Source: Epithemia pelagica (Eukaryota > Protista > Bacillariophyta). From it: a stretch of DNA of 64,000 nucleotides. The notes beneath the pieces are model-generated. The model saw nothing but the letters and a program-made list of their open reading frames with translations. It did no database searches and was not told the origin of the DNA. The position numbers and the translations under genes are program-made. The stretch spans positions 1-64,000 of the forward strand of contig OX337236.1 of assembly GCA_946965045.2 (NCBI GenBank), read 5' to 3'. This document shows positions 1 through 64,000 of the stretch, one piece after another. The number at the start of each line of letters is the position of its first letter. Within the stretch, counting starts at the first letter, position 1.

Positions 1-526
1 CCCTAACCCTAACCCTAACCCTAACCCTAACCCTAACCCTAACCCTAACCCTAACCCTAACCCTAACCCTAACCCTAACCCTAACCCTAACCCTAACCCT
101 AACCCTAACCCTAACCCTAACCCTAACCCTAACCCTAACCCTAACCCTAACCCTAACCCTAACCCTAACCCTAACCCTAACCCTAACCCTAACCCTAACC
201 CTAACCCTAACCCTAACCCTAACCCTAACCCTAACCCTAACCCTAACCCTAACCCTAACCCTAACCCTAACCCTAACCCTAACCCTAACCCTAACCCTAA
301 CCCTAACCCTAACCCTAACCCTAACCCTAACCCTAACCCTAACCCTAACCCTAACCCTAACCCTAACCCTAACCCTAACCCTAACCCTAACCCTAACCCT
401 AACCCTAACCCTAACCCTAACCCTAACCCTAACCCTAACCCTAACCCTAACCCTAACCCTAACCCTAACCCTAACCCTAACCCTAACCCTAACCCTAACC
501 CTAACCCTAACCCTAACCCTAACCCT
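1..526. repeat. Telomeric repeat array (CCCTAA)n, i.e. TTAGGG on the minus strand; left chromosome end
   Basis: 87 perfect CCCTAA units (1-522) plus CCCT, starting at base 1 of the window. Confidence 0.99.
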
Positions 527-3500
527 TGCGCATCATGTTGCACATCATCATCGCACTCAAATTCACACTCAAAACACAAGACGACAAAATCCACTACACT
601 ATACACCAAGTTCGCATAGCACGAAACACACCTTCCCACTTGATGAACAAAAATCGCAAAACATCAATAGATAAACCATTCAAATACCGTCAAGACACAC
701 CACTTGCGCATCATGTCGCACATCGACATCGCACTCAAATTCACACTCAAAACACAAGACAACAAAATCCACTACACTATACACCAAGTTCGCATAGCAC
801 GAAACACACCTTCCCACTTGATGAACAAAAATCGCAAAACATCAATAGATAGATCATTCAAATACCGTCAAGACACACCACTTGCGCATCATGTCGCACA
901 TCGACATCGCACTCAAATTCACACTCAAAACACAAGACAACAAAATCCACTACACTATACACCAAGTTCGCATAGCACGAAACACACCTTCCCACTTGAT
1001 GAACAAAAATCGCAAAACATCAATAGATAGATCATTCAAATATCGTCAAGACACACCACTTGCGCATCATGTCGCACATCATCATCCCACTCAAATTCAC
1101 ACTCAAAACACAAGACAACAAAATCCACTACACTATACACCAAGTTCGCATAGCACGAAACACACCTTCCCACTTGATGAACAAAAATCGCAAAGCATCA
1201 ATAGATAGATCATTCAAATACCTTCAAGACACACTACTTGCGCATCATGTTGCACATCATCATCGCACTCAAATTCACACTCAAAACACAAGACAACAAA
1301 ATCCACTACACTATACACCAAGTTCGCATAGCACGAAACACACCTTCCCACTTGATGAACAAAAATCGCAAAACATCAATAGATAGACCATTCAAATACC
1401 TTCAAGACACACCACTTGCGCATCATGTCGCACATCATCATCGCACTCAAATTCACACTCAAAACACAAGACAACAAAATCCACTACACTATACACCAAG
1501 TTCGCATAGCACGAAACACACCTTCCCACTTGATGAACAAAAATCGCAAAACATCAATAGATAGATCATTCAAATATCGTCAAGACACACCACTTGCGCA
1601 TCATGTTGCACATCATCATCGCACTCAAATTCACACTCAAAACACAAGACGACAAAATCCACTACACTATACACCAAGTTCGCATAGCACGAAACACACC
1701 TTCCCACTTGATGAACAAAAATCGCAAAGCATCAATAGATAGATCATTCAAATACCTTCAAGACACACTACTTGCGCATCATGTCGCACATCGACATCGC
1801 ACTCAAATTCACACTCAAAACACAAGACAACAAAATCCACTACACTATACACCAAGTTCGCACAGCACGAAACACACCTTCCCACTTGATGAACAAAAAT
1901 CGCAAAACATCAATAGATAGACCATTCAAATACCTTCAAGACACACCACTTGCGCATCATGTCGCACATCATCATCGCACTCAAATTCACACTCAAAACA
2001 CAAGACAACAAAATCCACTACACTATACACCAAGTTCGCATAGCACGAAACACACCTTCCCACTTGATGAACAAAAATCGCAAAACATCAATAGATAAAC
2101 CTTTCAAATACCTTCAAGACACACCACTTGCGCATCATGTCGCACATCGACATCGCACTCAAATTCACACTCAAAACACAAGACAACAAAATCCACTACA
2201 CTATACACCAAGTTCGCATAGCACGAAACACACCTTCCCACTTGATGAACAAAAATCGCAAAACATCAATAGATAGATCATTCCATTACCTTCAAGACAC
2301 ACCACTTGCGCATCATGTCGCACATCGACATCGCACTCAAAGTCACACTCAAAACACAAGACGACAAAATCCACTACACTATACACCAAGTTCGCATAGC
2401 ACGAAACACACCTTCCCACTTGATGAACAAAAATCGCAAAACATCAATAGATAGATGCTTCAAATATACCTTCAAGACACACCACTTACGCATCATGTCG
2501 CACATCGACATCGCACTCAAATTCACACTCAAAACACAAGACAACAAAATCCACTACACTATACACCAAGTTCGCATAGCACGAAACACACCTTCCCACT
2601 TGATGAACAAAAATCGCAAAACATCAATAGATAGATCATTCAAATACCTTCAAGACACACCACTTGCGCATCATGTCGCACATCATCATCGCACTCAAAT
2701 TCACACTCAAAACACAAGACGACAAAATCCACTACACTTTACACCAAGTTCGCATAGCACGAAACACACCTTCCCACGTGATGAACAAAAATCGCAAAGC
2801 ATCAATAGATAAACCATTCAAATACCGTCAAGACACACCACTTGCGCATCATGTCGCACATCATCATCGCACTCAAATTCACACTCAAAACACAAGACGA
2901 CAAAATCCACTACACTATACACCAAGTTCGCATAGCACGAAACACACCTTCCCACTTGATGAACAAAAATCGCAAAGCATCAATAGATAACCCATTCAAA
3001 TACCTTCAAGACACACTACTTGCGCATCATGTTGCACATCGACATCGCACTCAAATTCACACTCAAAACACAAGACAACAAAATCCACTACACTATACAC
3101 CAAGTTTGCATAGCACGAAACACACCTTCCCACTTGATGAACAAAAATCGCAAAACATCAATAGATAGACCATTCAAATACCTTCAAGACACACCACTTG
3201 CGCATCATGTCGCACATCGACATCGCACTCAAATTCACACTCAAAACACAAGACAACAAAATCCACTACACTATACACCAAGTTCGCATAGCACGAAACA
3301 CACCTTCCCACTTGATGAACAAAAATCGCAAAGCATCAATAGATAGACCATTCAAATACCGTCAAGACACACCACTTGCGCATCATGTCGCACATCGACA
3401 TCGCACTCAAATTCACACTCAAAACACAAGACAACAAAATCCACAACACTATACACCAAGTTCGCATAGCACGAAACACACCTTCCCACTTGATGAACAA

Positions 3501-3958
3501 AAATCGCAAAACATCAATAGATAGACCATTCAAATACCGTCAAGACACACCACTTGCGCATCATGTCGCACATCGACATCGCACTCAAATTCACACTCAA
3601 AACACAAGACGACAAAATCCACAACACTATACACCAAGTTCGCATAGCACGAAACACACCTTCCCACTTGATGAACAAAAATCGCAAAACATCAATAGAT
3701 AGATCATTCAAATACCGTCAAGACACACCACTTGCGCATCATGTTGCACATCATCATCGCACTCAAATTCACACTCAAAACACAAGACGACAAAATCCAC
3801 AACACTATACACCAAGTTCGCATAGCACGAAACACACCTTCCCACTTGATGAACAAAAATCGCAAAGCATCAATAGATAAACCATTCAAATACCTTCAAA
3901 ACACACCACTTGCGCATCATCTCGCACATCGACATCGCACTCAAATTCACACTCAAAA
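526..3958. repeat. Subtelomeric 178-bp tandem satellite, 19 full units plus a ~49-bp partial unit
   Basis: Units start at 526, 704, 882 ... 2306, 2486 (one unit has a 2-bp insertion), 2664 ... 3732, 3910. Consensus begins TTGCGCATCATGT(C/T)GCACATC. Top strand is A/C-rich. Confidence 0.99.
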
Positions 3959-3984
3959 TAATAGTAGTCTGAATTGAACAATTT

Positions 3985-6900
3985 TTATTTCGAATTTAGG
4001 CGGCCAAAAAACTGAACTATCTCCGACTGTGACCGGTAGATTTTCTTGAATGCAACGATGAAGGAACACTTTTCTTTTTCAGCATGCTCTGAAATCAATC
4101 TCTTGATTTGCTTTCGATATGGATGAGCACAAACACCACCTTTATAAGCTGGATCAAAGCAACCCAAGCATGCCTTGCGATGTGTGGCGACCCAAGTCAT
4201 GAACTCCTTTCCTTCTGGACTCACATATACGTACTTATGCCCTTGTTTTTGTTTTCGAAGTACACAAATCTCACCTCGACCATGTATACCACCACAATCA
4301 AAGCATGATCCACTTCGACAGTCAACACCGTTACACCCTGGGGTATGGCAGTAGAAACACTTTTCTCGCAATTGTCGAAGGTTTTCGTTTGCCTTTTCCT
4401 TCCAGACGTTCTCCCTTACTTGATTCTCTCGTCGTACAAGGCCATGTTCTTGCACTTCATTGAACTTGTTTCGTTGTGTTGCATATGGATTTGGAACCCG
4501 ACTTTTTTTAGCAAGTGGCTGTATAGCACCGGTAGCACATGGAATAGCTTTTTTAGACATTGTACTTGGTTCCAAGGGTGTTCTTCGGATCACATTTTGG
4601 CCACCTTGCTCAATATCTTTGGCATGTCTTTTTCGTATGCCGTCATTGTCACTGGTTGAATTTCCATCATATATCCACAGAATTCCTTTCCAGCAGTTGG
4701 TGCACCGCCCACACTGGTGTTCTGTATGATATTCGAAACAACGACAGAGGTTTGTCTTCATACATCCCTCTTTAGTCAACCACATCTTCAATCCATGCAT
4801 TGTGAAGCAGTCAGTAACACAGTCAAGGCTTTCCTCATTTGTGAGCAAACCAATTTCTCTCAGATAGTCCAAACGTCTCTTAGTCTTTACCCGGATTGCC
4901 CCATCATTGTTGAAGTCTTGAAACGGGATTAGAATATGGACAGAAGAATTATTTCCACGTTGTGACGGCCTTAGTCTTCCCATGGACTGTACAACATTTG
5001 AGCAATCATACAACATGCCAATGATCATGATTGCTCTGCATCTTTGATTCTCATTACCGACCAAGGTACAGGTCGTTCCCACAAGAATATTTGTAGTACC
5101 GTCTGCACAGGAAGATGCCACGCCATCTCTAACCTGTTGTTCACTCTCCGAAGTTAACTTCTCAACATTCAAGCCAGGATGAGATAAGCACAGTGCTTCA
5201 TAAACCTCCAAAACCATATCCTTGCTTGCACAAATCACGTGGACATGTCGCATGGTCTTCTCAGTCACAATGTCAACGACATCTGCCCCAACAGATTTTT
5301 GTACATATCTCACATGTAAGTCGAATCCATCACCAACTGGGTTCTCTCCCGAGAGATAATCCGACAATCCGTGATATGCAGAACCACTCAAATCGAGGAA
5401 GTCCATCAATTTCTGACCAAAACTCATCGAAATACTTCCAGACATCAGTGTTACGGCGACTCCAAGTGCAGATATTTCCCGTAGACAAGAATAGCATGGA
5501 CGGAAGTCGACCTCTGTAACGATGGTTTGTGCCTCATCGACAAAAATCCCATTCAACTTTCCATTGGAGCACCATCCAGAAAGTTTTGTTAGATGGTCTT
5601 TGAAGAAGGTCGCAAATCCATCGATTGTCATCACTATGACTTCGGGCAAGTCATCCCGTGCAAACCAGTTGGGCCAATTCTCATGACATAGATCGTTCTT
5701 TGCCAACATCTCGACACATAAACCATCATGCAAACCCAAAGTTTGTGATGCCTTTTCCAAGAAGGCTTTGACTTTGACCATTTGATAGCTAGCCAAGAAG
5801 TTGTAGGGCACAAGAAACATGTTGGTCGAAGTCTTCAGTCCTCGAATGGATTCCACCACACAACGCACCAAGATGTTCATGGTTTTGCCCGATCCACAAG
5901 GTTGAAGCATAAGTTTATGTCTTCCCGGTGAATTGGTGCACATATCAATTGCTGTTTCTTGATTGCCTCGGAATGTTGCTTCTTCATTACCCAACAACAA
6001 TCGTAATGCTTCTAACCGATGCTGACGGCTTGTTATTGTCAGCTGATGGCATACCGAGTCCACGATCATACATTTGGTACCGATGTAACGATGAAATCGG
6101 GCATAGTAGATCTCATGACTGTTGCTCACGCGTGTCTGGTAGTTGGACATTGCAGTCTGTTGGGAGTGCTTACTCAACTCACTCAATGCTGTTGAAGAGA
6201 CCAATGCCTGACTGTTGCTGTCTGGAAAGAGCAAGTTCACAAGAGAAGTCCAGAACTGTCGAACAACCACCGAACCAGGACGACTATCCAAGCTGAAAAT
6301 CTCTTGGGCAACATCCTCAAAGAAAAACCTCCGGTCATTACCATATTGTGGAAAAAATCTCCTTGCATTGGGCCCATTCCAAACTTTCAGCACCACAACT
6401 CTGTAGAGAAATAGACACCTTGCTATGATCCGAGGCATCTTGTGTTCAACGGGGGGTCGATCATAAGCTTGCAGTTTGGGTTGTTTACGACTCGGTGCAG
6501 AAACATATAAATCTTGGTAGTTTGTATTTTTCCACCGAAGCTGAGTCACATCGAGACAATGGACCTCTGAGAACCGATCTGCACCACAGCCAAAACCATG
6601 GATGGCAAATTCCATCAAGGCAGTTAGTCGTTCGAACTGACTTTTCACCAGTTCCTTGCATTCCAAATCTTGTGTGTTGGTACCATCTGGTAGCGATCCC
6701 AAACCGTTGGACCACTCCACAATAGTCAAGTCACCATCTAAGCAGAGGAATTTCTCGTATGCCTTTCCGACAAAGCATGCATCAAAAATACCGTGGGCCT
6801 TTTCCACAACCGTAGGAACGACCTTAGACCAAGGTGCTTTTTGGAATGCATGTCCATCAACAATGATATTGAAGAACTCATCGACCACAACCTCCCTTTT

Positions 6901-8250
6901 AGGAGGCTTCTCTTGATATTGCTTCCTCAAAGAATAAATCTTAGGACAGAGAAAGTGTATTGTATGACAATGTCTGTACCGTTCCATGACCTGCTCGACC
7001 AACTTGCCCTGCCCATCGTAGTATTTTAAGCCAGCCGCAACCCCACAGCGAAGCAGATGTAAAAGGTCAGCTAGAAAGAGATGAAAGAAGACATGAGATT
7101 TGAACAACCAAGTATATTCATTGACAGGGGGAAAGGGGGACTCACCAAGTTCTTGAGCGGCAACTCCACATGATTTCAACCTCAAGCCATTCTTCGTCTT
7201 AGTGAACAACCTCTGCCGAGAGAACAGTAACACTACCCCTGAGTCGGACCAACAAGAAATCTCACTGTCGAGTACCAACTCTGTCAGGAGTGACCCAAGA
7301 ACACAATTTTGGAATGCAGTGTCCACAGAGAATCCATCACCTTCAACCTGGCAGCAAAAATAGTTCCATCTCTTCCACTGCCTCTGATGCAGGAAACACA
7401 AGAGAGAGAGGAGTAGAGGTTTCACTCGTTTGTCATAATCATGTCGATGGCTGAAATTCCATGAGTGATCCACATCACCATCATGGAAAGCAAACTTAGC
7501 AATCCGACTCCGAATGTCTGCTGGAATCCCCATTACGATCGAAGCCATCCTGTCCAGAAGGTAACAACCAACCTGATAGAGTCGGTTGATTGCAGTGTTA
7601 TTTCCTCTCTTATGATACTCGGCTTCAAACATAATTCCTTGTTCAATGTCTCCAAGGGCATTCTCCAACGTGCCAGGAATCATATTACTCAGTACATTGG
7701 GCCACCTTCCCAAAGTATCGCTTGGATGCAATAATGGTTCAATCGAACTTGCAAACTCGTTGGGTAACCTGCTGCAGGGCAGCGGCATGGTAAATGTTGA
7801 ATTCTCAACTTGAATTATTGGGGTCCAGTTGGTTTCTTGCTGCATGGTTTCTCTTTGGGGCCTTGGCATGAAGCATCCACACTTCAGCTTGTGGAAGGTC
7901 TTCGGAATCACTTCAGCATTGTTGCAACAACCAGCAGTGTGCTTCTCGCACAAAAGCTTCTTGTGAAACATCTTGTCACAGTGACCACAGAAATACTTGA
8001 TATCTGTTTCCTTGGACTCGTGTATGAAACAATCAAACGGTTGGTTGTTGGCATTCTCCACCAAGTCGTGTATCTTTTTTCCAAGATGTCTTCCAGGGAA
8101 CCGAAATGACACTGCATGAACCTCAGAGCAAGTCTTGGCGTGACGAGCAAGGCACTTCATGTTTGCTCGGAAACCAACACCACAGAGTTTACAGACCAAG
8201 CCACAGGGTGTGGCAAAGTCCACAAGCCCCAAGTAATCGTCAAACTCCAT
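3985..8250 (-). CDS. Telomere-linked helicase (TLH-like): N-terminal Zn fingers + tyrosine-recombinase-like domain + RecQ-like SF2 helicase + RQC-like Zn site + C-terminal Cys cluster; ~1396 aa after removing one predicted 75-nt intron (7071-7145)
   Basis: Open ORF 3985-8277; first ATG at 8250 in gccaccATGg context. Zn fingers CKLC..RHAKTC..H and CGHC..CEKHTAGC. YR-like residues GADRFSEV, SRKQ, VVVRQFW, SKHSQQTAMSNY. Helicase motifs FRGNQETAI, PCGSGKT, FVDEAQ, DFRPCY, QSMGRLR, then C..CGRCTNC. An in-frame GTGAGT...TTTCTAG intron is visible. Confidence 0.9.
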   Translation of the reverse strand: MEFDDYLGLVDFATPCGLVCKLCGVGFRANMKCLARHAKTCSEVHAVSFRFPGRHLGKKIHDLVENANNQPFDCFIHESKETDIKYFCGHCDKMFHKKLLCEKHTAGCCNNAEVIPKTFHKLKCGCFMPRPQRETMQQETNWTPIIQVENSTFTMPLPCSRLPNEFASSIEPLLHPSDTLGRWPNVLSNMIPGTLENALGDIEQGIMFEAEYHKRGNNTAINRLYQVGCYLLDRMASIVMGIPADIRSRIAKFAFHDGDVDHSWNFSHRHDYDKRVKPLLLSLLCFLHQRQWKRWNYFCCQVEGDGFSVDTAFQNCVLGSLLTELVLDSEISCWSDSGVVLLFSRQRLFTKTKNGLRLKSCGVAAQELGESPFPPVNEYTWLFKSHVFFHLFLADLLHLLRCGVAAGLKYYDGQGKLVEQVMERYRHCHTIHFLCPKIYSLRKQYQEKPPKREVVVDEFFNIIVDGHAFQKAPWSKVVPTVVEKAHGIFDACFVGKAYEKFLCLDGDLTIVEWSNGLGSLPDGTNTQDLECKELVKSQFERLTALMEFAIHGFGCGADRFSEVHCLDVTQLRWKNTNYQDLYVSAPSRKQPKLQAYDRPPVEHKMPRIIARCLFLYRVVVLKVWNGPNARRFFPQYGNDRRFFFEDVAQEIFSLDSRPGSVVVRQFWTSLVNLLFPDSNSQALVSSTALSELSKHSQQTAMSNYQTRVSNSHEIYYARFHRYIGTKCMIVDSVCHQLTITSRQHRLEALRLLLGNEEATFRGNQETAIDMCTNSPGRHKLMLQPCGSGKTMNILVRCVVESIRGLKTSTNMFLVPYNFLASYQMVKVKAFLEKASQTLGLHDGLCVEMLAKNDLCHENWPNWFARDDLPEVIVMTIDGFATFFKDHLTKLSGWCSNGKLNGIFVDEAQTIVTEVDFRPCYSCLREISALGVAVTLMSGSISMSFGQKLMDFLDLSGSAYHGLSDYLSGENPVGDGFDLHVRYVQKSVGADVVDIVTEKTMRHVHVICASKDMVLEVYEALCLSHPGLNVEKLTSESEQQVRDGVASSCADGTTNILVGTTCTLVGNENQRCRAIMIIGMLYDCSNVVQSMGRLRPSQRGNNSSVHILIPFQDFNNDGAIRVKTKRRLDYLREIGLLTNEESLDCVTDCFTMHGLKMWLTKEGCMKTNLCRCFEYHTEHQCGRCTNCWKGILWIYDGNSTSDNDGIRKRHAKDIEQGGQNVIRRTPLEPSTMSKKAIPCATGAIQPLAKKSRVPNPYATQRNKFNEVQEHGLVRRENQVRENVWKEKANENLRQLREKCFYCHTPGCNGVDCRSGSCFDCGGIHGRGEICVLRKQKQGHKYVYVSPEGKEFMTWVATHRKACLGCFDPAYKGGVCAHPYRKQIKRLISEHAEKEKCSFIVAFKKIYRSQSEIVQFFGRLNSK

Positions 8251-8316
8251 GGTGGCTGTTGTCGTTCCTATGGTCAAAATAGGTTTGGGACGTATGACCC
8301 TTTGCAGCCAAAAAAG

Positions 8317-8386
8317 AGGCCCTAAAGAGGGTCATTCACCTCAAAAACTGAAAAGGCCCTAACACCAGAGATCATTCACCTCAAAA
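8317..8386. repeat. Two ~37-bp degenerate repeats AGGCCCTAA...TCATTCACCTCAAAA, each containing a CCCTAA hexamer
   Basis: aggccctaaagagggtcattcacctcaaaa (8317) and aggccctaacaccagagatcattcacctcaaaa (8354); related motifs at 13344 and 13401. Confidence 0.75.
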
Positions 8387-8440
8387 TCTTTGAGCGACAA
8401 GAAGGAATATGGTTTACTATGGAGAGTTAATGTAGGTTCT

Positions 8441-8590
8441 GAAATCGACCTTTTTCCGGTCGAAATCGACCTTTTTCCGGTCGCACTAAATATAGCACGC
8501 AGCAATACAGTGATTTGAAATCGACCTTTTTCCGGTCGCGCATGTGATTCTACAGAGTGAACTTAGTGCGCACCGGAAAAAGGTCAATTC
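8441..8590. repeat. Cluster of a 21-bp motif GAAATCGACCTTTTTCCGGTC: three direct copies plus one inverted copy (hairpin/MITE-like)
   Basis: Direct copies at 8441, 8462, 8517. Inverted copy ttagtgcgcaccggaaaaaggtcaattc (8563-8590) pairs with 8462-8489. Confidence 0.85.
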
Positions 8591-8614
8591 CTAGCAAAAC
8601 TATTAGGATCTGAC

Positions 8615-11600
8615 ATGCGCATCCTTGCCAAAACCGGACGTCATATTACCATCGTAGGTATTGACAATCATGAATTGACTGGCCTTCCAGTTGTTACCTG
8701 TGCTGCCAAGTTTGATACAAGTGATGGACCCATTATTGGTATCTTCAATGAGTATGCCCACTATGGAAAGGGTTTATCTATCCATGCCCCAGCGCAATTT
8801 GAACATTTCGGCCTATCTGTCGACGAACAATCCGTCAAGGTTGATGGCAAACAACGCATTACTACCCTTGATGGACGTGCATTGCCCTTACGAATCAAGG
8901 ATGGCCTTGCATACATTCAATCTCTGGGAATCCCTTCTGATGACGATATGGATAAATATCCGCATATTGTGTTCACTTCACCCCATATCTGGGATCCTTC
9001 TGTACTTGACCATACCCATCCAGACCCCCATCAAGACCCTGCACCGAACTGGACATCTGTGGAGACTGATGGTAGTATGGAAACGTACCCCTATGACCAA
9101 TATGGGGAGTATACCGATCGCGTTGTATGTACTTTGAATCTCCTCCTTGATCTCCCATATGATCATGGCCCCGATACACCTTCCTTCTTTTCCATCTATG
9201 CTGATCAAGATGGCAACGACCCCACACTTCATGCGTCTGTCCACAAACTCTACAAGGAACAATACGACTGGAAGAAATTTCGCCCTTTCTTTGGGTGGCA
9301 ATCGGAAGACGTAATCGCCGATACGTTCAAGCATACAACTCGTCATGGACACATTTCCTTTGACCAGGATACCTTGAAGAAACATTTTAAGGCCCGGAAT
9401 CCTATCCTTAACCTACCACGACGGCATGAACCCGTTGCCACTGACTCCATCTTCTCCGACACCCCGGCTGTTAACCATGGTGGCAAGATTGCTCAGATTT
9501 TTGTTGGTCGTGATACTTTGGTTACTGACATTTATGGTATCAAGTCTACCAAGCAATTCGTCAATACCCTCCAGGATAACATTCGCACACGTGGTGTCAT
9601 GGAGACTTTGATCAGTGATGGTGGTTCGTCACTTATTTCCCACAAGGTCAAGGATATTCTTTGCACCCTTCTGATTGGTGAATACCGTTCCGAGCCCTAT
9701 CATCAACACCAGAACAAAGCTGAGAACCGCTACCAGACCGTTAAGCGTATGACCAATGCTATCATGAATGCCTCTGGTTGCCCTGCTTCTGCATGGTTAC
9801 TTTGTTTAGAATATGTGTGTGACCTCCTCAATCACACTTCCTCTCCCACCCACTCTGGCCGCACCCCTCTTGAGGCTCTTACCGGTACCCCACCCGACAT
9901 TACCCATCTCCTTTTCTTTCCTTTCTGGGATGAGGTCTACTATCGTGTCGACCCTTCTGAACCTACCTCCGGTTCTTACCCTTCGTCTCCCGACGAGAAG
10001 CTTGGCCACTGGGTTGGTTTTGCCCACAATGTTGGTGATGCCTTTACTTGGAAGATCCTCACTGCCGACAACGTCATCATCTACCGTTCCGCTGTCCGTC
10101 GCGTTGCCTCCACTACCCCCAACCTTCGTGTGGATATCTCTTCAGGGGAGGAGTCGCCGCATAAACCCACTGACAAGCAAGGTGACACTGTCTTTATTCG
10201 CAGCAGAAGTGAAGACCCATCCACACCTATGCCAACAATTGACTACGACGATTTAGTTGGACGCACATTCCTTTGTGACACTGAAGAGAATGGGGAGCGC
10301 CACCGAGCACGAGTAATCAAACGAGTTGTCGACCTGGAACAAGATGCAACCAAACAAGAAGATCTACTCAAATATATCTTTCGCAAGTCTAACTCCAATG
10401 TTGATGAGATGATCTCCTACAACCAGCTCATGGAATACATTGAAAGGGATAATCAAGCCCAAACGACAGGGGATAGTCTCTTCTGATTCAGAGACGTTAT
10501 TGCACACCAAGGACCTTTGAACTCAAGCGACCCAGACTATAAAGGGAGTAAATATAATGTCCTTGTTGATTGGGAGACTGGGGAGACGACAAACGAACCT
10601 CTATCTCTTATTGCAAATGATGACCCCATCACAGTCGCCATCTATGCCAAGAAAAATGGTTTGCTGGATCTACCTGGATGGAAACATCTCAAGCGATACG
10701 TCAAGACAAGCAAAAGACTCATTCGAGCAGCTAAACAATCCAGGATCAAACAAATTCGTCGCTCTATCAAGTACAAGTTTGGTTTCCAAGTACCTCGCAC
10801 CTATGAAGAAGCAGTGGAACTAGACAAGCAATTTGGGAACACGAAATGGCAAGACACAACAGAATTGGAACTCTCACAGATCCAATCGTATAACACTTTC
10901 AAGGACCATGGAAAAGCCAAGTTCATTAATGGGAAATTGGCCAATGCACCAGAAGGATATCATAAGATAAGAGTACATCTGGTCTTTGATGTCAAGCATG
11001 TTGGAAGGCACAAGGCACGACTTGTCGCAGATGCACATCTTACCAAGGAACCCGTTGAGACCATCTATTCAGGGGTTGTCTCCATTCGCAACCTTCGCGT
11101 TGCCATATTTCTTGGAACCATGAACGACATGGAAATATGGGGAGCAGATATTAGGAATGCATACCTAGAAGCATTGACAGGAGAGAAGATTTTCATCATT
11201 GCAGGACCAGAGTTCAAGGAGTTAGAAGGACATATCTTGATCATCTACAAGGCATTATATGGTCTCAAATCCTCAGGTGCTCGCTGGCATGACAAACTGT
11301 TTGATGTCCTCATTGATATGGGATTTTCTCCAAGCAAGGCTGACCCTGATATTTGGATGAAGAAGGCTCCTGGAGAAGACTGTTATGAATATATCGCTGT
11401 ATATGTTGATGACTTAGCTATCGTTGCCATGGACCCTGAAGTTGTCTGCAAGATCTTTACAGAAAAATACAACTTCAAACTCAAATGAGTCGGACCTATC
11501 GAGTATCATTTGGGGTGTCGTTATACCAAAGATCCAGACGGTACACTTGTGTCTGACCCACGAAGGTACATCGAGAAGATGATGGATACCTATGAACGAT

Positions 11601-12529
11601 TGTTCAATGAGAAACCCAAGAAAGCAAAGCCGCCAGTCATTGCTAACGATCATCCTGAACTCGATGACTCTGAGCTCTTAGATGAAGAAGGGACCCAGCA
11701 TTTCCAGACTCTTATTGGACAACTGCAATGGCTAATTACCATTGGCCGTTTTGATGTCTTTCCTGCTACCATGACTCTATCAAGGTTCAGAGCTGCTCCA
11801 AGGATTGGTCATTTGAAGCAAGCTAAACGCATCTATGGATACCTCATGTCATTTCCTGATGGGTCTATCAGATTCCGCACTGGGGAGCCAGATTTATCAG
11901 CTTTACCTATCCAAGAATACGATTGGAGTCGTACCGTATACATGGACGCCAAGGAACGTATCCCTGAGGACTGTCCAACCCCACTTGGACGTTTTGTGAC
12001 AACTATACATTATGTCGACGCAAATCTCATGCATGATATGGTTACTGGGAAAGCAGTTACAGCCATCCTGCATTTTGTAAATGGTACACCCGTGGACTGG
12101 TACAGTAAGCGACAAGCCACAGTGGAAGCAGCCACGTATGGATCTGAATTTGTTGCCGCAAGGACTGCAGTTGATCAGATCACGGAGCTACGCCTTACAC
12201 TCCGATACTTGGGAGTCCCTCTGCGAGAGAAGAGTTACATGTTTGGAGATAACCGCTCTGTCGTTATCAATAGCACCGCACCACACTCAATCATCTCCAA
12301 GAGGCACCATCTCCTATCCTATCACCGAGTCCGTGAAGCTATCGCTGCAAAGTACGTCGCATTCTACTGGAAAGATGGAAAGACAAACCCAGCTGATATT
12401 CTCAGTAAACATTGGGAATTCGCCGCAGTTTGGCCCATGCTCAGATCTTTGTTATTCTGGAGAGGAAAAATCCAGGAAAGTGATGAGGGAATTGACAATC
12501 CTCATTCGACAAATTGTGGGGAGTGTTAG
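8615..12529 (+). pseudogene. pol: copia pol (integrase-RT-RNase H) interrupted by two in-frame TGA stops at 10484-10486 and 11486-11488
   Basis: ORFs 8615-10486, 10517-11488 and 11510-12529 share one frame. Sequence reads LF*FRDVIAHQGP and KLK*VGPIEYHLG across the stops. Confidence 0.9.
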
Positions 12530-13253
12530 GATTCCCACCGAAAACTAGGTGGCGAAACCTACAACTCATCGAATGATGCTAGTATTTTATGGCATCCGAT
12601 GGCATTTTCCTAAAAGTGAGAAAAGAATGTCGGCATGCTCGCGAAACTATAAATTTGGCCACGGCATGCTCGCATTGCACGCGTTATCGGCGACCGCTCG
12701 GATATTAACTATGGCCCAACACGTGCGCGCCCAAAACTATCAAGTGCGCGCCTCTACTATCCGAGTACGCGCATCCACGATTCGACCTAACGGTCTATGT
12801 AATCAAAGCACGAACCACGATCACGCGAGACCATATCTCTGTTCCCACAAATCCAAGAATGCAAACAGCAACGCGCCCAGGACAAGACTTATACCACGAC
12901 AAAGCAAGAGCTGTTGCATCCCATACATGTTATCCATCACCCTATACATTCAATATACACCAATGCCGGTCTACTCCAACCAGTGAGGACCTATCACACC
13001 AGATCCATGGCCGTATACAAGAGCCAGGACTTCGGCACCATCAACCACCTTAGTTAGTAATCGTCTCACAATCATTAATATCACCATTTTAACACTCATC
13101 ATAAGACTAACCTCTTATCAGTGGACCGACTGCCCCCACCCACGGCGGACTTCGACTTGCAATATTGGTTGGTGATTCGATTGTCGGCTCAGCGAGCCTT
13201 TTACCTATCCTACCTACCTGTCTAACCCCTGTTGAATCGAGAGAAGTTTATCA
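12524..13253 (+). repeat. 3' LTR of the copia element; right end uncertain (TTATCA at 13120 or 13253)
   Basis: Starts TG directly after the polypurine tract. Two candidate ...TATCA ends. Short GTGCGCGC..ACTAT-type repeats at 12721-12785. No 5' LTR is available to confirm the boundary. Confidence 0.6.
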
Positions 13254-13520
13254 CTACCAAGGAATCCATATGCAAAGAAAGCATTCAAGTAGATAGTATT
13301 AAGTTAGTAGTTACAATGTGTCGGGTTAAAGACCATCATCAAAAGGCCCATAGAGGAGTCATCTCACAAAAAATCTAATCACGTCTCACAAAAAAATATT
13401 AGGCCCAAAGAAGGGTCATTTCACACAAAAATCTGACCCAGTCACACTTGTAGTGACGGGAAATGAAACTAGTCGAGCAAAGACTAACTAATAAGCATGG
13501 GCATAGGTATGACTAGAATA

Positions 13521-13651
13521 GGGCTGTTCTAGTGGGCTGTTCTGCAGTGGGACAGCAGGCTGTTCTGCAGTGGGACAGGGCACTTCTGCAGTGGGACAGA
13601 GGGCGGTTCTGCAGTGGGACAAGTGGGATGGGGGCTGTTCTGCAGTGGGAC
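13521..13651. repeat. Minisatellite-like array of TTCTGCAGTGGGAC (5 copies, 21-31 bp spacing)
   Basis: Copies at 13540, 13563, 13584, 13607, 13638. Confidence 0.9.
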
Positions 13652-13690
13652 GCTAGAGTCTACGTAGGCCTACGGACAGGCACTTTCTCC

Positions 13691-13968
13691 TTAGGGTCTT
13701 CTTGCAAAATTTGCTCAAGGGACTGTTTTCTTGCAACAAGGAGTCGGTTGTCAGTTGCTGAGACACAGACTCCATGTTGATTTAGATGCCGCTACATGGA
13801 CCAAAGACTTTCTCCGAATGACTTCTTGCATATGCCGCATCCCATACCAAAGGGTGTCACAATTGTAGCATCTAAACATGACAAGCCAATGCCCTGATCG
13901 GAACGGATCTTCTTCACAGGCCGTCTCCGGGATGGAGATGGCGTTCCAGGCCCATTGTTGGTAGCCAT
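13691..13968 (-). pseudogene. Truncated C2H2 Zn-finger relic resembling the N-terminus of the telomere-linked helicase
   Basis: ATG at 13968 gives MATNN...TPFGMGCGICKKSFGESLWSM*RHLNQH, versus TPCGLVCKLCGVGF...LARHAKTC in the intact gene. It has an in-frame TAG and runs into the 42-bp repeat at a CCCTAA hexamer. Confidence 0.55.
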
Positions 13969-14085
13969 TGCTGGTTTCCTCGTGTGCATGGAACAGAGGA
14001 AGAGACATAACCAGCCGACTCTCAAGCAAAAGCAAGGATGGGCCTCTTTGCAAGAGTCATAATTCATGAAACAACAATGACCTTT

Positions 14086-14434
14086 TGTTGGGCCAATTGA
14101 GGTTTTCAGGTGAAGATGTTGGGCCAATTGAGGTTTTCAGGTGAAGATGTTTGGCGCGAAGGGGCACGCAGGCGACCTTTTCGCGCCAAAGAATGGGGGA
14201 ACAACTAAGAGTGCGGTAATGGTTAGTAATGAATGAAATTAAGGACTCATATTGAATATGTAATGAATGAAATTAAGGACTCATATTGAATATGAGTGCT
14301 TAGAAATTAGACTTGAGCGGGGCATAGACATTCTGTGCTCATGTGCACAAGGGGCAGTGCTCTTTTGCAACAAAAGGCATATATATCAGTGCTCATATGC
14401 ACAGATACTATAGCCCCTTGTGCTCATATGCACA
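14086..14434. repeat. Two perfect tandem duplications (31 bp x2 at 14086-14147; 34 bp x2 at 14226-14293) and a GTGCTCATATGCACA direct/inverted cluster (14334-14434)
   Basis: Read directly from the sequence. tgtgctcatgtgcacaagggg (14334) pairs imperfectly with ccccttgtgctcatatgcaca (14414). Confidence 0.85.
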
Positions 14435-17333
14435 CGTTCAAATCCTACGGTGTCTAGTACCCAAAAAAGGCAAATATCCTTAGGCAACGAAGAAGAGTCT
14501 ACGTAGGCCTACGGACAGGCACTTTCTCCTTAGGGCAGAGAAGCTCGCGACTGATCAGTCCGTGACCATGTCAGCACCGTTTGTTGGTGAGAATGACGAC
14601 GACAGTGCGATCGAGACATGAGTATTGTTGCGCCAATGGGAGTGTGGTTGGACGTTCCCCGAGGAATCTACCATAAACTACCCATGCAATGAATACATTT
14701 CATGACAAGGGGAGATTCTTGATTCACCCTGCTTGGATTCGACAGTCAGTAGCGTCCCTCACGAGCCATCATTGGTCTTTGCAGGCGGCCATTGCTGTTG
14801 GAATGACATTCTATTATATGCTGGAGTCTGTTCCATGTCCTTTCCCTTGTCACCGTGCTTGGTTTCGACAGTATAGGCTCCATAACGAGCCATTGGTGTC
14901 ACACCGCCACTTGGGATGATCCTTCTATAGCTGCATTTCGTGGCGATCTTTGCCGAGGAGGAGCATCAACACACGAGTCGTTGGTGTAGGTCGTCGTCCA
15001 TCGTGATTCGTGATTTGTCCTGTCTTGTTGCAGTTATTTCGTCCAACATAGACGGCCTCTTCTTCTTCTCTTCTTCTGTTTCTTCTCTTCTTTGTGTCAT
15101 TCCTATCGGCCGTATCGGGTGCTGTAATAATAGGCGTATCGAACAGGCACATGGTGTCAATACAAAAGATAATTTCTTCCAATGTGTCTCCACACGCCAC
15201 GTGGAAGGGATTCGGGGCAAAAGATACCTTTCCAGAGTTCCTCGCGTTTCACAATCCATTTTCTTGTCGGAGTCACAAGATTCTAAAGCCTTTCACGAAT
15301 CCACCGCTGAGAAGTAAAAACGAGGCAAAGTATCTTTTTGTGATGGCTGCCACACCAAATCGACGACGATTTGACATCGACGAGAGATGGGGCTGCCAAA
15401 CTTGATCAACACCAAAGGGAGACTTGCAAGAGAGCTTGCATGGAGCCGCAAGTTCAAGTGGAGAAGGACAACTTACAACTTGTATTGAAAAGCAAGAAGC
15501 GCAAGGTGTGAAAAACTCCCGGTATCGGAGCACTGTATATCGAGTGCTGCAATTATAGGTTTATCGAAGAGACACATCATGGTGTCAATACAAACGTGGA
15601 ACAAGGCATTCGGGGCAAAAGATACCCTTCCAGTTCATTCCTCGCGTTTCACATTCCTCTGTGGTTGGGCATGTCGCAGCACTTCCATGGTCGTTTTCGC
15701 CTTGCTCTGTGATAGCCACAGGAAAGTGGGTACTTTGCACTCTGCAATTGTTCTTGTGGATCCCTAGGGACTGATCTGACGACGATGTGGAGACGTGTCT
15801 CTCTTGGCGTTGGACTATTATGTGGGAGGTGCTCCTACAGCCCAGTATCATCGTCTACCAAGTCCTGGTCATGGCAGCCAATCACTAAATGTCTAATGCA
15901 TGAAACGCAGCATCAAGTGTCGCAGTAGCAGCTCAAGCCAGGAAAGAAACCACAATGGAATCCCATGACAAAAGTACAACAACCAAACCGCATTTGTCGT
16001 TGTCACACTGGACGAAAGAAGAACGCAATACTCAACGGGTCGCATCGCCCTTTCAAGTGTACATACGAAGATTCAAGCTGGGTGTTGGTGTGGAACGACA
16101 AGGCAGCAACACAAGCCAGAATTCAGCGAAGAAGAAGAACAATAACAACAAGTTCTAGTAGACTACAGCCAAGACATGATCGGCGCCATTCGTGGTCCTG
16201 GTTTTGTTGTTGGTACTGCTGAGTTCGGTACGAGGCTCAAATGCGGTAGGGATCGAGGTCCACCACTGCTATTAGACGACAGCCAAGGCATGATCGGCGC
16301 GGGTAGTGGTTTTGTTGGTGCTGTACGAGGCACAAAGGTTGTACTGGTCAATGTCCAATACTGCTGTTAGACATTGTTGTAATCGTGCAACAAGGTTTCG
16401 GCGGAACCGGCATTGAGAGGCAAGACATAACTTTTCGCACTGCGATTGTTCTTGTTGATACCCATGGACCGATACCCATGGACTGTTAAAGAGCCACTAC
16501 TAAGAGTGGGATTGCTGGATCGACGCATGCAAATTGCCTACCTCGTGATCAAGAATAATTGCTGTATTGGAGGAAATATCGAACATGTCGGTGGCAAAAA
16601 TTGCAAAGGGTTCTGTCACCCAAAACCACAAGCATTGAGAGAAGGGGTACTGTCCTCTCAAGCAGGCATGGGCCATAGAAGGACTGGACCCCACAATTGA
16701 AATTGAACGCATGGTCGGAAGAAGACGACTGTCCAAACGAGTCGCTGCGCCATGGTGTTTCAGGCACGCAACCATAATCTTCCACAGCGAAATAACACGA
16801 CCCATTCAACAGCAGAGAGACATGGTACCATGGACATCTACCCGAGGCCTGGCTCCACTCCTGTTTTTGGTGTCATGCTGGATGGTGTAACTTTCAGTTT
16901 TTACTAGTACAACGGTGTACATGATATCTCTATAGGTCGCAATGCCATGGAGAAAACAATGCAACTACTGTTTGAGAGTAAAATGATAATGCAATAGTTC
17001 CGCTATTGTTAGGACATACATGCAATACGTTGCAAATTTCATGACTGCTGGTCGCATGATGGTGCGCCGCTGTACATTGATTGGGAGGAAGGATTCGTGA
17101 CGACAGCCAATCCATCACATGGCCGATTCCCAATCCACACGGGTGTCAGTATTCGGGTAGGCGATAAACAATTGTTCGCGTCCCTTGATGAGCCACGATT
17201 TGAGCACGATATTCGTATTCGTCGTGTCGTCATGATACAAAATACGAATCTTGTCTCCCTCGCTGGTATCACGGCTCCTTGACCAACCGGGCGAACGTGA
17301 TAACATTGGTAGTCTATGAATTCTATAGAGATT

Positions 17334-19952
17334 TTATGGTACAGCATGTTCGGAGAGGTGACAATTCTCGTAAAACAGCATGTAGGCCTGGCATTGTCGG
17401 ACTTGTTGCCACGACACGGAACGAACGATATGGTCCGACACGTACCACCATGCACCGTCCGAGGATCTTCTGTAACAAACATAGTGGCCGCTGTTGGCAC
17501 CTCCATGATGTTCCAGCACCGCCATGAGCCTATAAAACACTTGCCGTCGTTGCTTTCTTGTCGACAGGGGCGGTGCGGCGGTATTGACGGATGGTTTCGT
17601 GGAGGATACACCTGCTACCCACGACGGTGCCGTAGCTTCGTGTTTCTGAAACCGCCCAGTGGGTCCCGACTGCGAGGTCGTGTAGGCGCAATACGGGGCA
17701 ACGTTCAAGTATTCTTCAAACAGAACCGGTTGCGTCGTTTTGGACAGTCGAGCGGTTTGAGCGTCGTAGTAACGTCGTTGAATGTGCAGACACATTACAG
17801 GGGGCAATCGCGTCAAAAACAAGCACTTGCTGGCATCTCTCCGGAACAACACATTGGGAGTTTTCCCGTCGCTACCGCATTCCACACCAAGAAGCTTGGC
17901 AATCTGCGTTGCACTGTCGGCATCATCGCAATTGATTTGCTGCCACTCCTTGAGAGTTTGCAAGTGACTATGCAACTCTTTTTGTATTGGATCCAAATCA
18001 CCAGCGGTCGAGGCTACACCTCCAGATGCCGCATGGCTTTTCTTTTGTTGGAGCGCCGTAGCATCTGCGAGCGCAAACTGCCAAAATTCTACTTCTTCCC
18101 GGGCTTTTCGCACATATTCCCGTTTGGTGCACGAGGGACAATCCACTTGTTCCACTCGCTCAACTCGCGTGAAATCTGAAAGGCACTCTTCGACAGTGCA
18201 CGGCTGATTCTGTTTGGAAACGGCATAGGGTCGACCCACACCTGTTGGAATGATGGAAATATCCACAAAGGGCATGTTTTGAATCGGTCGAACATAACAA
18301 CATGTTCGGCACTGCAGTGTCGATCCCATCCAGCCACTTAGTGGCATAGCAAGCCGAGCTGAAGCAGTGCGCAGAGACGGTTGACGGTAGGAAGAAAAAT
18401 TGGAGCTTGTTGTCGAAAGATCACCGGAATGGATCGGGCCCAACGATGACGACATGCTGAACGAATTAAGATCCGATCCCACATCAGTTTCGGCTGCTTC
18501 TTCGTCCACCGCCAAAGCATTCGTGCTAACAAGATCCTCCTCCAAACCTGTCAGAGGGGCGCAAAGATCCACCTCGTCTTGTTTCTTTTCCTCTCCACCA
18601 TTCGCAACATGGAGCTGCTGGTTTGACGGGAACAGTGGTTTGGATTCTTTGTTGTTCCGTTTTCCGGTAGCAGTAGATTCCTCGTTCAATTTGTCATTCG
18701 AAGCGTGTGGTCGGTCTGTCAGAAATGGTTCCTCCTGTTGCCTTTGACGACGAAAACGAGCCGTTTCTCGAGCCGAAGAGGCGACCGACAACATGTCGTC
18801 ATCATCCAAGTAGTGGAAGCGACAGGTATCCTCGTCGTCCGCTTCCTTCTCCTCGTTTCGAACGGTTTCGCCCGTCATGGCTGCTGCTATTTGCAGTCGA
18901 AGAAAGGAGGGTGACATGGCCCACTCCAGGGCTGGTGGAGTGTACGACGAAATGTGCAACATTGGTTCTGTCTCGGGTGTCGGTGGCAACCGTCGCGAGA
19001 CAGCAAGCCATGGCCTTCGATGACGACTTTTCGTACCATGTTGAGGCGAAAGGGAACGGCGGAATTCTTGTTCTTGGACCAAGACATCGACCAGGGCCGT
19101 CAAGAGTTCTTGCGCATCTTGTTGTTGGTGCAGCGTCGATTCGAACTGTTTGTGAGATTGACCCACAATGTCCAAGAGCGCACGAGGATCCCATTTTTGA
19201 TTGGAGTCCAGACCCGTTACGGATCGTCCATTAATGTGCTGGAGGCCTTGCCAGAGCAACTGTGTCAAGTACAAACCCGACGACGATTCGAAAGACTCTT
19301 GTCGTTGTTGTGGTTTGAGTGACAATGCCGCACCCCTCAACGAGTAGGAAGAAGAGGAACGGACATGGCTTTTCAGGTACACAGTAAAGGTTGTCAGTGA
19401 TGCCAAGGATTGAAGCACCGAACTCAAAAAACACGTTTGGCCATAGTTGGGAATGCCTCGAATCACAGGACCATGGTTCACGGAAATAGTCTGAGGTACT
19501 GCACTGTTGTTGTGGTTGTGGGTATGCGTAGTAGTAGTATGGTTGCTTTGGCTCTTCTTCTTGCGTTTGCTATTGTTGGAAGAAAAGACCCACTCCTCCA
19601 CGACAATCGGATCCGTATGGACTGGCGAAAAGCGAGGTTGCAATGGTTTTGGAGCACTTTTCAAGGCATCAGTTGTCGAGGTAGGCGGCTCTGAATTGTT
19701 GGAATGTGTCTCATTGACGAGTGATGGAGCAACATCGCGGCTGTTTCTCAAAACGTTTTGAATGTCTTGGTGCTGTTGGTCTTTTGGTGGACCATGAACC
19801 GTGTGATTGATCGTCTTTGGGTAAGAATCGGAAGCGACAGCTCCGTTTGATTCAACTGTTGCTGCATTATTCTTGTTGGGAAACTCCATTCCACCGAGAT
19901 TGTCGTGGTAGGGGTGGTTGTGAGCTGGCTCGCTGCTCGTAATCACAGTCAT
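17334..19952 (-). CDS. Ubiquitin carboxyl-terminal hydrolase (USP/peptidase C19, USP30/UBP27-like)
   Basis: Cys box GIPNYGQTCFLSSVLQSLAS, QQQDAQELL, His box VLEHHGGANSGHYVCYR, WWYVSD, AYMLFY. First ATG at 19952; upstream exons possible. Confidence 0.93.
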   Translation of the reverse strand: MTVITSSEPAHNHPYHDNLGGMEFPNKNNAATVESNGAVASDSYPKTINHTVHGPPKDQQHQDIQNVLRNSRDVAPSLVNETHSNNSEPPTSTTDALKSAPKPLQPRFSPVHTDPIVVEEWVFSSNNSKRKKKSQSNHTTTTHTHNHNNSAVPQTISVNHGPVIRGIPNYGQTCFLSSVLQSLASLTTFTVYLKSHVRSSSSYSLRGAALSLKPQQRQESFESSSGLYLTQLLWQGLQHINGRSVTGLDSNQKWDPRALLDIVGQSHKQFESTLHQQQDAQELLTALVDVLVQEQEFRRSLSPQHGTKSRHRRPWLAVSRRLPPTPETEPMLHISSYTPPALEWAMSPSFLRLQIAAAMTGETVRNEEKEADDEDTCRFHYLDDDDMLSVASSARETARFRRQRQQEEPFLTDRPHASNDKLNEESTATGKRNNKESKPLFPSNQQLHVANGGEEKKQDEVDLCAPLTGLEEDLVSTNALAVDEEAAETDVGSDLNSFSMSSSLGPIHSGDLSTTSSNFSSYRQPSLRTASARLAMPLSGWMGSTLQCRTCCYVRPIQNMPFVDISIIPTGVGRPYAVSKQNQPCTVEECLSDFTRVERVEQVDCPSCTKREYVRKAREEVEFWQFALADATALQQKKSHAASGGVASTAGDLDPIQKELHSHLQTLKEWQQINCDDADSATQIAKLLGVECGSDGKTPNVLFRRDASKCLFLTRLPPVMCLHIQRRYYDAQTARLSKTTQPVLFEEYLNVAPYCAYTTSQSGPTGRFQKHEATAPSWVAGVSSTKPSVNTAAPPLSTRKQRRQVFYRLMAVLEHHGGANSGHYVCYRRSSDGAWWYVSDHIVRSVSWQQVRQCQAYMLFYENCHLSEHAVP

Positions 19953-20599
19953 GTTCTTCTCAATAGAGTGTACTCCGAATATCTGAAGTATTCCCAATCG
20001 AACCAATCGTTTCCGGTTTCGGATTTCCTAGATTCCACCCAGCAAAGCAGAGGTTCACACGCGATGGGGTCGTTGTCACCCACTAATTTGCAGATCGTTC
20101 GCAGCAACCTGAACAGACACAAGTTTCGGTCGAGACTTCCTTCTCCACCAAGAAGCTTTCATAAACATGTATTGTTTGTAACTTTCACGGACGTCAACAA
20201 GTCAGTATTGTATGCAAGAGATGGTCTATATTCGGTTGGTAGATTCGCAACGTCGGCTGCCGCGAGTGCTCATTGTGTATGGACCACATGCACCTCGCCC
20301 CTTGTAGCCCCACGAAAAGTATGCCTTCAATCAATCGATCTGTAACGTGGTGGGGTGGCAGAAAATGGTTTCGGGGGCTGCACAAAAGCGAGAGAAAGAG
20401 GGGGGGACACCGCACCTATTTTCCAACCAAACTACCTACGCTACTCTCTACGGAAGCGGTCTCTCCGTAGTCCGTATTGTAGTCCGCACACATCGAAGCG
20501 TGTTTCCTACTCCACTCCTACAGCAACTGAACTGCAACGAGCGGCAATGCATACACACTCACTCGCACGTGACGAGAAAGTTCTAAATGTTCATTCTCT

Positions 20600-22690
20600 T
20601 TACTCTTGACCTAGCGCTTCGAGTTGTTTTAAAAACGATGCGGCATTGAGGACTTCGGTACTTCCATAGGTGACTCGTCGTTTGTCGGAGGACAACATTT
20701 GCAAGTTTTGATACTCACTGTAGGATCCTCCGCCAATCACAAAACAAATCACCTCCCGTACAGTCGCCCGCGTCATTACTGTGGCCTTGAGCTTGGCCAC
20801 GTCCACGTCTCCCTTTACCTTGGGATCAAGATAGACATAGGTATCGTCTTCTCCCTTGAATTCGCACAAATTTTCCACCACAACCGTGGCATGGTGTTTG
20901 TGGATCTTCCCCAACATGTTCGTCACCTTGTCTGCTGCTTTGGCTAACAAGCCAGTGGCCTGTGTCGTTGCCTTGGCCATGAATGAAGACAGCATGGTAC
21001 TGCTTCCTCCCTTATCCTCATCTTGGACCGAAAGTTCCTGGAGCATGTCGGAGGCCGACGGAAGCATGTGCATGGAACGAAGTTGTTTGAGATACTTCAT
21101 GACCGAGTTTGCCGCTGGATCTCCGGCAAACACGGGAGTCACTTCGTCCAGATCACTGGCCTTGGCCGATGTCGCGAGCGCAAAGACAACGAGCAACCGA
21201 ATCTTGTCGTGGACCGATCCCTTGCTTTCTGTACTCAATTGTTGAAGGACATCCTTTTTGGCCTTGGCCATGTCATTCTTGTACTGGCCAGTCGCCAAGG
21301 CAGACTCGAGCTCAAAGAATTGAGGGACATCTCGTGCCGCCACTTGATTCATCACGGCTTGAAGAATACTGGTATGGACTTCGAGTTGCTTTTTGCGATC
21401 CAACAGGGCTGGCAAGGAATCCACCGCCGAGGCCAAGTCATTGGCCCCAGCATTGGCAAAGGGGTCGGATGGCCCTTTCGAGTTGCTAGTATTGTTGTTG
21501 TTGGAGGTGGTGGATCGAATTTCTTGTTCGCGTGCCGTGACTTGTTGCAGTTCCGAACCATTGCTTTCAATGGCTTCCGGGAAGGGCTGGAATTTGTGCG
21601 CTTTGTAAAAGGGATCCTTATCCGGGTCCAAATCAAACTTTTTGGTGACAGTCTTGGGTCGTTTCGCATCGGGATCCAAAACGACTTGGAATTCCACACG
21701 ATTGGCATTGTGTTGCAGCAAGTCGTCAATCAGGGCTTGGTAGGTACTACAATGTTGGACAGCGGTAATCAAATCAGAACTCCGATCCAAAATCACTAGC
21801 AAGGGTCGAGACAGAGAAGTTGCCTTTTTGCGCAACAAGGTCGGGTGCTCGGCCACCATTTTGTTCAGTTTGCGAGCCACCATTTCGCATGCTCCACCCT
21901 AATAATATCATAAAAAACGACAAGTACAAGGAAACGGCAAGGGTTGATTCCCCACAAATCAGTGTAAGAGACCATATCAGCAGCTCCGCATTATACCATT
22001 CAACATGAGACAAGAGCAACCACAATAAGAACGTACTCGAGGACACCGAATAATAGGTATCTGCCCAGTAGTGGCAACGACTGAGAATAATCCGTATGCG
22101 ATATCAGTCATTGTTTGCTCCATCATGACTTCGGTTGTTTTGGCAGAATTAATAATCTGATAGGAGTTTGCCTTGTGTAGCGAGAAGAGTGATTGTTCGA
22201 GGCAGACAAAATCGAGATATTGATCGTGAACGGAGGCAATCCGATCCAAGGATCCTGACTGCACGACAAGTTGAGCAAAGTCTTCCATCAGTGATCGATC
22301 CAGTTTGGTGCAAAAGTTTAAATGAGCGCGTTGGTAAAGGCCACTAGCACAATCTTGGGCAATCCGCGCGAGATTTTGTTTGGTCGGAAAGCAAAAGTAA
22401 ATGGCCGGTACATCTGGAATGGCTTCTCGCTCGCTGTTGATCAAAAGATGCAAGGTCACACCCCGACGTCGCAATTGCTGAACACTCATGATTGGGCTGA
22501 TAATTGACCGGCAGGCAGCATCGTAAATCAGAATCTTCCATTGGTTGTGCGACGATCCAGCCGGAGGCAATTGGTATTCGGCCTCCACCGTGGTCGCAGT
22601 TTCCTCGTTAAAGGCAAGCAGCCGATGAACCGCTTGAAGCTGACATGCCTTGAGCGAGGATGTGTCGTCGCCTGGAAGTTGCATTGTCAC
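20600..22690 (-). CDS. SLY1: Sec1/Munc18 family protein Sly1 (SCFD1); exons 22037-22690 and 20600-21898
   Basis: WKILIYD..IISP..LRRRGVTLHLLI..R.AIPDVPAIYF; LLVILDRSSDL; PFPEAIE; FVIGGGSYSEYQNL; YGSTE. The GT-AG intron 21899-22036 joins PR|GGACEMVA in frame. Confidence 0.95.
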
Positions 22691-23055
22691 TTGTCACGGA
22701 TCTCTGTTTCGTCGTCAGGTTCTGGACCTTCGTATCCAACAACAACAAAAGAGCGCAGTTGCTCTGTTGAGTCGTCGTCACGAGATTGTAGATGCTGTTT
22801 TTTGTTCTCGATGACCCCGAAATGTCCTCTTGCCCTCTGTTTTCTACAATATCACCCCCGCCCCGGAATCGATCGATTCACGGGACGAAGTCAGAAAAAA
22901 GGGGTGTCTCGTTGAACGCTTTGAGCCCCCAAATCACTCTTTGTCCCTCCCCCAAAAATCGCGATTTTACCCGCGCGCGATCTAATAGCTGTCAAAAAGC
23001 GACCAATAACATTTTACACACACACACGCGGTCACAGTCATATTATAGATTCACC

Positions 23056-23869
23056 ATGGTGCCGCTGATTTTGGTATCGACTGCCTTTTTATTGTTCTGG
23101 ACTCCTGGCAATGCCATGCCGTCGCTGATGGTTGAGGCAGGTCAGTCGAAATGTATCATATTCGAAGCGGCAATGGACACAATCGTCAAGATCGACTATC
23201 AGGCACCCGGTACGTCTTCTTGTTGTTCTTTTGGTTACCAGTTTTGTTGCATAGATTGCAGTGGTTCTCACGGAACGCACCTCGACAGATATTGTGGTGG
23301 ACACCTCCGATCCGGTCTATTCTCCATCGCATATATCAGTGGATGTGAGACCCAGCAATCGAGTGATTGAAACCAAACACCACGAGGCACCGGTACGGAG
23401 CAATTTGAAACCGACCAAGCAAGTGTTGGATGCCAAGGAAGGACGTATCAAACACAAATTTGAAAAGGATGGGGAAGCCGATATATGCTTCAAAGCACCG
23501 GAACGACCGAAACGGGGTGCGCACAACAAAAACGATGAAAAGCCGCACTTTTATCGGTTTACCTATCATGTGCGTGTGGCGGACGGTTTGGACGGCGAGG
23601 ATGAAGAGGGAAGCCCCCAACAGGCCGATATCAACAGTCATTTAAGTCATATGGAAAAAGAATTTCAACGGATTGAACGAGGGATGCACACAATTCTACG
23701 AGAGGCCGAATTCTCAAAGGAACGCGAAGCTCATTTCCACAAACAAACCGAAAGTATGAACAGTGCCGCCATGTTTTGGCCGATTGTTCAAGTGTGCGTG
23801 CTCTTAATGACTGGATTCACGCAGGCAAGTCATATTGTTCAATTCTTTAAACGTCGGAGAATCATTTAG
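23056..23869 (+). CDS. p24/emp24/TMED family cargo receptor; exons 23056-23209 and 23289-23869
   Basis: Signal peptide, GOLD-like cysteines, coiled coil (EREAHFHKQTESMN), C-terminal TM plus FFKRRRII tail. The intron is GT-AG and in frame. Confidence 0.9.
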
Positions 23870-24151
23870 CTCTCGAGGGATGGATGATTGCTGTCCAACG
23901 AACGGAAACGAAACGTGATTCCAGCGAATCCGTCGTTACAGGATTTCTAAACTCTTCTTAATTGATGCATATGGACAAGGGAGTCGTTCGTATCCAAGAG
24001 AAACCATGATAGTATCAGCAGGACCCAATACATGAACAGACTATCTTCAGTGGTTGTAAGGACTATAGAGGTCGCTCTAGCTACCCTAGCTATGTATGTA
24101 AGTGTAGTTTGATTTCTGCGGGTTTTTTTTGCTTTTTCCGATCTTTTCACA

Positions 24152-25740
24152 ATGACGGTTACGTCGAACAACGGTCCAAACACACGTTCTGGGCTCAGAA
24201 AAGATACAGAAAGAGTCATGGAGATCCCTTCTCATCCGTCCGGGGAAACGGAACGAGATCCTCTTCTCGGCCAAGCAAGAAGGTCACCGAATACGAACCG
24301 AGCTCGACCAACACTCAGCAAACTCGCTTCTAGGAGACGCAGTAGCCGGCAAATGAGGCGTATCCGAGAAATACAAAACGAGCAGTCGGTATTGAAAAGC
24401 GTCTTCCCACAAGAAGGTGGTGGGGCGGTGGGTCGAGGAAACCGTGATGCGCCACAGTTCTCGTCGCATGTCGATTCAACTCAACGCTCTGGATCGCAAC
24501 GAACGCACAAACACTCGTTCCTCTTTTCCATGTTGAATGCGCAGTCACATTCACTCCAAGCTCATATCTTCAAGACCTTTATTGGAATGGTTATTCTGGT
24601 GGATCTTGTCCTATTCATCATTTCCAATAGCCAGAAGATTGACATGCCATACGCCGAAGGGATTGTAAGCACCATCTTTTGCATTGAATATGTCCTTCGA
24701 TTGGTCACCATTGTAGAAAGTCGCAAGTATTCGCATCCATTCTGGGGCCGCCTAGCCTATATGCGAACGTGGTCCGCTGTTGTGGATCTTCTTGCGACGC
24801 TTCCCTGGTTTGTCGAGCTCTTTTCCGGTTGGGATTTACCGACTCTGACCTATCTACGATTCTTTCGTCTCATTCGGATCCTCAAGACAGAAGGATACGC
24901 AAGGGCAATGGACACAGTGTACCGAGTTGTCTACTACAATGCTGAGATTCTCTATGTGGCGTCCCTTCTTTGCATCTATCTTGTCCTGTTCACCGCGGTC
25001 TTGTTGTACTATTTCAGACCTGCCAACGCGTCTTCTGCCACGGCCGATTCTCAGTTCAACAGTATCGCCTCCACAATGTACTTGTCGGCACTCATTCTCA
25101 CCGGTCAAGGCGGTCCAGACGAAGAAGGTCTTCCCTGGTACACTCGTGCGATTGTTCTCATGACCTCAGTCTTTTGTAAGTGGTTGGTTGCCTTTTGGCG
25201 ATGTGTTTGTTGCAAATGTACATATGAAACTCATCATTGTACCTCGGTATCACAGCTATTCCCATGTTCGCTATTCCTGCATCCATGTTGACCTGGGGAT
25301 TTGAGGCCGAGGCTGAGCGTATGGCCAAACAATCAAGAAAAAGAGCAATCAAGCGACGAGAAAGGGAGGAGTCTCAAAGCAGCGGCCTGGGCGGCATGAA
25401 TTATGGATCCTCTTCTACCTCTTCCTTCGATTCGGATGACAACACCACCGACGAAGAGTATTTTAAGCTGATTGCTGGTGAGGACGACGACGATGATGAC
25501 GATAGCCTGGAAGACCCTCGACTTCGTGAACTCCGTGACCAGTTTCGCAACTCGGACAAGAGCCAAGACGGAAATTTGACACTCTCTGAATTCATTGCTC
25601 TCAGCGACAAGAACCGATGGGATTCTCGTCCCGCGGGTCGAGATGATTTGGAAGGACGGCTACGTGTCCTGGAGGATTCCATGGTTTCCACAAACGCCAA
25701 GCTAGATCGCATCTTGCAACTTTTGGAACGACAAACGTAG
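24152..25740 (+). CDS. Voltage-gated-type 6-TM ion channel (Kv-like Ion_trans) with atypical filter LTGQGG and C-terminal EF-hand; exons 24152-25175 and 25256-25740
   Basis: S2 FCIEYVLRL, S3 VVDLLATLP, S4 LRFFRLIRILK, S5, pore helix FNSIASTMY, S6 FAIPASML, EF-hand DKSQDGNLTLSEF. Confidence 0.85.
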
Positions 25741-25947
25741 ATTGTGTTTTGAATCTCAGTATAATCGCTAGCAATCACCTTCGCATTGACGAACATGTCG
25801 AAGCACTTTTCTTTCAATGAGATCCTCAATGCCTCTGGATGTCTTGAGTCAGATCAAAAGCATACACGATCTGTCGTCAGGAAAGAGCCTCTTTTCTGAA
25901 CTGTCTCTGGGATGAAACTCAGTACAATCGGCCGACTGCATGGCTGA

Positions 25948-28311
25948 TCAGCTCTTATCTTTGAGTTTCGATTCCTTGTATGATCGGTCCAGTTGGTCCA
26001 ACTCTTTTATAGCTGGATCAAGTTTCTCGTACCTGCTCTGGGCCAGGGTGAATCCTTCGCGCCGAACCTCTTTCGACGAGTCCGCCGTCACCATAGCATT
26101 CCATGTCTCGCAAGTTCTCGCATAGAAATCGGCTAGACTTTCTCCTGGATGAGGAGTCTTTTGTTCGTCCGACATGTCAAACTCCTCGACAATCTCCTTC
26201 ATTCGGGCGCGAATTTGAGATCGCTTGGTTTTCTCACTCACAGCCTGTTTGGTGTCATCTTTCTCGTCTCCATCTACGGGATCGTCGTCCTCTCCTTCTG
26301 CTGCATTGTCATTGTTGCTATAATAGCTGTCGTCATCGTCGTGAATGGCACCTTTCCAAACTTGTTTGTGCATGGATCCTCCCCAGATGCAGTTCCACTT
26401 GTCGCGTTTCTTCAAATCGATGGACCACATGTCATCCATTGTAACTTCGCGATCTCCAATTTCCAAAAGCCCTCCATAAACATATAGGGTGTTGCCTGCA
26501 ATGGCTAGTTTCGCATTGATCCGAGGCAATGGTTCCTGTCGAGACACTGCTTCCGGCTGATTGGTTTCGGGATTCATGACCATTACAGAAGACGAAGACA
26601 CCAAAGAACCACTTTTCCCTGACTCCGAAATGCCGTCAGATGTCTTCCCATTCTTTCGTGGCTCTTCCGCTACTGACGATTCGTTGGTCTCCTCAATCTC
26701 TTCCTTTTCCTCATCTTTTTCTTCATCTTCTTCGTCATCGTCCTCATCCTCTTTTTCTTCGTCCTTTTCTTCATTTTCACTGGCTCTTTCCCCACATCCT
26801 TCGTCGTCACTGTCCTCAAATTTCTCATACACAACATTGCCTTGCCCATCAATAAAGGCAAACATGTTGGATCGGAGCTTTTCCAAGTCCCACCCACTTT
26901 CTGTTGGTCTATCATTCTTGGAAAATTCAGTCGTTTCTTCGTCGTCTTGTTCCAAGTCAATGATTTCATCGTCTTCTTCATCTCCTTCACTCTCCCCGTC
27001 TTGTTCCTCTTGTGTTTCTTGTATGGAACGATTCTCTGGTGGCTTGCGTCTTCGTCGTCGGCCACCCGATTTGTTGTTGTTATTGTTGTTGTGAATTTGA
27101 ATGGGAAACCATTTGCGTCGATTGGGATCAAACCCAAACAAATCGCCATAAAAAATGGAATTCACACGATGATGCACCCGTTCTTCGTCCACGACACCTC
27201 CAAAACACAGCATCATCTTGTCGCGAAAGGCCACAGAACTGGTACCGGCCCGTCCATTGGGAGAGGATGCATGCATCGTCATCAACGAGGTTCGTGCGAT
27301 GGTGGACGTCAATCGTTCCCACGTCGGTGGACTATACGACGGCTCAGCCAACAACGGCTGGAGATTGAGACGCCAGGCGTCGTTGTGAACCTTGGTTTCC
27401 GAAGGAACCCGAAACGACGAACTTGGGGCGGTCCCCCCTGTTACATGGACTGTTGGACCATCCGCTCCTCGCGTGGACGAGGACAGTTTGGAAAAGCCTC
27501 CATGGACAATCATGGCATTTTCCAAAATGGCCGCATTGCATCCCGATCGTGGTTCGGGACGGGCGGCCCATTTCGAATGAGGTATGTCTAGCCAGGTATG
27601 GGTCCGCAAATCCAATATACACACATCATGGAACCATTTGGGTTGCGTATCGGCTTCGTAAAATCCTCCAAAGACAATCATGAACTGTTTCCATACCAAG
27701 GCTGTATGACCCGATCGAGCCGAAGGATGAGTTCCCACCGCCTTGGATGGTTTGATTTCTTGCCAGGTCAAAGTTTTCAAATCGAACCTCCACAAATCCT
27801 TGTAATGATGATAGTCGTTGGCCGAGGTGACTTCTCCTCCAAAGACATAGAGGGCATGATTGTAGTAGACACAGGAATGGGCGCATCGAGGAGGGGGCGA
27901 TGTCGGTGTATGAATTTGTTTCCATTCTTGTTTGGTGGGATTGTACGACAACAAATGATCCAAGACGATATTGTCGACACCATTGTAGAATTCGCCGCCA
28001 AACAGATAGAGCTCGGCATGCTTCTTCTTGACGTCATCGTACAAGGTCAAGGAGGCATTGGCACGTGCCAAGGGAAAGCCAGAAAGGACTTGGACTTGAG
28101 CCGAAGCAAGTGCTTTGCGATCCGTCGAGGAATATTGGAGCAACAAGGAGTCCAAACTGTCGTTCTGCTGGTGTGGCTGTGCCGAATCATTGCTTTTGGC
28201 TTCCTTGTCGAGCCGTTTGCGAGCGGTCTTGTCGGCCTTGGCTTCTTTGCGGGCTTGCAATGCCGCCTTTTTCTCAAGGTCCACTTTTTTGCCCTTTTTG
28301 CCCTTGGCCAT
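25948..28311 (-). CDS. KLHDC4: Kelch domain-containing protein 4 (Kel3-like)
   Basis: Basic N-terminus, kelch repeats (LYLFGGEFY, LYVFGGE, SARSGH, MIVFGGF, LYVYGG), acidic tracts, C-terminal TPHPGESLADFYART. Confidence 0.88.
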   Translation of the reverse strand: MAKGKKGKKVDLEKKAALQARKEAKADKTARKRLDKEAKSNDSAQPHQQNDSLDSLLLQYSSTDRKALASAQVQVLSGFPLARANASLTLYDDVKKKHAELYLFGGEFYNGVDNIVLDHLLSYNPTKQEWKQIHTPTSPPPRCAHSCVYYNHALYVFGGEVTSANDYHHYKDLWRFDLKTLTWQEIKPSKAVGTHPSARSGHTALVWKQFMIVFGGFYEADTQPKWFHDVCILDLRTHTWLDIPHSKWAARPEPRSGCNAAILENAMIVHGGFSKLSSSTRGADGPTVHVTGGTAPSSSFRVPSETKVHNDAWRLNLQPLLAEPSYSPPTWERLTSTIARTSLMTMHASSPNGRAGTSSVAFRDKMMLCFGGVVDEERVHHRVNSIFYGDLFGFDPNRRKWFPIQIHNNNNNNKSGGRRRRRKPPENRSIQETQEEQDGESEGDEEDDEIIDLEQDDEETTEFSKNDRPTESGWDLEKLRSNMFAFIDGQGNVVYEKFEDSDDEGCGERASENEEKDEEKEDEDDDEEDEEKDEEKEEIEETNESSVAEEPRKNGKTSDGISESGKSGSLVSSSSVMVMNPETNQPEAVSRQEPLPRINAKLAIAGNTLYVYGGLLEIGDREVTMDDMWSIDLKKRDKWNCIWGGSMHKQVWKGAIHDDDDSYYSNNDNAAEGEDDDPVDGDEKDDTKQAVSEKTKRSQIRARMKEIVEEFDMSDEQKTPHPGESLADFYARTCETWNAMVTADSSKEVRREGFTLAQSRYEKLDPAIKELDQLDRSYKESKLKDKS

Positions 28312-28819
28312 GGTCGGAACGAGACGAGTATAGCGCGAGAGAAAAGTTGATTCAATGAATGGATGCGATGGAGTGGCACATCGATGGGGGTGTGGCTGGC
28401 CTTATGTCTACGGATTATGGTAGCTATCCGTTCGAAAAGGAACATCAACGTTGTCTCTAGATATAGGATAGTCTGTCCTGAACTCTCTCCACATCCAAGG
28501 ACTTTCAACCAGGCAGTGAAAAATAGAAGTGCTGTGCTATAAGCACCAACACCTTTCCGCTTGCTGGTATTCCTAACCTCTCTCTTAATTGTATACTATT
28601 GGACAACACCAATCGCTATCTAACAACATAGAGATAGCCTTTCAGTGAATGCTCCTATGATTGTTTCTGGAAGGACTGAGAAAATATAAAAGAGCCGCTA
28701 TAAAAAGTATTAACACTTGTTGGTTTATCCGTTACGGGCGACTAAAAAGGAATGGAACTATATAAATCTACCCATGATACTCTCTCTCTCTCTCGTTGAC
28801 AACAATCGATTGGCAGTTG

Positions 28820-29959
28820 TTACAGAATGGTTTCGGCAAATTCGTCCTTCCAGCAAATTGGCAATGGAGTCTTGTCTTGTTGTGGTTGTTCCAGTTGTTT
28901 CGCTTGCGGACTACTACAGGCGGGGTACGAGCCCCCCTTTTTCTCGTAGGCATCACAGACGACGGTCAAAAAGTCCTTTTGCTGTTCGGCTTCGTCCATG
29001 TCATTGAGATTTTGTCCATCGAGAATGATCCAGGGGACATAGGTGTGTGGGGGTGTGGCGGCACTGGCCGCCTGAAGCATGTCCCAGGCCTCGTGATCAT
29101 GACACGCTTGAATGGCAGGAAACCACAAGTGATGGTCCTGGGCACACTGACGAATGAGACAGGGACACACGGTACTATCATCGTTGTCGTCCCCGTCCTT
29201 CTGGGATTCCTCCATGGGACGACTCGACGCAACCTTGTGCGTCAAACACTCGAGAAAGGGCACGTATCGTGTGGCATCCGGATACAAGTGAATTCTGGAA
29301 TCGTGCAACACAGTAGTTGTTGTAAGATATATAGACCGAGCTACGAGAGAATCAATCCTTCCAAGCGCGATTCATTTTTGGGTTTGGTGCCTTTCTCTCC
29401 AAGTAATGGTTTTACTACTTACGCACAAAGTTCCCACACATTGGCATCGCATTCCTTGGGACCGTGTTGACACGTTACTTGATGCTGTTCGGCATTGGTA
29501 ATTTCGGCATTGCCAAAGGGAACCATGGTCAATTTCATGACCGAGGGTCCCAAGGTTTCAACGGCCTTGGTCAAGTCGGTTTGAATAAACTGTTTGCAAC
29601 CCGGACTGGATGTACAGGTTGTCATGATTCGTATAGTATTGTTTGTAGAATTTGGAATGCGCGCAAGTGAGATGTCAGAGAGTGGTTAAGCAACAGTTTT
29701 CCAAGTTGGTCTCACTCTCACTCTCAAACAAACAAACAAACAAACACAACATCCGCCCACAGAGCACTCACCACATGGCTTCCGTCAAGACGACCACGTC
29801 GACTGGATCCACAACCGGAGGATCGTTCACAACGACAGCATGGTTGCCGCTTCGAAGAGCAGAATGCTGTTCCGCAGCACGCGACGACCCCCAAAGTGTG
29901 GTTGTCACAACTGCAACCACAAAGGATCGTCCCACGAGTGTATTCCTCATCATTGTCAT
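28820..29959 (-). CDS. GILT-like thiol reductase; exons 29772-29959, 29423-29605, 28820-29294
   Basis: The spliced product reads VDVVVLTEAMCPGC (CxxC), VPFGNA, CQHGPKEC..N, C..YVPWI, VCDAY. Two GT-AG introns in frame; N-terminal signal peptide. Confidence 0.9.
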
Positions 29960-30339
29960 GGTGTGTTGATCTCTTTTGATCTGGATCTTTTGGAGAACGA
30001 AGAAAAAAAAGAAAAAAGATCCGCCGGGCACCCTCGCGCGCGCGCTCTGTGCGCGCCACCCTAACACTCTGCCGGCGACATTCAAGGATGTCTGCAGTAG
30101 CTATACTATTATTTTATATCCATACATAGAGAGGACACACCTAGTTTTTTGACATCGTCCATTTTGGGGACGACAATGAGGCAACGGCGCTTTTGATCGT
30201 TCCGATCCCCTCCAACGATAGTAGTTTCTGGAAAATCGAATCATTGAACAAAACATACAAGCAAAAGGTCCGTCTTCGTTTGTCCTTTTCCATTCTTTCA
30301 GTGACACAACGTGTGTGTGTGTGACAATCGAAACATACC

Positions 30340-33300
30340 ATGAGCAGTGGTCCTCCTCCGGCTGCGGCATCCACGGCAGCGACCGGTTCTTCGTCCTCGG
30401 GTCGAGGTGGTGGTGGTGGTGGTCGCCGAAGTGGTGGTGGAGGTAGTGGACGGGGTGGAGGTCGAGGTGGTGGACGACAACAAGGAGCACGAGGAGGAGG
30501 AGGAGGACGTGGTGGTGGTACCAACAACAACAACAAGGGTGGATCCTCCTCCTCGAATAACAACAACAATAACAACAACAACGCTGGCGGTGGTGGCAAC
30601 CAAAAACAATTGCGAGGCGGTGGTGGTGGAGGCAATTCCAATCAAAAGGCGGCTGGAAATAACAATAACAAGGGCGGCAAGGGACGTCACCATCACAAGA
30701 AAGATTCCAAAAAAGACAATACCATTAATACCACGGCGCCCTTGTCGGAAGAAGACAAGAAACGATTGGAACAAGAGCGATTGGCTAAGGAAGCCAAGGC
30801 CCGTCAAGAAGAAGAACAAAAGGCGGCGGCGCAACGAGAAAAACAAGCGGCAGCCGCCGCCAAGGCTCGGGCCGATCAACAACGAGCCTTGGATCAAGGC
30901 ATTCAAGAAGATATTACCACCCTGGCAACCCTCATTGACGCGGTTCATCAACACCAAGTATATCGACAAAGCATGTCGGAACCAGCGCTCCAAGAATCCC
31001 GAAAATCCTTTGAACGCAACAAGAAACAACTCAAGACCGATTTGAAAAAATGTACCGCCTTTGTCAAAAAAATCAAATCCGGTGCAGCCTGGTCGCTCAA
31101 ACCGGCCGATGTCGTTCACGATGTGGCCTCGCTCAATTTGAGTCGTTATGTGGAAGAAGTCGTGACGGCCGTGTTGGAAGCCAAACCCAAAGTGACGGAT
31201 CTGCCCGTCATGGTGGCCTTGACGACGGCCATGCACGAACGGTATGCCGACTATTTGCCCAATTTGATTGCCTCCTTGTGGACCTTGGTGTCGCAAAAGG
31301 CCACGGTCGATACCGTCAAGGCGCGACGAGTCTATTTGCGATTGTGGACCGAGTTTTTGGTCTGTGGCGTCGTGACGGATGCTCAACCCTTGCTCCAACT
31401 CGTGGTCGAGGCCGCCGGTCCCAAGGACGGGGGAACCTCGTACGTCGTTCAAGATGCGCATTTGCTCGTGGCCTTTACCAAACAAGCCGGATCGGAACTC
31501 TTGGGCGTTACACCCACCTCCGTTACGGCGGCGGCCACTCGCATTCGAACCGAATATCAACGAAGCATGGAACAATCCGGTGAGCCCACCAATCCGGATG
31601 ACAACAACAAGGACACTGTCGATCGTCCGGTAGTGGCCACGACAGAGTTGGTCCAATCGGGCATGACCCTGGTACAACAGCTTGATCAAGTGTTGGCCGT
31701 ACGCGCGGTCGATGCCAGTGTTTCCAAGGCCGCTCTCACGCATTGTCGAGGAGCCTTTTCCTCCTTGTCCGATTCCTTGGTTCAATCCCATGTCTCGTTG
31801 CAAAAAATGGAACATCGTTGCGAACAAGATCGACTGGTTCTGGGAAGTTTGACTGAGGCCCGGGAACAAAGTTTGGCCGATGCTCGCAAACGCAAGGAAT
31901 CCCTCTTGAAATGCGTCGAACACTTGGCTGATGTCTTGAATCAACCCCTTCCCCAATTGCAAGATGCCCAAGAAGAACTCAATCCGGATGGACCCGGCAT
32001 TGAAGTCTTGACCGCGTCTGCGGGAGGAGATGGTGAAACGACCAATTTGGGACCCTTTGATGATGAAGAAACCCGCGCCTTTTATTGCGATATTCCCGAT
32101 TATGTCACCACCATTCCACCCGCCTTGCTCGGCTTGAGTTTGGAGGCCATTGAAAGCAAAAAGCTCGAAAATATGACCAAATATGGCGGCGATGCAGCCG
32201 ATGCGGACATGGAAGATGACACGGTGGTGGAATCCGACGCAGACTTGGCAGTCAGTGCCGAAGGACTCGACGCCGAATTGGATGCCACCGCGGTGGCCGG
32301 CGATGGTATTGCAGCCACCACCGAGGAAGGAGAAGGTACGTGTGTACAAGGATATCCAAACGTTGGTCTATATTCCGGAGCAATGATTCTCAATACTTGT
32401 TGATTATTCGTTCGTTGGCAGGCGAAGATGAAGAGGATAAAGAAACTCCACGCTACAAGTTGACAGTGTTGCTGGAACAAGAACTGCCCGAATGTCACGG
32501 TCGAGAACAGATTGATGCCATATCGGAACGCTTTTGTTCCAATCATGGATCCTCCAAGAATGCCCGCAAACGATTGGCCAAGACATTGTTTCAGATTCCC
32601 CATGCGCGTCTCGATCTCTTGCCGTTTTATTCTCGAATGGCAGCCACGGTGGATCGAGTGTGGAACGATGCCACCTCACAGCTTTTGGTTGACCTCGAAC
32701 AACAATTTCATGGTCAGGCCAAGTTCAAAAAGAATCAGAATGTGGAATCTCGTATGCGGACAGCTCGGTACATTGGCGAATTGACCAAGTTTCGGGTCGC
32801 TCCACCCATTGTCTTTTTGCGGTGTATTCGTCGGTGTCTCGATGACTTTACCGGAAACAATGTGGATATAGCCTGTTGCCTCTTGGAGTCCTGTGGACGG
32901 TTTCTCTACAAGCTCAAACACACCAACCCCAAAATCACGACTATTATGGAATCCATGGCACGTCTGGGAAAAGCAAAGGTAGGTTGCTGTGGTTCGTACT
33001 CCGATACCAAAGAAGATCTTCACCTGTACGTTGAGAAAGAATCTTACGCCTCTTGACCCGTTTGGGTTAAAAACAAACAAAACAATAGTATCTCGACGAA
33101 CGCCTCCAGTCGTTGATCAAAGCAGCCTTTTTCAGCGTCAAACCACCGCAAAGTGGATCGCGTCGATTGGCCAAAGAGTATCCGCCCTTGGAAGCCTATC
33201 TGCGATACTTGCTCATGGTGCGTTTGGAACCGACCGATGGCACAGTCACGGATGTTGTCAAACAGCTGATGCGATTCCCCTGGAACAATCCCGCTACGGA

Positions 33301-35155
33301 TTGTGCCAACATGGTCAATCGTATTCTGCTCAAGGCCTGTCGCAAAGGACGGTACAAAACCATTGAAGCTGTGGCTGCCGTGGTAGCCGGCTTGCGACGC
33401 CGAGGAGCCGTGGATGTGTCCATCCGGTTGGTAGATTCGGTCCTGGAGGAGCTGCGATGGGCACTGGAACACCCCAACTTTCGAGATCAGCAACGAACCA
33501 TCACCTATGCCAGACTGTTGGGCGAATTGTTTTGTCGAACACAGGTTTCGGGCAAGCTGGTGATTGATCAACTCTATGATTTTATCAATCTAGGCCACGA
33601 AATTCCCCCGGCCCTTCGGGAAGCCTCCAAAAAGTTGGTCGAGGCAGAGAAAACGCAGGAGGGTGATGTGCCATCCAAGTTGCCCGAGTATGATGCTAGT
33701 GCGGCGGTGGCGCATACCATTGCCGAGGATGAAGAAATGGAAGAGACTGAAATGGAGCCACCCAAACAACAGCAAGAGTATGCGCAACCTGTCGCCGTTT
33801 CGGAACATTCCAAGTATGATCCTCGTGTCCCATCCGATGTGGATCCTCCTGGCGCAGCTTACCGAATTAAGCTTGTGTGTACCTTACTCGAAGTATCTAC
33901 TCGGTATTTGGTGAACAAGGCGAACCTGACAGCCTTGCAGGGCTTTTTGACGGCCTTGCAGCGCTATCTGTTCACCAAGCCGATCCTCCCAACCGAGGTG
34001 GAATTTTCGCTTTTGGACACGTTTGATGCCATTGATTCCCAGTGGCGAAAAGCCAGCAAGGCGGCAGCCAGTGGTTCCACGAATGATGGTGCCGCCGCTC
34101 TGGAGGGAGGCTTTCAGCGATACCCCTCGTGGCTCGAAGCTCACAATGCAACCGTGGCAATGGAGGAATCGGATGCACTCGATGCCGGCAAAAAGAGGAG
34201 TGATCTCGAAGCGATTGCCGACAACTCCAAGTCCTTGGAAGATATCATGAGTCGAATGATTGAACAGAATCTTGACGATGAGTCCGTCTCTCACATGGAT
34301 GAGGAGGAGGAAGAAGGGTCTCTTGTGTTTAGTGCCAAGGGAAGCGTTCAAGATCCTTCTCATGGGGAAGAAAGTGAGTCGGAAAACGAAGAAGCAGAGA
34401 ATTCAGACCGAGAGGAGGAGGAAGAGGAGGACCTGGACAGTGAGAATGGCGGTGCGGACTCGGACGACATGGGAAGTGAGGAAGAGTTTGATGAGGAAGC
34501 CTATGCGCGACAGCTCGAAGAAGAAGCGTTTGAACGCGAGTTGCGACGTTTGACAATGGATGCATTGGAGAAAGGGAAAAGTGCTTCACGGAAAGTGGTT
34601 GCTTCCGATATGATCTCGGGGAGTCAAGTCGTCAAGAAAAAGGCACCCGAATCACAAGCCAAGGCGGATACTAATGAGCCGCCTAGTACCAAGATGCCCT
34701 CCTTTGCTCCCAACAGCACCAAATCGGGAGTTACAGTGCAGCTTCTTCGGAAGGGAAACAAGGGCAAGGTGGAAGCCAAAGAGCTTGTGGTTCCCATGGA
34801 GACCAATCTTGCCATTGCGGCAACCCGAAAAGATGCAGCGGCCGCACGAGAACGAGATGAAATCAAATTGCGCGTGTTACAGTACGAGGCTGACAGTGCC
34901 GAGGCCGAACTCACGGGTGGAAACGTGTACTTGGAACAAGAAAAGCTTCAAGTGATTCGCAACAAACCTCTCTCCATTGAAGACATTGACCGAAACTTTG
35001 GTACCACCCGGGGCGATTTGCGCAAGTCGGATTCGGCGAGACCGCCTTCCAGTGTGGCGGGCCGGGTCGTTCGTCCAAACCGTGGTGGACCGGCTAGAGG
35101 CGGTCGAGGAGGTCGAGGATCCGGGCGGTCCGCTAGTGGACGAAGCTTGTTCTAA
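30340..35155 (+). CDS. UPF2: Nonsense-mediated decay factor UPF2; exons 30340-32335, 32422-32978, 33089-35155
   Basis: KKCTAFVKKIK, LNLSRYVEE, FYCDIPD, RLDLLPFYSR, RYIGELTKF, VDIACCLLESCGRFL MIF4G motifs; acidic region and C-terminal Upf2 domain. Both introns join in frame. Confidence 0.95.
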
Positions 35156-35552
35156 TGACGACATGTTATGGTGTACCTTGCATGCTGCAGGTGTTGATTG
35201 TGGATGCTTCATGGATGTATCTTTGTCGGGCGGAGCAAGAACGACTGCATTGTGTCGATGGAGACGGATTCGGACAACCACAAAGGGGCTGATCCTATTA
35301 TAGCGTTTCATAAGCCTAGCTGATTCCAAACAGGAGAAAGACGATTGATGCCTTCATGTGACTGACGAATGGAGTGCGAAATACCTCTAGCAGCTTTGCT
35401 ATTGTGAGCATGCACATGATGTGGAATAAACTAGCAAGGTCTTATGCATGAAGTTCATCTTTCATATATAATTGTATTCGTGTGGAATCGAAAGGGTGGA
35501 CGAGATACTCAACTATATTCGACTGTCTTTTGCGTCGTCGTAGGATTACTCT

Positions 35553-35800
35553 CTAGTGTCTAGTCTACCGGTGTCTGTCCTCATATGAGGACATCATGTC
35601 CAAGATATTAAAGCCTGGCAACCAGTACCAAGATATTAAAGCCTGGCAACCGGTACCAGGACCAAACTAAACCTGAGGAAAACGATGGTGCCATCCATTT
35701 TTCTCTATGCTGCAAAGAATACTATGAACTGAGATGTGCCAAATGTGTCCTCATATGAGGATATGTCCTCATATGAGTAAAATGGTAGACTAGACACTAG
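35553..35800. mobile_element. MITE-like element (~245 bp)
   Basis: Perfect 17-bp terminal inverted repeat CTAGTGTCTAGTCTACC (35553-35569) / GGTAGACTAGACACTAG (35784-35800), which includes a possible TA or CTAG TSD. Internal TGTCCTCATATGAGG palindromes near both ends and a 27-bp tandem duplication. No coding capacity. Confidence 0.75.
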
Positions 35801-36090
35801 CTTGATAGAGATAGCACAGATAGCGGCCCCAAAGTCTGTCCGCCGCGCGAGAGGTACGCACGGACTTCGCGATGGCAAGCACCTCATCTTTTGTCATCAC
35901 CGTACGTCTCAAGTCGATCATCTCGTCGTCTTGGTTTCGAAACGGTCTGGATTCTGGATGGCATTCGACGGAAATTTCGATATCGTTGAATAAACAACAA
36001 ACCCATAGCCCTCTCTCAAGTGTGATCCCAAAGAAAGAGAGAACGAGCTCTTTGTGTGTGTGGTCGAGCAAGTTTCGATTGTCATACAGA

Positions 36091-38135
36091 ATGGTCAACC
36101 TGACAAAGTTTTTCATCCTCGTAATGACTTGGACAACAACAACGACAGCATGGATGGCTCCACTCTTGCGACGAGGTAGTATACTCCGCTCGAAAAGAAC
36201 AGTGGTTCCATCCGCCTGGATACCCTCCTCCAAAACACTTTCTCATCGAATGATGGGTGGTGATGTCACTTCTCCGATGCCAAGACATTCTGGCCTGCTG
36301 TCGTCACGGCTCTGGTCCTCGTCGTCGTCGTCATCGTCTTCGACCACTGCCACGACGCCAGAAGGAGGAGGAGGAGAAGAGAAATCGGAGGAAGAAAAGG
36401 CACGCATCAAAGCAGAACGTGAGGCACGAAAGTAGGTTCCAAAAACGAGAGATTTGGCGTCCGACGAGTATATTGTGGCTGCCATTCTCACAATCCTCTG
36501 TCGTGTGTGTTGTGTTGTTGTTGTTGTCGTTTTTGTGATGGTTGTTGTCGTTGCAGAGCTGAAAAGGAACGTCTCAAACTGGAGAAAAAGGCCAAAAAAG
36601 GGGCCGAACGACTCGCCCAAGAGGCGGCCGAAGCAATTCACGACGTTACGTATCTTTCCTACGACGAACAGGATACGTATGCGGCCATGGGAAATCTCAC
36701 ACGGGTCATGTCCCGCAGTCGAACGGAACGACCCTTTCAACAAGTATCCGATTTGGAACAAGCCCAAGCGGGAGACAAGGTATGGGTCCGGGGTCGGTTG
36801 AATTCGATTCGACTCAAGGGAGGATCTTGTTTTCTTGTCATTCGACAGGATGCCTTTCATACCGTCCAAGTATGTTACTTTAAGAACAAGGAAAATCCAG
36901 AATCGTCCAAGAAAATGATCAAATACTTGAAATCTCTCACGCTCGAAAGTATTATTGACGTGGAAGGAACACTGGTGGAAGCCGACGTGCGGTCCTGTTC
37001 CATCAAACACTTTGAAATTGCCCTCGAACGAGTCTATGGGGTATCCACTGCTAGCGCAATGTTGCCCTTTCTCGTGGAGGATGCGGCGCGATCGGAACAG
37101 GAAGTGGAGGAATCGCAAAATAATGAACGACCCTTTCCTCGTTTAGGTCAGGAAATACGATTGGATCATCGTTGGATGGATTTGCGTGTACCGGCCAACA
37201 ATGCTATTATGAGAATTCAATCGGCAGTCTGTCAGCTCTTTCGAGAATCCTTGTACGCACAAGGATTTTGTGAAATTCACACCCCCAAACTCATTGCGGG
37301 AGAAAGCGAAAGTGGAGCCGGTGTCTTTACGACCGATTACTTTGGCACCACGGCTTGTTTGGCCCAATCGCCCCAACTCTACAAGCAAATGGCCATTTCG
37401 TCGGATTTGAATCGCGTCTTTGAAGTGGGACCCGTCTTTCGTGCCGAACAATCCCATACACGTCGTCACTTGTGTGAATTCACCGGTTTGGATCTCGAAA
37501 TGGCCATCAACGATCACTACATGGAAGCCTTGGAAGTCATTCACAACATGTTTACCCACATCTTTGAAGGACTCGAAACACGATGGGCGAAGGAGTTACA
37601 AGTGATTCGGGAGCAATACGAATCGGAACCTGTCACCTTTACCCAACAACCCTGTGTCATTCATTGGCCCGAAGCCATGGAAATTTTAAAGGACCAAGGG
37701 TTTGATATTGGGGATGGTATGGGCGATTTGAATGGCGCCATGGAGTTGGCCTTGGGCAAGGTGGTCAAGGAGAAATATGGGACGGATTTTTTCATGTTGG
37801 ACAAGTATCCGTCCGCCATTCGACCCTTTTATACCATGCCGGATCCAGAAGATGGTCGATTTTCTAATTCGTACGATATCTTTTTGCGAGGATTGGAAAT
37901 TTGCAGCGGCGCCCAACGATGTCACGATCCCGATTTGGTCCTGGAAATTCTCGAGGAAAAGGGCATTGAGGCCGGAGAAGGCCTCCAGGCCTACATTGAA
38001 TCCTTTCGTCATGGGGTCTGTCCCCATGCCGGAGCTGGAATTGGATTGGAACGTGTCGTCTTTTTGTACCTGGGCTTGGACAATGTTCGAAAGGCATCCA
38101 TGTTCCCTCGTGATCCAAACCGTTGTACACCATAA
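36091..38135 (+). CDS. DARS1: Aspartyl-tRNA synthetase, eukaryotic cytosolic type, with N-terminal signal/transit-like extension; exons 36091-36431 and 36557-38135
   Basis: OB fold VWVRGRL..IR; motif 1 EIHTPKL; CLAQSPQLYKQM; motif 2 FRAEQSHTRRHLCEF; YDIFLRGLEICSGAQR; motif 3 GIGLERV. Confidence 0.95.
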
Positions 38136-38877
38136 TGGGGGGACGCCACTCTTTGAAACTTGTTCGAATCTCATTGTTATTATCTGCGCACCAACATATA
38201 GAACCTCCGAAACAAATATTGTTGCCTTCAGTTGCCTTGCCTTCACGCCCTGAATTCTCAATATGGACAGGAGCTACACGTACAGTATACGCAATAGGCA
38301 TTGTCCCTTCCATGGTTCTATATATATACGTATATACGGCATAGTCCACCTATGAGACAAACAGCCGACACGATCGTATGGACCGGCATGCCACTCGTTC
38401 CGTGACGCATGGTGTTTTCCTTCGTCTTTGGTGCCAATCCGTCTTTGGATCGATCCCTATTACTAATAGAGCTCGGCCAACGTGTGTGTGTGTGAGGCTC
38501 ATGGGCCGCCAATCCTCTCTCGAATCTGCCCTTGTTTTTGGCGTTTGGATGGGAACCCAGGAGCGCAATGCCGAGAGACATTGTTTCTCTCGCTCTCTCA
38601 CTTTCCTACTATTAGAGCCGAATGGTTGTCTGTTCCATCACACGGCCCCACCAAATCCTACGGGAGTGGAGGATAACGCGCTCAAGTTCCTGGAAGAACT
38701 CAATCTTTCTAGGTACTTAATAGAAGTCCAATCGACAAAAGGGCCTTGTGTGCAAATGAGTTTTCCAACACTGTGTGATTCGCTAGCGCTCTCCAATCGT
38801 TTCGGTGCTGGCGCATTGTGGTTTCTTCTTCTTCTGGATTGGAACTCAGGAGCGATTCCAAGAGACATGCCTCTCTT

Positions 38878-40734
38878 TCACTCGTTTTCGTCGTCGTTGT
38901 CGTCGTCGTTTTGGGCATGGCGCTTGGACTTGTAATCCTTCCAAAAGGCCACATTCCGATAGGGTTTTTGATAAGTTTGCAGATTGTCGGGAGGATGGTA
39001 CCAATAATTTACGGCCAAGTGAATCGAATCGTCGTTCCGATCCTTCTTCCTGATTGTAGTGGTTGTAGTACGGGGCGTGGAGCCATTCGACGACAAGACT
39101 GCGGATGACGAAAAGACGCAATGAAACCAACTCGCTGGTAAATACAAACATTGTCCTGCCTTCAACTGGACTTGCAAGGGTGGATCCAAATTTGGTACCT
39201 GACCATTGGAGGGATAGGGATCAATGGTGGAAAAGTTGCAGGGACGTGGTCGTGATGATGATGATGTCTGTTTCAGTGGTTTTGGTTCACTGGGTTCTGG
39301 TTCTTCTGTTTCGTTTGGTGGCGGTGGTCTCAAGACCTGATGCTGTTCCTGGTCGCTCTGGGATTCCTCCAGTGGTCCACGCTTTCGCATCGTAGTGTGG
39401 AGTTGTTGCATCATCATCATGGTTTCCTGCTTCAGGGCCACTGGATCGTCGTCCTCGTCACTGCTGGCATAGTCAAAGCCCTTGCCCAATACCACTTCTT
39501 CTTCTTCGTCGTCATCGTCCTCCTCTTGTTCACTGTCATCCTCCTTGTCATCTTGCCATGAAGAATCTTGTTTGTGGTCGTTGGAAACGTCCTTCTCTTG
39601 TTCTTGTCGTTCTTGCTGTTGGGCAAGTTGGAGGGGTACCCCATCGGCTCGTGTGGGATTGCTCGTATAGGAACGCAACCCATTGTCATGAATGCACTGC
39701 AAGGTTCCATGGACGGGAATATTTGGAGTCTGAGGTGGATACAAGCAAAACCGTTTGGATCCAGCCTGCAAGACGTAGAAATTGTCGTGAAAATCATGAT
39801 GCAAGCCACTGTTGGTGCTGCTTGTGGTCGTCGTCGAATTCGTAGTAGTAGGACGAGTGGCACCCATCCACACATTGATGGATTCCAAACACAAGTGACC
39901 GGCCAAGGGGAATTGGGGTGGAATGAGAGGCTGTTGCTGCTGCTGCTGCTGCTCCTGCTGCGGCACGACACCTGCATCCTCCATTGGGTTCTTTTCCGGC
40001 GGGCGAGTAATGGTTGCTTTCAAGAGTGTATGCTCCATAAAGTCTTGATAGTACGATCCCTGTTGCGTCGACAAGTACCATTGGTCACAGTCGTCGTCAG
40101 GTTGGTTGGACGGTCGCAATTTCTGCAGCAATTCACGAACCGTCATGGTTTGGAGAAACTCAGAGGATCGATCTTGACCAAACGTGGCTTGGGATGTGGA
40201 TCGATGTTCCACTTGGACACGACAGGAACCGGCATGGTGCTCGAGCAAGTCAGGTGTGACTCGTGGCAACAAGGTGTGGTTGTCCTGTTGTTGTTGTTGT
40301 AGATTGGTCGTGGAAGAAGAAGACGAAGACAGGTCAATGCAGTTATCCAAAATACAAGGACGTCGGAGTGCCACAAAGCGATGAAAGAATTCTTCGGCCG
40401 AAATGGAATTCCACGAAATGCGTTCCACGGTTGTCGTCGCTGTCGCGGTCGATCCAGATGGTGTTGTTGTTCTTGGATCTGTTGTTGTTGTTGTCTCGTG
40501 ATGTTCTTCTTCTTCTTCTTTTGGTTCATGGTCAATTCTCGAGGATGAGCATGATGGATCCTGCTGTTCGAGTCGGTGTTTGTCCTTGGTCTTTTGGGGG
40601 GGGTTCGTCGTCGTGCGCAATTCTTCCTGGCTGTGGTTGCTGTGACTCGGATCGTTCCTCGGTCGTTTCTTGTTCTTATTCTTGTGGTTGGGTAACGGAA
40701 ACGAAGGATCCGAATGGTTGTTGTTGTTCATCAT
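38878..40734 (-). CDS. JmjC/cupin-like 2-oxoglutarate-Fe(II) oxygenase
   Basis: F..RFVALRRPCI; NVWMG; SGLHHDFHDNFYVLQAGSKRFCLYPP (HxD); LKAGQCLYLPASWFHCV (distal H); VNYWY. Confidence 0.9.
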   Translation of the reverse strand: MMNNNNHSDPSFPLPNHKNKNKKRPRNDPSHSNHSQEELRTTTNPPQKTKDKHRLEQQDPSCSSSRIDHEPKEEEEEHHETTTTTDPRTTTPSGSTATATTTVERISWNSISAEEFFHRFVALRRPCILDNCIDLSSSSSSTTNLQQQQQDNHTLLPRVTPDLLEHHAGSCRVQVEHRSTSQATFGQDRSSEFLQTMTVRELLQKLRPSNQPDDDCDQWYLSTQQGSYYQDFMEHTLLKATITRPPEKNPMEDAGVVPQQEQQQQQQQPLIPPQFPLAGHLCLESINVWMGATRPTTTNSTTTTSSTNSGLHHDFHDNFYVLQAGSKRFCLYPPQTPNIPVHGTLQCIHDNGLRSYTSNPTRADGVPLQLAQQQERQEQEKDVSNDHKQDSSWQDDKEDDSEQEEDDDDEEEEVVLGKGFDYASSDEDDDPVALKQETMMMMQQLHTTMRKRGPLEESQSDQEQHQVLRPPPPNETEEPEPSEPKPLKQTSSSSRPRPCNFSTIDPYPSNGQVPNLDPPLQVQLKAGQCLYLPASWFHCVFSSSAVLSSNGSTPRTTTTTIRKKDRNDDSIHLAVNYWYHPPDNLQTYQKPYRNVAFWKDYKSKRHAQNDDDNDDENE

Positions 40735-41245
40735 GGTGGTTTGCGTCCTGTCCAGAGCCGATCTTTTTTTGGTCTCCCAGATCCATCGTTCTGCGATTCA
40801 TGGGCGACTTGGACACCCAACCAAAACCAGCGATCGAAACGCGACCTATGTTTTATTCGAGAATGTTCGACGACACCCACACGTCACAGATGAGGTGTGA
40901 CGTGCGACGATGATGAGCGAGAGGCCAAAAGACAATGGATGAAAGCAGAAAGCACGAAAGGTCTTTAAACAAAAAGCAAAACACCAAGTGGTGGAACAGG
41001 AGGAGCAACTGAAAACACACGGCTTGAGAGAAGGCTCGCACTCTCAACCAAAATGTGTTGTATTGCGCTCGCTGTTGTGCATCCACTCCTCCACAGTGGT
41101 GACCTTCCATGCTTGGTGGAACGCCGTTGTCCAGCGACAAGTCTGGTAATGTTGCTGCATGGTTGCGAGAAGAAGCGCAGAGAGCGCAATACCTCGCTCA
41201 AAACTTCTCCTTCCATGATCTTTTGAACGACTCTGTTATACCAAT

Positions 41246-41328
41246 AATGGGAAACGCTCCTGGGATTCAAATCGCCTGGAATGATGGAAACATTCCAGGC
41301 GATTGGAATCCCAAGAGCGTTTCCCATT
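41246..41328. repeat. Near-perfect hairpin: 38-bp arms (2 mismatches), 7-nt loop
   Basis: aatgggaaacgctcctgggattcaaatcgcctggaatg-atggaaa-cattccaggcgattggaatcccaagagcgtttcccatt. Confidence 0.9.
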
Positions 41329-41606
41329 GAAGTATCAACATGAACTAGAACTTCAGGTTCATGTTCGTTCGCTTGTGGAGGATGCAAGTGTATGTTGGGC
41401 TGTCATCCACTTTTCGAGTCGTCCATGGAGTTTTCATCATGACATGACAGTGGTCCCGGCCGATTCGCAGATTTTGACCTCAATTACAAAGAGTATCAGA
41501 CTGCGAGGACTCCAACACAGTCAGACAATCTTTGTGATTGACGTCAAATCTCGACGATTCGTAAAGCCTGATTGCTTGATGGACTTTACGTATAACCAGA
41601 TTTGGA

Positions 41607-41638
41607 TTGACAAGTACAAATCGATTTGTACTTGTCAA
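41607..41638. repeat. Perfect 32-bp palindrome
   Basis: TTGACAAGTACAAATCGATTTGTACTTGTCAA equals its own reverse complement. Confidence 0.95.
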
Positions 41639-41991
41639 AACAAATATGGTTGTGCTTAGTGTTCTGTCCATGACGCAATCCGGTATAACGAATCCAATGG
41701 GCGCCATTTGTAGTCTCAGTGAGCTCCGACTGGTATCCTTGGACTTCAGGGAGAAGCACATGTTCAACGCCGCGAAAGGTAAGCTAAACACTAGAATGGT
41801 GAAAATGTGGCACGAGAAACGACATGACATCAGGAAATAGCCAACAAGTTCTGATTCCAAGCGGCAGCGTCTATCGGAGAAGAGCAAAGAGTTTTACTTC
41901 GGAAGTCAGCTCTACCTATTAGGTGCTAGAAGAATCCTAGGAATCTACATCCATCAATCCATCACGAGGCTTTGTTCTCTCGTTGACCTCT

Positions 41992-42891
41992 CTATGGTGG
42001 AGGACACTCTTCGTCTCTCCAGACTTCTTCTTCAAGATCCTCTTCGTATCCCCAGACTTCTTTTTCAGTCAAGCCAAAGCGTTCCATGATTCTGTCACGT
42101 TCACTTTCAAAATGCCACGCGTCCTCCAAGGCATCAAAAGCGCGGTAACTACCGCTTGCTTCGTAGTTCATGACGGCACTGCCCAAGGGTGAGCCCGCCC
42201 TGAGTGATTCCAGAGCCAGTTGTCGTAGTTCTACTGTCCATTTTTTCTTGATTGATTCAATCTCGTCCACAATTGGCACCGTGAACAATCTCTCCAGTCC
42301 ACTACGTGGTAGTTGGAATGGAACAAGCCAATCGATTTCGTCCTCCATCAGCACTAGACTTAGACCTTGTTTCGAAAGTTCCCAATTGGTCACACCACTC
42401 AAGCTGTCATAGTAGTACACAGCGTCATCGTCGCCACAAAGGATCCTTTCCACTTGGCTTAGGAAATCTTCTTGAAAGTCCAGACCAAACCATAGTTGGT
42501 CCCTCTCAAATTCCACTACTACTGCTTTCGTTTCGCCTTCTTCTCCTTTTCTTTGAAGATGCAACTTATCAAACTCCAGACTTCCCATTATGCCAATGCT
42601 GGGCCAGTTATACTCTTTGGTAAGACAAAAGTACGCATCTCTGTCCAAATGCCAACGTAGCGTCTCCAAAACAACGCCCTCTGCATCGTTGGACTTTCTC
42701 ACTTGGTACGAGACTGTTCGGCGTGAGGAGGATGATACGCAAACTTGTGACATCGTCGTTCCGCCCAACCAAAACCACTGTTGCGTGGATGGTTGTTGCA
42801 GCTGCTGCTTCCATACTGCAGTCGACGACGACAAGCAAGTTGTCGTTGCGGTCGAGCCTCTCCACAACCGCGGAAGGAACCGAGACGACAT
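41992..42891 (-). CDS. Hypothetical protein (299 aa), possible mitochondrial-type presequence
   Basis: ATG-initiated ORF with R/S/T-rich N-terminus and a globular-looking body. No family recognised. Confidence 0.6.
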   Translation of the reverse strand: MSSRFLPRLWRGSTATTTCLSSSTAVWKQQLQQPSTQQWFWLGGTTMSQVCVSSSSRRTVSYQVRKSNDAEGVVLETLRWHLDRDAYFCLTKEYNWPSIGIMGSLEFDKLHLQRKGEEGETKAVVVEFERDQLWFGLDFQEDFLSQVERILCGDDDAVYYYDSLSGVTNWELSKQGLSLVLMEDEIDWLVPFQLPRSGLERLFTVPIVDEIESIKKKWTVELRQLALESLRAGSPLGSAVMNYEASGSYRAFDALEDAWHFESERDRIMERFGLTEKEVWGYEEDLEEEVWRDEECPPP

Positions 42892-43203
42892 GATAGAGTT
42901 TTGAGGAGTAATTGTTCAACTGGGGTCGTAGGCAAAAAAGTGGGACTTTTAGGTGAAGCTTTCAGGGGATCGCAAGTTTCCTCTAATACTTGGATCCAGA
43001 TAGCTGTTGTTGTTAGCTATCATTCCCGCGCGGAATGAATAAACGCGTATCATCTGTGAGTAGACGTGACTCTAAGAACAGGACAAGGACGACTGAAGGG
43101 GTGATGTCTCCATTTGTACCAGAATCATTTCCGACAGATAGTTCTATACAGAATGGCCATCATTACTCTCTATAGCATAGAATAGACTTGGTCCAATGAG
43201 TTG

Positions 43204-45581
43204 CTACCCGACGAGGTGCTGGATGGGTTCACTGAAAAATGTTGGCGTGTTTGTGGGACGGTGTTCCGAGCATCGTCGAGCGAAACTATCGTATAGTTTC
43301 TGGACACGGTCCATCTCTTTGGTCGTTGAGCCCTCACTTTTTGTCTCGGTATCGGAGTCGTCAGTATCACTGCACTCATCCAAGTCTTGCAAGTCAGCGA
43401 GATCAAACAACACCAACTGCTCTTTACCGTTTTCTTTGAAAATTCCGACATGGCGCCATCGAGCATCCCAGGTATGGTACAGTTTGCCGATCCTGTCCTT
43501 CATATTCCTGAGAGCCGATCGAACACCATCCAATCGCTTCGGTCGATCGTCGTTGGGAATGGGATCAAACATTGGCATGACGACCGCATGGTAACCACAC
43601 ATTTTGATTTGTCGGACTCGTCCTTCCAAAAAGGCGTAGCATCTCTCTAGATTTTCCTTCTCTTTACGAGCACCGGTTTCTGCGTCGTCGTCGTCCTCGT
43701 CGCCGTTCATGACTTTGATCGCAACCGGGTTTCCCATATGATCGAGCGCCTGAAAGGTGTTGGATTTGGTTCCTTGGCCGAGGCTTGCAATCACAAAATA
43801 CATCCCGTCGTTGGATGGGATGGCAGTCCCGTCTCCGTCTCGAGGTGGCTTCTTCACTTTAACATGGATCGAGTTGCCAATTGTCGCCTCCAGTGGACCC
43901 CAACGCCCGTCGCCATCACTGCCACAGATAGACAGTGCTCTGGAGAAATAGTACCTTTTCCCAATATGGAGTTTGTAGGTTTTCTTTTCGAATTTTCGGT
44001 AGGCGTTCTTGGACATCTTCAAAGCTGTATACACAAGCTTGATAAGCTCGTGAGCCTTGTAATCGTGTTTCGAAACGTAGAGCTTTGGCTCAATCAAGTT
44101 TTTCGTGAACATTCCATTTTGCTCGCAGTCCGAGCAAAATGGAATGTTCACAAAAATCTCCATAGAGCTTAACATTCTATTTTCCTCGGAATGCGAGGGT
44201 TCAAACTTTGTAGTAGAGTATGATTGAGTCTCCTTATCCAGAAAAGGCGGCGCGTCAGTATTCTCCAGGTTGGTAATTCGGACTGATGGAGATTTCTTCT
44301 TTTGGGGCGGAGATTGCGACTGCGGCGACAGGACCGATTCGCCCTTGTCCTCAATTTCCTGGTGTTCTCCTTTTTGCTTGCTGTTCTGTTGGGTCATAGC
44401 TGAACCATCCTCAATTTCCATTTCACTTTTGTCTTGGTAGCTATTAGAGTCAGGGTGGGTGAAATCATCCGCTCGTAAGGAACCGAGAAACGACTCCTCA
44501 AACAAAGTCACCAATACCATATCCGTTCCGACGTTGAATGCTTTCCTTGCCATTGCATGTTGGAACGCATGACCTACGACCTTCGCACAAGTCCTCAACT
44601 GTCGCTGCCGTGGATGCTTGACCACGATCGCAATCAACCCAACGTCATCTCGGCCACGTACTACCAACAAGTCGGCTCGACAACTAAAAAGGCTCCGTTC
44701 AAATCTTAACACAAGGCTGTCGTCTTCGAAGTACCCTTCCACGTTTAGTATTCCGATTGCGTCTTGAACAGCAAGTGAAACAAGGTTACGAATGTCAGCT
44801 TCGCTCTGGTAAGAGATGGGAGAATCCCGAAACCTTAAATAAGCGTCGACATGAATTTGTAATACGCCTCAAGATTTCGTTTCTTTAATTCCTTGATATT
44901 GGGCTCCAAAAGTTGAAAGTCTGCAATTTCGGTTGTCGTTGCCTCTTCATGGGATTGTTCGTTGGTATATCTAAAATCGCTTTTGGAGACCAAGTCAAAG
45001 TCTCCCTCTTTTGCATTCATCAACGCCTTCGGACTAATCAGCTTAGCATTGTGAAGACAAAGACGGTATCGCTCTTTTTCTATGTCCGTCATTTCTGAGT
45101 CACTGTCCGCTCCTTCTTTCAGTTTCTTGCGGGGAGGAGCTTGTTGAGCGAAGGATGCTGATTCTGCATCGGTTGGTTGACTCTGGCAATGCATGATAGA
45201 AGGAGCGCGAAGAAGAGCCTGGCGCCGAACAAGCAAACGAATCAACCCGGATAGCTGCAAAGCGTCGTTCCCGATCCCAAGACGAGACATTGCCTGGTCT
45301 TGCTCCTCCTCTGGCATCTGCCGAGCAAGCAAACGATAAAACTCTGCTTGCTGTAACGCGTAGTTTCTGATCTCAAGCCGCGACAATACATCGTCTTGCT
45401 GCTCAACTGGCATCAAAGACACTTGGTTTCGAGCCAGGAAACGAAAAAACCCTGTCAGCTGTAACGCGTCATTTCCGATCCCAAGCCGCGACATCACCTT
45501 GTCTTGCTCTTCAGCTGTCATCAACGACACTTGGTCCACGGATAGACCCATGTCGTTGAGTTTACCCGCCCAGTCCGTCAT
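43204..45581 (-). pseudogene. Crinkler-like gene, copy A: helical/SAM-like repeats + degenerate PD-(D/E)xK-like domain + kinase-like domain; one stop/frameshift near 44835
   Basis: ORFs 44835-45581 and 43204-44742 are collinear with copy B. Kinase-like motifs LGQGTKSNTF, VAIK, KEKEN, WDARWRHVG, LFDL. REase-like RADLLVV...IAIVVKHP. Confidence 0.65.
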
Positions 45582-46529
45582 GTCTGCACAGTATACTATA
45601 GTTAGACAATACTATACAGCGAATATATCGTTCGTTCCGTTCGGCGCAGTCTCCGGCGACGCCGTGTGTGGGTGTGGCATCCAACGCGTGGTTGCGGCAA
45701 AACCTGAGTTGATCCAGAGGACCGATACACAAGGATCGAACGCATCTCCATCGCTCGTCGCCGAGGTGATAAAAGAACTGGAGGATGGGTCGCGCATAAA
45801 ATGCATGGCATAATTTCTCGTAGTAGTTATAAGGACGGGGTGGAACCATTGAAACTCCAAATTTTCTCCCCCCCCAGAACAGCTATTTTACAATAGCGAA
45901 AACAGACCCCCCGGGAAATTCTGGCAGAGGCAAGAACGCTTGCCACATTGCTGGCGTAGCGGGAAAGAAAAGTTTGAAATTGAAATTTTCAGACTAGGGT
46001 GATCATGAGAAAAAGGGATACCGGTCAATTAACGTACAAAACAAATTGACGGGGCTAGAAGGAAAAAATAACAAGGGAGGGGTGAAAAAATCGGCTAGTA
46101 TCGATGTCACTGACTGTTTTGGGGGTATGCTGTAAGACTACATGTAGCAGAGAGATAAATTTTTTGAATATCGTGTCGCAATTATCCGGATTTCCACTGA
46201 AATCCTGTAAAACCAGGATTACCCGGTATTTTTGATTATCAAGCCGGAACTACGGACTACGGAGAGACTGCCTCCACCCCCAATATGTCATCATCGAACC
46301 CCAGCTTTGGTCCTTCTCCATTGCCAAAAAAGTGGCGATGAGAAAGAGACAGCAGCAAACAACACAAACGAGATTAATACCATAGGTATAGAAAGCGGCA
46401 GGATTGACCGTGGCACTGCAATCCCTGGAAAGGAGACTCTACTTTAGAGATGCAACGGATTCCCATCCTCAGGCAACAATCATAGAGTCCAAATGAAAAA
46501 GCAAACAGGAGAACTAATAATATTCGTAC

Positions 46530-48455
46530 ATGTACAACCAGAGCATGGGTTTCTTTGACACGGACGCTTCGGACGACGACGAGGACGTGACGAAAAACCG
46601 GCCATTGCCTCCTTTGGAATCCTTTCTGATGGAAAATGACAATTCCAATGACAAAGCGACGGAACCACGCCTGAATCCACCAGAAAAGGAGAAACCACAA
46701 GACGACGAAGAGGAGGAAGAAGAAGATCCATTGGATGCCTACATGAAGACTCTGAATCACGCTGACAAATCTCCCACCAAGACAAGCTCAACTGTCGTCA
46801 AGAGGAAATGGCAAGACGACGACAACGAAGAGGAAAACGAGCTGGAATCTTCTATTTCAAACAAGCACAAACGAAATCGTTCCGATCCATCCTCTCCGGG
46901 CCAGCATGCTCCAAGCGGCTCGACCGACTCGTCGACACAACAACAACAACAACAACTCCAACCCAAAACTCCATGGCCCGAATTTCCCAAAGTCTTTTGG
47001 ACACCCAGCAACACTCCAAAAGGACGAGAATGGAGAATGAATCAGGATATTACTTGTACCATTGACATGGATCCCATGTACGACTTGTCCGAATTGGAAC
47101 CACTCTGGGGCCCAAACGTTCACGAGACGCTTTCCCAACAGGGGTATCACACACCCACATTGGTGCAATCGCAAACCATTCCGGTCGTACTGTCCGGTCA
47201 CAATGTCGTCGTCACCGCTGCGACCGGACAAGGCAAAACTGGAGCCTATCTGTGGCCCGTAATGGTACACATGCTCCATCAATCTCCACTCCATACAAAC
47301 GAAACCGGGCCCTTGGCCTTGGTTGTCGTTCCGACTCGAGAATTGGCCCACCAAGTCCATGGTCACGCCAAGAAATTACTAGCCGCGTGTGGTGAGGAAC
47401 CACGACGACGACGAGCCCATGTCGTCGTTGGAGGACAGGGCAAGTACTTGTTGCATCAACAATTGAAACGTCAGGGCGGCGTCGACGTGGTTGTCGCCAC
47501 ACCCGGTCGACTGCTCGATGTCGTGTCGGATAAAAAGGGGTTGAGTTTGAACCGTGTCACTGTGCTTGTCTTGGACGAGGCGGACAAATTGTTGGACATG
47601 GGCTTTGAAGCGCAAGTTCGACAACTTTTGACGCAACACATACGACCAGATCGACAAACTCTCTTGTGTTCGGCCACGTGGAGTCGTCGAGTCCAACGGG
47701 TGGCGACGGAATGGATGGGACGGCACTGGGTCCGCATTGCCGTTGGTCGGACCGGTCACAGTGCTCGAAACGTTCAACAACAGGTCCGTGTGTTGTCCAA
47801 CGAAGCGGCCAAGGTTTCGTGGTTACTACAACTTTTTTCCATCACCACCACCACAACAGCAGCAACAACGGTTGAGACACAACAACAACCACAACAACAA
47901 CAAACCCTTGTCTTTGTCGCCACCAAGGAAGGATGCGATCGACTCGTTTCGCAACTGCAAACGGCACTTCCCACCCTGTCCGTGGCAGTGTTGCATGGGG
48001 ACAAGCATGCGTCAGACCGGACGGCTACCATCCGGGCCTTTGCCAAGGGTCGTGTCTCGACCTTGATTGCCACCGATGTCGCGAGTCGAGGATTGGATAT
48101 TCCGCGCGTCTCGACCGTCGTCAATTTTCATGCCGCCAAGAATTACGATACTCATGTCCATCGCATTGGACGTGCCGGACGATGGTCTGCTCGAGAACAG
48201 TTGTCATCCTCACAACAACAACAACAACAACAACAAGTTGGTGGAATAGCCTACACCTTGCTGACACCACACAATGCCGCCTTTGCCAACGTCCTGTTCA
48301 ACGCCTGGCAACGAGAAGGTCGACCCATTCCCCCCGAACTCATGAATCTTCTGGATCGTCCTGGAACAAGCCGCCATGGGTCTCGCAATCATAGGAGACA
48401 CGGCAGCAACCACACATCTCCTCCTCCTTCTTTCTATGGAAACGGTTCGACGTAA
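46530..48455 (+). CDS. DDX42: DEAD-box RNA helicase, DDX42-like
   Basis: EEDPLDAYM N-terminal motif; Q motif PTLVQ; ATGQGKT; PTRELA; TPGRL; DEAD; SAT; TDVASRGLD; HRIGRAGR. Orthology inferred from the N-terminus. Confidence 0.85.
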   Translation: MYNQSMGFFDTDASDDDEDVTKNRPLPPLESFLMENDNSNDKATEPRLNPPEKEKPQDDEEEEEEDPLDAYMKTLNHADKSPTKTSSTVVKRKWQDDDNEEENELESSISNKHKRNRSDPSSPGQHAPSGSTDSSTQQQQQQLQPKTPWPEFPKVFWTPSNTPKGREWRMNQDITCTIDMDPMYDLSELEPLWGPNVHETLSQQGYHTPTLVQSQTIPVVLSGHNVVVTAATGQGKTGAYLWPVMVHMLHQSPLHTNETGPLALVVVPTRELAHQVHGHAKKLLAACGEEPRRRRAHVVVGGQGKYLLHQQLKRQGGVDVVVATPGRLLDVVSDKKGLSLNRVTVLVLDEADKLLDMGFEAQVRQLLTQHIRPDRQTLLCSATWSRRVQRVATEWMGRHWVRIAVGRTGHSARNVQQQVRVLSNEAAKVSWLLQLFSITTTTTAATTVETQQQPQQQQTLVFVATKEGCDRLVSQLQTALPTLSVAVLHGDKHASDRTATIRAFAKGRVSTLIATDVASRGLDIPRVSTVVNFHAAKNYDTHVHRIGRAGRWSAREQLSSSQQQQQQQQVGGIAYTLLTPHNAAFANVLFNAWQREGRPIPPELMNLLDRPGTSRHGSRNHRRHGSNHTSPPPSFYGNGST

Positions 48456-48871
48456 AAACAGAGCTTCAGACGATTGAAATTCAAAGGGTTTGTATGATTC
48501 TTAATGTCAGGACTATGGTATATGGTAGGGCTTCTGCAGCAATCCCGATTCACAATGTCGCCTTTCTGTCGAGAAACTATCAAGTGGTGTCAAATGGTGC
48601 CCATTCGAGTCGCTTTGCGTACCGACCATGGAGTAGCCGATCGGCGTGCTGGAAGAGGTGCAAACGATCGTGACTCGAACGTTCTTCCTCTTTCCAGCAG
48701 CAAGTCGTACTGTAGAGGTCGCAGGAGTACGAGGAGTACGTCACGCTCTCAAGTCTTTGAGTGTGTCCACGGTGTGTGCGTTCGCTCCACGCTGCCCATG
48801 ACACGTGAGACGTCTCAAACTACGGACCAACGCATTGCGCAGCAGCATGACAAATCCAACAGAAAACGAAC

Positions 48872-51209
48872 ATGACGAGCACCATGATGGGGAATACCAT
48901 TGCGACAAATGTTCTACACATCTTCATCGTGCTTGCGAGCATCCCCTTGTCGAGGGGTGAGTTCCCATGGGAGGCCTTTTCCCATTCTCCTGCCGTTTCC
49001 TTGTCGCAAGCACAATCTCTCTACGATCTCTTTTCGGCCACCCGAATGGAAAATTCGTCCTTTCATGAATGGTTTACACCGGATGCGTCCAACAATGCAT
49101 CGATTACCTACTGTGACTTTCCGGGTGTTCGGTGCGACACGGACGACTTTGTCATTTCCCTCAGCGCGAGTGCGGTGGGACTGGAGGGGACTCTTCCCTC
49201 GTCCTTGTTCAGTCTGGAACGACTGCATCACCTGGACTTGAGCCATAACCGTTTGAAAGGAACACTCCCTCCGTCGTTGTCCGTCCTATCTCGTATGGTT
49301 CAATTGAATCTTCGGGGCAACGAACTGATCGGTTCTCTACCGGATTTCTCGCAAATGTCTAAATTGAAACGATTGCTGTTGGATCGGAATGCGTTTACAG
49401 GCACGTAAGTGTGTGTGTACGAGAGTGAGTTGGGCATTCTTGGTATTTGTGATGAGGCAATTGAATCTCTTACCCATGTTTCACCTTAGCATCCCAATAT
49501 CTCTTTGTAGTCTTGAGCAGTTGGTGTCATTGGATATTTCGAGTAATACGAGATTACAGGGATCTCTACCATCGTGTCTTTCGGAGCTTAGCAACCTCAA
49601 AGCTCTACGACTTACGAATGTAGGTCTGGTGGGCGACGTTCCGTCCGGTTTATGCGGTTCACGACCCATGAATGGCCTGGTGAACAACACTTTTGGTTGC
49701 AACGGCATTGCCTGTCCACCCGGATCGTATCGAAAAGGCAATGGACGGCAAATCTCGAACGACACTCCTTGTAACCCTTGTCAAGTACCATCCAACGTAT
49801 TGGGATCGACAATCTGCCAATGGGTCCATGCCAAGGACGTTGCATCCGGTGGTTATGCGGGCTCCTCCTCAGGAACTCCCTCGGTTGCACCATCGCTGAT
49901 TCCATCTACTAGACCAAGTCGAGGTCCCTTTGTTTCCAATGCTCCTTCGGTGGTACCCACAGAAGGTCCCTCCCCTTCAGTTTCGTTTCCGCGGCCATGG
50001 TCGGCCGACCATCCTACAGCAGCTCCATCCGCAAAAACTCTTATGGAATCGGAGAGTCCAACGACATTCCCCTCGACAGCTTTGCAAGCGCCATCTCAAG
50101 ACTCCACCAGTGCGAAACAACCGGTCAATGGGATTATTGGAAACCAACCGTCCTTGAGCAACACTTCGGAACGTGGTCCAGGAGTGTTGATTGGAGGGAG
50201 TCTTTTTGCTGGGACTCTCATTGTTGTGACGGCTGTTATTGTATGGAGGCGTAACTTTTCCAGTCATGTGGAGCATACAGGCGACGCATGTAGCGACGAG
50301 GATGACGACAGTGAATCGGATGTGATTGTCGAGGTTACGACAGTTGAACCCCTCGATGAGGAGCAACAAATGGAATGTTTGCCGCAACAAAGTCTTTCCA
50401 CCATTGATGAAGAGGATAGTGAGGTTGGAATTCCATCGGCCAGTCCAGATAGCTCAATCCTACGATCCAGCTCGGCATCAGCATCGTCTTCCAGTCCTCA
50501 CAGTATTCGAGATGCCACTAGTCCTCGCAAGCTACGAGTTCGTTTCACGCTCCCCGATTCCATGTCACCTGTACCTCTAGCCCCTGACGTTGGAGCCAGT
50601 GCCTCTCCTGAACACGATCCACCAGAAGAAGATCTCGATAACAGGCATACGACGTTAAATGAAGGCACTCCTACGGCAGATACCTGGGCATGCTGGATCA
50701 TGAATCCAGACCTATACCATGCATCTGGATTGTGTGCTCCTGATTGTAACCGTGTGACCAATTTGCAAGAAGCCGAGGACGATGACCAATCGTTGGCACT
50801 TTCGCAAGGTTCGGCAACCTCCCAAACCCCCATGCTAGGAAAAGACGAAAACATGAGTTCTGATGTGCACTATACTAATACGAATGGGTGGTTAGGCGAT
50901 ACTGCTCTCCGATCTCCCCAACGACACCAATGCTCTTCTTCTCCGTGGGACCATACCATGACGCATATGGTAAGAGGCAGAACGGAAGACTCGTCGTTTG
51001 ACTTGGTGCGATCTCGTGCCGCGGCGACACCGGCGGCCACAACCACCACGTCGTCGTACAAGCAATCGCCAAGAGTTCGGCGACAACGAATTCGCGCCTT
51101 GGATCCATTGGCTCATGCGGATGGCAATCAAGCATATCATTACTCTCCCACGCGAAAGGCCACGAATGGGACGACAGGGACTCATCCAGACGGATCCGTT
51201 GAAATATAA
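48872..51209 (+). CDS. LRR receptor-like membrane protein without kinase; exons 48872-49404 and 49490-51209
   Basis: Signal peptide; LRRNT (CDFPGVRC); plant-type LRRs (LHHLDLSHNRLKGTLP, LNLRGNELIGSLP); Cys-rich CPPGSY..CNPC; S/P/T stalk; TM VLIGGSLFAGTLIVVTAVIVW-RR; low-complexity tail. Confidence 0.85.
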
Positions 51210-51340
51210 GAGGAGGAGACGGCATGTGTAGAATCCGTTGTGTTGCTTGTGTAAGATAGAACCACTTTGTCAAGCCTTGTGTTCCCCTGACTTGCTGCTT
51301 CCAGTCCTCGTGTCGGTTTTGTCGCAAACGGCGATCGGAT

Positions 51341-53540
51341 TTAGGTTGTATCTTGAGGTGGCGGCAAAAAGCTGGCTGGTCGTGTCATTTGGTTGGTGGT
51401 ATAGGAAGACGAGGTGGTGGTTGTGGTGGAAGTTGGCTGAGCTACTTGAGCCGGTGGACCCAAAAAGGTACTGGTCGTTGTCGTTGTCATAGTACTGCTA
51501 TTATTGGGATTTGAAACGGAGGAGGACAATTCTCCTTGGGTTCGGCGTTGTCCTCCAAAGCTTGAGGCAAACCCATGCAACAAATGTGCCGCTCCTTGCA
51601 CACTGGCAAAACTTGGAGAATCGGGAGTGGGCAAGGTCATACTACGAGGTGCTATTGTGGTTGTGGTTGTGGTTGGAAGCTGAGGGACGACAGAGGTATC
51701 TTGCCATCTTGTAGAAGCAGAAGAAGAAGACTCTATGACACCCCTCCTTGGAGCTTCGAGGGAAGTCGTAGTTGTAGTAGGAGGATTGCCACGATCGGAT
51801 TCGTTCCTTCGTGTAGCAGTATGATTCTTGTCTTGGGAAACACCAGCAAAACTTGGTTCTTCCGTGGTATTGGGGATCGCACAGACTCCCACCGGTGCTT
51901 GTTGTTGTTGCAGCATTGTCACCTGCGACGAAACCGTACTTGGATAGCTGCCAAGACTGGATCCTGTCGTCGTCGTCGCCAAAGTGGTGATGGTGGAAGG
52001 AACACTACTTGTAGTCGTCGGAGGAGGAGGAGCTTGAGGATAGACGGATGAGGACCACAAGGCTGCCGCCGCCAATGTCGTGGGAACCGTGTTAGTGCTG
52101 CTCGTAGTCCGGACACTGTTGTCGGATGGAATGACCACGACGGGCGACATGGCATAAAAATTGGGTTCACTGCTGACATCGGCCGGTTGTTTGTGTCTCG
52201 TGCCCTTGACTTTTTGTCGCACCATTTGTTGACTGAGAAAGGGCCGACCTTGCAAAAACAATTCGTGATAATAGGCTCCCGCATCGGCACCCTGGGTAAT
52301 GCGACGAAAGCCATACAAGTTTAATTGTCGTTGAAAGGAGGTTAATTTGGTTTGCCGAAAATATCTGTGTATCAAAAGAGACAAAAAGAAACAAACCCAA
52401 CGATTGGTGTACGTGCAAAAAAGTGTGTGGGAGAGAGTCTCTAGAGAAGGTATGCACAAGTGTAGTCACGGAACGCAAACAAAACAAACATACAAACAAA
52501 AACAAAATAAAACACACACACACGTACTTGGGCATGATGGTGGTGGTGAATTCCTTGGGTCGTCGAACAATAAAGGCTCGTCCATGGGGCAACCAGGAGA
52601 CAATGGCCGAGGCGGGATCTTCCGTGGCTTCGTGTCGCAACATTTCGTGCAACTTTTCCGGAAAGGGTTGCGTGACACCGCCCGTCTTTTTGCGCACCAC
52701 CCAATGAGCCACGGCGGCTGCCGTCGTGGGATTTGTGTGAGACGAAGAGGGCAGTACGGTCGTGACGGGAGGTTCGGGAATGTGCGCCATGTCATGGTAC
52801 ACATGAGGAACGCCGCCACTGCTGGAACGTGGTGGTGGAACAGGAACCGTGGAGGTGTCGCCGCTCGCGTTGTTATTGTTGTTGGGCTTATTGGTCGGTG
52901 GCCGGGTCACGGTTGTGGCCAGTGCAACCGTTAATCCATCCGTGTTGCTACTACTGATGCTCGTATGCGTGTTGGTAGTTGGTACTGGTAGTCGTGGTGC
53001 TGTTGCTTCTTGTTGCAAACCGGAGGAGGGTACGGATGGATTCGGAATCGTAGCAGGAGGAGGAGGGATTGGTTTCGTACTAGCATTCGAAGTATTCGTA
53101 GTATTCGTGGAGAGGGGTGCAGCACCCGACCACGAGGAAAGGGGCGGAGCTGCTGGTGCTGTATTGGACGACGACGACGGCGTTGTGAATTGAATGTTGG
53201 TACAAAAGCCATGCAGCGGAGCCGTTGGTGGTTCTTGTTGTTGTGGAGGTGGTTCTCGAGGCACTACTGATTGTTTGTGGTGGTGGTTCGTATCCTGCAC
53301 GACGGGAGGAAAGGGAGGGGAGGTAGCACTGCGCGTCGGAGGAGTCACGAGTGGTGAGGAGGAAGCTGGATCATTCTGGGTGGTTTTCATTTCAGTGTTG
53401 GCCAGAAGAGTGCTGCTGCTGCTCGGATGGTGAATGGTAATGGGTGGAGCCGCAATCGAAAGCAATTGTGGTTGGGATGGTGCAGGAGGTGGTGCCGAGT
53501 CAGGTTGGTCCTGGTTGGTTTCGTTCGTGGACCGATCCAT
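51341..53540 (-). CDS. Heat-shock-factor (HSF) type transcription factor; exons 52528-53540 and 51341-52364
   Basis: PFPEKLHEML..IVSWLPHGRAFIV..PK|YFRQTKLTSFQRQLNLYGFRRI..YYHELFLQG; the intron sits in the DNA-binding domain. Confidence 0.93.
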
Positions 53541-54480
53541 GTCCAAAACTGGTGGAGGTCTTGTCCTCAAAAGAGGTGCGTGGTTCGGATATTGAGAACA
53601 ACTGTGTGTGTGCGCGCTGTGGGGAGAAATGATGCGAATGGAATGCTTTGTCGTTTGGGTCTCAATCAATCTCAATCTCTCTTATACTCTGGAATTTCTT
53701 CAATCACTATAGAATCAACGAAAGGGAACTTCAAGATCAGCAACAAGCAAGCAACTTTCCTTTGCTGATGTGTCTCTCTATCCAATTTGAGAATGCAAAT
53801 GGATTGCACACCGCGTGTGATGAGTGTGTGTTCGGTGATGGTGAGACGACGATGACGAGAAAAATTATTGGATGCGAACCCGCCCGTCGTCGTGGGGATT
53901 TCAGATTTCACAGTAGCGTATAATATGGATATTACAAATGGAGCTTATTTCATATTTTAGGTCAATATGATGTGTTGGTCCATCTTCTCTTTCTCCCCTC
54001 CTTATTTCCACCAAGTCACGGATCATCGAGTTGGTTCGTGGGAATCTCGTATTTCTATCCAATATGGAATACGATATGGTGGATTCGGAGGAGGGTTCCC
54101 ATAGTGGCCCATCGGAGGGAGGACAGACAGAAGTTCGTGATCCACACATCGAGATACACATATTCCAGTCCCGGACCAAATGCGCCACGTACCCAACTGA
54201 AGGAATCTTCAATTGGAGGGAATCTACGAATTCCAAGTACTCTAATCCATACAGTGAAGAGTTTCGGAATCTTCCACAGAGTCAAAATTTGCCATCTGAA
54301 GCGGCGACACGAGATCCATCCATCTCAGCATCCATCACCCATCACAATCACAACGCATCCAAACAAAACAAAAAAAGAGCAACGACGATCGAGACCGAGT
54401 CCTTGAGAGACCAGCAAAGGGGAGGTATATACTCGTACAATAGTGGACGGCATCTCCTCCAAGTTCCCAAGATTGACAAA

Positions 54481-56730
54481 ATGGCAGTGGAACATCAATG
54501 CTTCATGACGGCCATGACCTGGTGGTCCACATGGCTCTTGTTCTGCTGGAACATGAATTGGATGCTGGCACAGGCCTTTGTCGTGACTCCTTCTCCCAGT
54601 CGTTCCGTGTCGTCGTTTCGACTGGCGGCTTCTACCATGCCCACTGCCAATGGTGACACCACCTCGGCATTGTCGTCGTTTCCAGCAGCCTCTTCGTTTG
54701 CGGCTAGCACGACCGTGGCGGCCGTACCCAAGGTGGCGCAACGCTGGAAAAAGTCGACCAAGCAAGTGGCAACGCTGGGACCGGCCTCGTCCTCGTTTGA
54801 AATGATTGAAAAATTGTTTCTGGCCGGGGCCGACATGTTTCGCTTGAATTTTTCTCATGGCTCGCAAGAACAAAAAAAGGAATTGCTCATTACCATTCGA
54901 CAAGTCGAACAAAAATACTCGCATCCCATTGCCATTTTGGGAGATTTGCAGGGTCCCAAATTACGAGTAGGTACACCGACGCAGTCAGTTGTTGTTGGGA
55001 TTTGTATTGTGTGCGAATATATAATATATATATGTGTGTGTGCATTTGGACAGTGTGGGAGTATTCTCGAGTCTGCTTGTTTGTGTCTGTTCCTCTCTCC
55101 CTGTCTCTCACATACACGCTCTCCCCTACACACCATGTATCTTTTTTGTGAATGGCATGAATGACACTATAGGTGGGCGAATTTTCCAATCCCGACGGTG
55201 AAGTATTGGAAAAAGGCCAAGTCTTTCGTTTGGATTTGGATTCCAGCAAGGGCGATCAAAATCGTGTCCAATTGCCCCATCCGGAAATTATTGCCGCCTC
55301 GGAAATTGGTCATCATTTACTTGTGGATGACGGCAAGGTCAAATTGGTCGTGTCGGGCAAGGGGGAAGGATTCTTGAATTGTACCGTCCTCGTGGCCGGT
55401 CGCATCAAGGATCGCAAGGGTGTGAATACACCCGATTCCGTCTTGGAAATTAGTCCCTTGACACCCAAGGATCGGAGTGATTTGGCCTATCAAATTGAAA
55501 TTGGTGTCGATTGGATTGCCTTGTCCTTTGTACAAACCCCGGCCGATATTGATGAAATTACACGCTTGATTGATGAGATTTTGCCCGACAATCAACACCG
55601 ACCGGCCCTCATGGCCAAGATTGAAAAACCATCCTGTTTTGATGGCGACAATTTACAACGCATTGTCGAAAAATGTGATGGTATCATGGTGGCTCGTGGG
55701 GATTTGGGTGTCGAATGTCCCCCCGAAGATGTCCCCCTCTTGCAAAAGACCATTATTAACGAATGCCGCAATCAAGGCAAACCCGTCGTGGTGGCCACTC
55801 AAATGTTGGAATCCATGATTGAAAATCCGACACCGACCCGCGCCGAAGCCAGTGACGTATCGACGGCCATTTACGATGGAGCCGATGCAATCATGCTCAG
55901 TGCCGAATCGGCCGCCGGCAAGTATCCCGAAGAATCCGTCACCATGCAACAACGCATTATCAATCGCGTCGAAAGCGATCCCCATTATCGAACCTTTTTG
56001 CATACGGCCGATTTCTTTCCCAAAAAGACACCGGCCGATGCCATTATTACCGCCGCGCGACAAATTGCCAAGACCATTGAAGCCAAGGCCATTGTCACCT
56101 TTTCCTTGCGGGGTACCACCGTCCTGCGGGCCTCCCAAACACGACCCGGTGTGCCCATTCTAGCCCTGTGTCCCTTTAAGGAAACGGCCCGTCAATTGGC
56201 TCTTGTATGGTAAGATTCTTTTGTTACACACTGTCGAGCATACATCAAAATGATATACGGATGCATACTCTCACAAATTCGCGTCATGGTTCCCTTGCGT
56301 ATGATTGAATCTCGCGTCGTGTTTGCTCTATATAATAGGGGTGTTTATCCGGACCTTCCACAAGCAGGATCCTACGGCTACAGTGTGAGTGAAGAAAACA
56401 TGTTTGACTATGAGGAACCCATGATTGAAGAGGCCTCGGACGATTTTGATTTGATCCTTCGCAATGCCTGTCGCTCCGCCTTGCGAAAAGGTCTCGTCTC
56501 CGACCCTGACGACCTCTTGGTTGTCACGGCTGGCTTGCCCTTTGGAACACCCGGTGCCGCCAACATGTAAGCTCCACAAAACTCTTGTGTGGTGTATGGA
56601 TCCAAGATCACGACGTCGATCGACACTCGCTCACATGCACTTTTGCTTTCTTCCATATTGTCCTTTCAGCATTCGCATCTTGCCTGCTTCAGGACCCTCG
56701 TGTTGGGATGGTGTATGTCGTGTGGATTAA
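54481..56730 (+). CDS. PK: Pyruvate kinase, plastid-targeted; exons 54481-54966, 55173-56209, 56339-56566, 56670-56730
   Basis: TLGPAS, FRLNFSHG, DLQGPKLR, KGVN.PD, ALSFVQ, MAKIEK, DGIMVARGDLGVE, ATQMLESM, PTRAEASDV, MLSAESA. Signal peptide followed by AQA-FVV (ASAFAP-type). Confidence 0.96.
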
Positions 56731-56812
56731 GGAACCCTGTAAAACAAGACGTTACATGTTATATACCAGGTGGCTCTTTCTCGTTTCGGTTTTCCTGCAA
56801 CGTCGGTTGTTA

Positions 56813-59800
56813 CTATTTCTTCTTTTTGGATTTCCGATCGTCTTGAGCTTGTCTCAGTTTGGACCGTAGAGCGGAAGAGGCCGCAGCGTCCTTTTTGGGC
56901 TGCTTCGGAGCGGGCTTGGAAATGAGAATGCCATTCATGATCGTCTTGTAGCTTCCCTTGCCGTCAATTTGACGGCCGTGGGAGTTTTGAACCTTGTCAA
57001 TTTGCGCATCCAAAAAGGCCATATCATCCAAATCGTCCAAATCCTCCTCTGTTTGTGTCTTGCTTTTTGGCGCCGGCTTGGCCTTGGGTTTTCCACCCAG
57101 TCGATTTCCTTTGCGTTTTGGTTTGGAAGTGCTTGGTCGCACCTGTTGTGGCGTGGCTCGTTCGTTTGCGTGTTGTCGTTCCTCTCGTTGTGTCGCCAAT
57201 GGGTGGAGAGTGGCATTCATGGAAGGCGTCTCGGTGGTGTCATCCTTTGTAGATGGTAACACCGTTTCGTTCATGTTAAATGTGCCTTCCCCGTCATTAT
57301 CATCATCATTATCTTCCTGTTCGATTGACAACGCGGCAAAAGACAGTACAGTATTGGCAGACGCATCCACAGCCGATGCGGCTTCTGGGACTGGATCGTC
57401 TGCTGCCACGGTTGGAGTGATCGAGTCCACGGATTCGGAGGAAGCAGTCTGCTTGGCTGGCGGCGTGGCTTGTACTTTTTGTGGTACTTTGAGAGTAATG
57501 CGACGATCGACCTGGTCGACCCCACTGCTACTGTGCTCCAGACCCAATTCCTCTGCCGTTTCATGAATCATTCGACGATCACCACGAGATAGCTCGGTAG
57601 AAAAGACAAGTTCCTCCCCTGGTTTTCCATTGGTGGCAAAGTTCTTGACCCGTTTTACAAGGTGCTTTTGATTGTCCACAGTCAACGTTGATTGTTTTGG
57701 TACTGTCTTTGGTTCCTTTCTCTTTGTTGCTGGCCCGTCCATCATTTGGGAAAGCTCCACGGCTGCCGCAAGCAAGTCACTCGCGATTTGTCCATCGTTG
57801 TTGTTCATCCCTCCCAAGGTATCATTCATGAATTCAAGAGCAGTTCTAGACTCCCCATGTTCCTCCATCCACTCGAGCAAATTCTTGACAAAATCGCTTT
57901 GCGAGACGGTTTCCGAATCGGCAATGACACACACGTGTCGTTTCGCTCTGGTCACGGCCACATTCTATGTGGAATAGTATAGCACAGCAACATGAGCAAC
58001 AAGCATGGATGATGTGAGGTGCCTCTTGTCTATATATGGTCCCCATGATCCGGTAAAGAGTCAACCACACAGACAAACGTACCAGTCGCCGGTCATCGCG
58101 AAGAAACCCAATGCCGTCCATGCCGCCCCGAGGACTACTACGAACCAGAGAAAGGACCACGGCTTCTCGTTCCCCACCTTGAAAACCATCGACACTCCGT
58201 ATTTCCAGTTTCGGCAATTCCGCATGAAGATTGGATCGCAAGACTTCTACTTGTCCATTGTAGGGCGTAATGACGGCGATTTGTTCCATGGCCACTCCCA
58301 AGGAAACCAACCGTCGAACGTGCTGTCCCACCAGTTCCGCCTCCAGTTCATTAAAGCGAGATCCAGCGGCATTGACGGATTCATGCATCCCACATCCGGC
58401 CGTATCAATCAATAGAAGTGGATGAAATAGTCCATCATCGTCATCGTTCACACGAGGAGGATTCTCCTTGTCTTGGGAAACGAGTTGTTGCAGAGTTCGA
58501 TGCGCAACGCTTTCGTGTGGACGTAGCTGGCCATGATACAATGCCTGACTGGCCCAATCGGATATGGAATGGTGCATACGATATTGAACTTGCAACATGC
58601 GTGACACTCGTCCCTTTGGAACAACCTCGTCGTCCTTGGTATCACGGTCGTCCTCCTTATTGTCATCTCCATAGAGGTGTAAGACCCGTTCAAACATGGT
58701 TCGTCCCAATCCTTGCAAGACCGCTGGTTGATTGCATCGAATGGTGGGAGGCAATTGCTTGTGATCGCCTGCCAAAATGAGACGCTTGCCCCGTAATGCT
58801 GGAATCCAACAGGCCGCTTCCAATGCTTGTGCCGCTATTATAAAACAAGCGAGAGAGGAACGCGAGGAGAGAAAACAACAACAAAATGACACGCAAATAA
58901 CCCTTGAGTGTATCCGCCGCAACGCGCACATTCCACACCACAAAACGGTCTCAAATTCAAGACCCAACAACAAGACGAGACACACACACACATACCTTCA
59001 TCAATCACCACCAAATCAAATACACCATTCGTTGCACTCTCCTTTTCTTCCTGGTTGCCACTTCCAAGTTTGGACAAGACATGACTGGCGGCTCCGACAC
59101 ACGTGGCCAGTACCACTTGTGCTTGTTGGATCAATTCTCGGACGACTCGTTCTTCGCGTTGTCGAATTTCTCGTCGCAAGGCTCCAATTTCTCGATAGGC
59201 CACTCGCTTGTCGGATCCTTTACTGGATGGATTGGAGAGGACCTGGACAAAACTTTGGTATTCCTGTCGCACTTGATGGACAATTTCCGTCCCCTCCGCG
59301 GCATGTACCAAGGCTTCCAAGGAATAGGGGAGAATTTCCGGTTGCAAGCGTGCCGGATGACCCAGTCGGACGACTTTGATGGGAGAAGAACGACGAGCCG
59401 CTGGTTGTTGTTGGTGTCGTGGTTTGGACGACACAGTTTTAAGTGTTGGTGGTTGTTGTTCAACCTGGACCAGACGCGACAAGAGATTGTCCACGGCAAC
59501 ATTGCTGGGTGCTGCCACCAACACTTTTTGACCCTGAACATGGACTGCCTGACGAATGAGTTCGACCAAGGTTGTGGTTTTTCCTATAGAATAGTAACAG
59601 TAGAGGTATAGAGACAGAGAAATGGCAGGCACACCAAAACAAAACATAGTTGAGAGATTGACAGAAAACAGGAACAAAGCAAACAGGGCATGGAGGAAAT
59701 CTCTTGAGAGTACCGCTTTGTTCGTTGGCGTTCTCGATGCATTGTCCGTATTTCTATATAGTTCAAATGGTTTTGCTTACCTGTTCCAGGTGGACCATGA

Positions 59801-60732
59801 ATGCAACAGATGGGACGGTTGTCGGCCAAGGCGAATTGAATGGCCTTTTGTTGACTCTCATCCAAACCTGGATTAAACGGTTGCCAGGGAGAAGACGAAT
59901 GCTGCTGATGAGACGACTCGGCTACACACGGCTCTTGAATATCATTGTCACTGTTGGGAAACAAGGCACGGACGACGGGATGGTCCAAGCGTTGTTCCGC
60001 TTGCTCCAATTGCTGTAAGGCCTGTAGATACTTTTTGTGGACTTGAATGGAACGACTCGGAAGCAGCACGAGCGGTGGACCATCGGGTCTGAGGAGTTCA
60101 TGGTTATACTCGGACGTTTCCTCTGCTTGTGGTTGCGACTTTTTCTTGTTCTTCGTGTTGTGCTGTTTGGAGGAATGAACGGATGGGTCGACACCACTGC
60201 TTTTGTGGTGGGTGGTAGAGTGATTGCTGTTTCCAAACAAGGCAACCGATAGCAGCGAGTCTGTCACGAGACTCACCACACCCAACAGTGAGGAGCCGTG
60301 TGGCTGATGGTTTTTGGCGCGGAGTTCTACTTCGTCTCCTGTCGTAAAGCGATGGGCCGGTAACAGTGGCTGCTGCTGCGTTGGATTCTTTTTCTTGTTA
60401 TTCGAAGTGGACTTTGTTGTGCATCCCTCTGTTTCTGGTCCGGCTGTCGTGGTTGTCGTTTGCGTCGTTGTGGTCAGCGTCACAACGGTTCGTCCATACA
60501 ATCCCACAGAGAGTTCCGAAACTTGCAAATTGCTCAAGTAATTTTGTTGCTGTGGTTTCTGCGACGCTTGTCCCTGCTGGCGGTTCTTGTTTCGGTGGTG
60601 GCTTGGAGGACTGCTGCCATTCTCGTCGTCGTCGTCGTCGTCACCCTCCAGTTCGGCTTGCAACCACCTGCGTTGTTGGGCACAAAACTCTCGAATGCTT
60701 GTATAATGGCTACTAGTAGTAGTGTCTGTCAT
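56813..60732 (-). CDS. IGHMBP2: IGHMBP2/SMUBP-2-like SF1 (Upf1-like) helicase with R3H domain; multi-exon
   Basis: IHGPPGTG|KTTTLVELI, APSNVAVDNL, FDLVVIDE|AAQALEA, GDHKQLPP, QYRMH, ITPYNGQV, SVDGFQGGERE, NVAVTRAK, R3H (LSRGDRRMIHETAEELGLEHSS). GT-AG introns join the ORFs. Confidence 0.92.
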
Positions 60733-61016
60733 GCCAATGAATGTCGGGAAAGAGGCGTAGGAGTACCACAAGAGTCGCTCTCTCTCTGTGTTTGTTCTGA
60801 CAAAACCCACAACACCTTTTTTCTTGTGGCGTCCTCATCCGTGTCATGGTCGGATAGAGCTATGTATATATGGTTGAAAGAGGGGCGGGTAGGTATATGC
60901 GCGCGTGCCTAGCATTCGCGACCAACACTGGTTTTGTCATGCACGCGCGCGCTGGCTGCAGTCACGGTCGGTCACTTGGCGTCGTCATCAGAGCTCTATT
61001 TTACAACAGCGTGACC

Positions 61017-63342
61017 ATGACGGACTGGGCGGGTAAACTCAACGACATGGGTCTATCCGTGGACCAAGTGTCGTTGATGCCAGATGAAGAGCAAGACAAG
61101 GTCGTGTCGTGGCTGGGGATCGGAAATGACGCGTTACAGCTGACAGGGTTTTTTCGTTTCCTGGCTCGAAACCAAGTGTCTTTGATGCCAGTTGAGCAGC
61201 AAGACGATGTATTGTCGCGGCTTGAGATCAGAAACGACGCGTGACAGCAAGCAGAGTTTTATCGTTTGCTTGTTCGGCAGATGCCAGAGGAGGAGCAAGA
61301 CCAGGCGATGTCTCGTCTTGGGATCGGAAACGACGCTTTGCAGCTAGTAGGGTTGATTCGTTTGCTGGTTCGGCGCCAGGCTCTTCTTTGCGCTCCTTCT
61401 ACCATGCATTGCCAGAGTCAACCAACAAATGCCGATGCAGCATCCTTCGCTCAACAACCTCCTCAAAGAAGGATCAGACAGTGAATCAGAAATGTCGGAT
61501 ATAGATAGCGAGAAAGCCCGAGATTGTATGAAGTATTGCGAGCTGCAAAGTCCCGAGGCGTTGATGAACGCTAAAGAGGGAGACTTTACGTTGGTCTCTA
61601 AAAGCAGTTTTCGATATACCGAAGAATAATCCCAGGAGGAGGCAACGACAACCGAACTTGCAGCGTTCCAACTTGTGGAGCCCGATGCTTTGAAATTGGA
61701 GGAACGAGATCTTGATGCGTATTGCAAATTCATGTCGACGCTCATTCACAGGTTTCTGTCTGCCGGCAAAGAACCCGTGTTACATCCCGTCTCTTACCAA
61801 AGCGAAGCTGACATTCGTAACCTTGTTTCACTCGCTGTTCAAGACGCCATCGACCTACTAAAATTGGAAGGCTACTTTGAAGACGACAGCCTTGTCGTCC
61901 GATTTGAACGGAGCCTGTTTAGTTGTCGAGCCGACATGTTGGTGGTACGTGGCCGAGATGACGTTGGGTTGCTTGCAATCGTGGTCCAGGAACCACCAAA
62001 GCGACAGTTGAGGATTTGTGCGAATGTCGTAGGTCATGCGTTCCATCATGCAATGGCAAGGAAAGCATTCAACGTCGGAACGGATATGGTATTGGTGACT
62101 TCGTTTGAGGAGTCGTTTCTCGGTTCCTTACGGCCAGATGATTTAGCGCACCCTGATTCCAAGAGCTAACCAGACAAAAGTGACAAAACGAAACTGGAAA
62201 TCAAGGATAGTTCAGCGATTACCCAACGGAACAGAAAGCAAACAGGAGAACACCAGGAAATTGAGGGCGAATCCGAAACGGCACATCAAGACTCGAAAGT
62301 AGCCGCGGTCCTGTTGTCGCAGTCGCAATCTCCGCCCCACATGAAGAAATCTCAACCGCTCCGAGTCTCCAACTAGCCCTCGCATTCCGAGCAACTTGGA
62401 ATCTGCTTTCGAAACGTAGAGCTTTCGCTCAATCGAGTTATAACGTTCAACTCGATTGAGCCAAAGCTCTACGTTTCGCAACAAGATTACAAGGCTCACG
62501 AGCTTGTCAAGCTTGTGTATACAGCGTTGAAGATCTCCAAGCAGGCCTACCAAAAATTTGAACAGAAAACCTACAAACTCCATCTGGGCAAAAGGTACTA
62601 TTTCTCCAGAGCACTGTCTATCTGTGGCAGTGATGGTGAGGGGCTTTGGGGTCCACTGGAGGCGACCATTGGCAACCCTAGCCATGTTCCAGTGAAGAAT
62701 CCACCTCGAGACGGAGACGGGACTGCCATCTTATCCAACGACGGGGTGTATTTTGTGATTGGAATCCTCGGCCAAGGAAGCAAATCCAACACCTTTCAGG
62801 CGCTGGATCAGTTGGGAAAACTGGTTGCGATCAAAGTCATGAACGGCGAGGACGACGACGAAACCGAAACCGCCGCTCGTCAAGAGAAGGAAAATCTAGA
62901 GAAATGCTACGCCTTTTTGGAAGGACGAGTCCAACAAATCAAAATGTGTGGTTACCATGCCGTCGTCATGCCAATGTTTGATCCCATTCCCAACGACGAT
63001 CGATCGAAGCGATTGGAGGATGTTCGAACGGCTCTCACGAATATGAAGGACAGGATCGGCAAACTGTACCATACATGGGATGCTCGATGGTGCCATGTTG
63101 GAATTTTCAAAGAAAACGGGAAAGAACATTTGGTGTTGCTTGATCTCGCTGACTTGCAAGACTTGCATGAGTGCAGTGATACTGACGACTCCGATACCGA
63201 GACAAAAAGTGAGGGCTCAACGACCAAAGAGATGATGGACCATGTCCAGAAACTATACGATAGTTTCACTCGACGATGCTCGGAACACCGTCCCACAAAC
63301 ACACCAACATTTTTCAGCGAACCCATCCCGAAAGTCGGGTAG
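61017..63342 (+). pseudogene. Crinkler-like gene, copy B (inverted paralog of 43204-45581) with several stops and frameshifts
   Basis: Near-identical N-terminus MTDWAGKLNDMGLSVDQVSLM. TTA>TGA at 61242, a deletion/frameshift near 61465, CAA>TAA at 61627, a frameshift near 62167. Kinase-like part 62515-63342 is open. Confidence 0.8.
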
Positions 63343-63640
63343 TTATTCTACTCCGCCCATTGGAACATGTCGATCCGATGCTATTTGTCATGCATTTTAT
63401 GCGTGGCCAATCGTCCTAACGCTCTGTCTCTACGTATCTCCATCGAGAGAGGAGCATCGTTGCGTTTCTCAAGGATCGAATGCTATCTATACAAATCTGC
63501 TCTCTAAGCTATAGATGAATGTAGTCGAGACTCGAATCATATCCAATAGAACGATGGGAACGAGAGAATTGAGCAGATCTATAGGATACAAACTAGAATA
63601 CGATAGAGAGAGAGATGGATGGACACAAAGGCCAACAATT

Positions 63641-64000
63641 CTATTCCGTTCCTGCACAACACTCACAGGGTTCCCCATTTGTCGTTTCGTTGCTTTGCTT
63701 TCCGTCATGGTCCTGGGCCAACCGCAGTGTCTCTTCTTGTCGTTTTGTTTGTGGTTGTGCTGGTTGTTGCTGCATGACATGTCGAATCCAGGCCACGGTA
63801 AATTCCATGGATTGTCGTCCTTCGGGAATCCAGGCATTGAAAAACGAAAAGACATGACACATGTACTTCCAACATCCAACCGTGACGGGGACGCCTTGGT
63901 GGCGGGCCTTGTTGATCAAGGCGACCGTCATGTCAAAGACGGCTTCATGGGCCGATGTCACGACACAAAGGGGTGGCAATCCCTCCATACTGCGATGGAC
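63641..64000 (-). CDS. 3' end of an unidentified gene running off the window
   Basis: The frame is open from the window edge to the stop at 63641 with protein-like composition. No family recognised. Confidence 0.4.
   Translation of the reverse strand, partial: VHRSMEGLPPLCVVTSAHEAVFDMTVALINKARHQGVPVTVGCWKYMCHVFSFFNAWIPEGRQSMEFTVAWIRHVMQQQPAQPQTKRQEETLRLAQDHDGKQSNETTNGEPCECCAGTE

Follow-up and report, generated by a model that had tools for sequence, protein, structure and literature searches.

A 64,000-nucleotide stretch of the genome of the diatom Epithemia pelagica (the window) begins with a telomere, and the gene nearest that telomere belongs to a multicopy unit that lies at chromosome ends, faces outward and starts from a common 5' boundary. 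The protein joins a RecQ-family helicase to a domain that looks like a tyrosine recombinase (YR), and the junctions between copies suggest a terminal element that propagates itself, replacing chromosome tips through recombination at a short core. That the element's own recombinase catalyses this exchange is inferred and has not been shown, and the chances for and against the full proposal, catalysis included, appear evenly balanced.

The chromosome end and its terminal gene

The first-pass annotation had described the most distal gene as intact and read toward the telomere. This proves correct, as the gene is an uninterrupted ORF of 1421 codons on the minus strand, and all the motifs listed in that annotation are found in its protein. 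A housekeeping gene of the window has only diatoms as its nearest named relatives, which supports the diatom origin. The features of this chromosome end are as follows (aa, amino acid positions).

1..526, no strand: telomere, (CCCTAA)x87.7, about 88 repeats, reading inward from the chromosome end
525..3958, no strand: 178-bp satellite, 19.3 copies with 96% matches, between telomere and ORF
3985..8250, minus strand: intact ORF of 1421 aa like those of telomere-linked helicases (TLH), ATG at 8250, stop at 3985-3987
4066..4383, minus strand: C-terminal Cys/His cluster, zinc-knuckle-like, conserved family-wide
4681..6018, minus strand: RecQ-family helicase core including the C4 zinc-binding subdomain, aa 745-1190
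6001..7053, minus strand: tyrosine-recombinase-like domain, aa 400-750, at the position of the 'TLH domain'
6139-6141, minus strand: Y704, candidate catalytic residue
6166-6168, minus strand: H695, candidate catalytic residue
6259-6261, minus strand: R664, candidate catalytic residue
6484-6486, minus strand: K589, candidate catalytic residue
6574-6576, minus strand: R559, candidate catalytic residue
7924..8193, minus strand: two N-terminal Cys/His zinc motifs, aa 20-45 and aa 88-109
8251..8610, minus strand: 5' leader of the element (~360 bp), the start of homology among all A-type copies
8444..8588, no strand: four copies of the 17-mer ATYGACCTTTTTCCGGT, within the leader
13693..14484, minus strand: 5'-end remnant of a B-type element, its first bases at 14484 being CCTAAGGATATTTGCC

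The satellite, whose plus strand is poor in G, is also found after genes of both subfamilies (A-type and B-type) at other chromosome ends. In gene sense the leader carries its terminal motif, CCTAA, at 8607-8603, and TTAGGG-like motifs are present elsewhere within it. One copy of the 17-mer ATYGACCTTTTTCCGGT reads in gene sense (8588-8572) and three are inverted (8520-8536, 8465-8481 and 8444-8460), four copies where 0.2 would be expected by chance; they are candidate protein-binding sites, binding itself being inferred. The B-type remnant further inward is an older layer of the stack.

Within the protein, the central domain contains the motifs HGFGCGADRFSE (aa 551-562), VRQFWTS (aa 663-669) and KHSQQTAMSNY (aa 694-704), followed by the helicase motifs FRGNQ (aa 760-764), PCGSGKT (aa 784-790), DEAQ (aa 905-908) and DFRPCY (aa 915-920), a C4 zinc site at aa 1163-1186 and the C-terminal Cys cluster at aa 1298-1395. 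The N-terminal zinc motif is a clean Cx2Cx12Hx4H in a B-type paralogue. These motifs are not chance occurrences, because the catalytic-type, helicase and zinc residues do not vary in 48 distant relatives. Single-sequence searches of Pfam and the PDB returned only weak DEAD and Helicase_C matches, together with an insignificant piggyBac-type match. The copies are under purifying selection, as estimated from dN/dS values of 0.25-0.54 among them.

A RecQ-family helicase

The assignment of the helicase to the true RecQ family, as the first-pass annotation had proposed in calling it RecQ-like, is solid on the evidence of its profile matches, with an E value of 2e-22 to RECQ5 and an hhalign probability of 99.1% to E. 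coli RecQ. Motif 0, motifs I-VI, the aromatic loop and the C4 zinc-binding subdomain are all present and align with RecQ, and are thus held in common with RECQ5, E. coli RecQ, BLM and WRN. Unlike the canonical enzymes, this diatom copy reads DEAQ at motif II and has no detectable HRDC domain, whereas the canonical enzymes have no counterpart of its long N-terminal part with the recombinase-like and zinc-finger regions.

A domain resembling tyrosine recombinases

None of the residues R559, K589, R664, H695 and Y704 varies among 48 relatives whose column identity is only ~19%, and they occur in the order expected for the tyrosine recombinase/topoisomerase IB superfamily. On the AlphaFold model (AF2, built from a 63-sequence alignment; pLDDT 89.9), which replaced a poor model from a shallower alignment (pLDDT 56), they fall on the right secondary-structure elements. 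An hhalign comparison with six bona fide recombinases (among them XerD, XerC, Int, Cre and Fim) gave P=8e-4 with a probability of only 24%, and places the two arginines, the histidine and the tyrosine in register with XerD R148, R247, H270 and Y279. The histidine of the usual HxxR box is absent from the central domain. When the model was submitted to Foldseek, almost all of the top matches were to Cre, XerH, Flp, XerA, topoisomerase IB, integrases and VLF-1, with probabilities of up to 0.97-0.99 despite weak scores otherwise: the best E values were 0.07 (PDB) and 5.6e-3 (BFVD), and TM-scores were only 0.2-0.3. Judged from the invariant residues, the XerD register and the Foldseek lists, the central domain resembles a tyrosine recombinase, its catalytic activity being inferred.

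It is possible that the domain is unrelated to tyrosine recombinases and that, being helical, it resembles them in motifs and fold only by chance. Pfam, Phage_integrase included, and PDB sequences gave no recombinase match to the central domain (E<=1 to 10), profile searches of PDB sequences found nothing, and no Foldseek match reaches E<=0.001, all of which, with the low TM-scores, would be consistent with chance. Yet chance would have to supply five residues of the right kind, correctly ordered and placed on the matching structural elements, and hold them invariant at so low a column identity; it would also have to set four of them in the XerD register and draw 46 of the 50 top PDB matches, weak as they are, from one superfamily that makes up a tiny share of the PDB, with a separate viral structure library giving the same answer, also at weak scores. 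Chance resemblance is accordingly regarded as very improbable. The first-pass annotation had expected its YR reading to fail if homologs lacked R/K/R/H/Y, which they do not; the reading is thus upheld as to residues and register, while the fold matches, though almost all in one superfamily, score weakly, and Pfam and the PDB give no sequence match.

Multiple copies at chromosome ends

Clustering at 90% identity gathers 20 members, spread over 10 or more contigs of a single assembly. Nine contigs were examined, and on each of them the family lies 0-17 kb from the contig end and points outward to it, with telomere repeats verified on two of the nine, the window and L001. The L001 terminus consists of satellite followed by (GGGTTA)x54, and L002 carries a 99% identical copy followed by satellite. 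The telomere linkage claimed in the first-pass annotation is therefore borne out.

The two subfamilies are only ~26% identical, and have in common their architecture, the satellite and the terminal motif. The wider family is much larger: a profile search at E<=1e-30 recovers 248 clusters, many spanning both domains, where word-indexed homologue searches did not reach beyond the cluster of close paralogues. In another assembly a family member is followed, after 740 bp, by a relic telomere, and a family member of another organism is found 26 kb inside its contig. No clear termini were found on the metagenome contigs of relatives (L008-L011 and L018).

Boundaries and crossovers

DNA homology among the A-type copies begins sharply at window positions 8607-8610, at a common 5' boundary reading (C)CCTAA. 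On the 3' side, on the other hand, older copies break off at widely varying positions, and after each break comes the 5' boundary of the next copy, so that the copies form head-to-tail, 3'-truncated stacks. All 22 boundaries start with CCTAA, 18 of them in the longer form CCCTAA; this terminal motif corresponds to a single, inverted telomere unit, and one unit or part of one, never more, is present at each of the 22. At all nine junctions for which the uninterrupted recipient sequence is known, the recipient reads CCC, CCCT or CCTAA at the crossover, an identity of 3-6 bases. No defined 3' end of the element was seen among these copies, and neither was a free circular or linear form. The sharp common boundaries, the truncated stacks and the CCC(T) at crossovers lend support to the idea of the first-pass annotation that this is a self-propagating end element.

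How the element may spread

The unit runs from the fixed 5' terminus, (C)CCTAA at 8607, through the 360-bp leader, one long gene and the 178-bp satellite to the telomere. In the proposed mechanism it would spread by terminal replacement, its CCCTAA-like 5' terminus joining a site with CCC(T) close to the end of another chromosome. That end would keep all sequence proximal to the site and gain a new gene, satellite and telomere, and repeated replacements would generate head-to-tail stacks of older, 3'-truncated copies. The exchange is inferred to be catalysed by the element's own recombinase domain, as in the site-specific recombination of Crypton-like elements at a short core; the helicase may help by unwinding or branch-migrating telomeric DNA, and the 17-mers of the leader may serve as binding sites.

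Copying driven by homology should restore full genes, rather than leave junctions of a truncated with a new copy at one fixed donor position, and this weighs against a reading in which the gene is a host telomere-maintenance gene of RecQ type, used when telomeres fail and copied passively by homologous recombination or break-induced replication, its YR-like domain being only a DNA-binding or processing module. Such a reading can draw on the purifying selection among copies, on the free recombination of subtelomeres in many organisms and on the roles proposed in the literature, in telomere crisis for S. pombe tlh and in maintenance for fungal genes. It does not sit easily with the coexistence of two lineages, at 26% identity, with a common terminal motif, or with an invariant and complete catalytic set. 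Furthermore, TLH is present in some B. cinerea strains and absent from others, and M. oryzae ends without TLH are stably maintained (PMC1635262). A maintenance gene copied passively is a possibility to be kept in view, if an unlikely one.

One outstanding difficulty for catalysis by the element's own recombinase is that microhomology joining without any recombinase would also leave CCC at the crossovers. A broken or eroded end, with a 3' tail containing CCC(T), could anneal to the telomere-like, G-rich complement at the element's 5' terminus and then be joined or extended by cellular microhomology-mediated repair, in which the encoded domain plays no part; a free linear copy may have had this terminus as its short telomere. 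The terminal motif is a single inverted telomere unit, only 3-6 bases are common at the crossovers, and the relic that adjoins a family member in another assembly is one of head-to-head telomere fusion, all in keeping with such repair. A real telomere tract would, however, leave a variable number of repeats, and not one or a partial unit at 22 of 22 boundaries, while a fixed donor breakpoint calls for a physical end at that point or else a specific cut, and the invariant catalytic residues are left unexplained. Repair of this kind is considered an improbable source of the junctions, and terminal replacement by the encoded recombinase remains the preferred reading.

Other routes were rejected. 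Ordinary break-induced copying cannot be the sole cause of the junctions, because it would produce no fixed donor breakpoint. Retroelement-type attachment primed from a G-overhang is contradicted by the outward strand of the proximal junction, which reads CCCTAA and not TTAGGG, and by the fixed end being 5' and not 3'. The analogy with telomere resolvases drawn in the first-pass annotation (TelK, TelN and ResT) is not supported: these enzymes, TelA among them, form hairpin ends at a palindromic site, and the ends here are ordinary, long TTAGGG arrays; TelA occurs only among the weak fold matches.

Relation to TLH genes and other elements

For more than 20 years TLH genes have been known from the chromosome ends of fungi, and to our knowledge no function has been assigned to their central domain, nor has anyone explained how they reached so many ends. 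The published TLH layout in fungi and choanoflagellates consists of two C2H2 motifs, the TLH domain and RecQ, and the recombinase-helicase architecture described here is thus not new, since it matches that layout, by arrangement and position. A literature search found no report of a TLH-type element in a diatom. The systems compared were M. oryzae TLH1, S. pombe Tlh1/2, U. maydis UTASa and those of Fusarium, Botrytis and Monosiga brevicollis. Like the diatom element, these occur in multiple copies at chromosome ends and are often truncated, and the 3' end of the gene points to the telomere, from which tandem repeats separate it. The proteins have two C2H2-type motifs near the N-terminus, a conserved domain, a few hundred residues long, immediately before a RecQ-type helicase, and additional zinc motifs at the C-terminus; the proximal boundary begins with an inverted telomere unit. 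In M. oryzae, for instance, the TLH 3' end also faces the telomere across tandem repeats, and the repeats at the proximal boundary start CCTAACC (PMC1635262). The diatom element differs in its host, in having two deeply divergent subfamilies with the same ends, and in its central domain being read as tyrosine-recombinase-like, a reading of the TLH domain for which the literature search found no earlier paper.

The TLH domain may work as a tyrosine recombinase in fungi, choanoflagellates and diatoms alike, which would make TLH elements a hitherto unrecognised mobile class; this is a tentative proposal that we think somewhat more apt to fail than to hold. If true, TLH elements would be old and widespread eukaryotic mobile elements that swap chromosome tips at a telomere-like core, bringing with them a RecQ helicase, satellite and telomere. 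They would extend to diatoms and to hundreds of sequence clusters in environmental data, and the few kinds of eukaryotic mobile element with a tyrosine recombinase would gain one that replaces tips, with a bearing on how subtelomeres are rebuilt after loss. The YR reading offers a concrete, testable mechanism for TLH spread, one supported by the junction structure: a 5' terminus that is fixed and telomere-like, crossovers at a short core, and truncated copies in stacks.

Cryptons resemble the diatom element in that the recombinases are placed in the same superfamily, terminal inverted and long terminal repeats are lacking, and joining proceeds via a short sequence common to element terminus and target. 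In CryptonF-1_cRei the terminus is CACCG and the target CAYCG (PMC9977147), the diatom counterparts being CCCTAA and CCC(T). In contrast to Cryptons, however, the diatom element has only its 5' end defined, the other end being the chromosome end or cut off at variable points; its recombinase-like domain shares one polypeptide with a RecQ helicase; and what the event exchanges is a chromosome tip, where a Crypton inserts and excises as a discrete unit with two defined ends. The Y' elements of S. cerevisiae (Y'-Help1) are subtelomeric repeats with a helicase gene, arranged in tandem at chromosome ends with telomere-type repeats between copies, and are amplified between ends by homologous recombination. 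The likeness, for which no sequence comparison was made, lies in a helicase-bearing subtelomeric repeat with tandem copies that spread between ends; we know of no recombinase domain described in Y' elements, whereas the diatom element carries a recombinase-like domain.

Organization of the chromosome end and distribution of the element

The chromosome end consists of a telomere, a satellite and a single distal gene, and further inward lies a remnant of B-type, a second and divergent subfamily of the same genome (A-type being that of the gene under study):

1-526: telomere, (CCCTAA)x87.7
525-3958: 178-bp satellite, 19.3 copies
3985-8250 (-): single uninterrupted ORF of 1421 aa, ATG at 8250, stop codon at 3985-3987
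13693-14484: remnant of a B-type 5' end

The stop codon of the ORF lies ~27 bp beyond the satellite, and the gene is the most distal one and is transcribed toward the telomere, bearing out the first-pass annotation of an intact, telomere-directed gene. The remaining genes are ordinary eukaryotic ones (UCH, Sec1, Kelch, Upf2, JmjC-type and DDX42-like), and the nearest named relatives of the DDX42-like protein are only from diatoms (Epithemia, Amphora, Fragilaria, Fistulifera, Cyclotella, Thalassiosira and Cylindrotheca; 43-48% identity). On this evidence the window is diatom DNA, though of none of the species matched.

The 90% cluster of the 1421-aa protein has 20 members on at least 10 contigs of one assembly, and on 9/9 contigs examined the copies sit within 0-17 kb of one end of the contig, toward which they are directed. 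One contig, L001, terminates in the same satellite and (GGGTTA)x54, and another, L002, carries a 99% identical copy, with one premature stop, followed by the satellite. Comparison of the window copy with nine A-type paralogues gave dN/dS values of 0.25-0.54. The B-type protein is ~26% identical to A-type with a shared architecture, and B-type genes have the same satellite downstream and share chromosome ends with A-type copies, the two types being intermixed there. L001 also holds, inverted at the chromosome end, a 951-aa family member (6783-9638, minus strand) that lacks the N-terminal 420 residues and matches a CCHC zinc knuckle; a reciprocal product, or a rearranged one, is a possible origin.

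Domains of the encoded protein

Every motif listed in the first-pass annotation was found where it had been placed. Pfam DEAD and Helicase_C match the protein only weakly (aa 763-1092), but a helicase profile built from 20 relatives finds RECQ5 as its best match (E 2e-22), followed by RecQ, BLM, RECQ1 and WRN, and hhalign aligns the helicase with E. coli RecQ at 99.1% probability over the motor domains and the C4 zinc-binding subdomain. The predicted helicase can thus be assigned firmly to the RecQ family.

Upstream of the helicase is a central domain (aa 400-750, ~350 residues) that matches nothing in Pfam and no PDB sequence. Mean column identity among 48 near-full-length relatives is 19%; in this region R559, K589, R664, H695, Y704 and one Gly are the columns without variation, and a 63-sequence alignment agrees. 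The R/K/R/H/Y part of the tyrosine recombinase-like constellation proposed at first pass stands, but the HxxR box lacks its His. When the central-domain alignment was compared by hhalign with XerD, XerC, lambda Int, Cre, FimB and FimE, the match was weak (P=8e-4, probability 24%), with R559, R664, H695 and Y704 in register with XerD R148, R247, H270 and Y279. The 63-sequence alignment yielded a confident AlphaFold2 model (pLDDT 89.9, pTM 0.83), in which a helix begins at R559, K589 occupies a beta-hairpin loop, R664 is within a helix, and H695 and Y704 lie around the final helices, the same placement as in tyrosine recombinases. From the PDB, Foldseek searches with the model returned Cre, XerH, Flp, XerA and topoisomerase IB almost exclusively, and DNA_BRE_C proteins, poxvirus topoisomerase, integrases and VLF-1 from viral models, but the best E-values (0.07 and 5.6e-3, respectively) and the TM-scores (0.2-0.3) are weak. 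Three independent lines, all from sequence or modelling, say that the central domain is a putative relative of tyrosine recombinases; the weak points of this assignment are real.

Junctions of the element

In all A-type copies DNA homology starts at one point, window 8607-8610, 357 bp upstream of the ATG, where the boundary reads, in gene sense, (GA)CCCTAA or CCTAA and then GTTTTGCTAG; B-type copies open with CCTAAGGATATTTGCC. The 3' ends vary among copies (window equivalents 5339, 5612, 5641, 5764, 6451, 7139, 7374, 7414 and 8328), and each truncated copy leads directly into the next copy's 5' boundary, always in the same orientation. CCCTAA is present at 18/22 boundaries, and the recipient at the crossover is CCC, CCCT or CCTAA in 9/9 cases with known uninterrupted sequence. 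One recipient site, GAGAAC/CCT, was hit twice, by an A-type and by a B-type element. The B-type remnant shows that the window's chromosome end is itself layered. Within the 360-bp leader a 17-mer occurs four times (one in gene sense, three inverted; chance expectation 0.2), with no copy elsewhere in the window, and the leader contains TTAGGG-like motifs.

Just proximal to the 5' boundary is a fragment of a Copia-type reverse transcriptase (RVT_2, E 1e-20; 10517-12529, plus strand), and a 623-aa ORF abutting the boundary (8615-10486) matches no family; joining of the element may have taken place inside a retrotransposon. A 440-bp module (13254-13696) has 98% identical repeats at further chromosome ends (L001 6379-6821, L004 and L006), beside B-type fragments.

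Proposed mechanism of tip replacement

A fixed donor breakpoint, varied recipient sites with a shared short core, and loss of all recipient sequence distal to the site amount to tip replacement via short-core exchange. In formal terms it resembles the Crypton model (PMC9977147), where recombination takes place between a terminal pentamer and a target nearly identical to it. On the simplest reading, the element's own recombinase-like domain, whose catalytic set is intact, would carry out the exchange, with catalysis inferred; the leader may be its site, and the RecQ helicase would assist on telomeric DNA. The satellite is strongly strand-biased (GC skew -0.5 to -0.67), and because its outward-reading, G-rich strand is without CCC, it offers no target for CCC(T) exchanges.

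Retroelement-type attachment primed from the G-overhang is excluded, as it predicts TTAGGG at the proximal junction, where CCCTAA is seen, and a fixed 3' end, whereas the observed 3' ends vary. Homology-driven copying would restore whole genes and not produce such junctions. Cellular microhomology joining to a telomere-like terminus remains a live rival, but it leaves unexplained both the constant presence of exactly one repeat unit and the invariance of the catalytic residues.

Relationship to telomere-linked helicases

Telomere-linked helicase (TLH) proteins of fungi and choanoflagellates have two N-terminal C2H2 motifs and a conserved TLH domain of ~250 residues just upstream of the RecQ helicase, and those of some species carry zinc motifs at the C-terminus as well (bioRxiv 10.1101/2024.02.27.582403; bioRxiv 10.1101/2022.03.07.483234), exactly the layout of the diatom protein. 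The TLH gene of Magnaporthe oryzae has its 3' end toward the telomere, tandem repeats separate gene and telomere, repeats at the proximal boundary start with CCTAACC, an inverted telomere unit, and truncated copies are common (PMC1635262), all of which is mirrored in the diatom. Homology of the diatom and fungal central domains is inferred from architecture. The best classification of the diatom element is as a TLH element from a new lineage; the first-pass observation is confirmed, and its interpretation is largely supported. The literature search found no paper linking TLH to a tyrosine recombinase or describing TLH in diatoms, and the recombinase-like central domain and the junction evidence for site-directed tip replacement are additions not found described.

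Outside this genome, a profile search of 1.84 billion representatives returned 2125 proteins at E<=1e-3, 248 of them at E<=1e-30. Dozens, of 1000-1800 aa, span both domains end to end. The sources of the proteins are metagenomes and sequencing-run assemblies, with contigs of 5-14 kb in most cases, and the proteins are annotated at most as "RecQ". One relative has a 170-195-bp satellite downstream, at the contig end. A family member from another assembly is internal on a 99.5-kb contig (L020), and ~740 bp past its stop a short interstitial (TTAGGG) tract (15342-15395) terminates in a perfect palindrome, GTTAGGGTTAACCCTAAC, the relic of a head-to-head (end-to-end) telomere fusion. On L008, a contig of a JGI metagenome relative with satellites on both flanks, CCCCTAAG (2505-2520) lies ~120 bp upstream of the ATG and may be the same kind of terminus, with a single copy to judge from.

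Other features of the window

The DDX42-like protein (46530-48455) has an exact match recorded on an 850-kb contig, and an 88% identical version sits on a 1.68-Mb contig with the exact TLH protein, which suggests either that haplotypes have diverged or that two assemblies are involved. Two inverted repeats of ~1.2-1.9 kb (44334-45582 and 61016-62281; arms 78-95% complementary) hold 96/108-bp tandem units and flank ~15.4 kb; a large transposon and an inverted gene duplication are both possible explanations.

Follow-up and report, generated by a model that had tools for sequence, protein, structure and literature searches.

For decades, helicase genes have been known from chromosome ends, namely the Y' elements of yeast and the TLH genes of fungi and a choanoflagellate, and both their spread to nearly every end and the role of the conserved non-helicase domain are still unexplained. 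TLH proteins are described as having two N-terminal zinc fingers and a conserved "TLH domain" of ~250 amino acids immediately upstream of a RecQ helicase, and some of them carry further zinc motifs at the C terminus (bioRxiv 10.1101/2024.02.27.582403; 10.1101/2022.03.07.483234). The TLH domain has been without explanation since 2009, and a literature search retrieved no paper that links it with tyrosine recombinases (YRs); the TLH genes have been treated as host telomere-maintenance factors (bioRxiv 10.1101/2024.02.27.582403). In M. oryzae, the proximal boundary of the TLH region is discrete, falling on the first or the second C of a repeat that begins CCTAACC, and short repeat arrays stop 181 bp before the start codon (PMC1635262). 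The Y' element of Saccharomyces is a subtelomeric helicase unit that is found at many ends, sometimes in tandem, and that points to a role at eroded telomeres (PMC1635262, PMC4522978). Cryptons are eukaryotic DNA elements with a tyrosine recombinase, and stramenopiles are among their hosts (PMC3212892).

The window, i.e., the whole 64-kb stretch of DNA analyzed in this work, begins in a telomere, and its outer part contains the following features:

1 to 526, no strand assigned: telomere, (CCCTAA)n, 87.7 units, reaching the window edge
525 to 3958, no strand assigned: 178-bp subtelomeric satellite, 19.3 copies with 96% matches, separating the ORF stop from the telomere
3985 to 8250, minus strand: intact helicase ORF, 1421 aa from the ATG at 8250, reading toward the telomere
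8251 to 8607, minus strand: 5' leader of the unit, with a 21-23-nt motif present three times in direct orientation (8440-8538) and once inverted (8572-8589)
8601 to 8607, minus strand: precise 5' terminus of the repeated unit, with CCTAATA in this copy; most of the other copies, and the other unit types, have CCTAAGG
8608 to 13253, plus strand: 5'-truncated Ty1/copia-type retroelement with a broken gene; the inner bound is the unit junction, the outer bound is approximate
13254 to 13695, minus strand: 442-nt 5' fragment of a third unit type, beginning CCTAAGG and carrying 23-nt tandem repeats
13696 to 14484, minus strand: 789-nt 5' fragment of a second unit type, beginning CCTAAGG
14485 to 14534, minus strand: 50-nt 5' fragment of the third unit type, beginning CCTAAGG

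The helicase ORF is the last gene before the 178-bp satellite and the (TTAGGG)n tract. A mechanical start call places it at 3985 to 8277 on the minus strand (1430 codons), and residue numbers given here follow the numbering of the preliminary description of this locus. A related satellite (~83% identity) occupies the same position at another chromosome end, L001. The "42-bp repeat" and the "8441-8590 cluster" of the preliminary description correspond to the iterated 21-23-nt motif of the leader. On the inner side, the copia neighbor is cut off exactly at the unit start; it matches amino acids 585 to 1893 of an intact 1893-aa polyprotein encoded elsewhere in the assembly, compared with which it retains a single frame with two in-frame stops and no frameshift. 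Full copies of the second unit type, present elsewhere, encode a protein that is 24% identical to the window ORF. CCTAAGG occurs at three sites within the 64-kb window, all of which are unit starts, and the window's own copy begins with the variant CCTAATA. A diatom-like alga is the probable source, as judged from the TTAGGG telomeres, a GC content of ~48%, the long and intron-poor ORFs, and a relative in the diatom Fistulifera solaris; eight proteins of the window had no cluster mate beyond the same ENA assembly.

A discrete chromosome-end unit is present, composed of a 5' end at CCTAAGG, a motif-bearing leader, and the ORF, followed by satellite and telomere. The window unit has an exact 5' end at 8607, at the heptamer CCTAAGG or a near variant, and in eight copies this end is identical to the base, with upstream flanks that are unrelated. 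Two further unit types in the same genome, with ~24-29% protein identity, begin with the same heptamer, which in five subtelomeres was found 22 times on the telomere-ward strand but only once on the other. The same boundary emerges from P0090, a ~25% identical relative from other metagenomes: homology between its two loci sets in precisely at CCTAAGG, identity being 100% downstream of this point and 29% upstream of it, and its gene is directed at a (TTAGGG)n tract that lies 160 bp past the stop. Every copy was located at a contig end and directed outward. The member identified in the diatom Fistulifera solaris is likewise at a contig end and directed outward, and no heptamer was detected on the right strand within 6 kb upstream of it.

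Copies are truncated at their 3' side to a varying extent and stacked head to tail, all of them directed at the telomere, with 2-4 nt of microhomology at the copy junctions; in this genome, decayed copies are in the majority. Behind one of the truncated copies lie 2.5 telomere repeats, which mark it as a former chromosome end. Erosion, healing, and break-induced replication can also stack truncated repeats, and the junction microhomology fits ordinary subtelomere repair equally well. Two candidate arrangements were discarded: the metagenome contigs L002 and L003, considered as a circular or two-ended element, have neither terminal overlap nor telomere repeats, and in L004, where an inverted (palindromic) junction had been suspected, the flank proved to be a 277-nt 5' fragment of the same unit in direct orientation.

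These boundaries bear on the possibility that the unit is a Crypton-like DNA transposon, which would be excised as a circle, integrate by recombination between two sites, and prefer subtelomeres. Such an element would be compatible with a eukaryotic host, a protein of YR fold, the discrete 5' end, the short junction microhomology, and the lack of terminal inverted repeats, none of which were found at the unit; in addition, an identical truncation point precedes different unit types at two ends, as exchange between heptamers predicts. However, the 3' side of the unit has no second heptamer or repeat, and complete units run into satellite and telomere instead. The missing 3' parts of the truncated copies were not found further out, so that the interrupted copies do not represent nested insertions. 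The protein matches neither a Crypton-derived Pfam domain nor Phage_integrase, and Cryptons are not known to carry a helicase. A Crypton-like transposon is considered distinctly unlikely.

The protein encoded by the unit comprises, in this order, zinc fingers, a conserved N-terminal region, a YR-like two-domain module, a RecQ-like helicase, and a Cys-rich tail:

7924 to 8205, minus strand: two zinc-finger-like motifs, C29-x2-C32-x13-H46-x3-C50 and C97-x2-C100-x12-H113-x3-C117
6691 to 7080, minus strand: aa 400-529, N-terminal subdomain of the conserved module, predominantly helical
6043 to 6690, minus strand: catalytic domain of YR/topoisomerase IB (topo IB) fold, aa 530-745, enclosing the span 6118-6645 of the preliminary description
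6574 to 6576, minus strand: R568, aligned with Arg-I (lambda R212, Cre R173, TelK R275)
6484 to 6486, minus strand: K598, in the turn that follows a beta-hairpin strand, aligned with lambda K235 and Cre K201
6259 to 6261, minus strand: R673, aligned with Arg-II (lambda R311, TelK R383)
6166 to 6168, minus strand: H704, aligned with lambda H333 and TelK H416, family-invariant
6139 to 6141, minus strand: Y713, predicted nucleophile, aligned with lambda Y342 and TelK Y425
4975 to 5964, minus strand: SF2 helicase core (DEAD and Helicase_C), recognized by Pfam domains and conserved motifs
4108 to 4785, minus strand: Cys-rich C-terminal region, with zinc-knuckle-like CCHC motifs and, following the helicase, a cluster of four Cys

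Among 33 full-length members, H46, C97, C100, and H113 are nearly invariant; the zf-C2H2 Pfam matches to the N-terminal motifs are weak, and the motifs read C2HC. The subdomain at aa 400-529 is possibly the counterpart of the core-binding domain of recombinases.

The preliminary description had proposed that R568, K598, R673, H704, and Y713 form a tyrosine recombinase active site with a non-canonical HxxR motif. Re-reading of the sequence placed the five residues at the codons listed above, in the contexts that had been quoted, with V670, three residues before R673, in the place of the HxxR His. Sequences fetched for comparison also bore out the spacing of 9 between His or Trp and the Tyr in lambda Int (H333/Y342), Cre (W315/Y324), and TelK (H416/Y425), as well as the lack of a His in the HxxR box of TelK (K380-x-x-R383). 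The five-residue pattern alone is weak evidence because [HW]-x8-Y is present four times in the ORF. The family comprises ~180 representative proteins, and column statistics were derived from 113-133 homologues with at most 50% mutual identity. Conservation across homologues, a check that the preliminary description had suggested, was found to be 97-100% for the five columns (R 98%, K 99%, R 97%, H 100%, and Y 97%), which are five of the eight columns conserved at 95% or above, and R-K-R-H-Y is intact in 101 of the 108 members with coverage of all five, among which overall identity is ~25%. Judged by this conservation in the aligned sequences, the R-K-R-H-Y pattern exceeds chance. The position of the HxxR His is occupied by L (44%), T (23%), I (8%), or V (6%), with His absent family-wide and no Lys in this column, and single members have Arg or Asn. 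Counts for dN/dS in the catalytic domain of three recent copies (3 synonymous and 2 non-synonymous changes) were too few to be informative.

The family-wide absence of the canonical first His might point to a catalytically dead, recombinase-derived DNA-binding module that only places the helicase on subtelomeric DNA. The decay of most copies in this genome would be in line with this, and genes domesticated from Cryptons provide a precedent. However, the other five positions, including the Tyr, are kept in nearly all of these divergent members, and such retention is unexpected for a function restricted to binding. Recombinases and type IB topoisomerases tolerate the loss or replacement of the HxxR His, and TelK has a Lys there. 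We hence regard a dead module as quite improbable; the span looks like the active catalytic core of a divergent YR/topo IB-fold domain, with R568, K598, R673, H704, and Y713 in place and the first His missing.

The assignment of the fold is based on structure prediction. The AlphaFold models had pLDDT values of 91.9 and 87.4, the latter corresponding to the AF2 model of the catalytic domain (pTM 0.82), and their Foldseek matches were almost exclusively tyrosine recombinases and type IB topoisomerases. When the catalytic domain was compared with the PDB, all of the best ~50 matches were YRs or type IB topoisomerases, headed by XerA (E 3.6e-3, probability 1.0) and XerH (probability 1.0, TM 0.57); the E-values are modest, 3.6e-3 being the best, and TM-scores range from 0.46 to 0.57. 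A library of viral structures agreed with the PDB in that the catalytic domain matched YRs and type IB topoisomerases. In profile alignments, which used single comparator sequences and were weak in score, all six positions were in register with lambda Int and P2 Int. The hhalign probabilities against the single comparators were also weak (at most 5%), and the scores for TelK and TelN were below those for Cre and P2 Int. The models, the Foldseek matches, and the register with lambda Int and P2 Int thus uphold the earlier assignment of a YR/topo IB-type catalytic set in a domain of that fold; the fold and the conservation of its residues are established by these data, and catalytic activity is predicted from them.

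Searches based on sequence similarity, for their part, did not retrieve this relationship. The N-terminal 760 aa had no match in Pfam, NCBIfam, or the PDB, with single sequences or with a 29-member profile. The domain alone matched neither Phage_integrase nor related Pfam families even at E<=10, and a Phage_integrase match was absent from 33 of 33 members. Nor did the domain match the PDB by phmmer or by profile, any of 50,697 phage records by tblastn, or any protein in a word-based search, which with the full protein returned near-identical paralogues only. A scan with lambda Int retrieved little besides lambda DNA that had been carried into bacterial assemblies.

The specific likeness to protelomerases suggested by the preliminary description was not sustained. 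In the two-domain search, TelA appeared only at rank 12 (E 0.21, probability 0.35), and no protelomerase was among the best 49-50 fold matches of the catalytic domain. TelK is in register at 5 of 6 positions, but hydrophobic residues or Thr occur where it has Lys, and TelN is in register at only 2 of 6, namely H704 and Y713, with the homology between TelN and TelK as guide. The location at a chromosome end and the lack of the HxxR His, as in TelK, would be in accord with a protelomerase-like resolvase that forms or resolves hairpin ends. However, an ordinary (TTAGGG)n tract of at least 526 bp lies at this end instead of a hairpin, and inspection of the sequence around the unit ends revealed no palindromic target. 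We consider a resolvase of this kind highly improbable.

The helicase motifs are intact. Across the family, the Walker A Lys, the motif II residues DE, and the motif VI residues Q/R/R do not vary, DEAD and Helicase_C were found in 33 of 33 members, and the closest proteins outside the family are RecQ-type helicases; members are called "helicase RecQ" by JGI. RecQ helicases pair with separate topoisomerases, and the recombinase-like domain could accordingly be a topo IB-like nicking-closing partner of the helicase that relaxes or dissolves intermediates of recombination and replication at telomeres and has no site-specific part in the movement of the unit, which would spread by ordinary homologous recombination. 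The intact motifs of the fused helicase would suit such a partnership, the fold is common to type IB topoisomerases, which are present among the structural matches, and the pairing would agree with the published view of TLH genes as factors of host maintenance. However, site-specific recombinases (XerA, XerH, and integrases), and not topoisomerases, are the structural matches that rank best, and a topoisomerase partner would leave unexplained the base-exact 5' ends, the heptamer common to proteins with ~25% identity, and the strong strand bias of this heptamer. We consider this explanation unlikely.

The best explanation for the locus as a whole, to which we assign an even chance of being correct, is that the protein is a recombinase-helicase with an active-looking YR-fold domain that moves its own chromosome-end unit. 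YRs form a 3'-phosphotyrosine that is resolved by a 5'-OH, and RecQ helicases travel 3' to 5'; both the 3' linkage and the 3' to 5' polarity fit the observed orientation of the unit. In the pathway and substrate that we infer, the recombinase domain would nick the strand that has its 3' end at the heptamer, and Y713 would attach to the 3' phosphate there. Traveling 3' to 5' along the nicked strand, the helicase would then peel it away, starting at the heptamer and proceeding toward the telomere. The 3' end, still charged with the enzyme, could be joined to a free 5'-OH where a chromosome end is eroded or broken, and the transferred strand would be copied there by the 3' end of the recipient. 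As an outcome, units would be appended to chromosome ends in a fixed orientation.

By extension, TLH units may be unrecognized, end-specific mobile elements of eukaryotes, and the TLH domain of fungi and the choanoflagellate may be this recombinase, a tentative proposal that we think less likely than not. Each unit would then encode its own YR-plus-RecQ protein, which would recognize the conserved heptamer at the unit terminus and pass a single strand of the unit onto exposed chromosome ends. In this manner, the recombinase domain may explain how chromosome-end gene units spread between ends, and the combination of a breaking-rejoining active site with a base-exact unit end, in proteins with ~25% identity, makes the hypothesis testable by sequence comparison. 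If true, the units would be self-propagating elements specific for chromosome ends that possibly serve as backup capping for eroded chromosomes. Furthermore, the family would be extended to diatom-like algae, and a helicase-fused branch without the His, overlooked by current profile libraries, is added to the tyrosine recombinase superfamily.

Several known systems share part of these features. The domain resembles Xer and lambda Int in the fold of the catalytic domain, in the order and spacing of the Arg, Lys, Arg, His, and Tyr residues, and in the His-Tyr distance of 9, whereas the HxxR His is replaced by Leu, Thr, Ile, or Val, Pfam Phage_integrase is not matched, and the domain is fused to a helicase and zinc modules in a eukaryotic host; a two-armed core site of the Xer/lambda Int type was not found here. 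Type IB topoisomerases and protelomerases (TelK, TelN, and TelA) share the superfamily fold, the superfamily chemistry, and the missing HxxR His, and they act on one duplex or on DNA ends, but they rank below recombinases in the fold searches, and neither a hairpin telomere nor a palindromic site is present here. Cryptons likewise are DNA elements of eukaryotes and depend on a tyrosine recombinase, although they have the canonical catalytic set and internal insertion sites and, to our knowledge, carry no helicase, whereas the units described here are one-ended and terminal.

Another parallel is that of Helitrons, which combine a tyrosine-based nicking domain and a helicase (Rep and Pif1-like) in one protein and have an exact 5' end, a variable 3' extent, and no terminal inverted repeats. 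They differ in that their HUH nuclease is linked to the 5' phosphate, their helicase is of opposite polarity, and they insert internally, whereas the unit described here is located at chromosome ends; by analogy, the proposed transfer would be the mirror image of the nuclease-helicase logic of Helitrons. The Y' elements, compared by description, are also helicase-encoding subtelomeric units that are present at many ends and sometimes in tandem, but their copies are separated by tracts of telomere repeats, and we know of no recombinase-like domain in them.

A further correspondence is that to the TLH genes. The family members identified stem from metagenomes and one diatom genome, and none of them is named TLH. 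The boundary reads (C)CCTAAGG here, compared with that of the M. oryzae TLH region, and is followed by a leader with iterated motifs. The spacing of the zinc motifs is that of TLH proteins, but the fourth ligand is a Cys instead of a His, and the zf-C2H2 Pfam matches are weak. As in the TLH family, the gene is the last one before the telomere and belongs to a subtelomeric family of multiple copies, many of them decayed. The ORF shows the published domain order, as compared with the published description of the fungal proteins, and it has a conserved domain of ~250 aa with the size and the place before the helicase of the fungal domain as known from that description, followed by the motifs of a RecQ-type helicase.

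No other gene lies between the helicase ORF with the tyrosine recombinase (YR)-like domain and the telomere, since the ORF stop codon is 27 bp from the satellite, and the ORF is transcribed in the telomere-ward direction. The following features are relevant to the analysis of the gene and its surrounding unit.

Start of the window: telomere, 87.7 units of CCCTAA
525-3958: 178-bp satellite, 19.3 copies
3985..8277, minus strand: ORF of 1430 codons (1421 aa if counted from its ATG, at 8250)
8440-8589: leader motif of the window unit, three copies in direct and one in inverted orientation
8608-13253: Ty1/copia-type retroelement, 5'-truncated and cut off at the unit junction
13534-13621: iterated leader motif
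Locus L006 (unit-bearing contig), 16986-17088: iterated leader motif
Locus L001 (unit-bearing contig), 15162-15230: iterated leader motif
Locus L044 (locus of the relative P0090), 8432-8557: iterated leader motif

A version of the satellite that is about 83% identical occupies the same position between gene and telomere at another chromosome end (L001, 19691-22386). The remaining window contains ordinary eukaryotic genes with long ORFs, including those for a ubiquitin hydrolase, Sec1, a Kelch protein, Upf2, and a JmjC protein, and the only cluster mates of eight window proteins come from the same ENA assembly, ERZ21939226, where they lie on two contigs resembling haplotypes. At 30298-32403, two ORFs of about 685 aa on opposite strands overlap fully; the plus-strand ORF has no Pfam match.

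The catalytic residues proposed in the preliminary description, namely, R568, K598, R673, H704, and Y713, were found in the ORF at the codons and in the contexts reported, as was the Val, instead of His, three residues before R673. The comparator residues were checked on phage sequences fetched by the accessions shown in PMC2684143: R212, K235, H308, R311, H333, and Y342 for lambda Int, R173, K201, H289, R292, W315, and Y324 for Cre, and R275, K300, K380, R383, H416, and Y425 for TelK. As a side observation, short contigs in the assemblies of many unrelated bacteria (L012-L043), among them Shewanella, Pseudomonas, Oceanobacillus, Chromatium, and Pseudoxanthomonas, carry the lambda int gene at 99-100% identity, most likely as lambda DNA carried over into public assemblies. 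An exhaustive HMMER search with ORF residues 150-760 matched 179 representative proteins, 108 at E<=1e-10; the members share a block of approximately residues 400-740, and many are 1300-1600 aa long. In the HMM alignment the five residues are conserved in 98% (R), 99% (K), 97% (R), 100% (H), and 97% (Y) of the homologues, and they account for five of the only eight columns that are at least 95% conserved. The place of the HxxR His is taken by L, T, I, or V throughout the family. MAFFT alignments agree on the five positions. A rival reading regards the domain as a dead binding module, to be weighed against the full five-residue set present in 101 of the 108 members that cover all five columns.

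Sequence libraries returned little: Pfam and NCBIfam gave a weak DEAD/Helicase_C pair and nothing else for the ORF, the domain alone had no match in Pfam at E<=10 or in a PDB sequence search, a 29-member family profile found no recombinase in the PDB, tblastn of the domain against phages gave no match, and a word-indexed protein search returned paralogues only. An AlphaFold2 model of residues 400-760 built on an 88-row alignment reached pLDDT 91.9 and pTM 0.85, and the model of the catalytic part (residues 530-750) reached pLDDT 87.4 and pTM 0.82. In Foldseek searches of the PDB, the two-domain model matched almost only Cre, XerH, Flp, XerA, topoisomerase I (poxvirus and human entries), TelA, and HP1 integrase, with E values of 0.1-1, and all of the approximately 50 top matches of the catalytic domain belonged to the YR/type IB topoisomerase superfamily, the best being XerA (E 3.6e-3, probability 1.0) and XerH (TM 0.57, rmsd 5.9 over 203 columns). 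A viral library yielded integrases and type IB topoisomerases only. When a 122-row family profile was compared with single comparators by hhalign, local scores were weak, yet the alignment was in register, and in a full-length alignment every one of the six positions coincided with those of lambda Int and of P2 Int, and TelK coincided at five. The suggested likeness to protelomerases, and with it the alternative that the enzyme is one, is to be read against this ranking, in which XerA and XerH are the best matches and protelomerases are not the nearest relatives. The analysis shows a conserved, confidently predicted recombinase-fold domain with a nucleophile set that is complete except for the first His.

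This domain is fused to an intact RecQ-like helicase. DEAD and Helicase_C were matched in all 33 full-length members, in which the Walker A Lys, the DE of motif II, motif VI, and many Cys of the C-terminal zinc clusters are invariant, and the nearest matches outside the family are RecQ-family helicases. With such a partner and topoisomerases among its structural matches, the domain might alternatively be a built-in topoisomerase-like helper of the helicase.

The unit is a one-ended, oriented, chromosome-end element; it carries a conserved heptamer at its terminus and shows signs of having been added repeatedly to former ends. The assembly has further copies on other contigs; in each case the distance to the contig end is at most about 11 kb and the copy points outward. 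DNA comparison placed the common 5' base of all copies 357 bp upstream of the ATG, at 8607 in the window, and showed the upstream flanks to be unrelated to each other; the last base of most flanks is C. The unit begins with CCTAAGG (CCTAATA in the window's subtype), as do two other subtelomeric unit types, again with unrelated flanks, whose proteins are 24-29% identical to the ORF protein. Counts in five subtelomeres gave 22 heptamers on the telomere-ward strand and one on the other, and the three heptamers in the 64-kb window are all at unit starts. Between heptamer and ATG, the leader of each unit type repeats a type-specific motif of 16-34 nt three or four times; these motifs may be protein-binding sites or promoter elements. 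A Crypton-like transposon, as a rival explanation of the unit, would be two-ended.

The window copy is the only intact one. One further copy is full-length with one premature stop, and six retain 6% to 71% of the unit measured from the 5' end; of these six, one has lost an internal stretch and some carry small indels or a stop. Truncated copies form head-to-tail stacks with 2-4 nt in common at the junctions, and their missing 3' parts were not found further out. At L005 (about 12638), a further unit-bearing locus, 2.5 TTAGGG repeats separate a truncated unit from a divergent family gene that lacks its 5' part; the repeats mark a former chromosome end that was healed and then extended. One truncation point (L005 9643, L001 12746) is followed by different unit types at the two ends, reflecting either a hot spot or exchange at the heptamer. 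The copia element in the window aligns in a single frame, with two in-frame stops but without a frameshift, to the C-terminal 69% of an intact polyprotein; 144 proteins of the assembly, intact 1893-aa polyproteins included, belong to its cluster. Inward of the element lie three stacked, older 5' fragments of the other unit types. Much of the stacking could also have arisen through erosion, healing, and break-induced replication alone.

P0090, an independent and distant relative found in two JGI metagenomes, carries the heptamer CCTAAGG at both loci, exactly 1440 bp before its ATG; the loci are 100% identical from the heptamer onward and 29% before it. At L044, (TTAGGG)n follows 160 bp after the stop, with no satellite between. 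P0156, a second independent relative, on a contig (L051, BDSP01000271.1) of the diatom Fistulifera solaris (PMC11960938), lies 1.4-1.9 kb from (TTAGGG)n and points telomere-ward. Its annotation, a 1109-aa spliced model, does not translate colinearly, and no heptamer was found on the gene strand within 6 kb upstream.

We infer a mechanism in which the recombinase domain would nick at the heptamer and remain on the 3' phosphate, the 3'-to-5' helicase would carry it along the nicked strand, and an exposed chromosome end would supply the 5'-OH to which the charged end is joined. Recombinases of this type bond to the 3' phosphate and RecQ-like helicases move 3'-to-5', polarities that agree with the observed unit orientation; the short junction homologies agree with strand pairing before joining.

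The ORF architecture corresponds to the published description of telomere-linked helicases (TLH), which have two N-terminal zinc fingers, extra zinc motifs in some, and a "TLH domain" of unknown function that spans about 250 aa and immediately precedes the RecQ helicase (bioRxiv 10.1101/2024.02.27.582403; 10.1101/2022.03.07.483234). The recombinase-fold domain occupies the position of the TLH domain and, judged by this layout, may represent it; a literature search found no paper linking TLH with tyrosine recombinases. The anatomy of the window unit is also paralleled in M. oryzae, where unique DNA gives way to the TLH regions at the first or second C of a repeat that opens with CCTAACC and the repeat arrays stop 181 bp before the start codon (PMC1635262).
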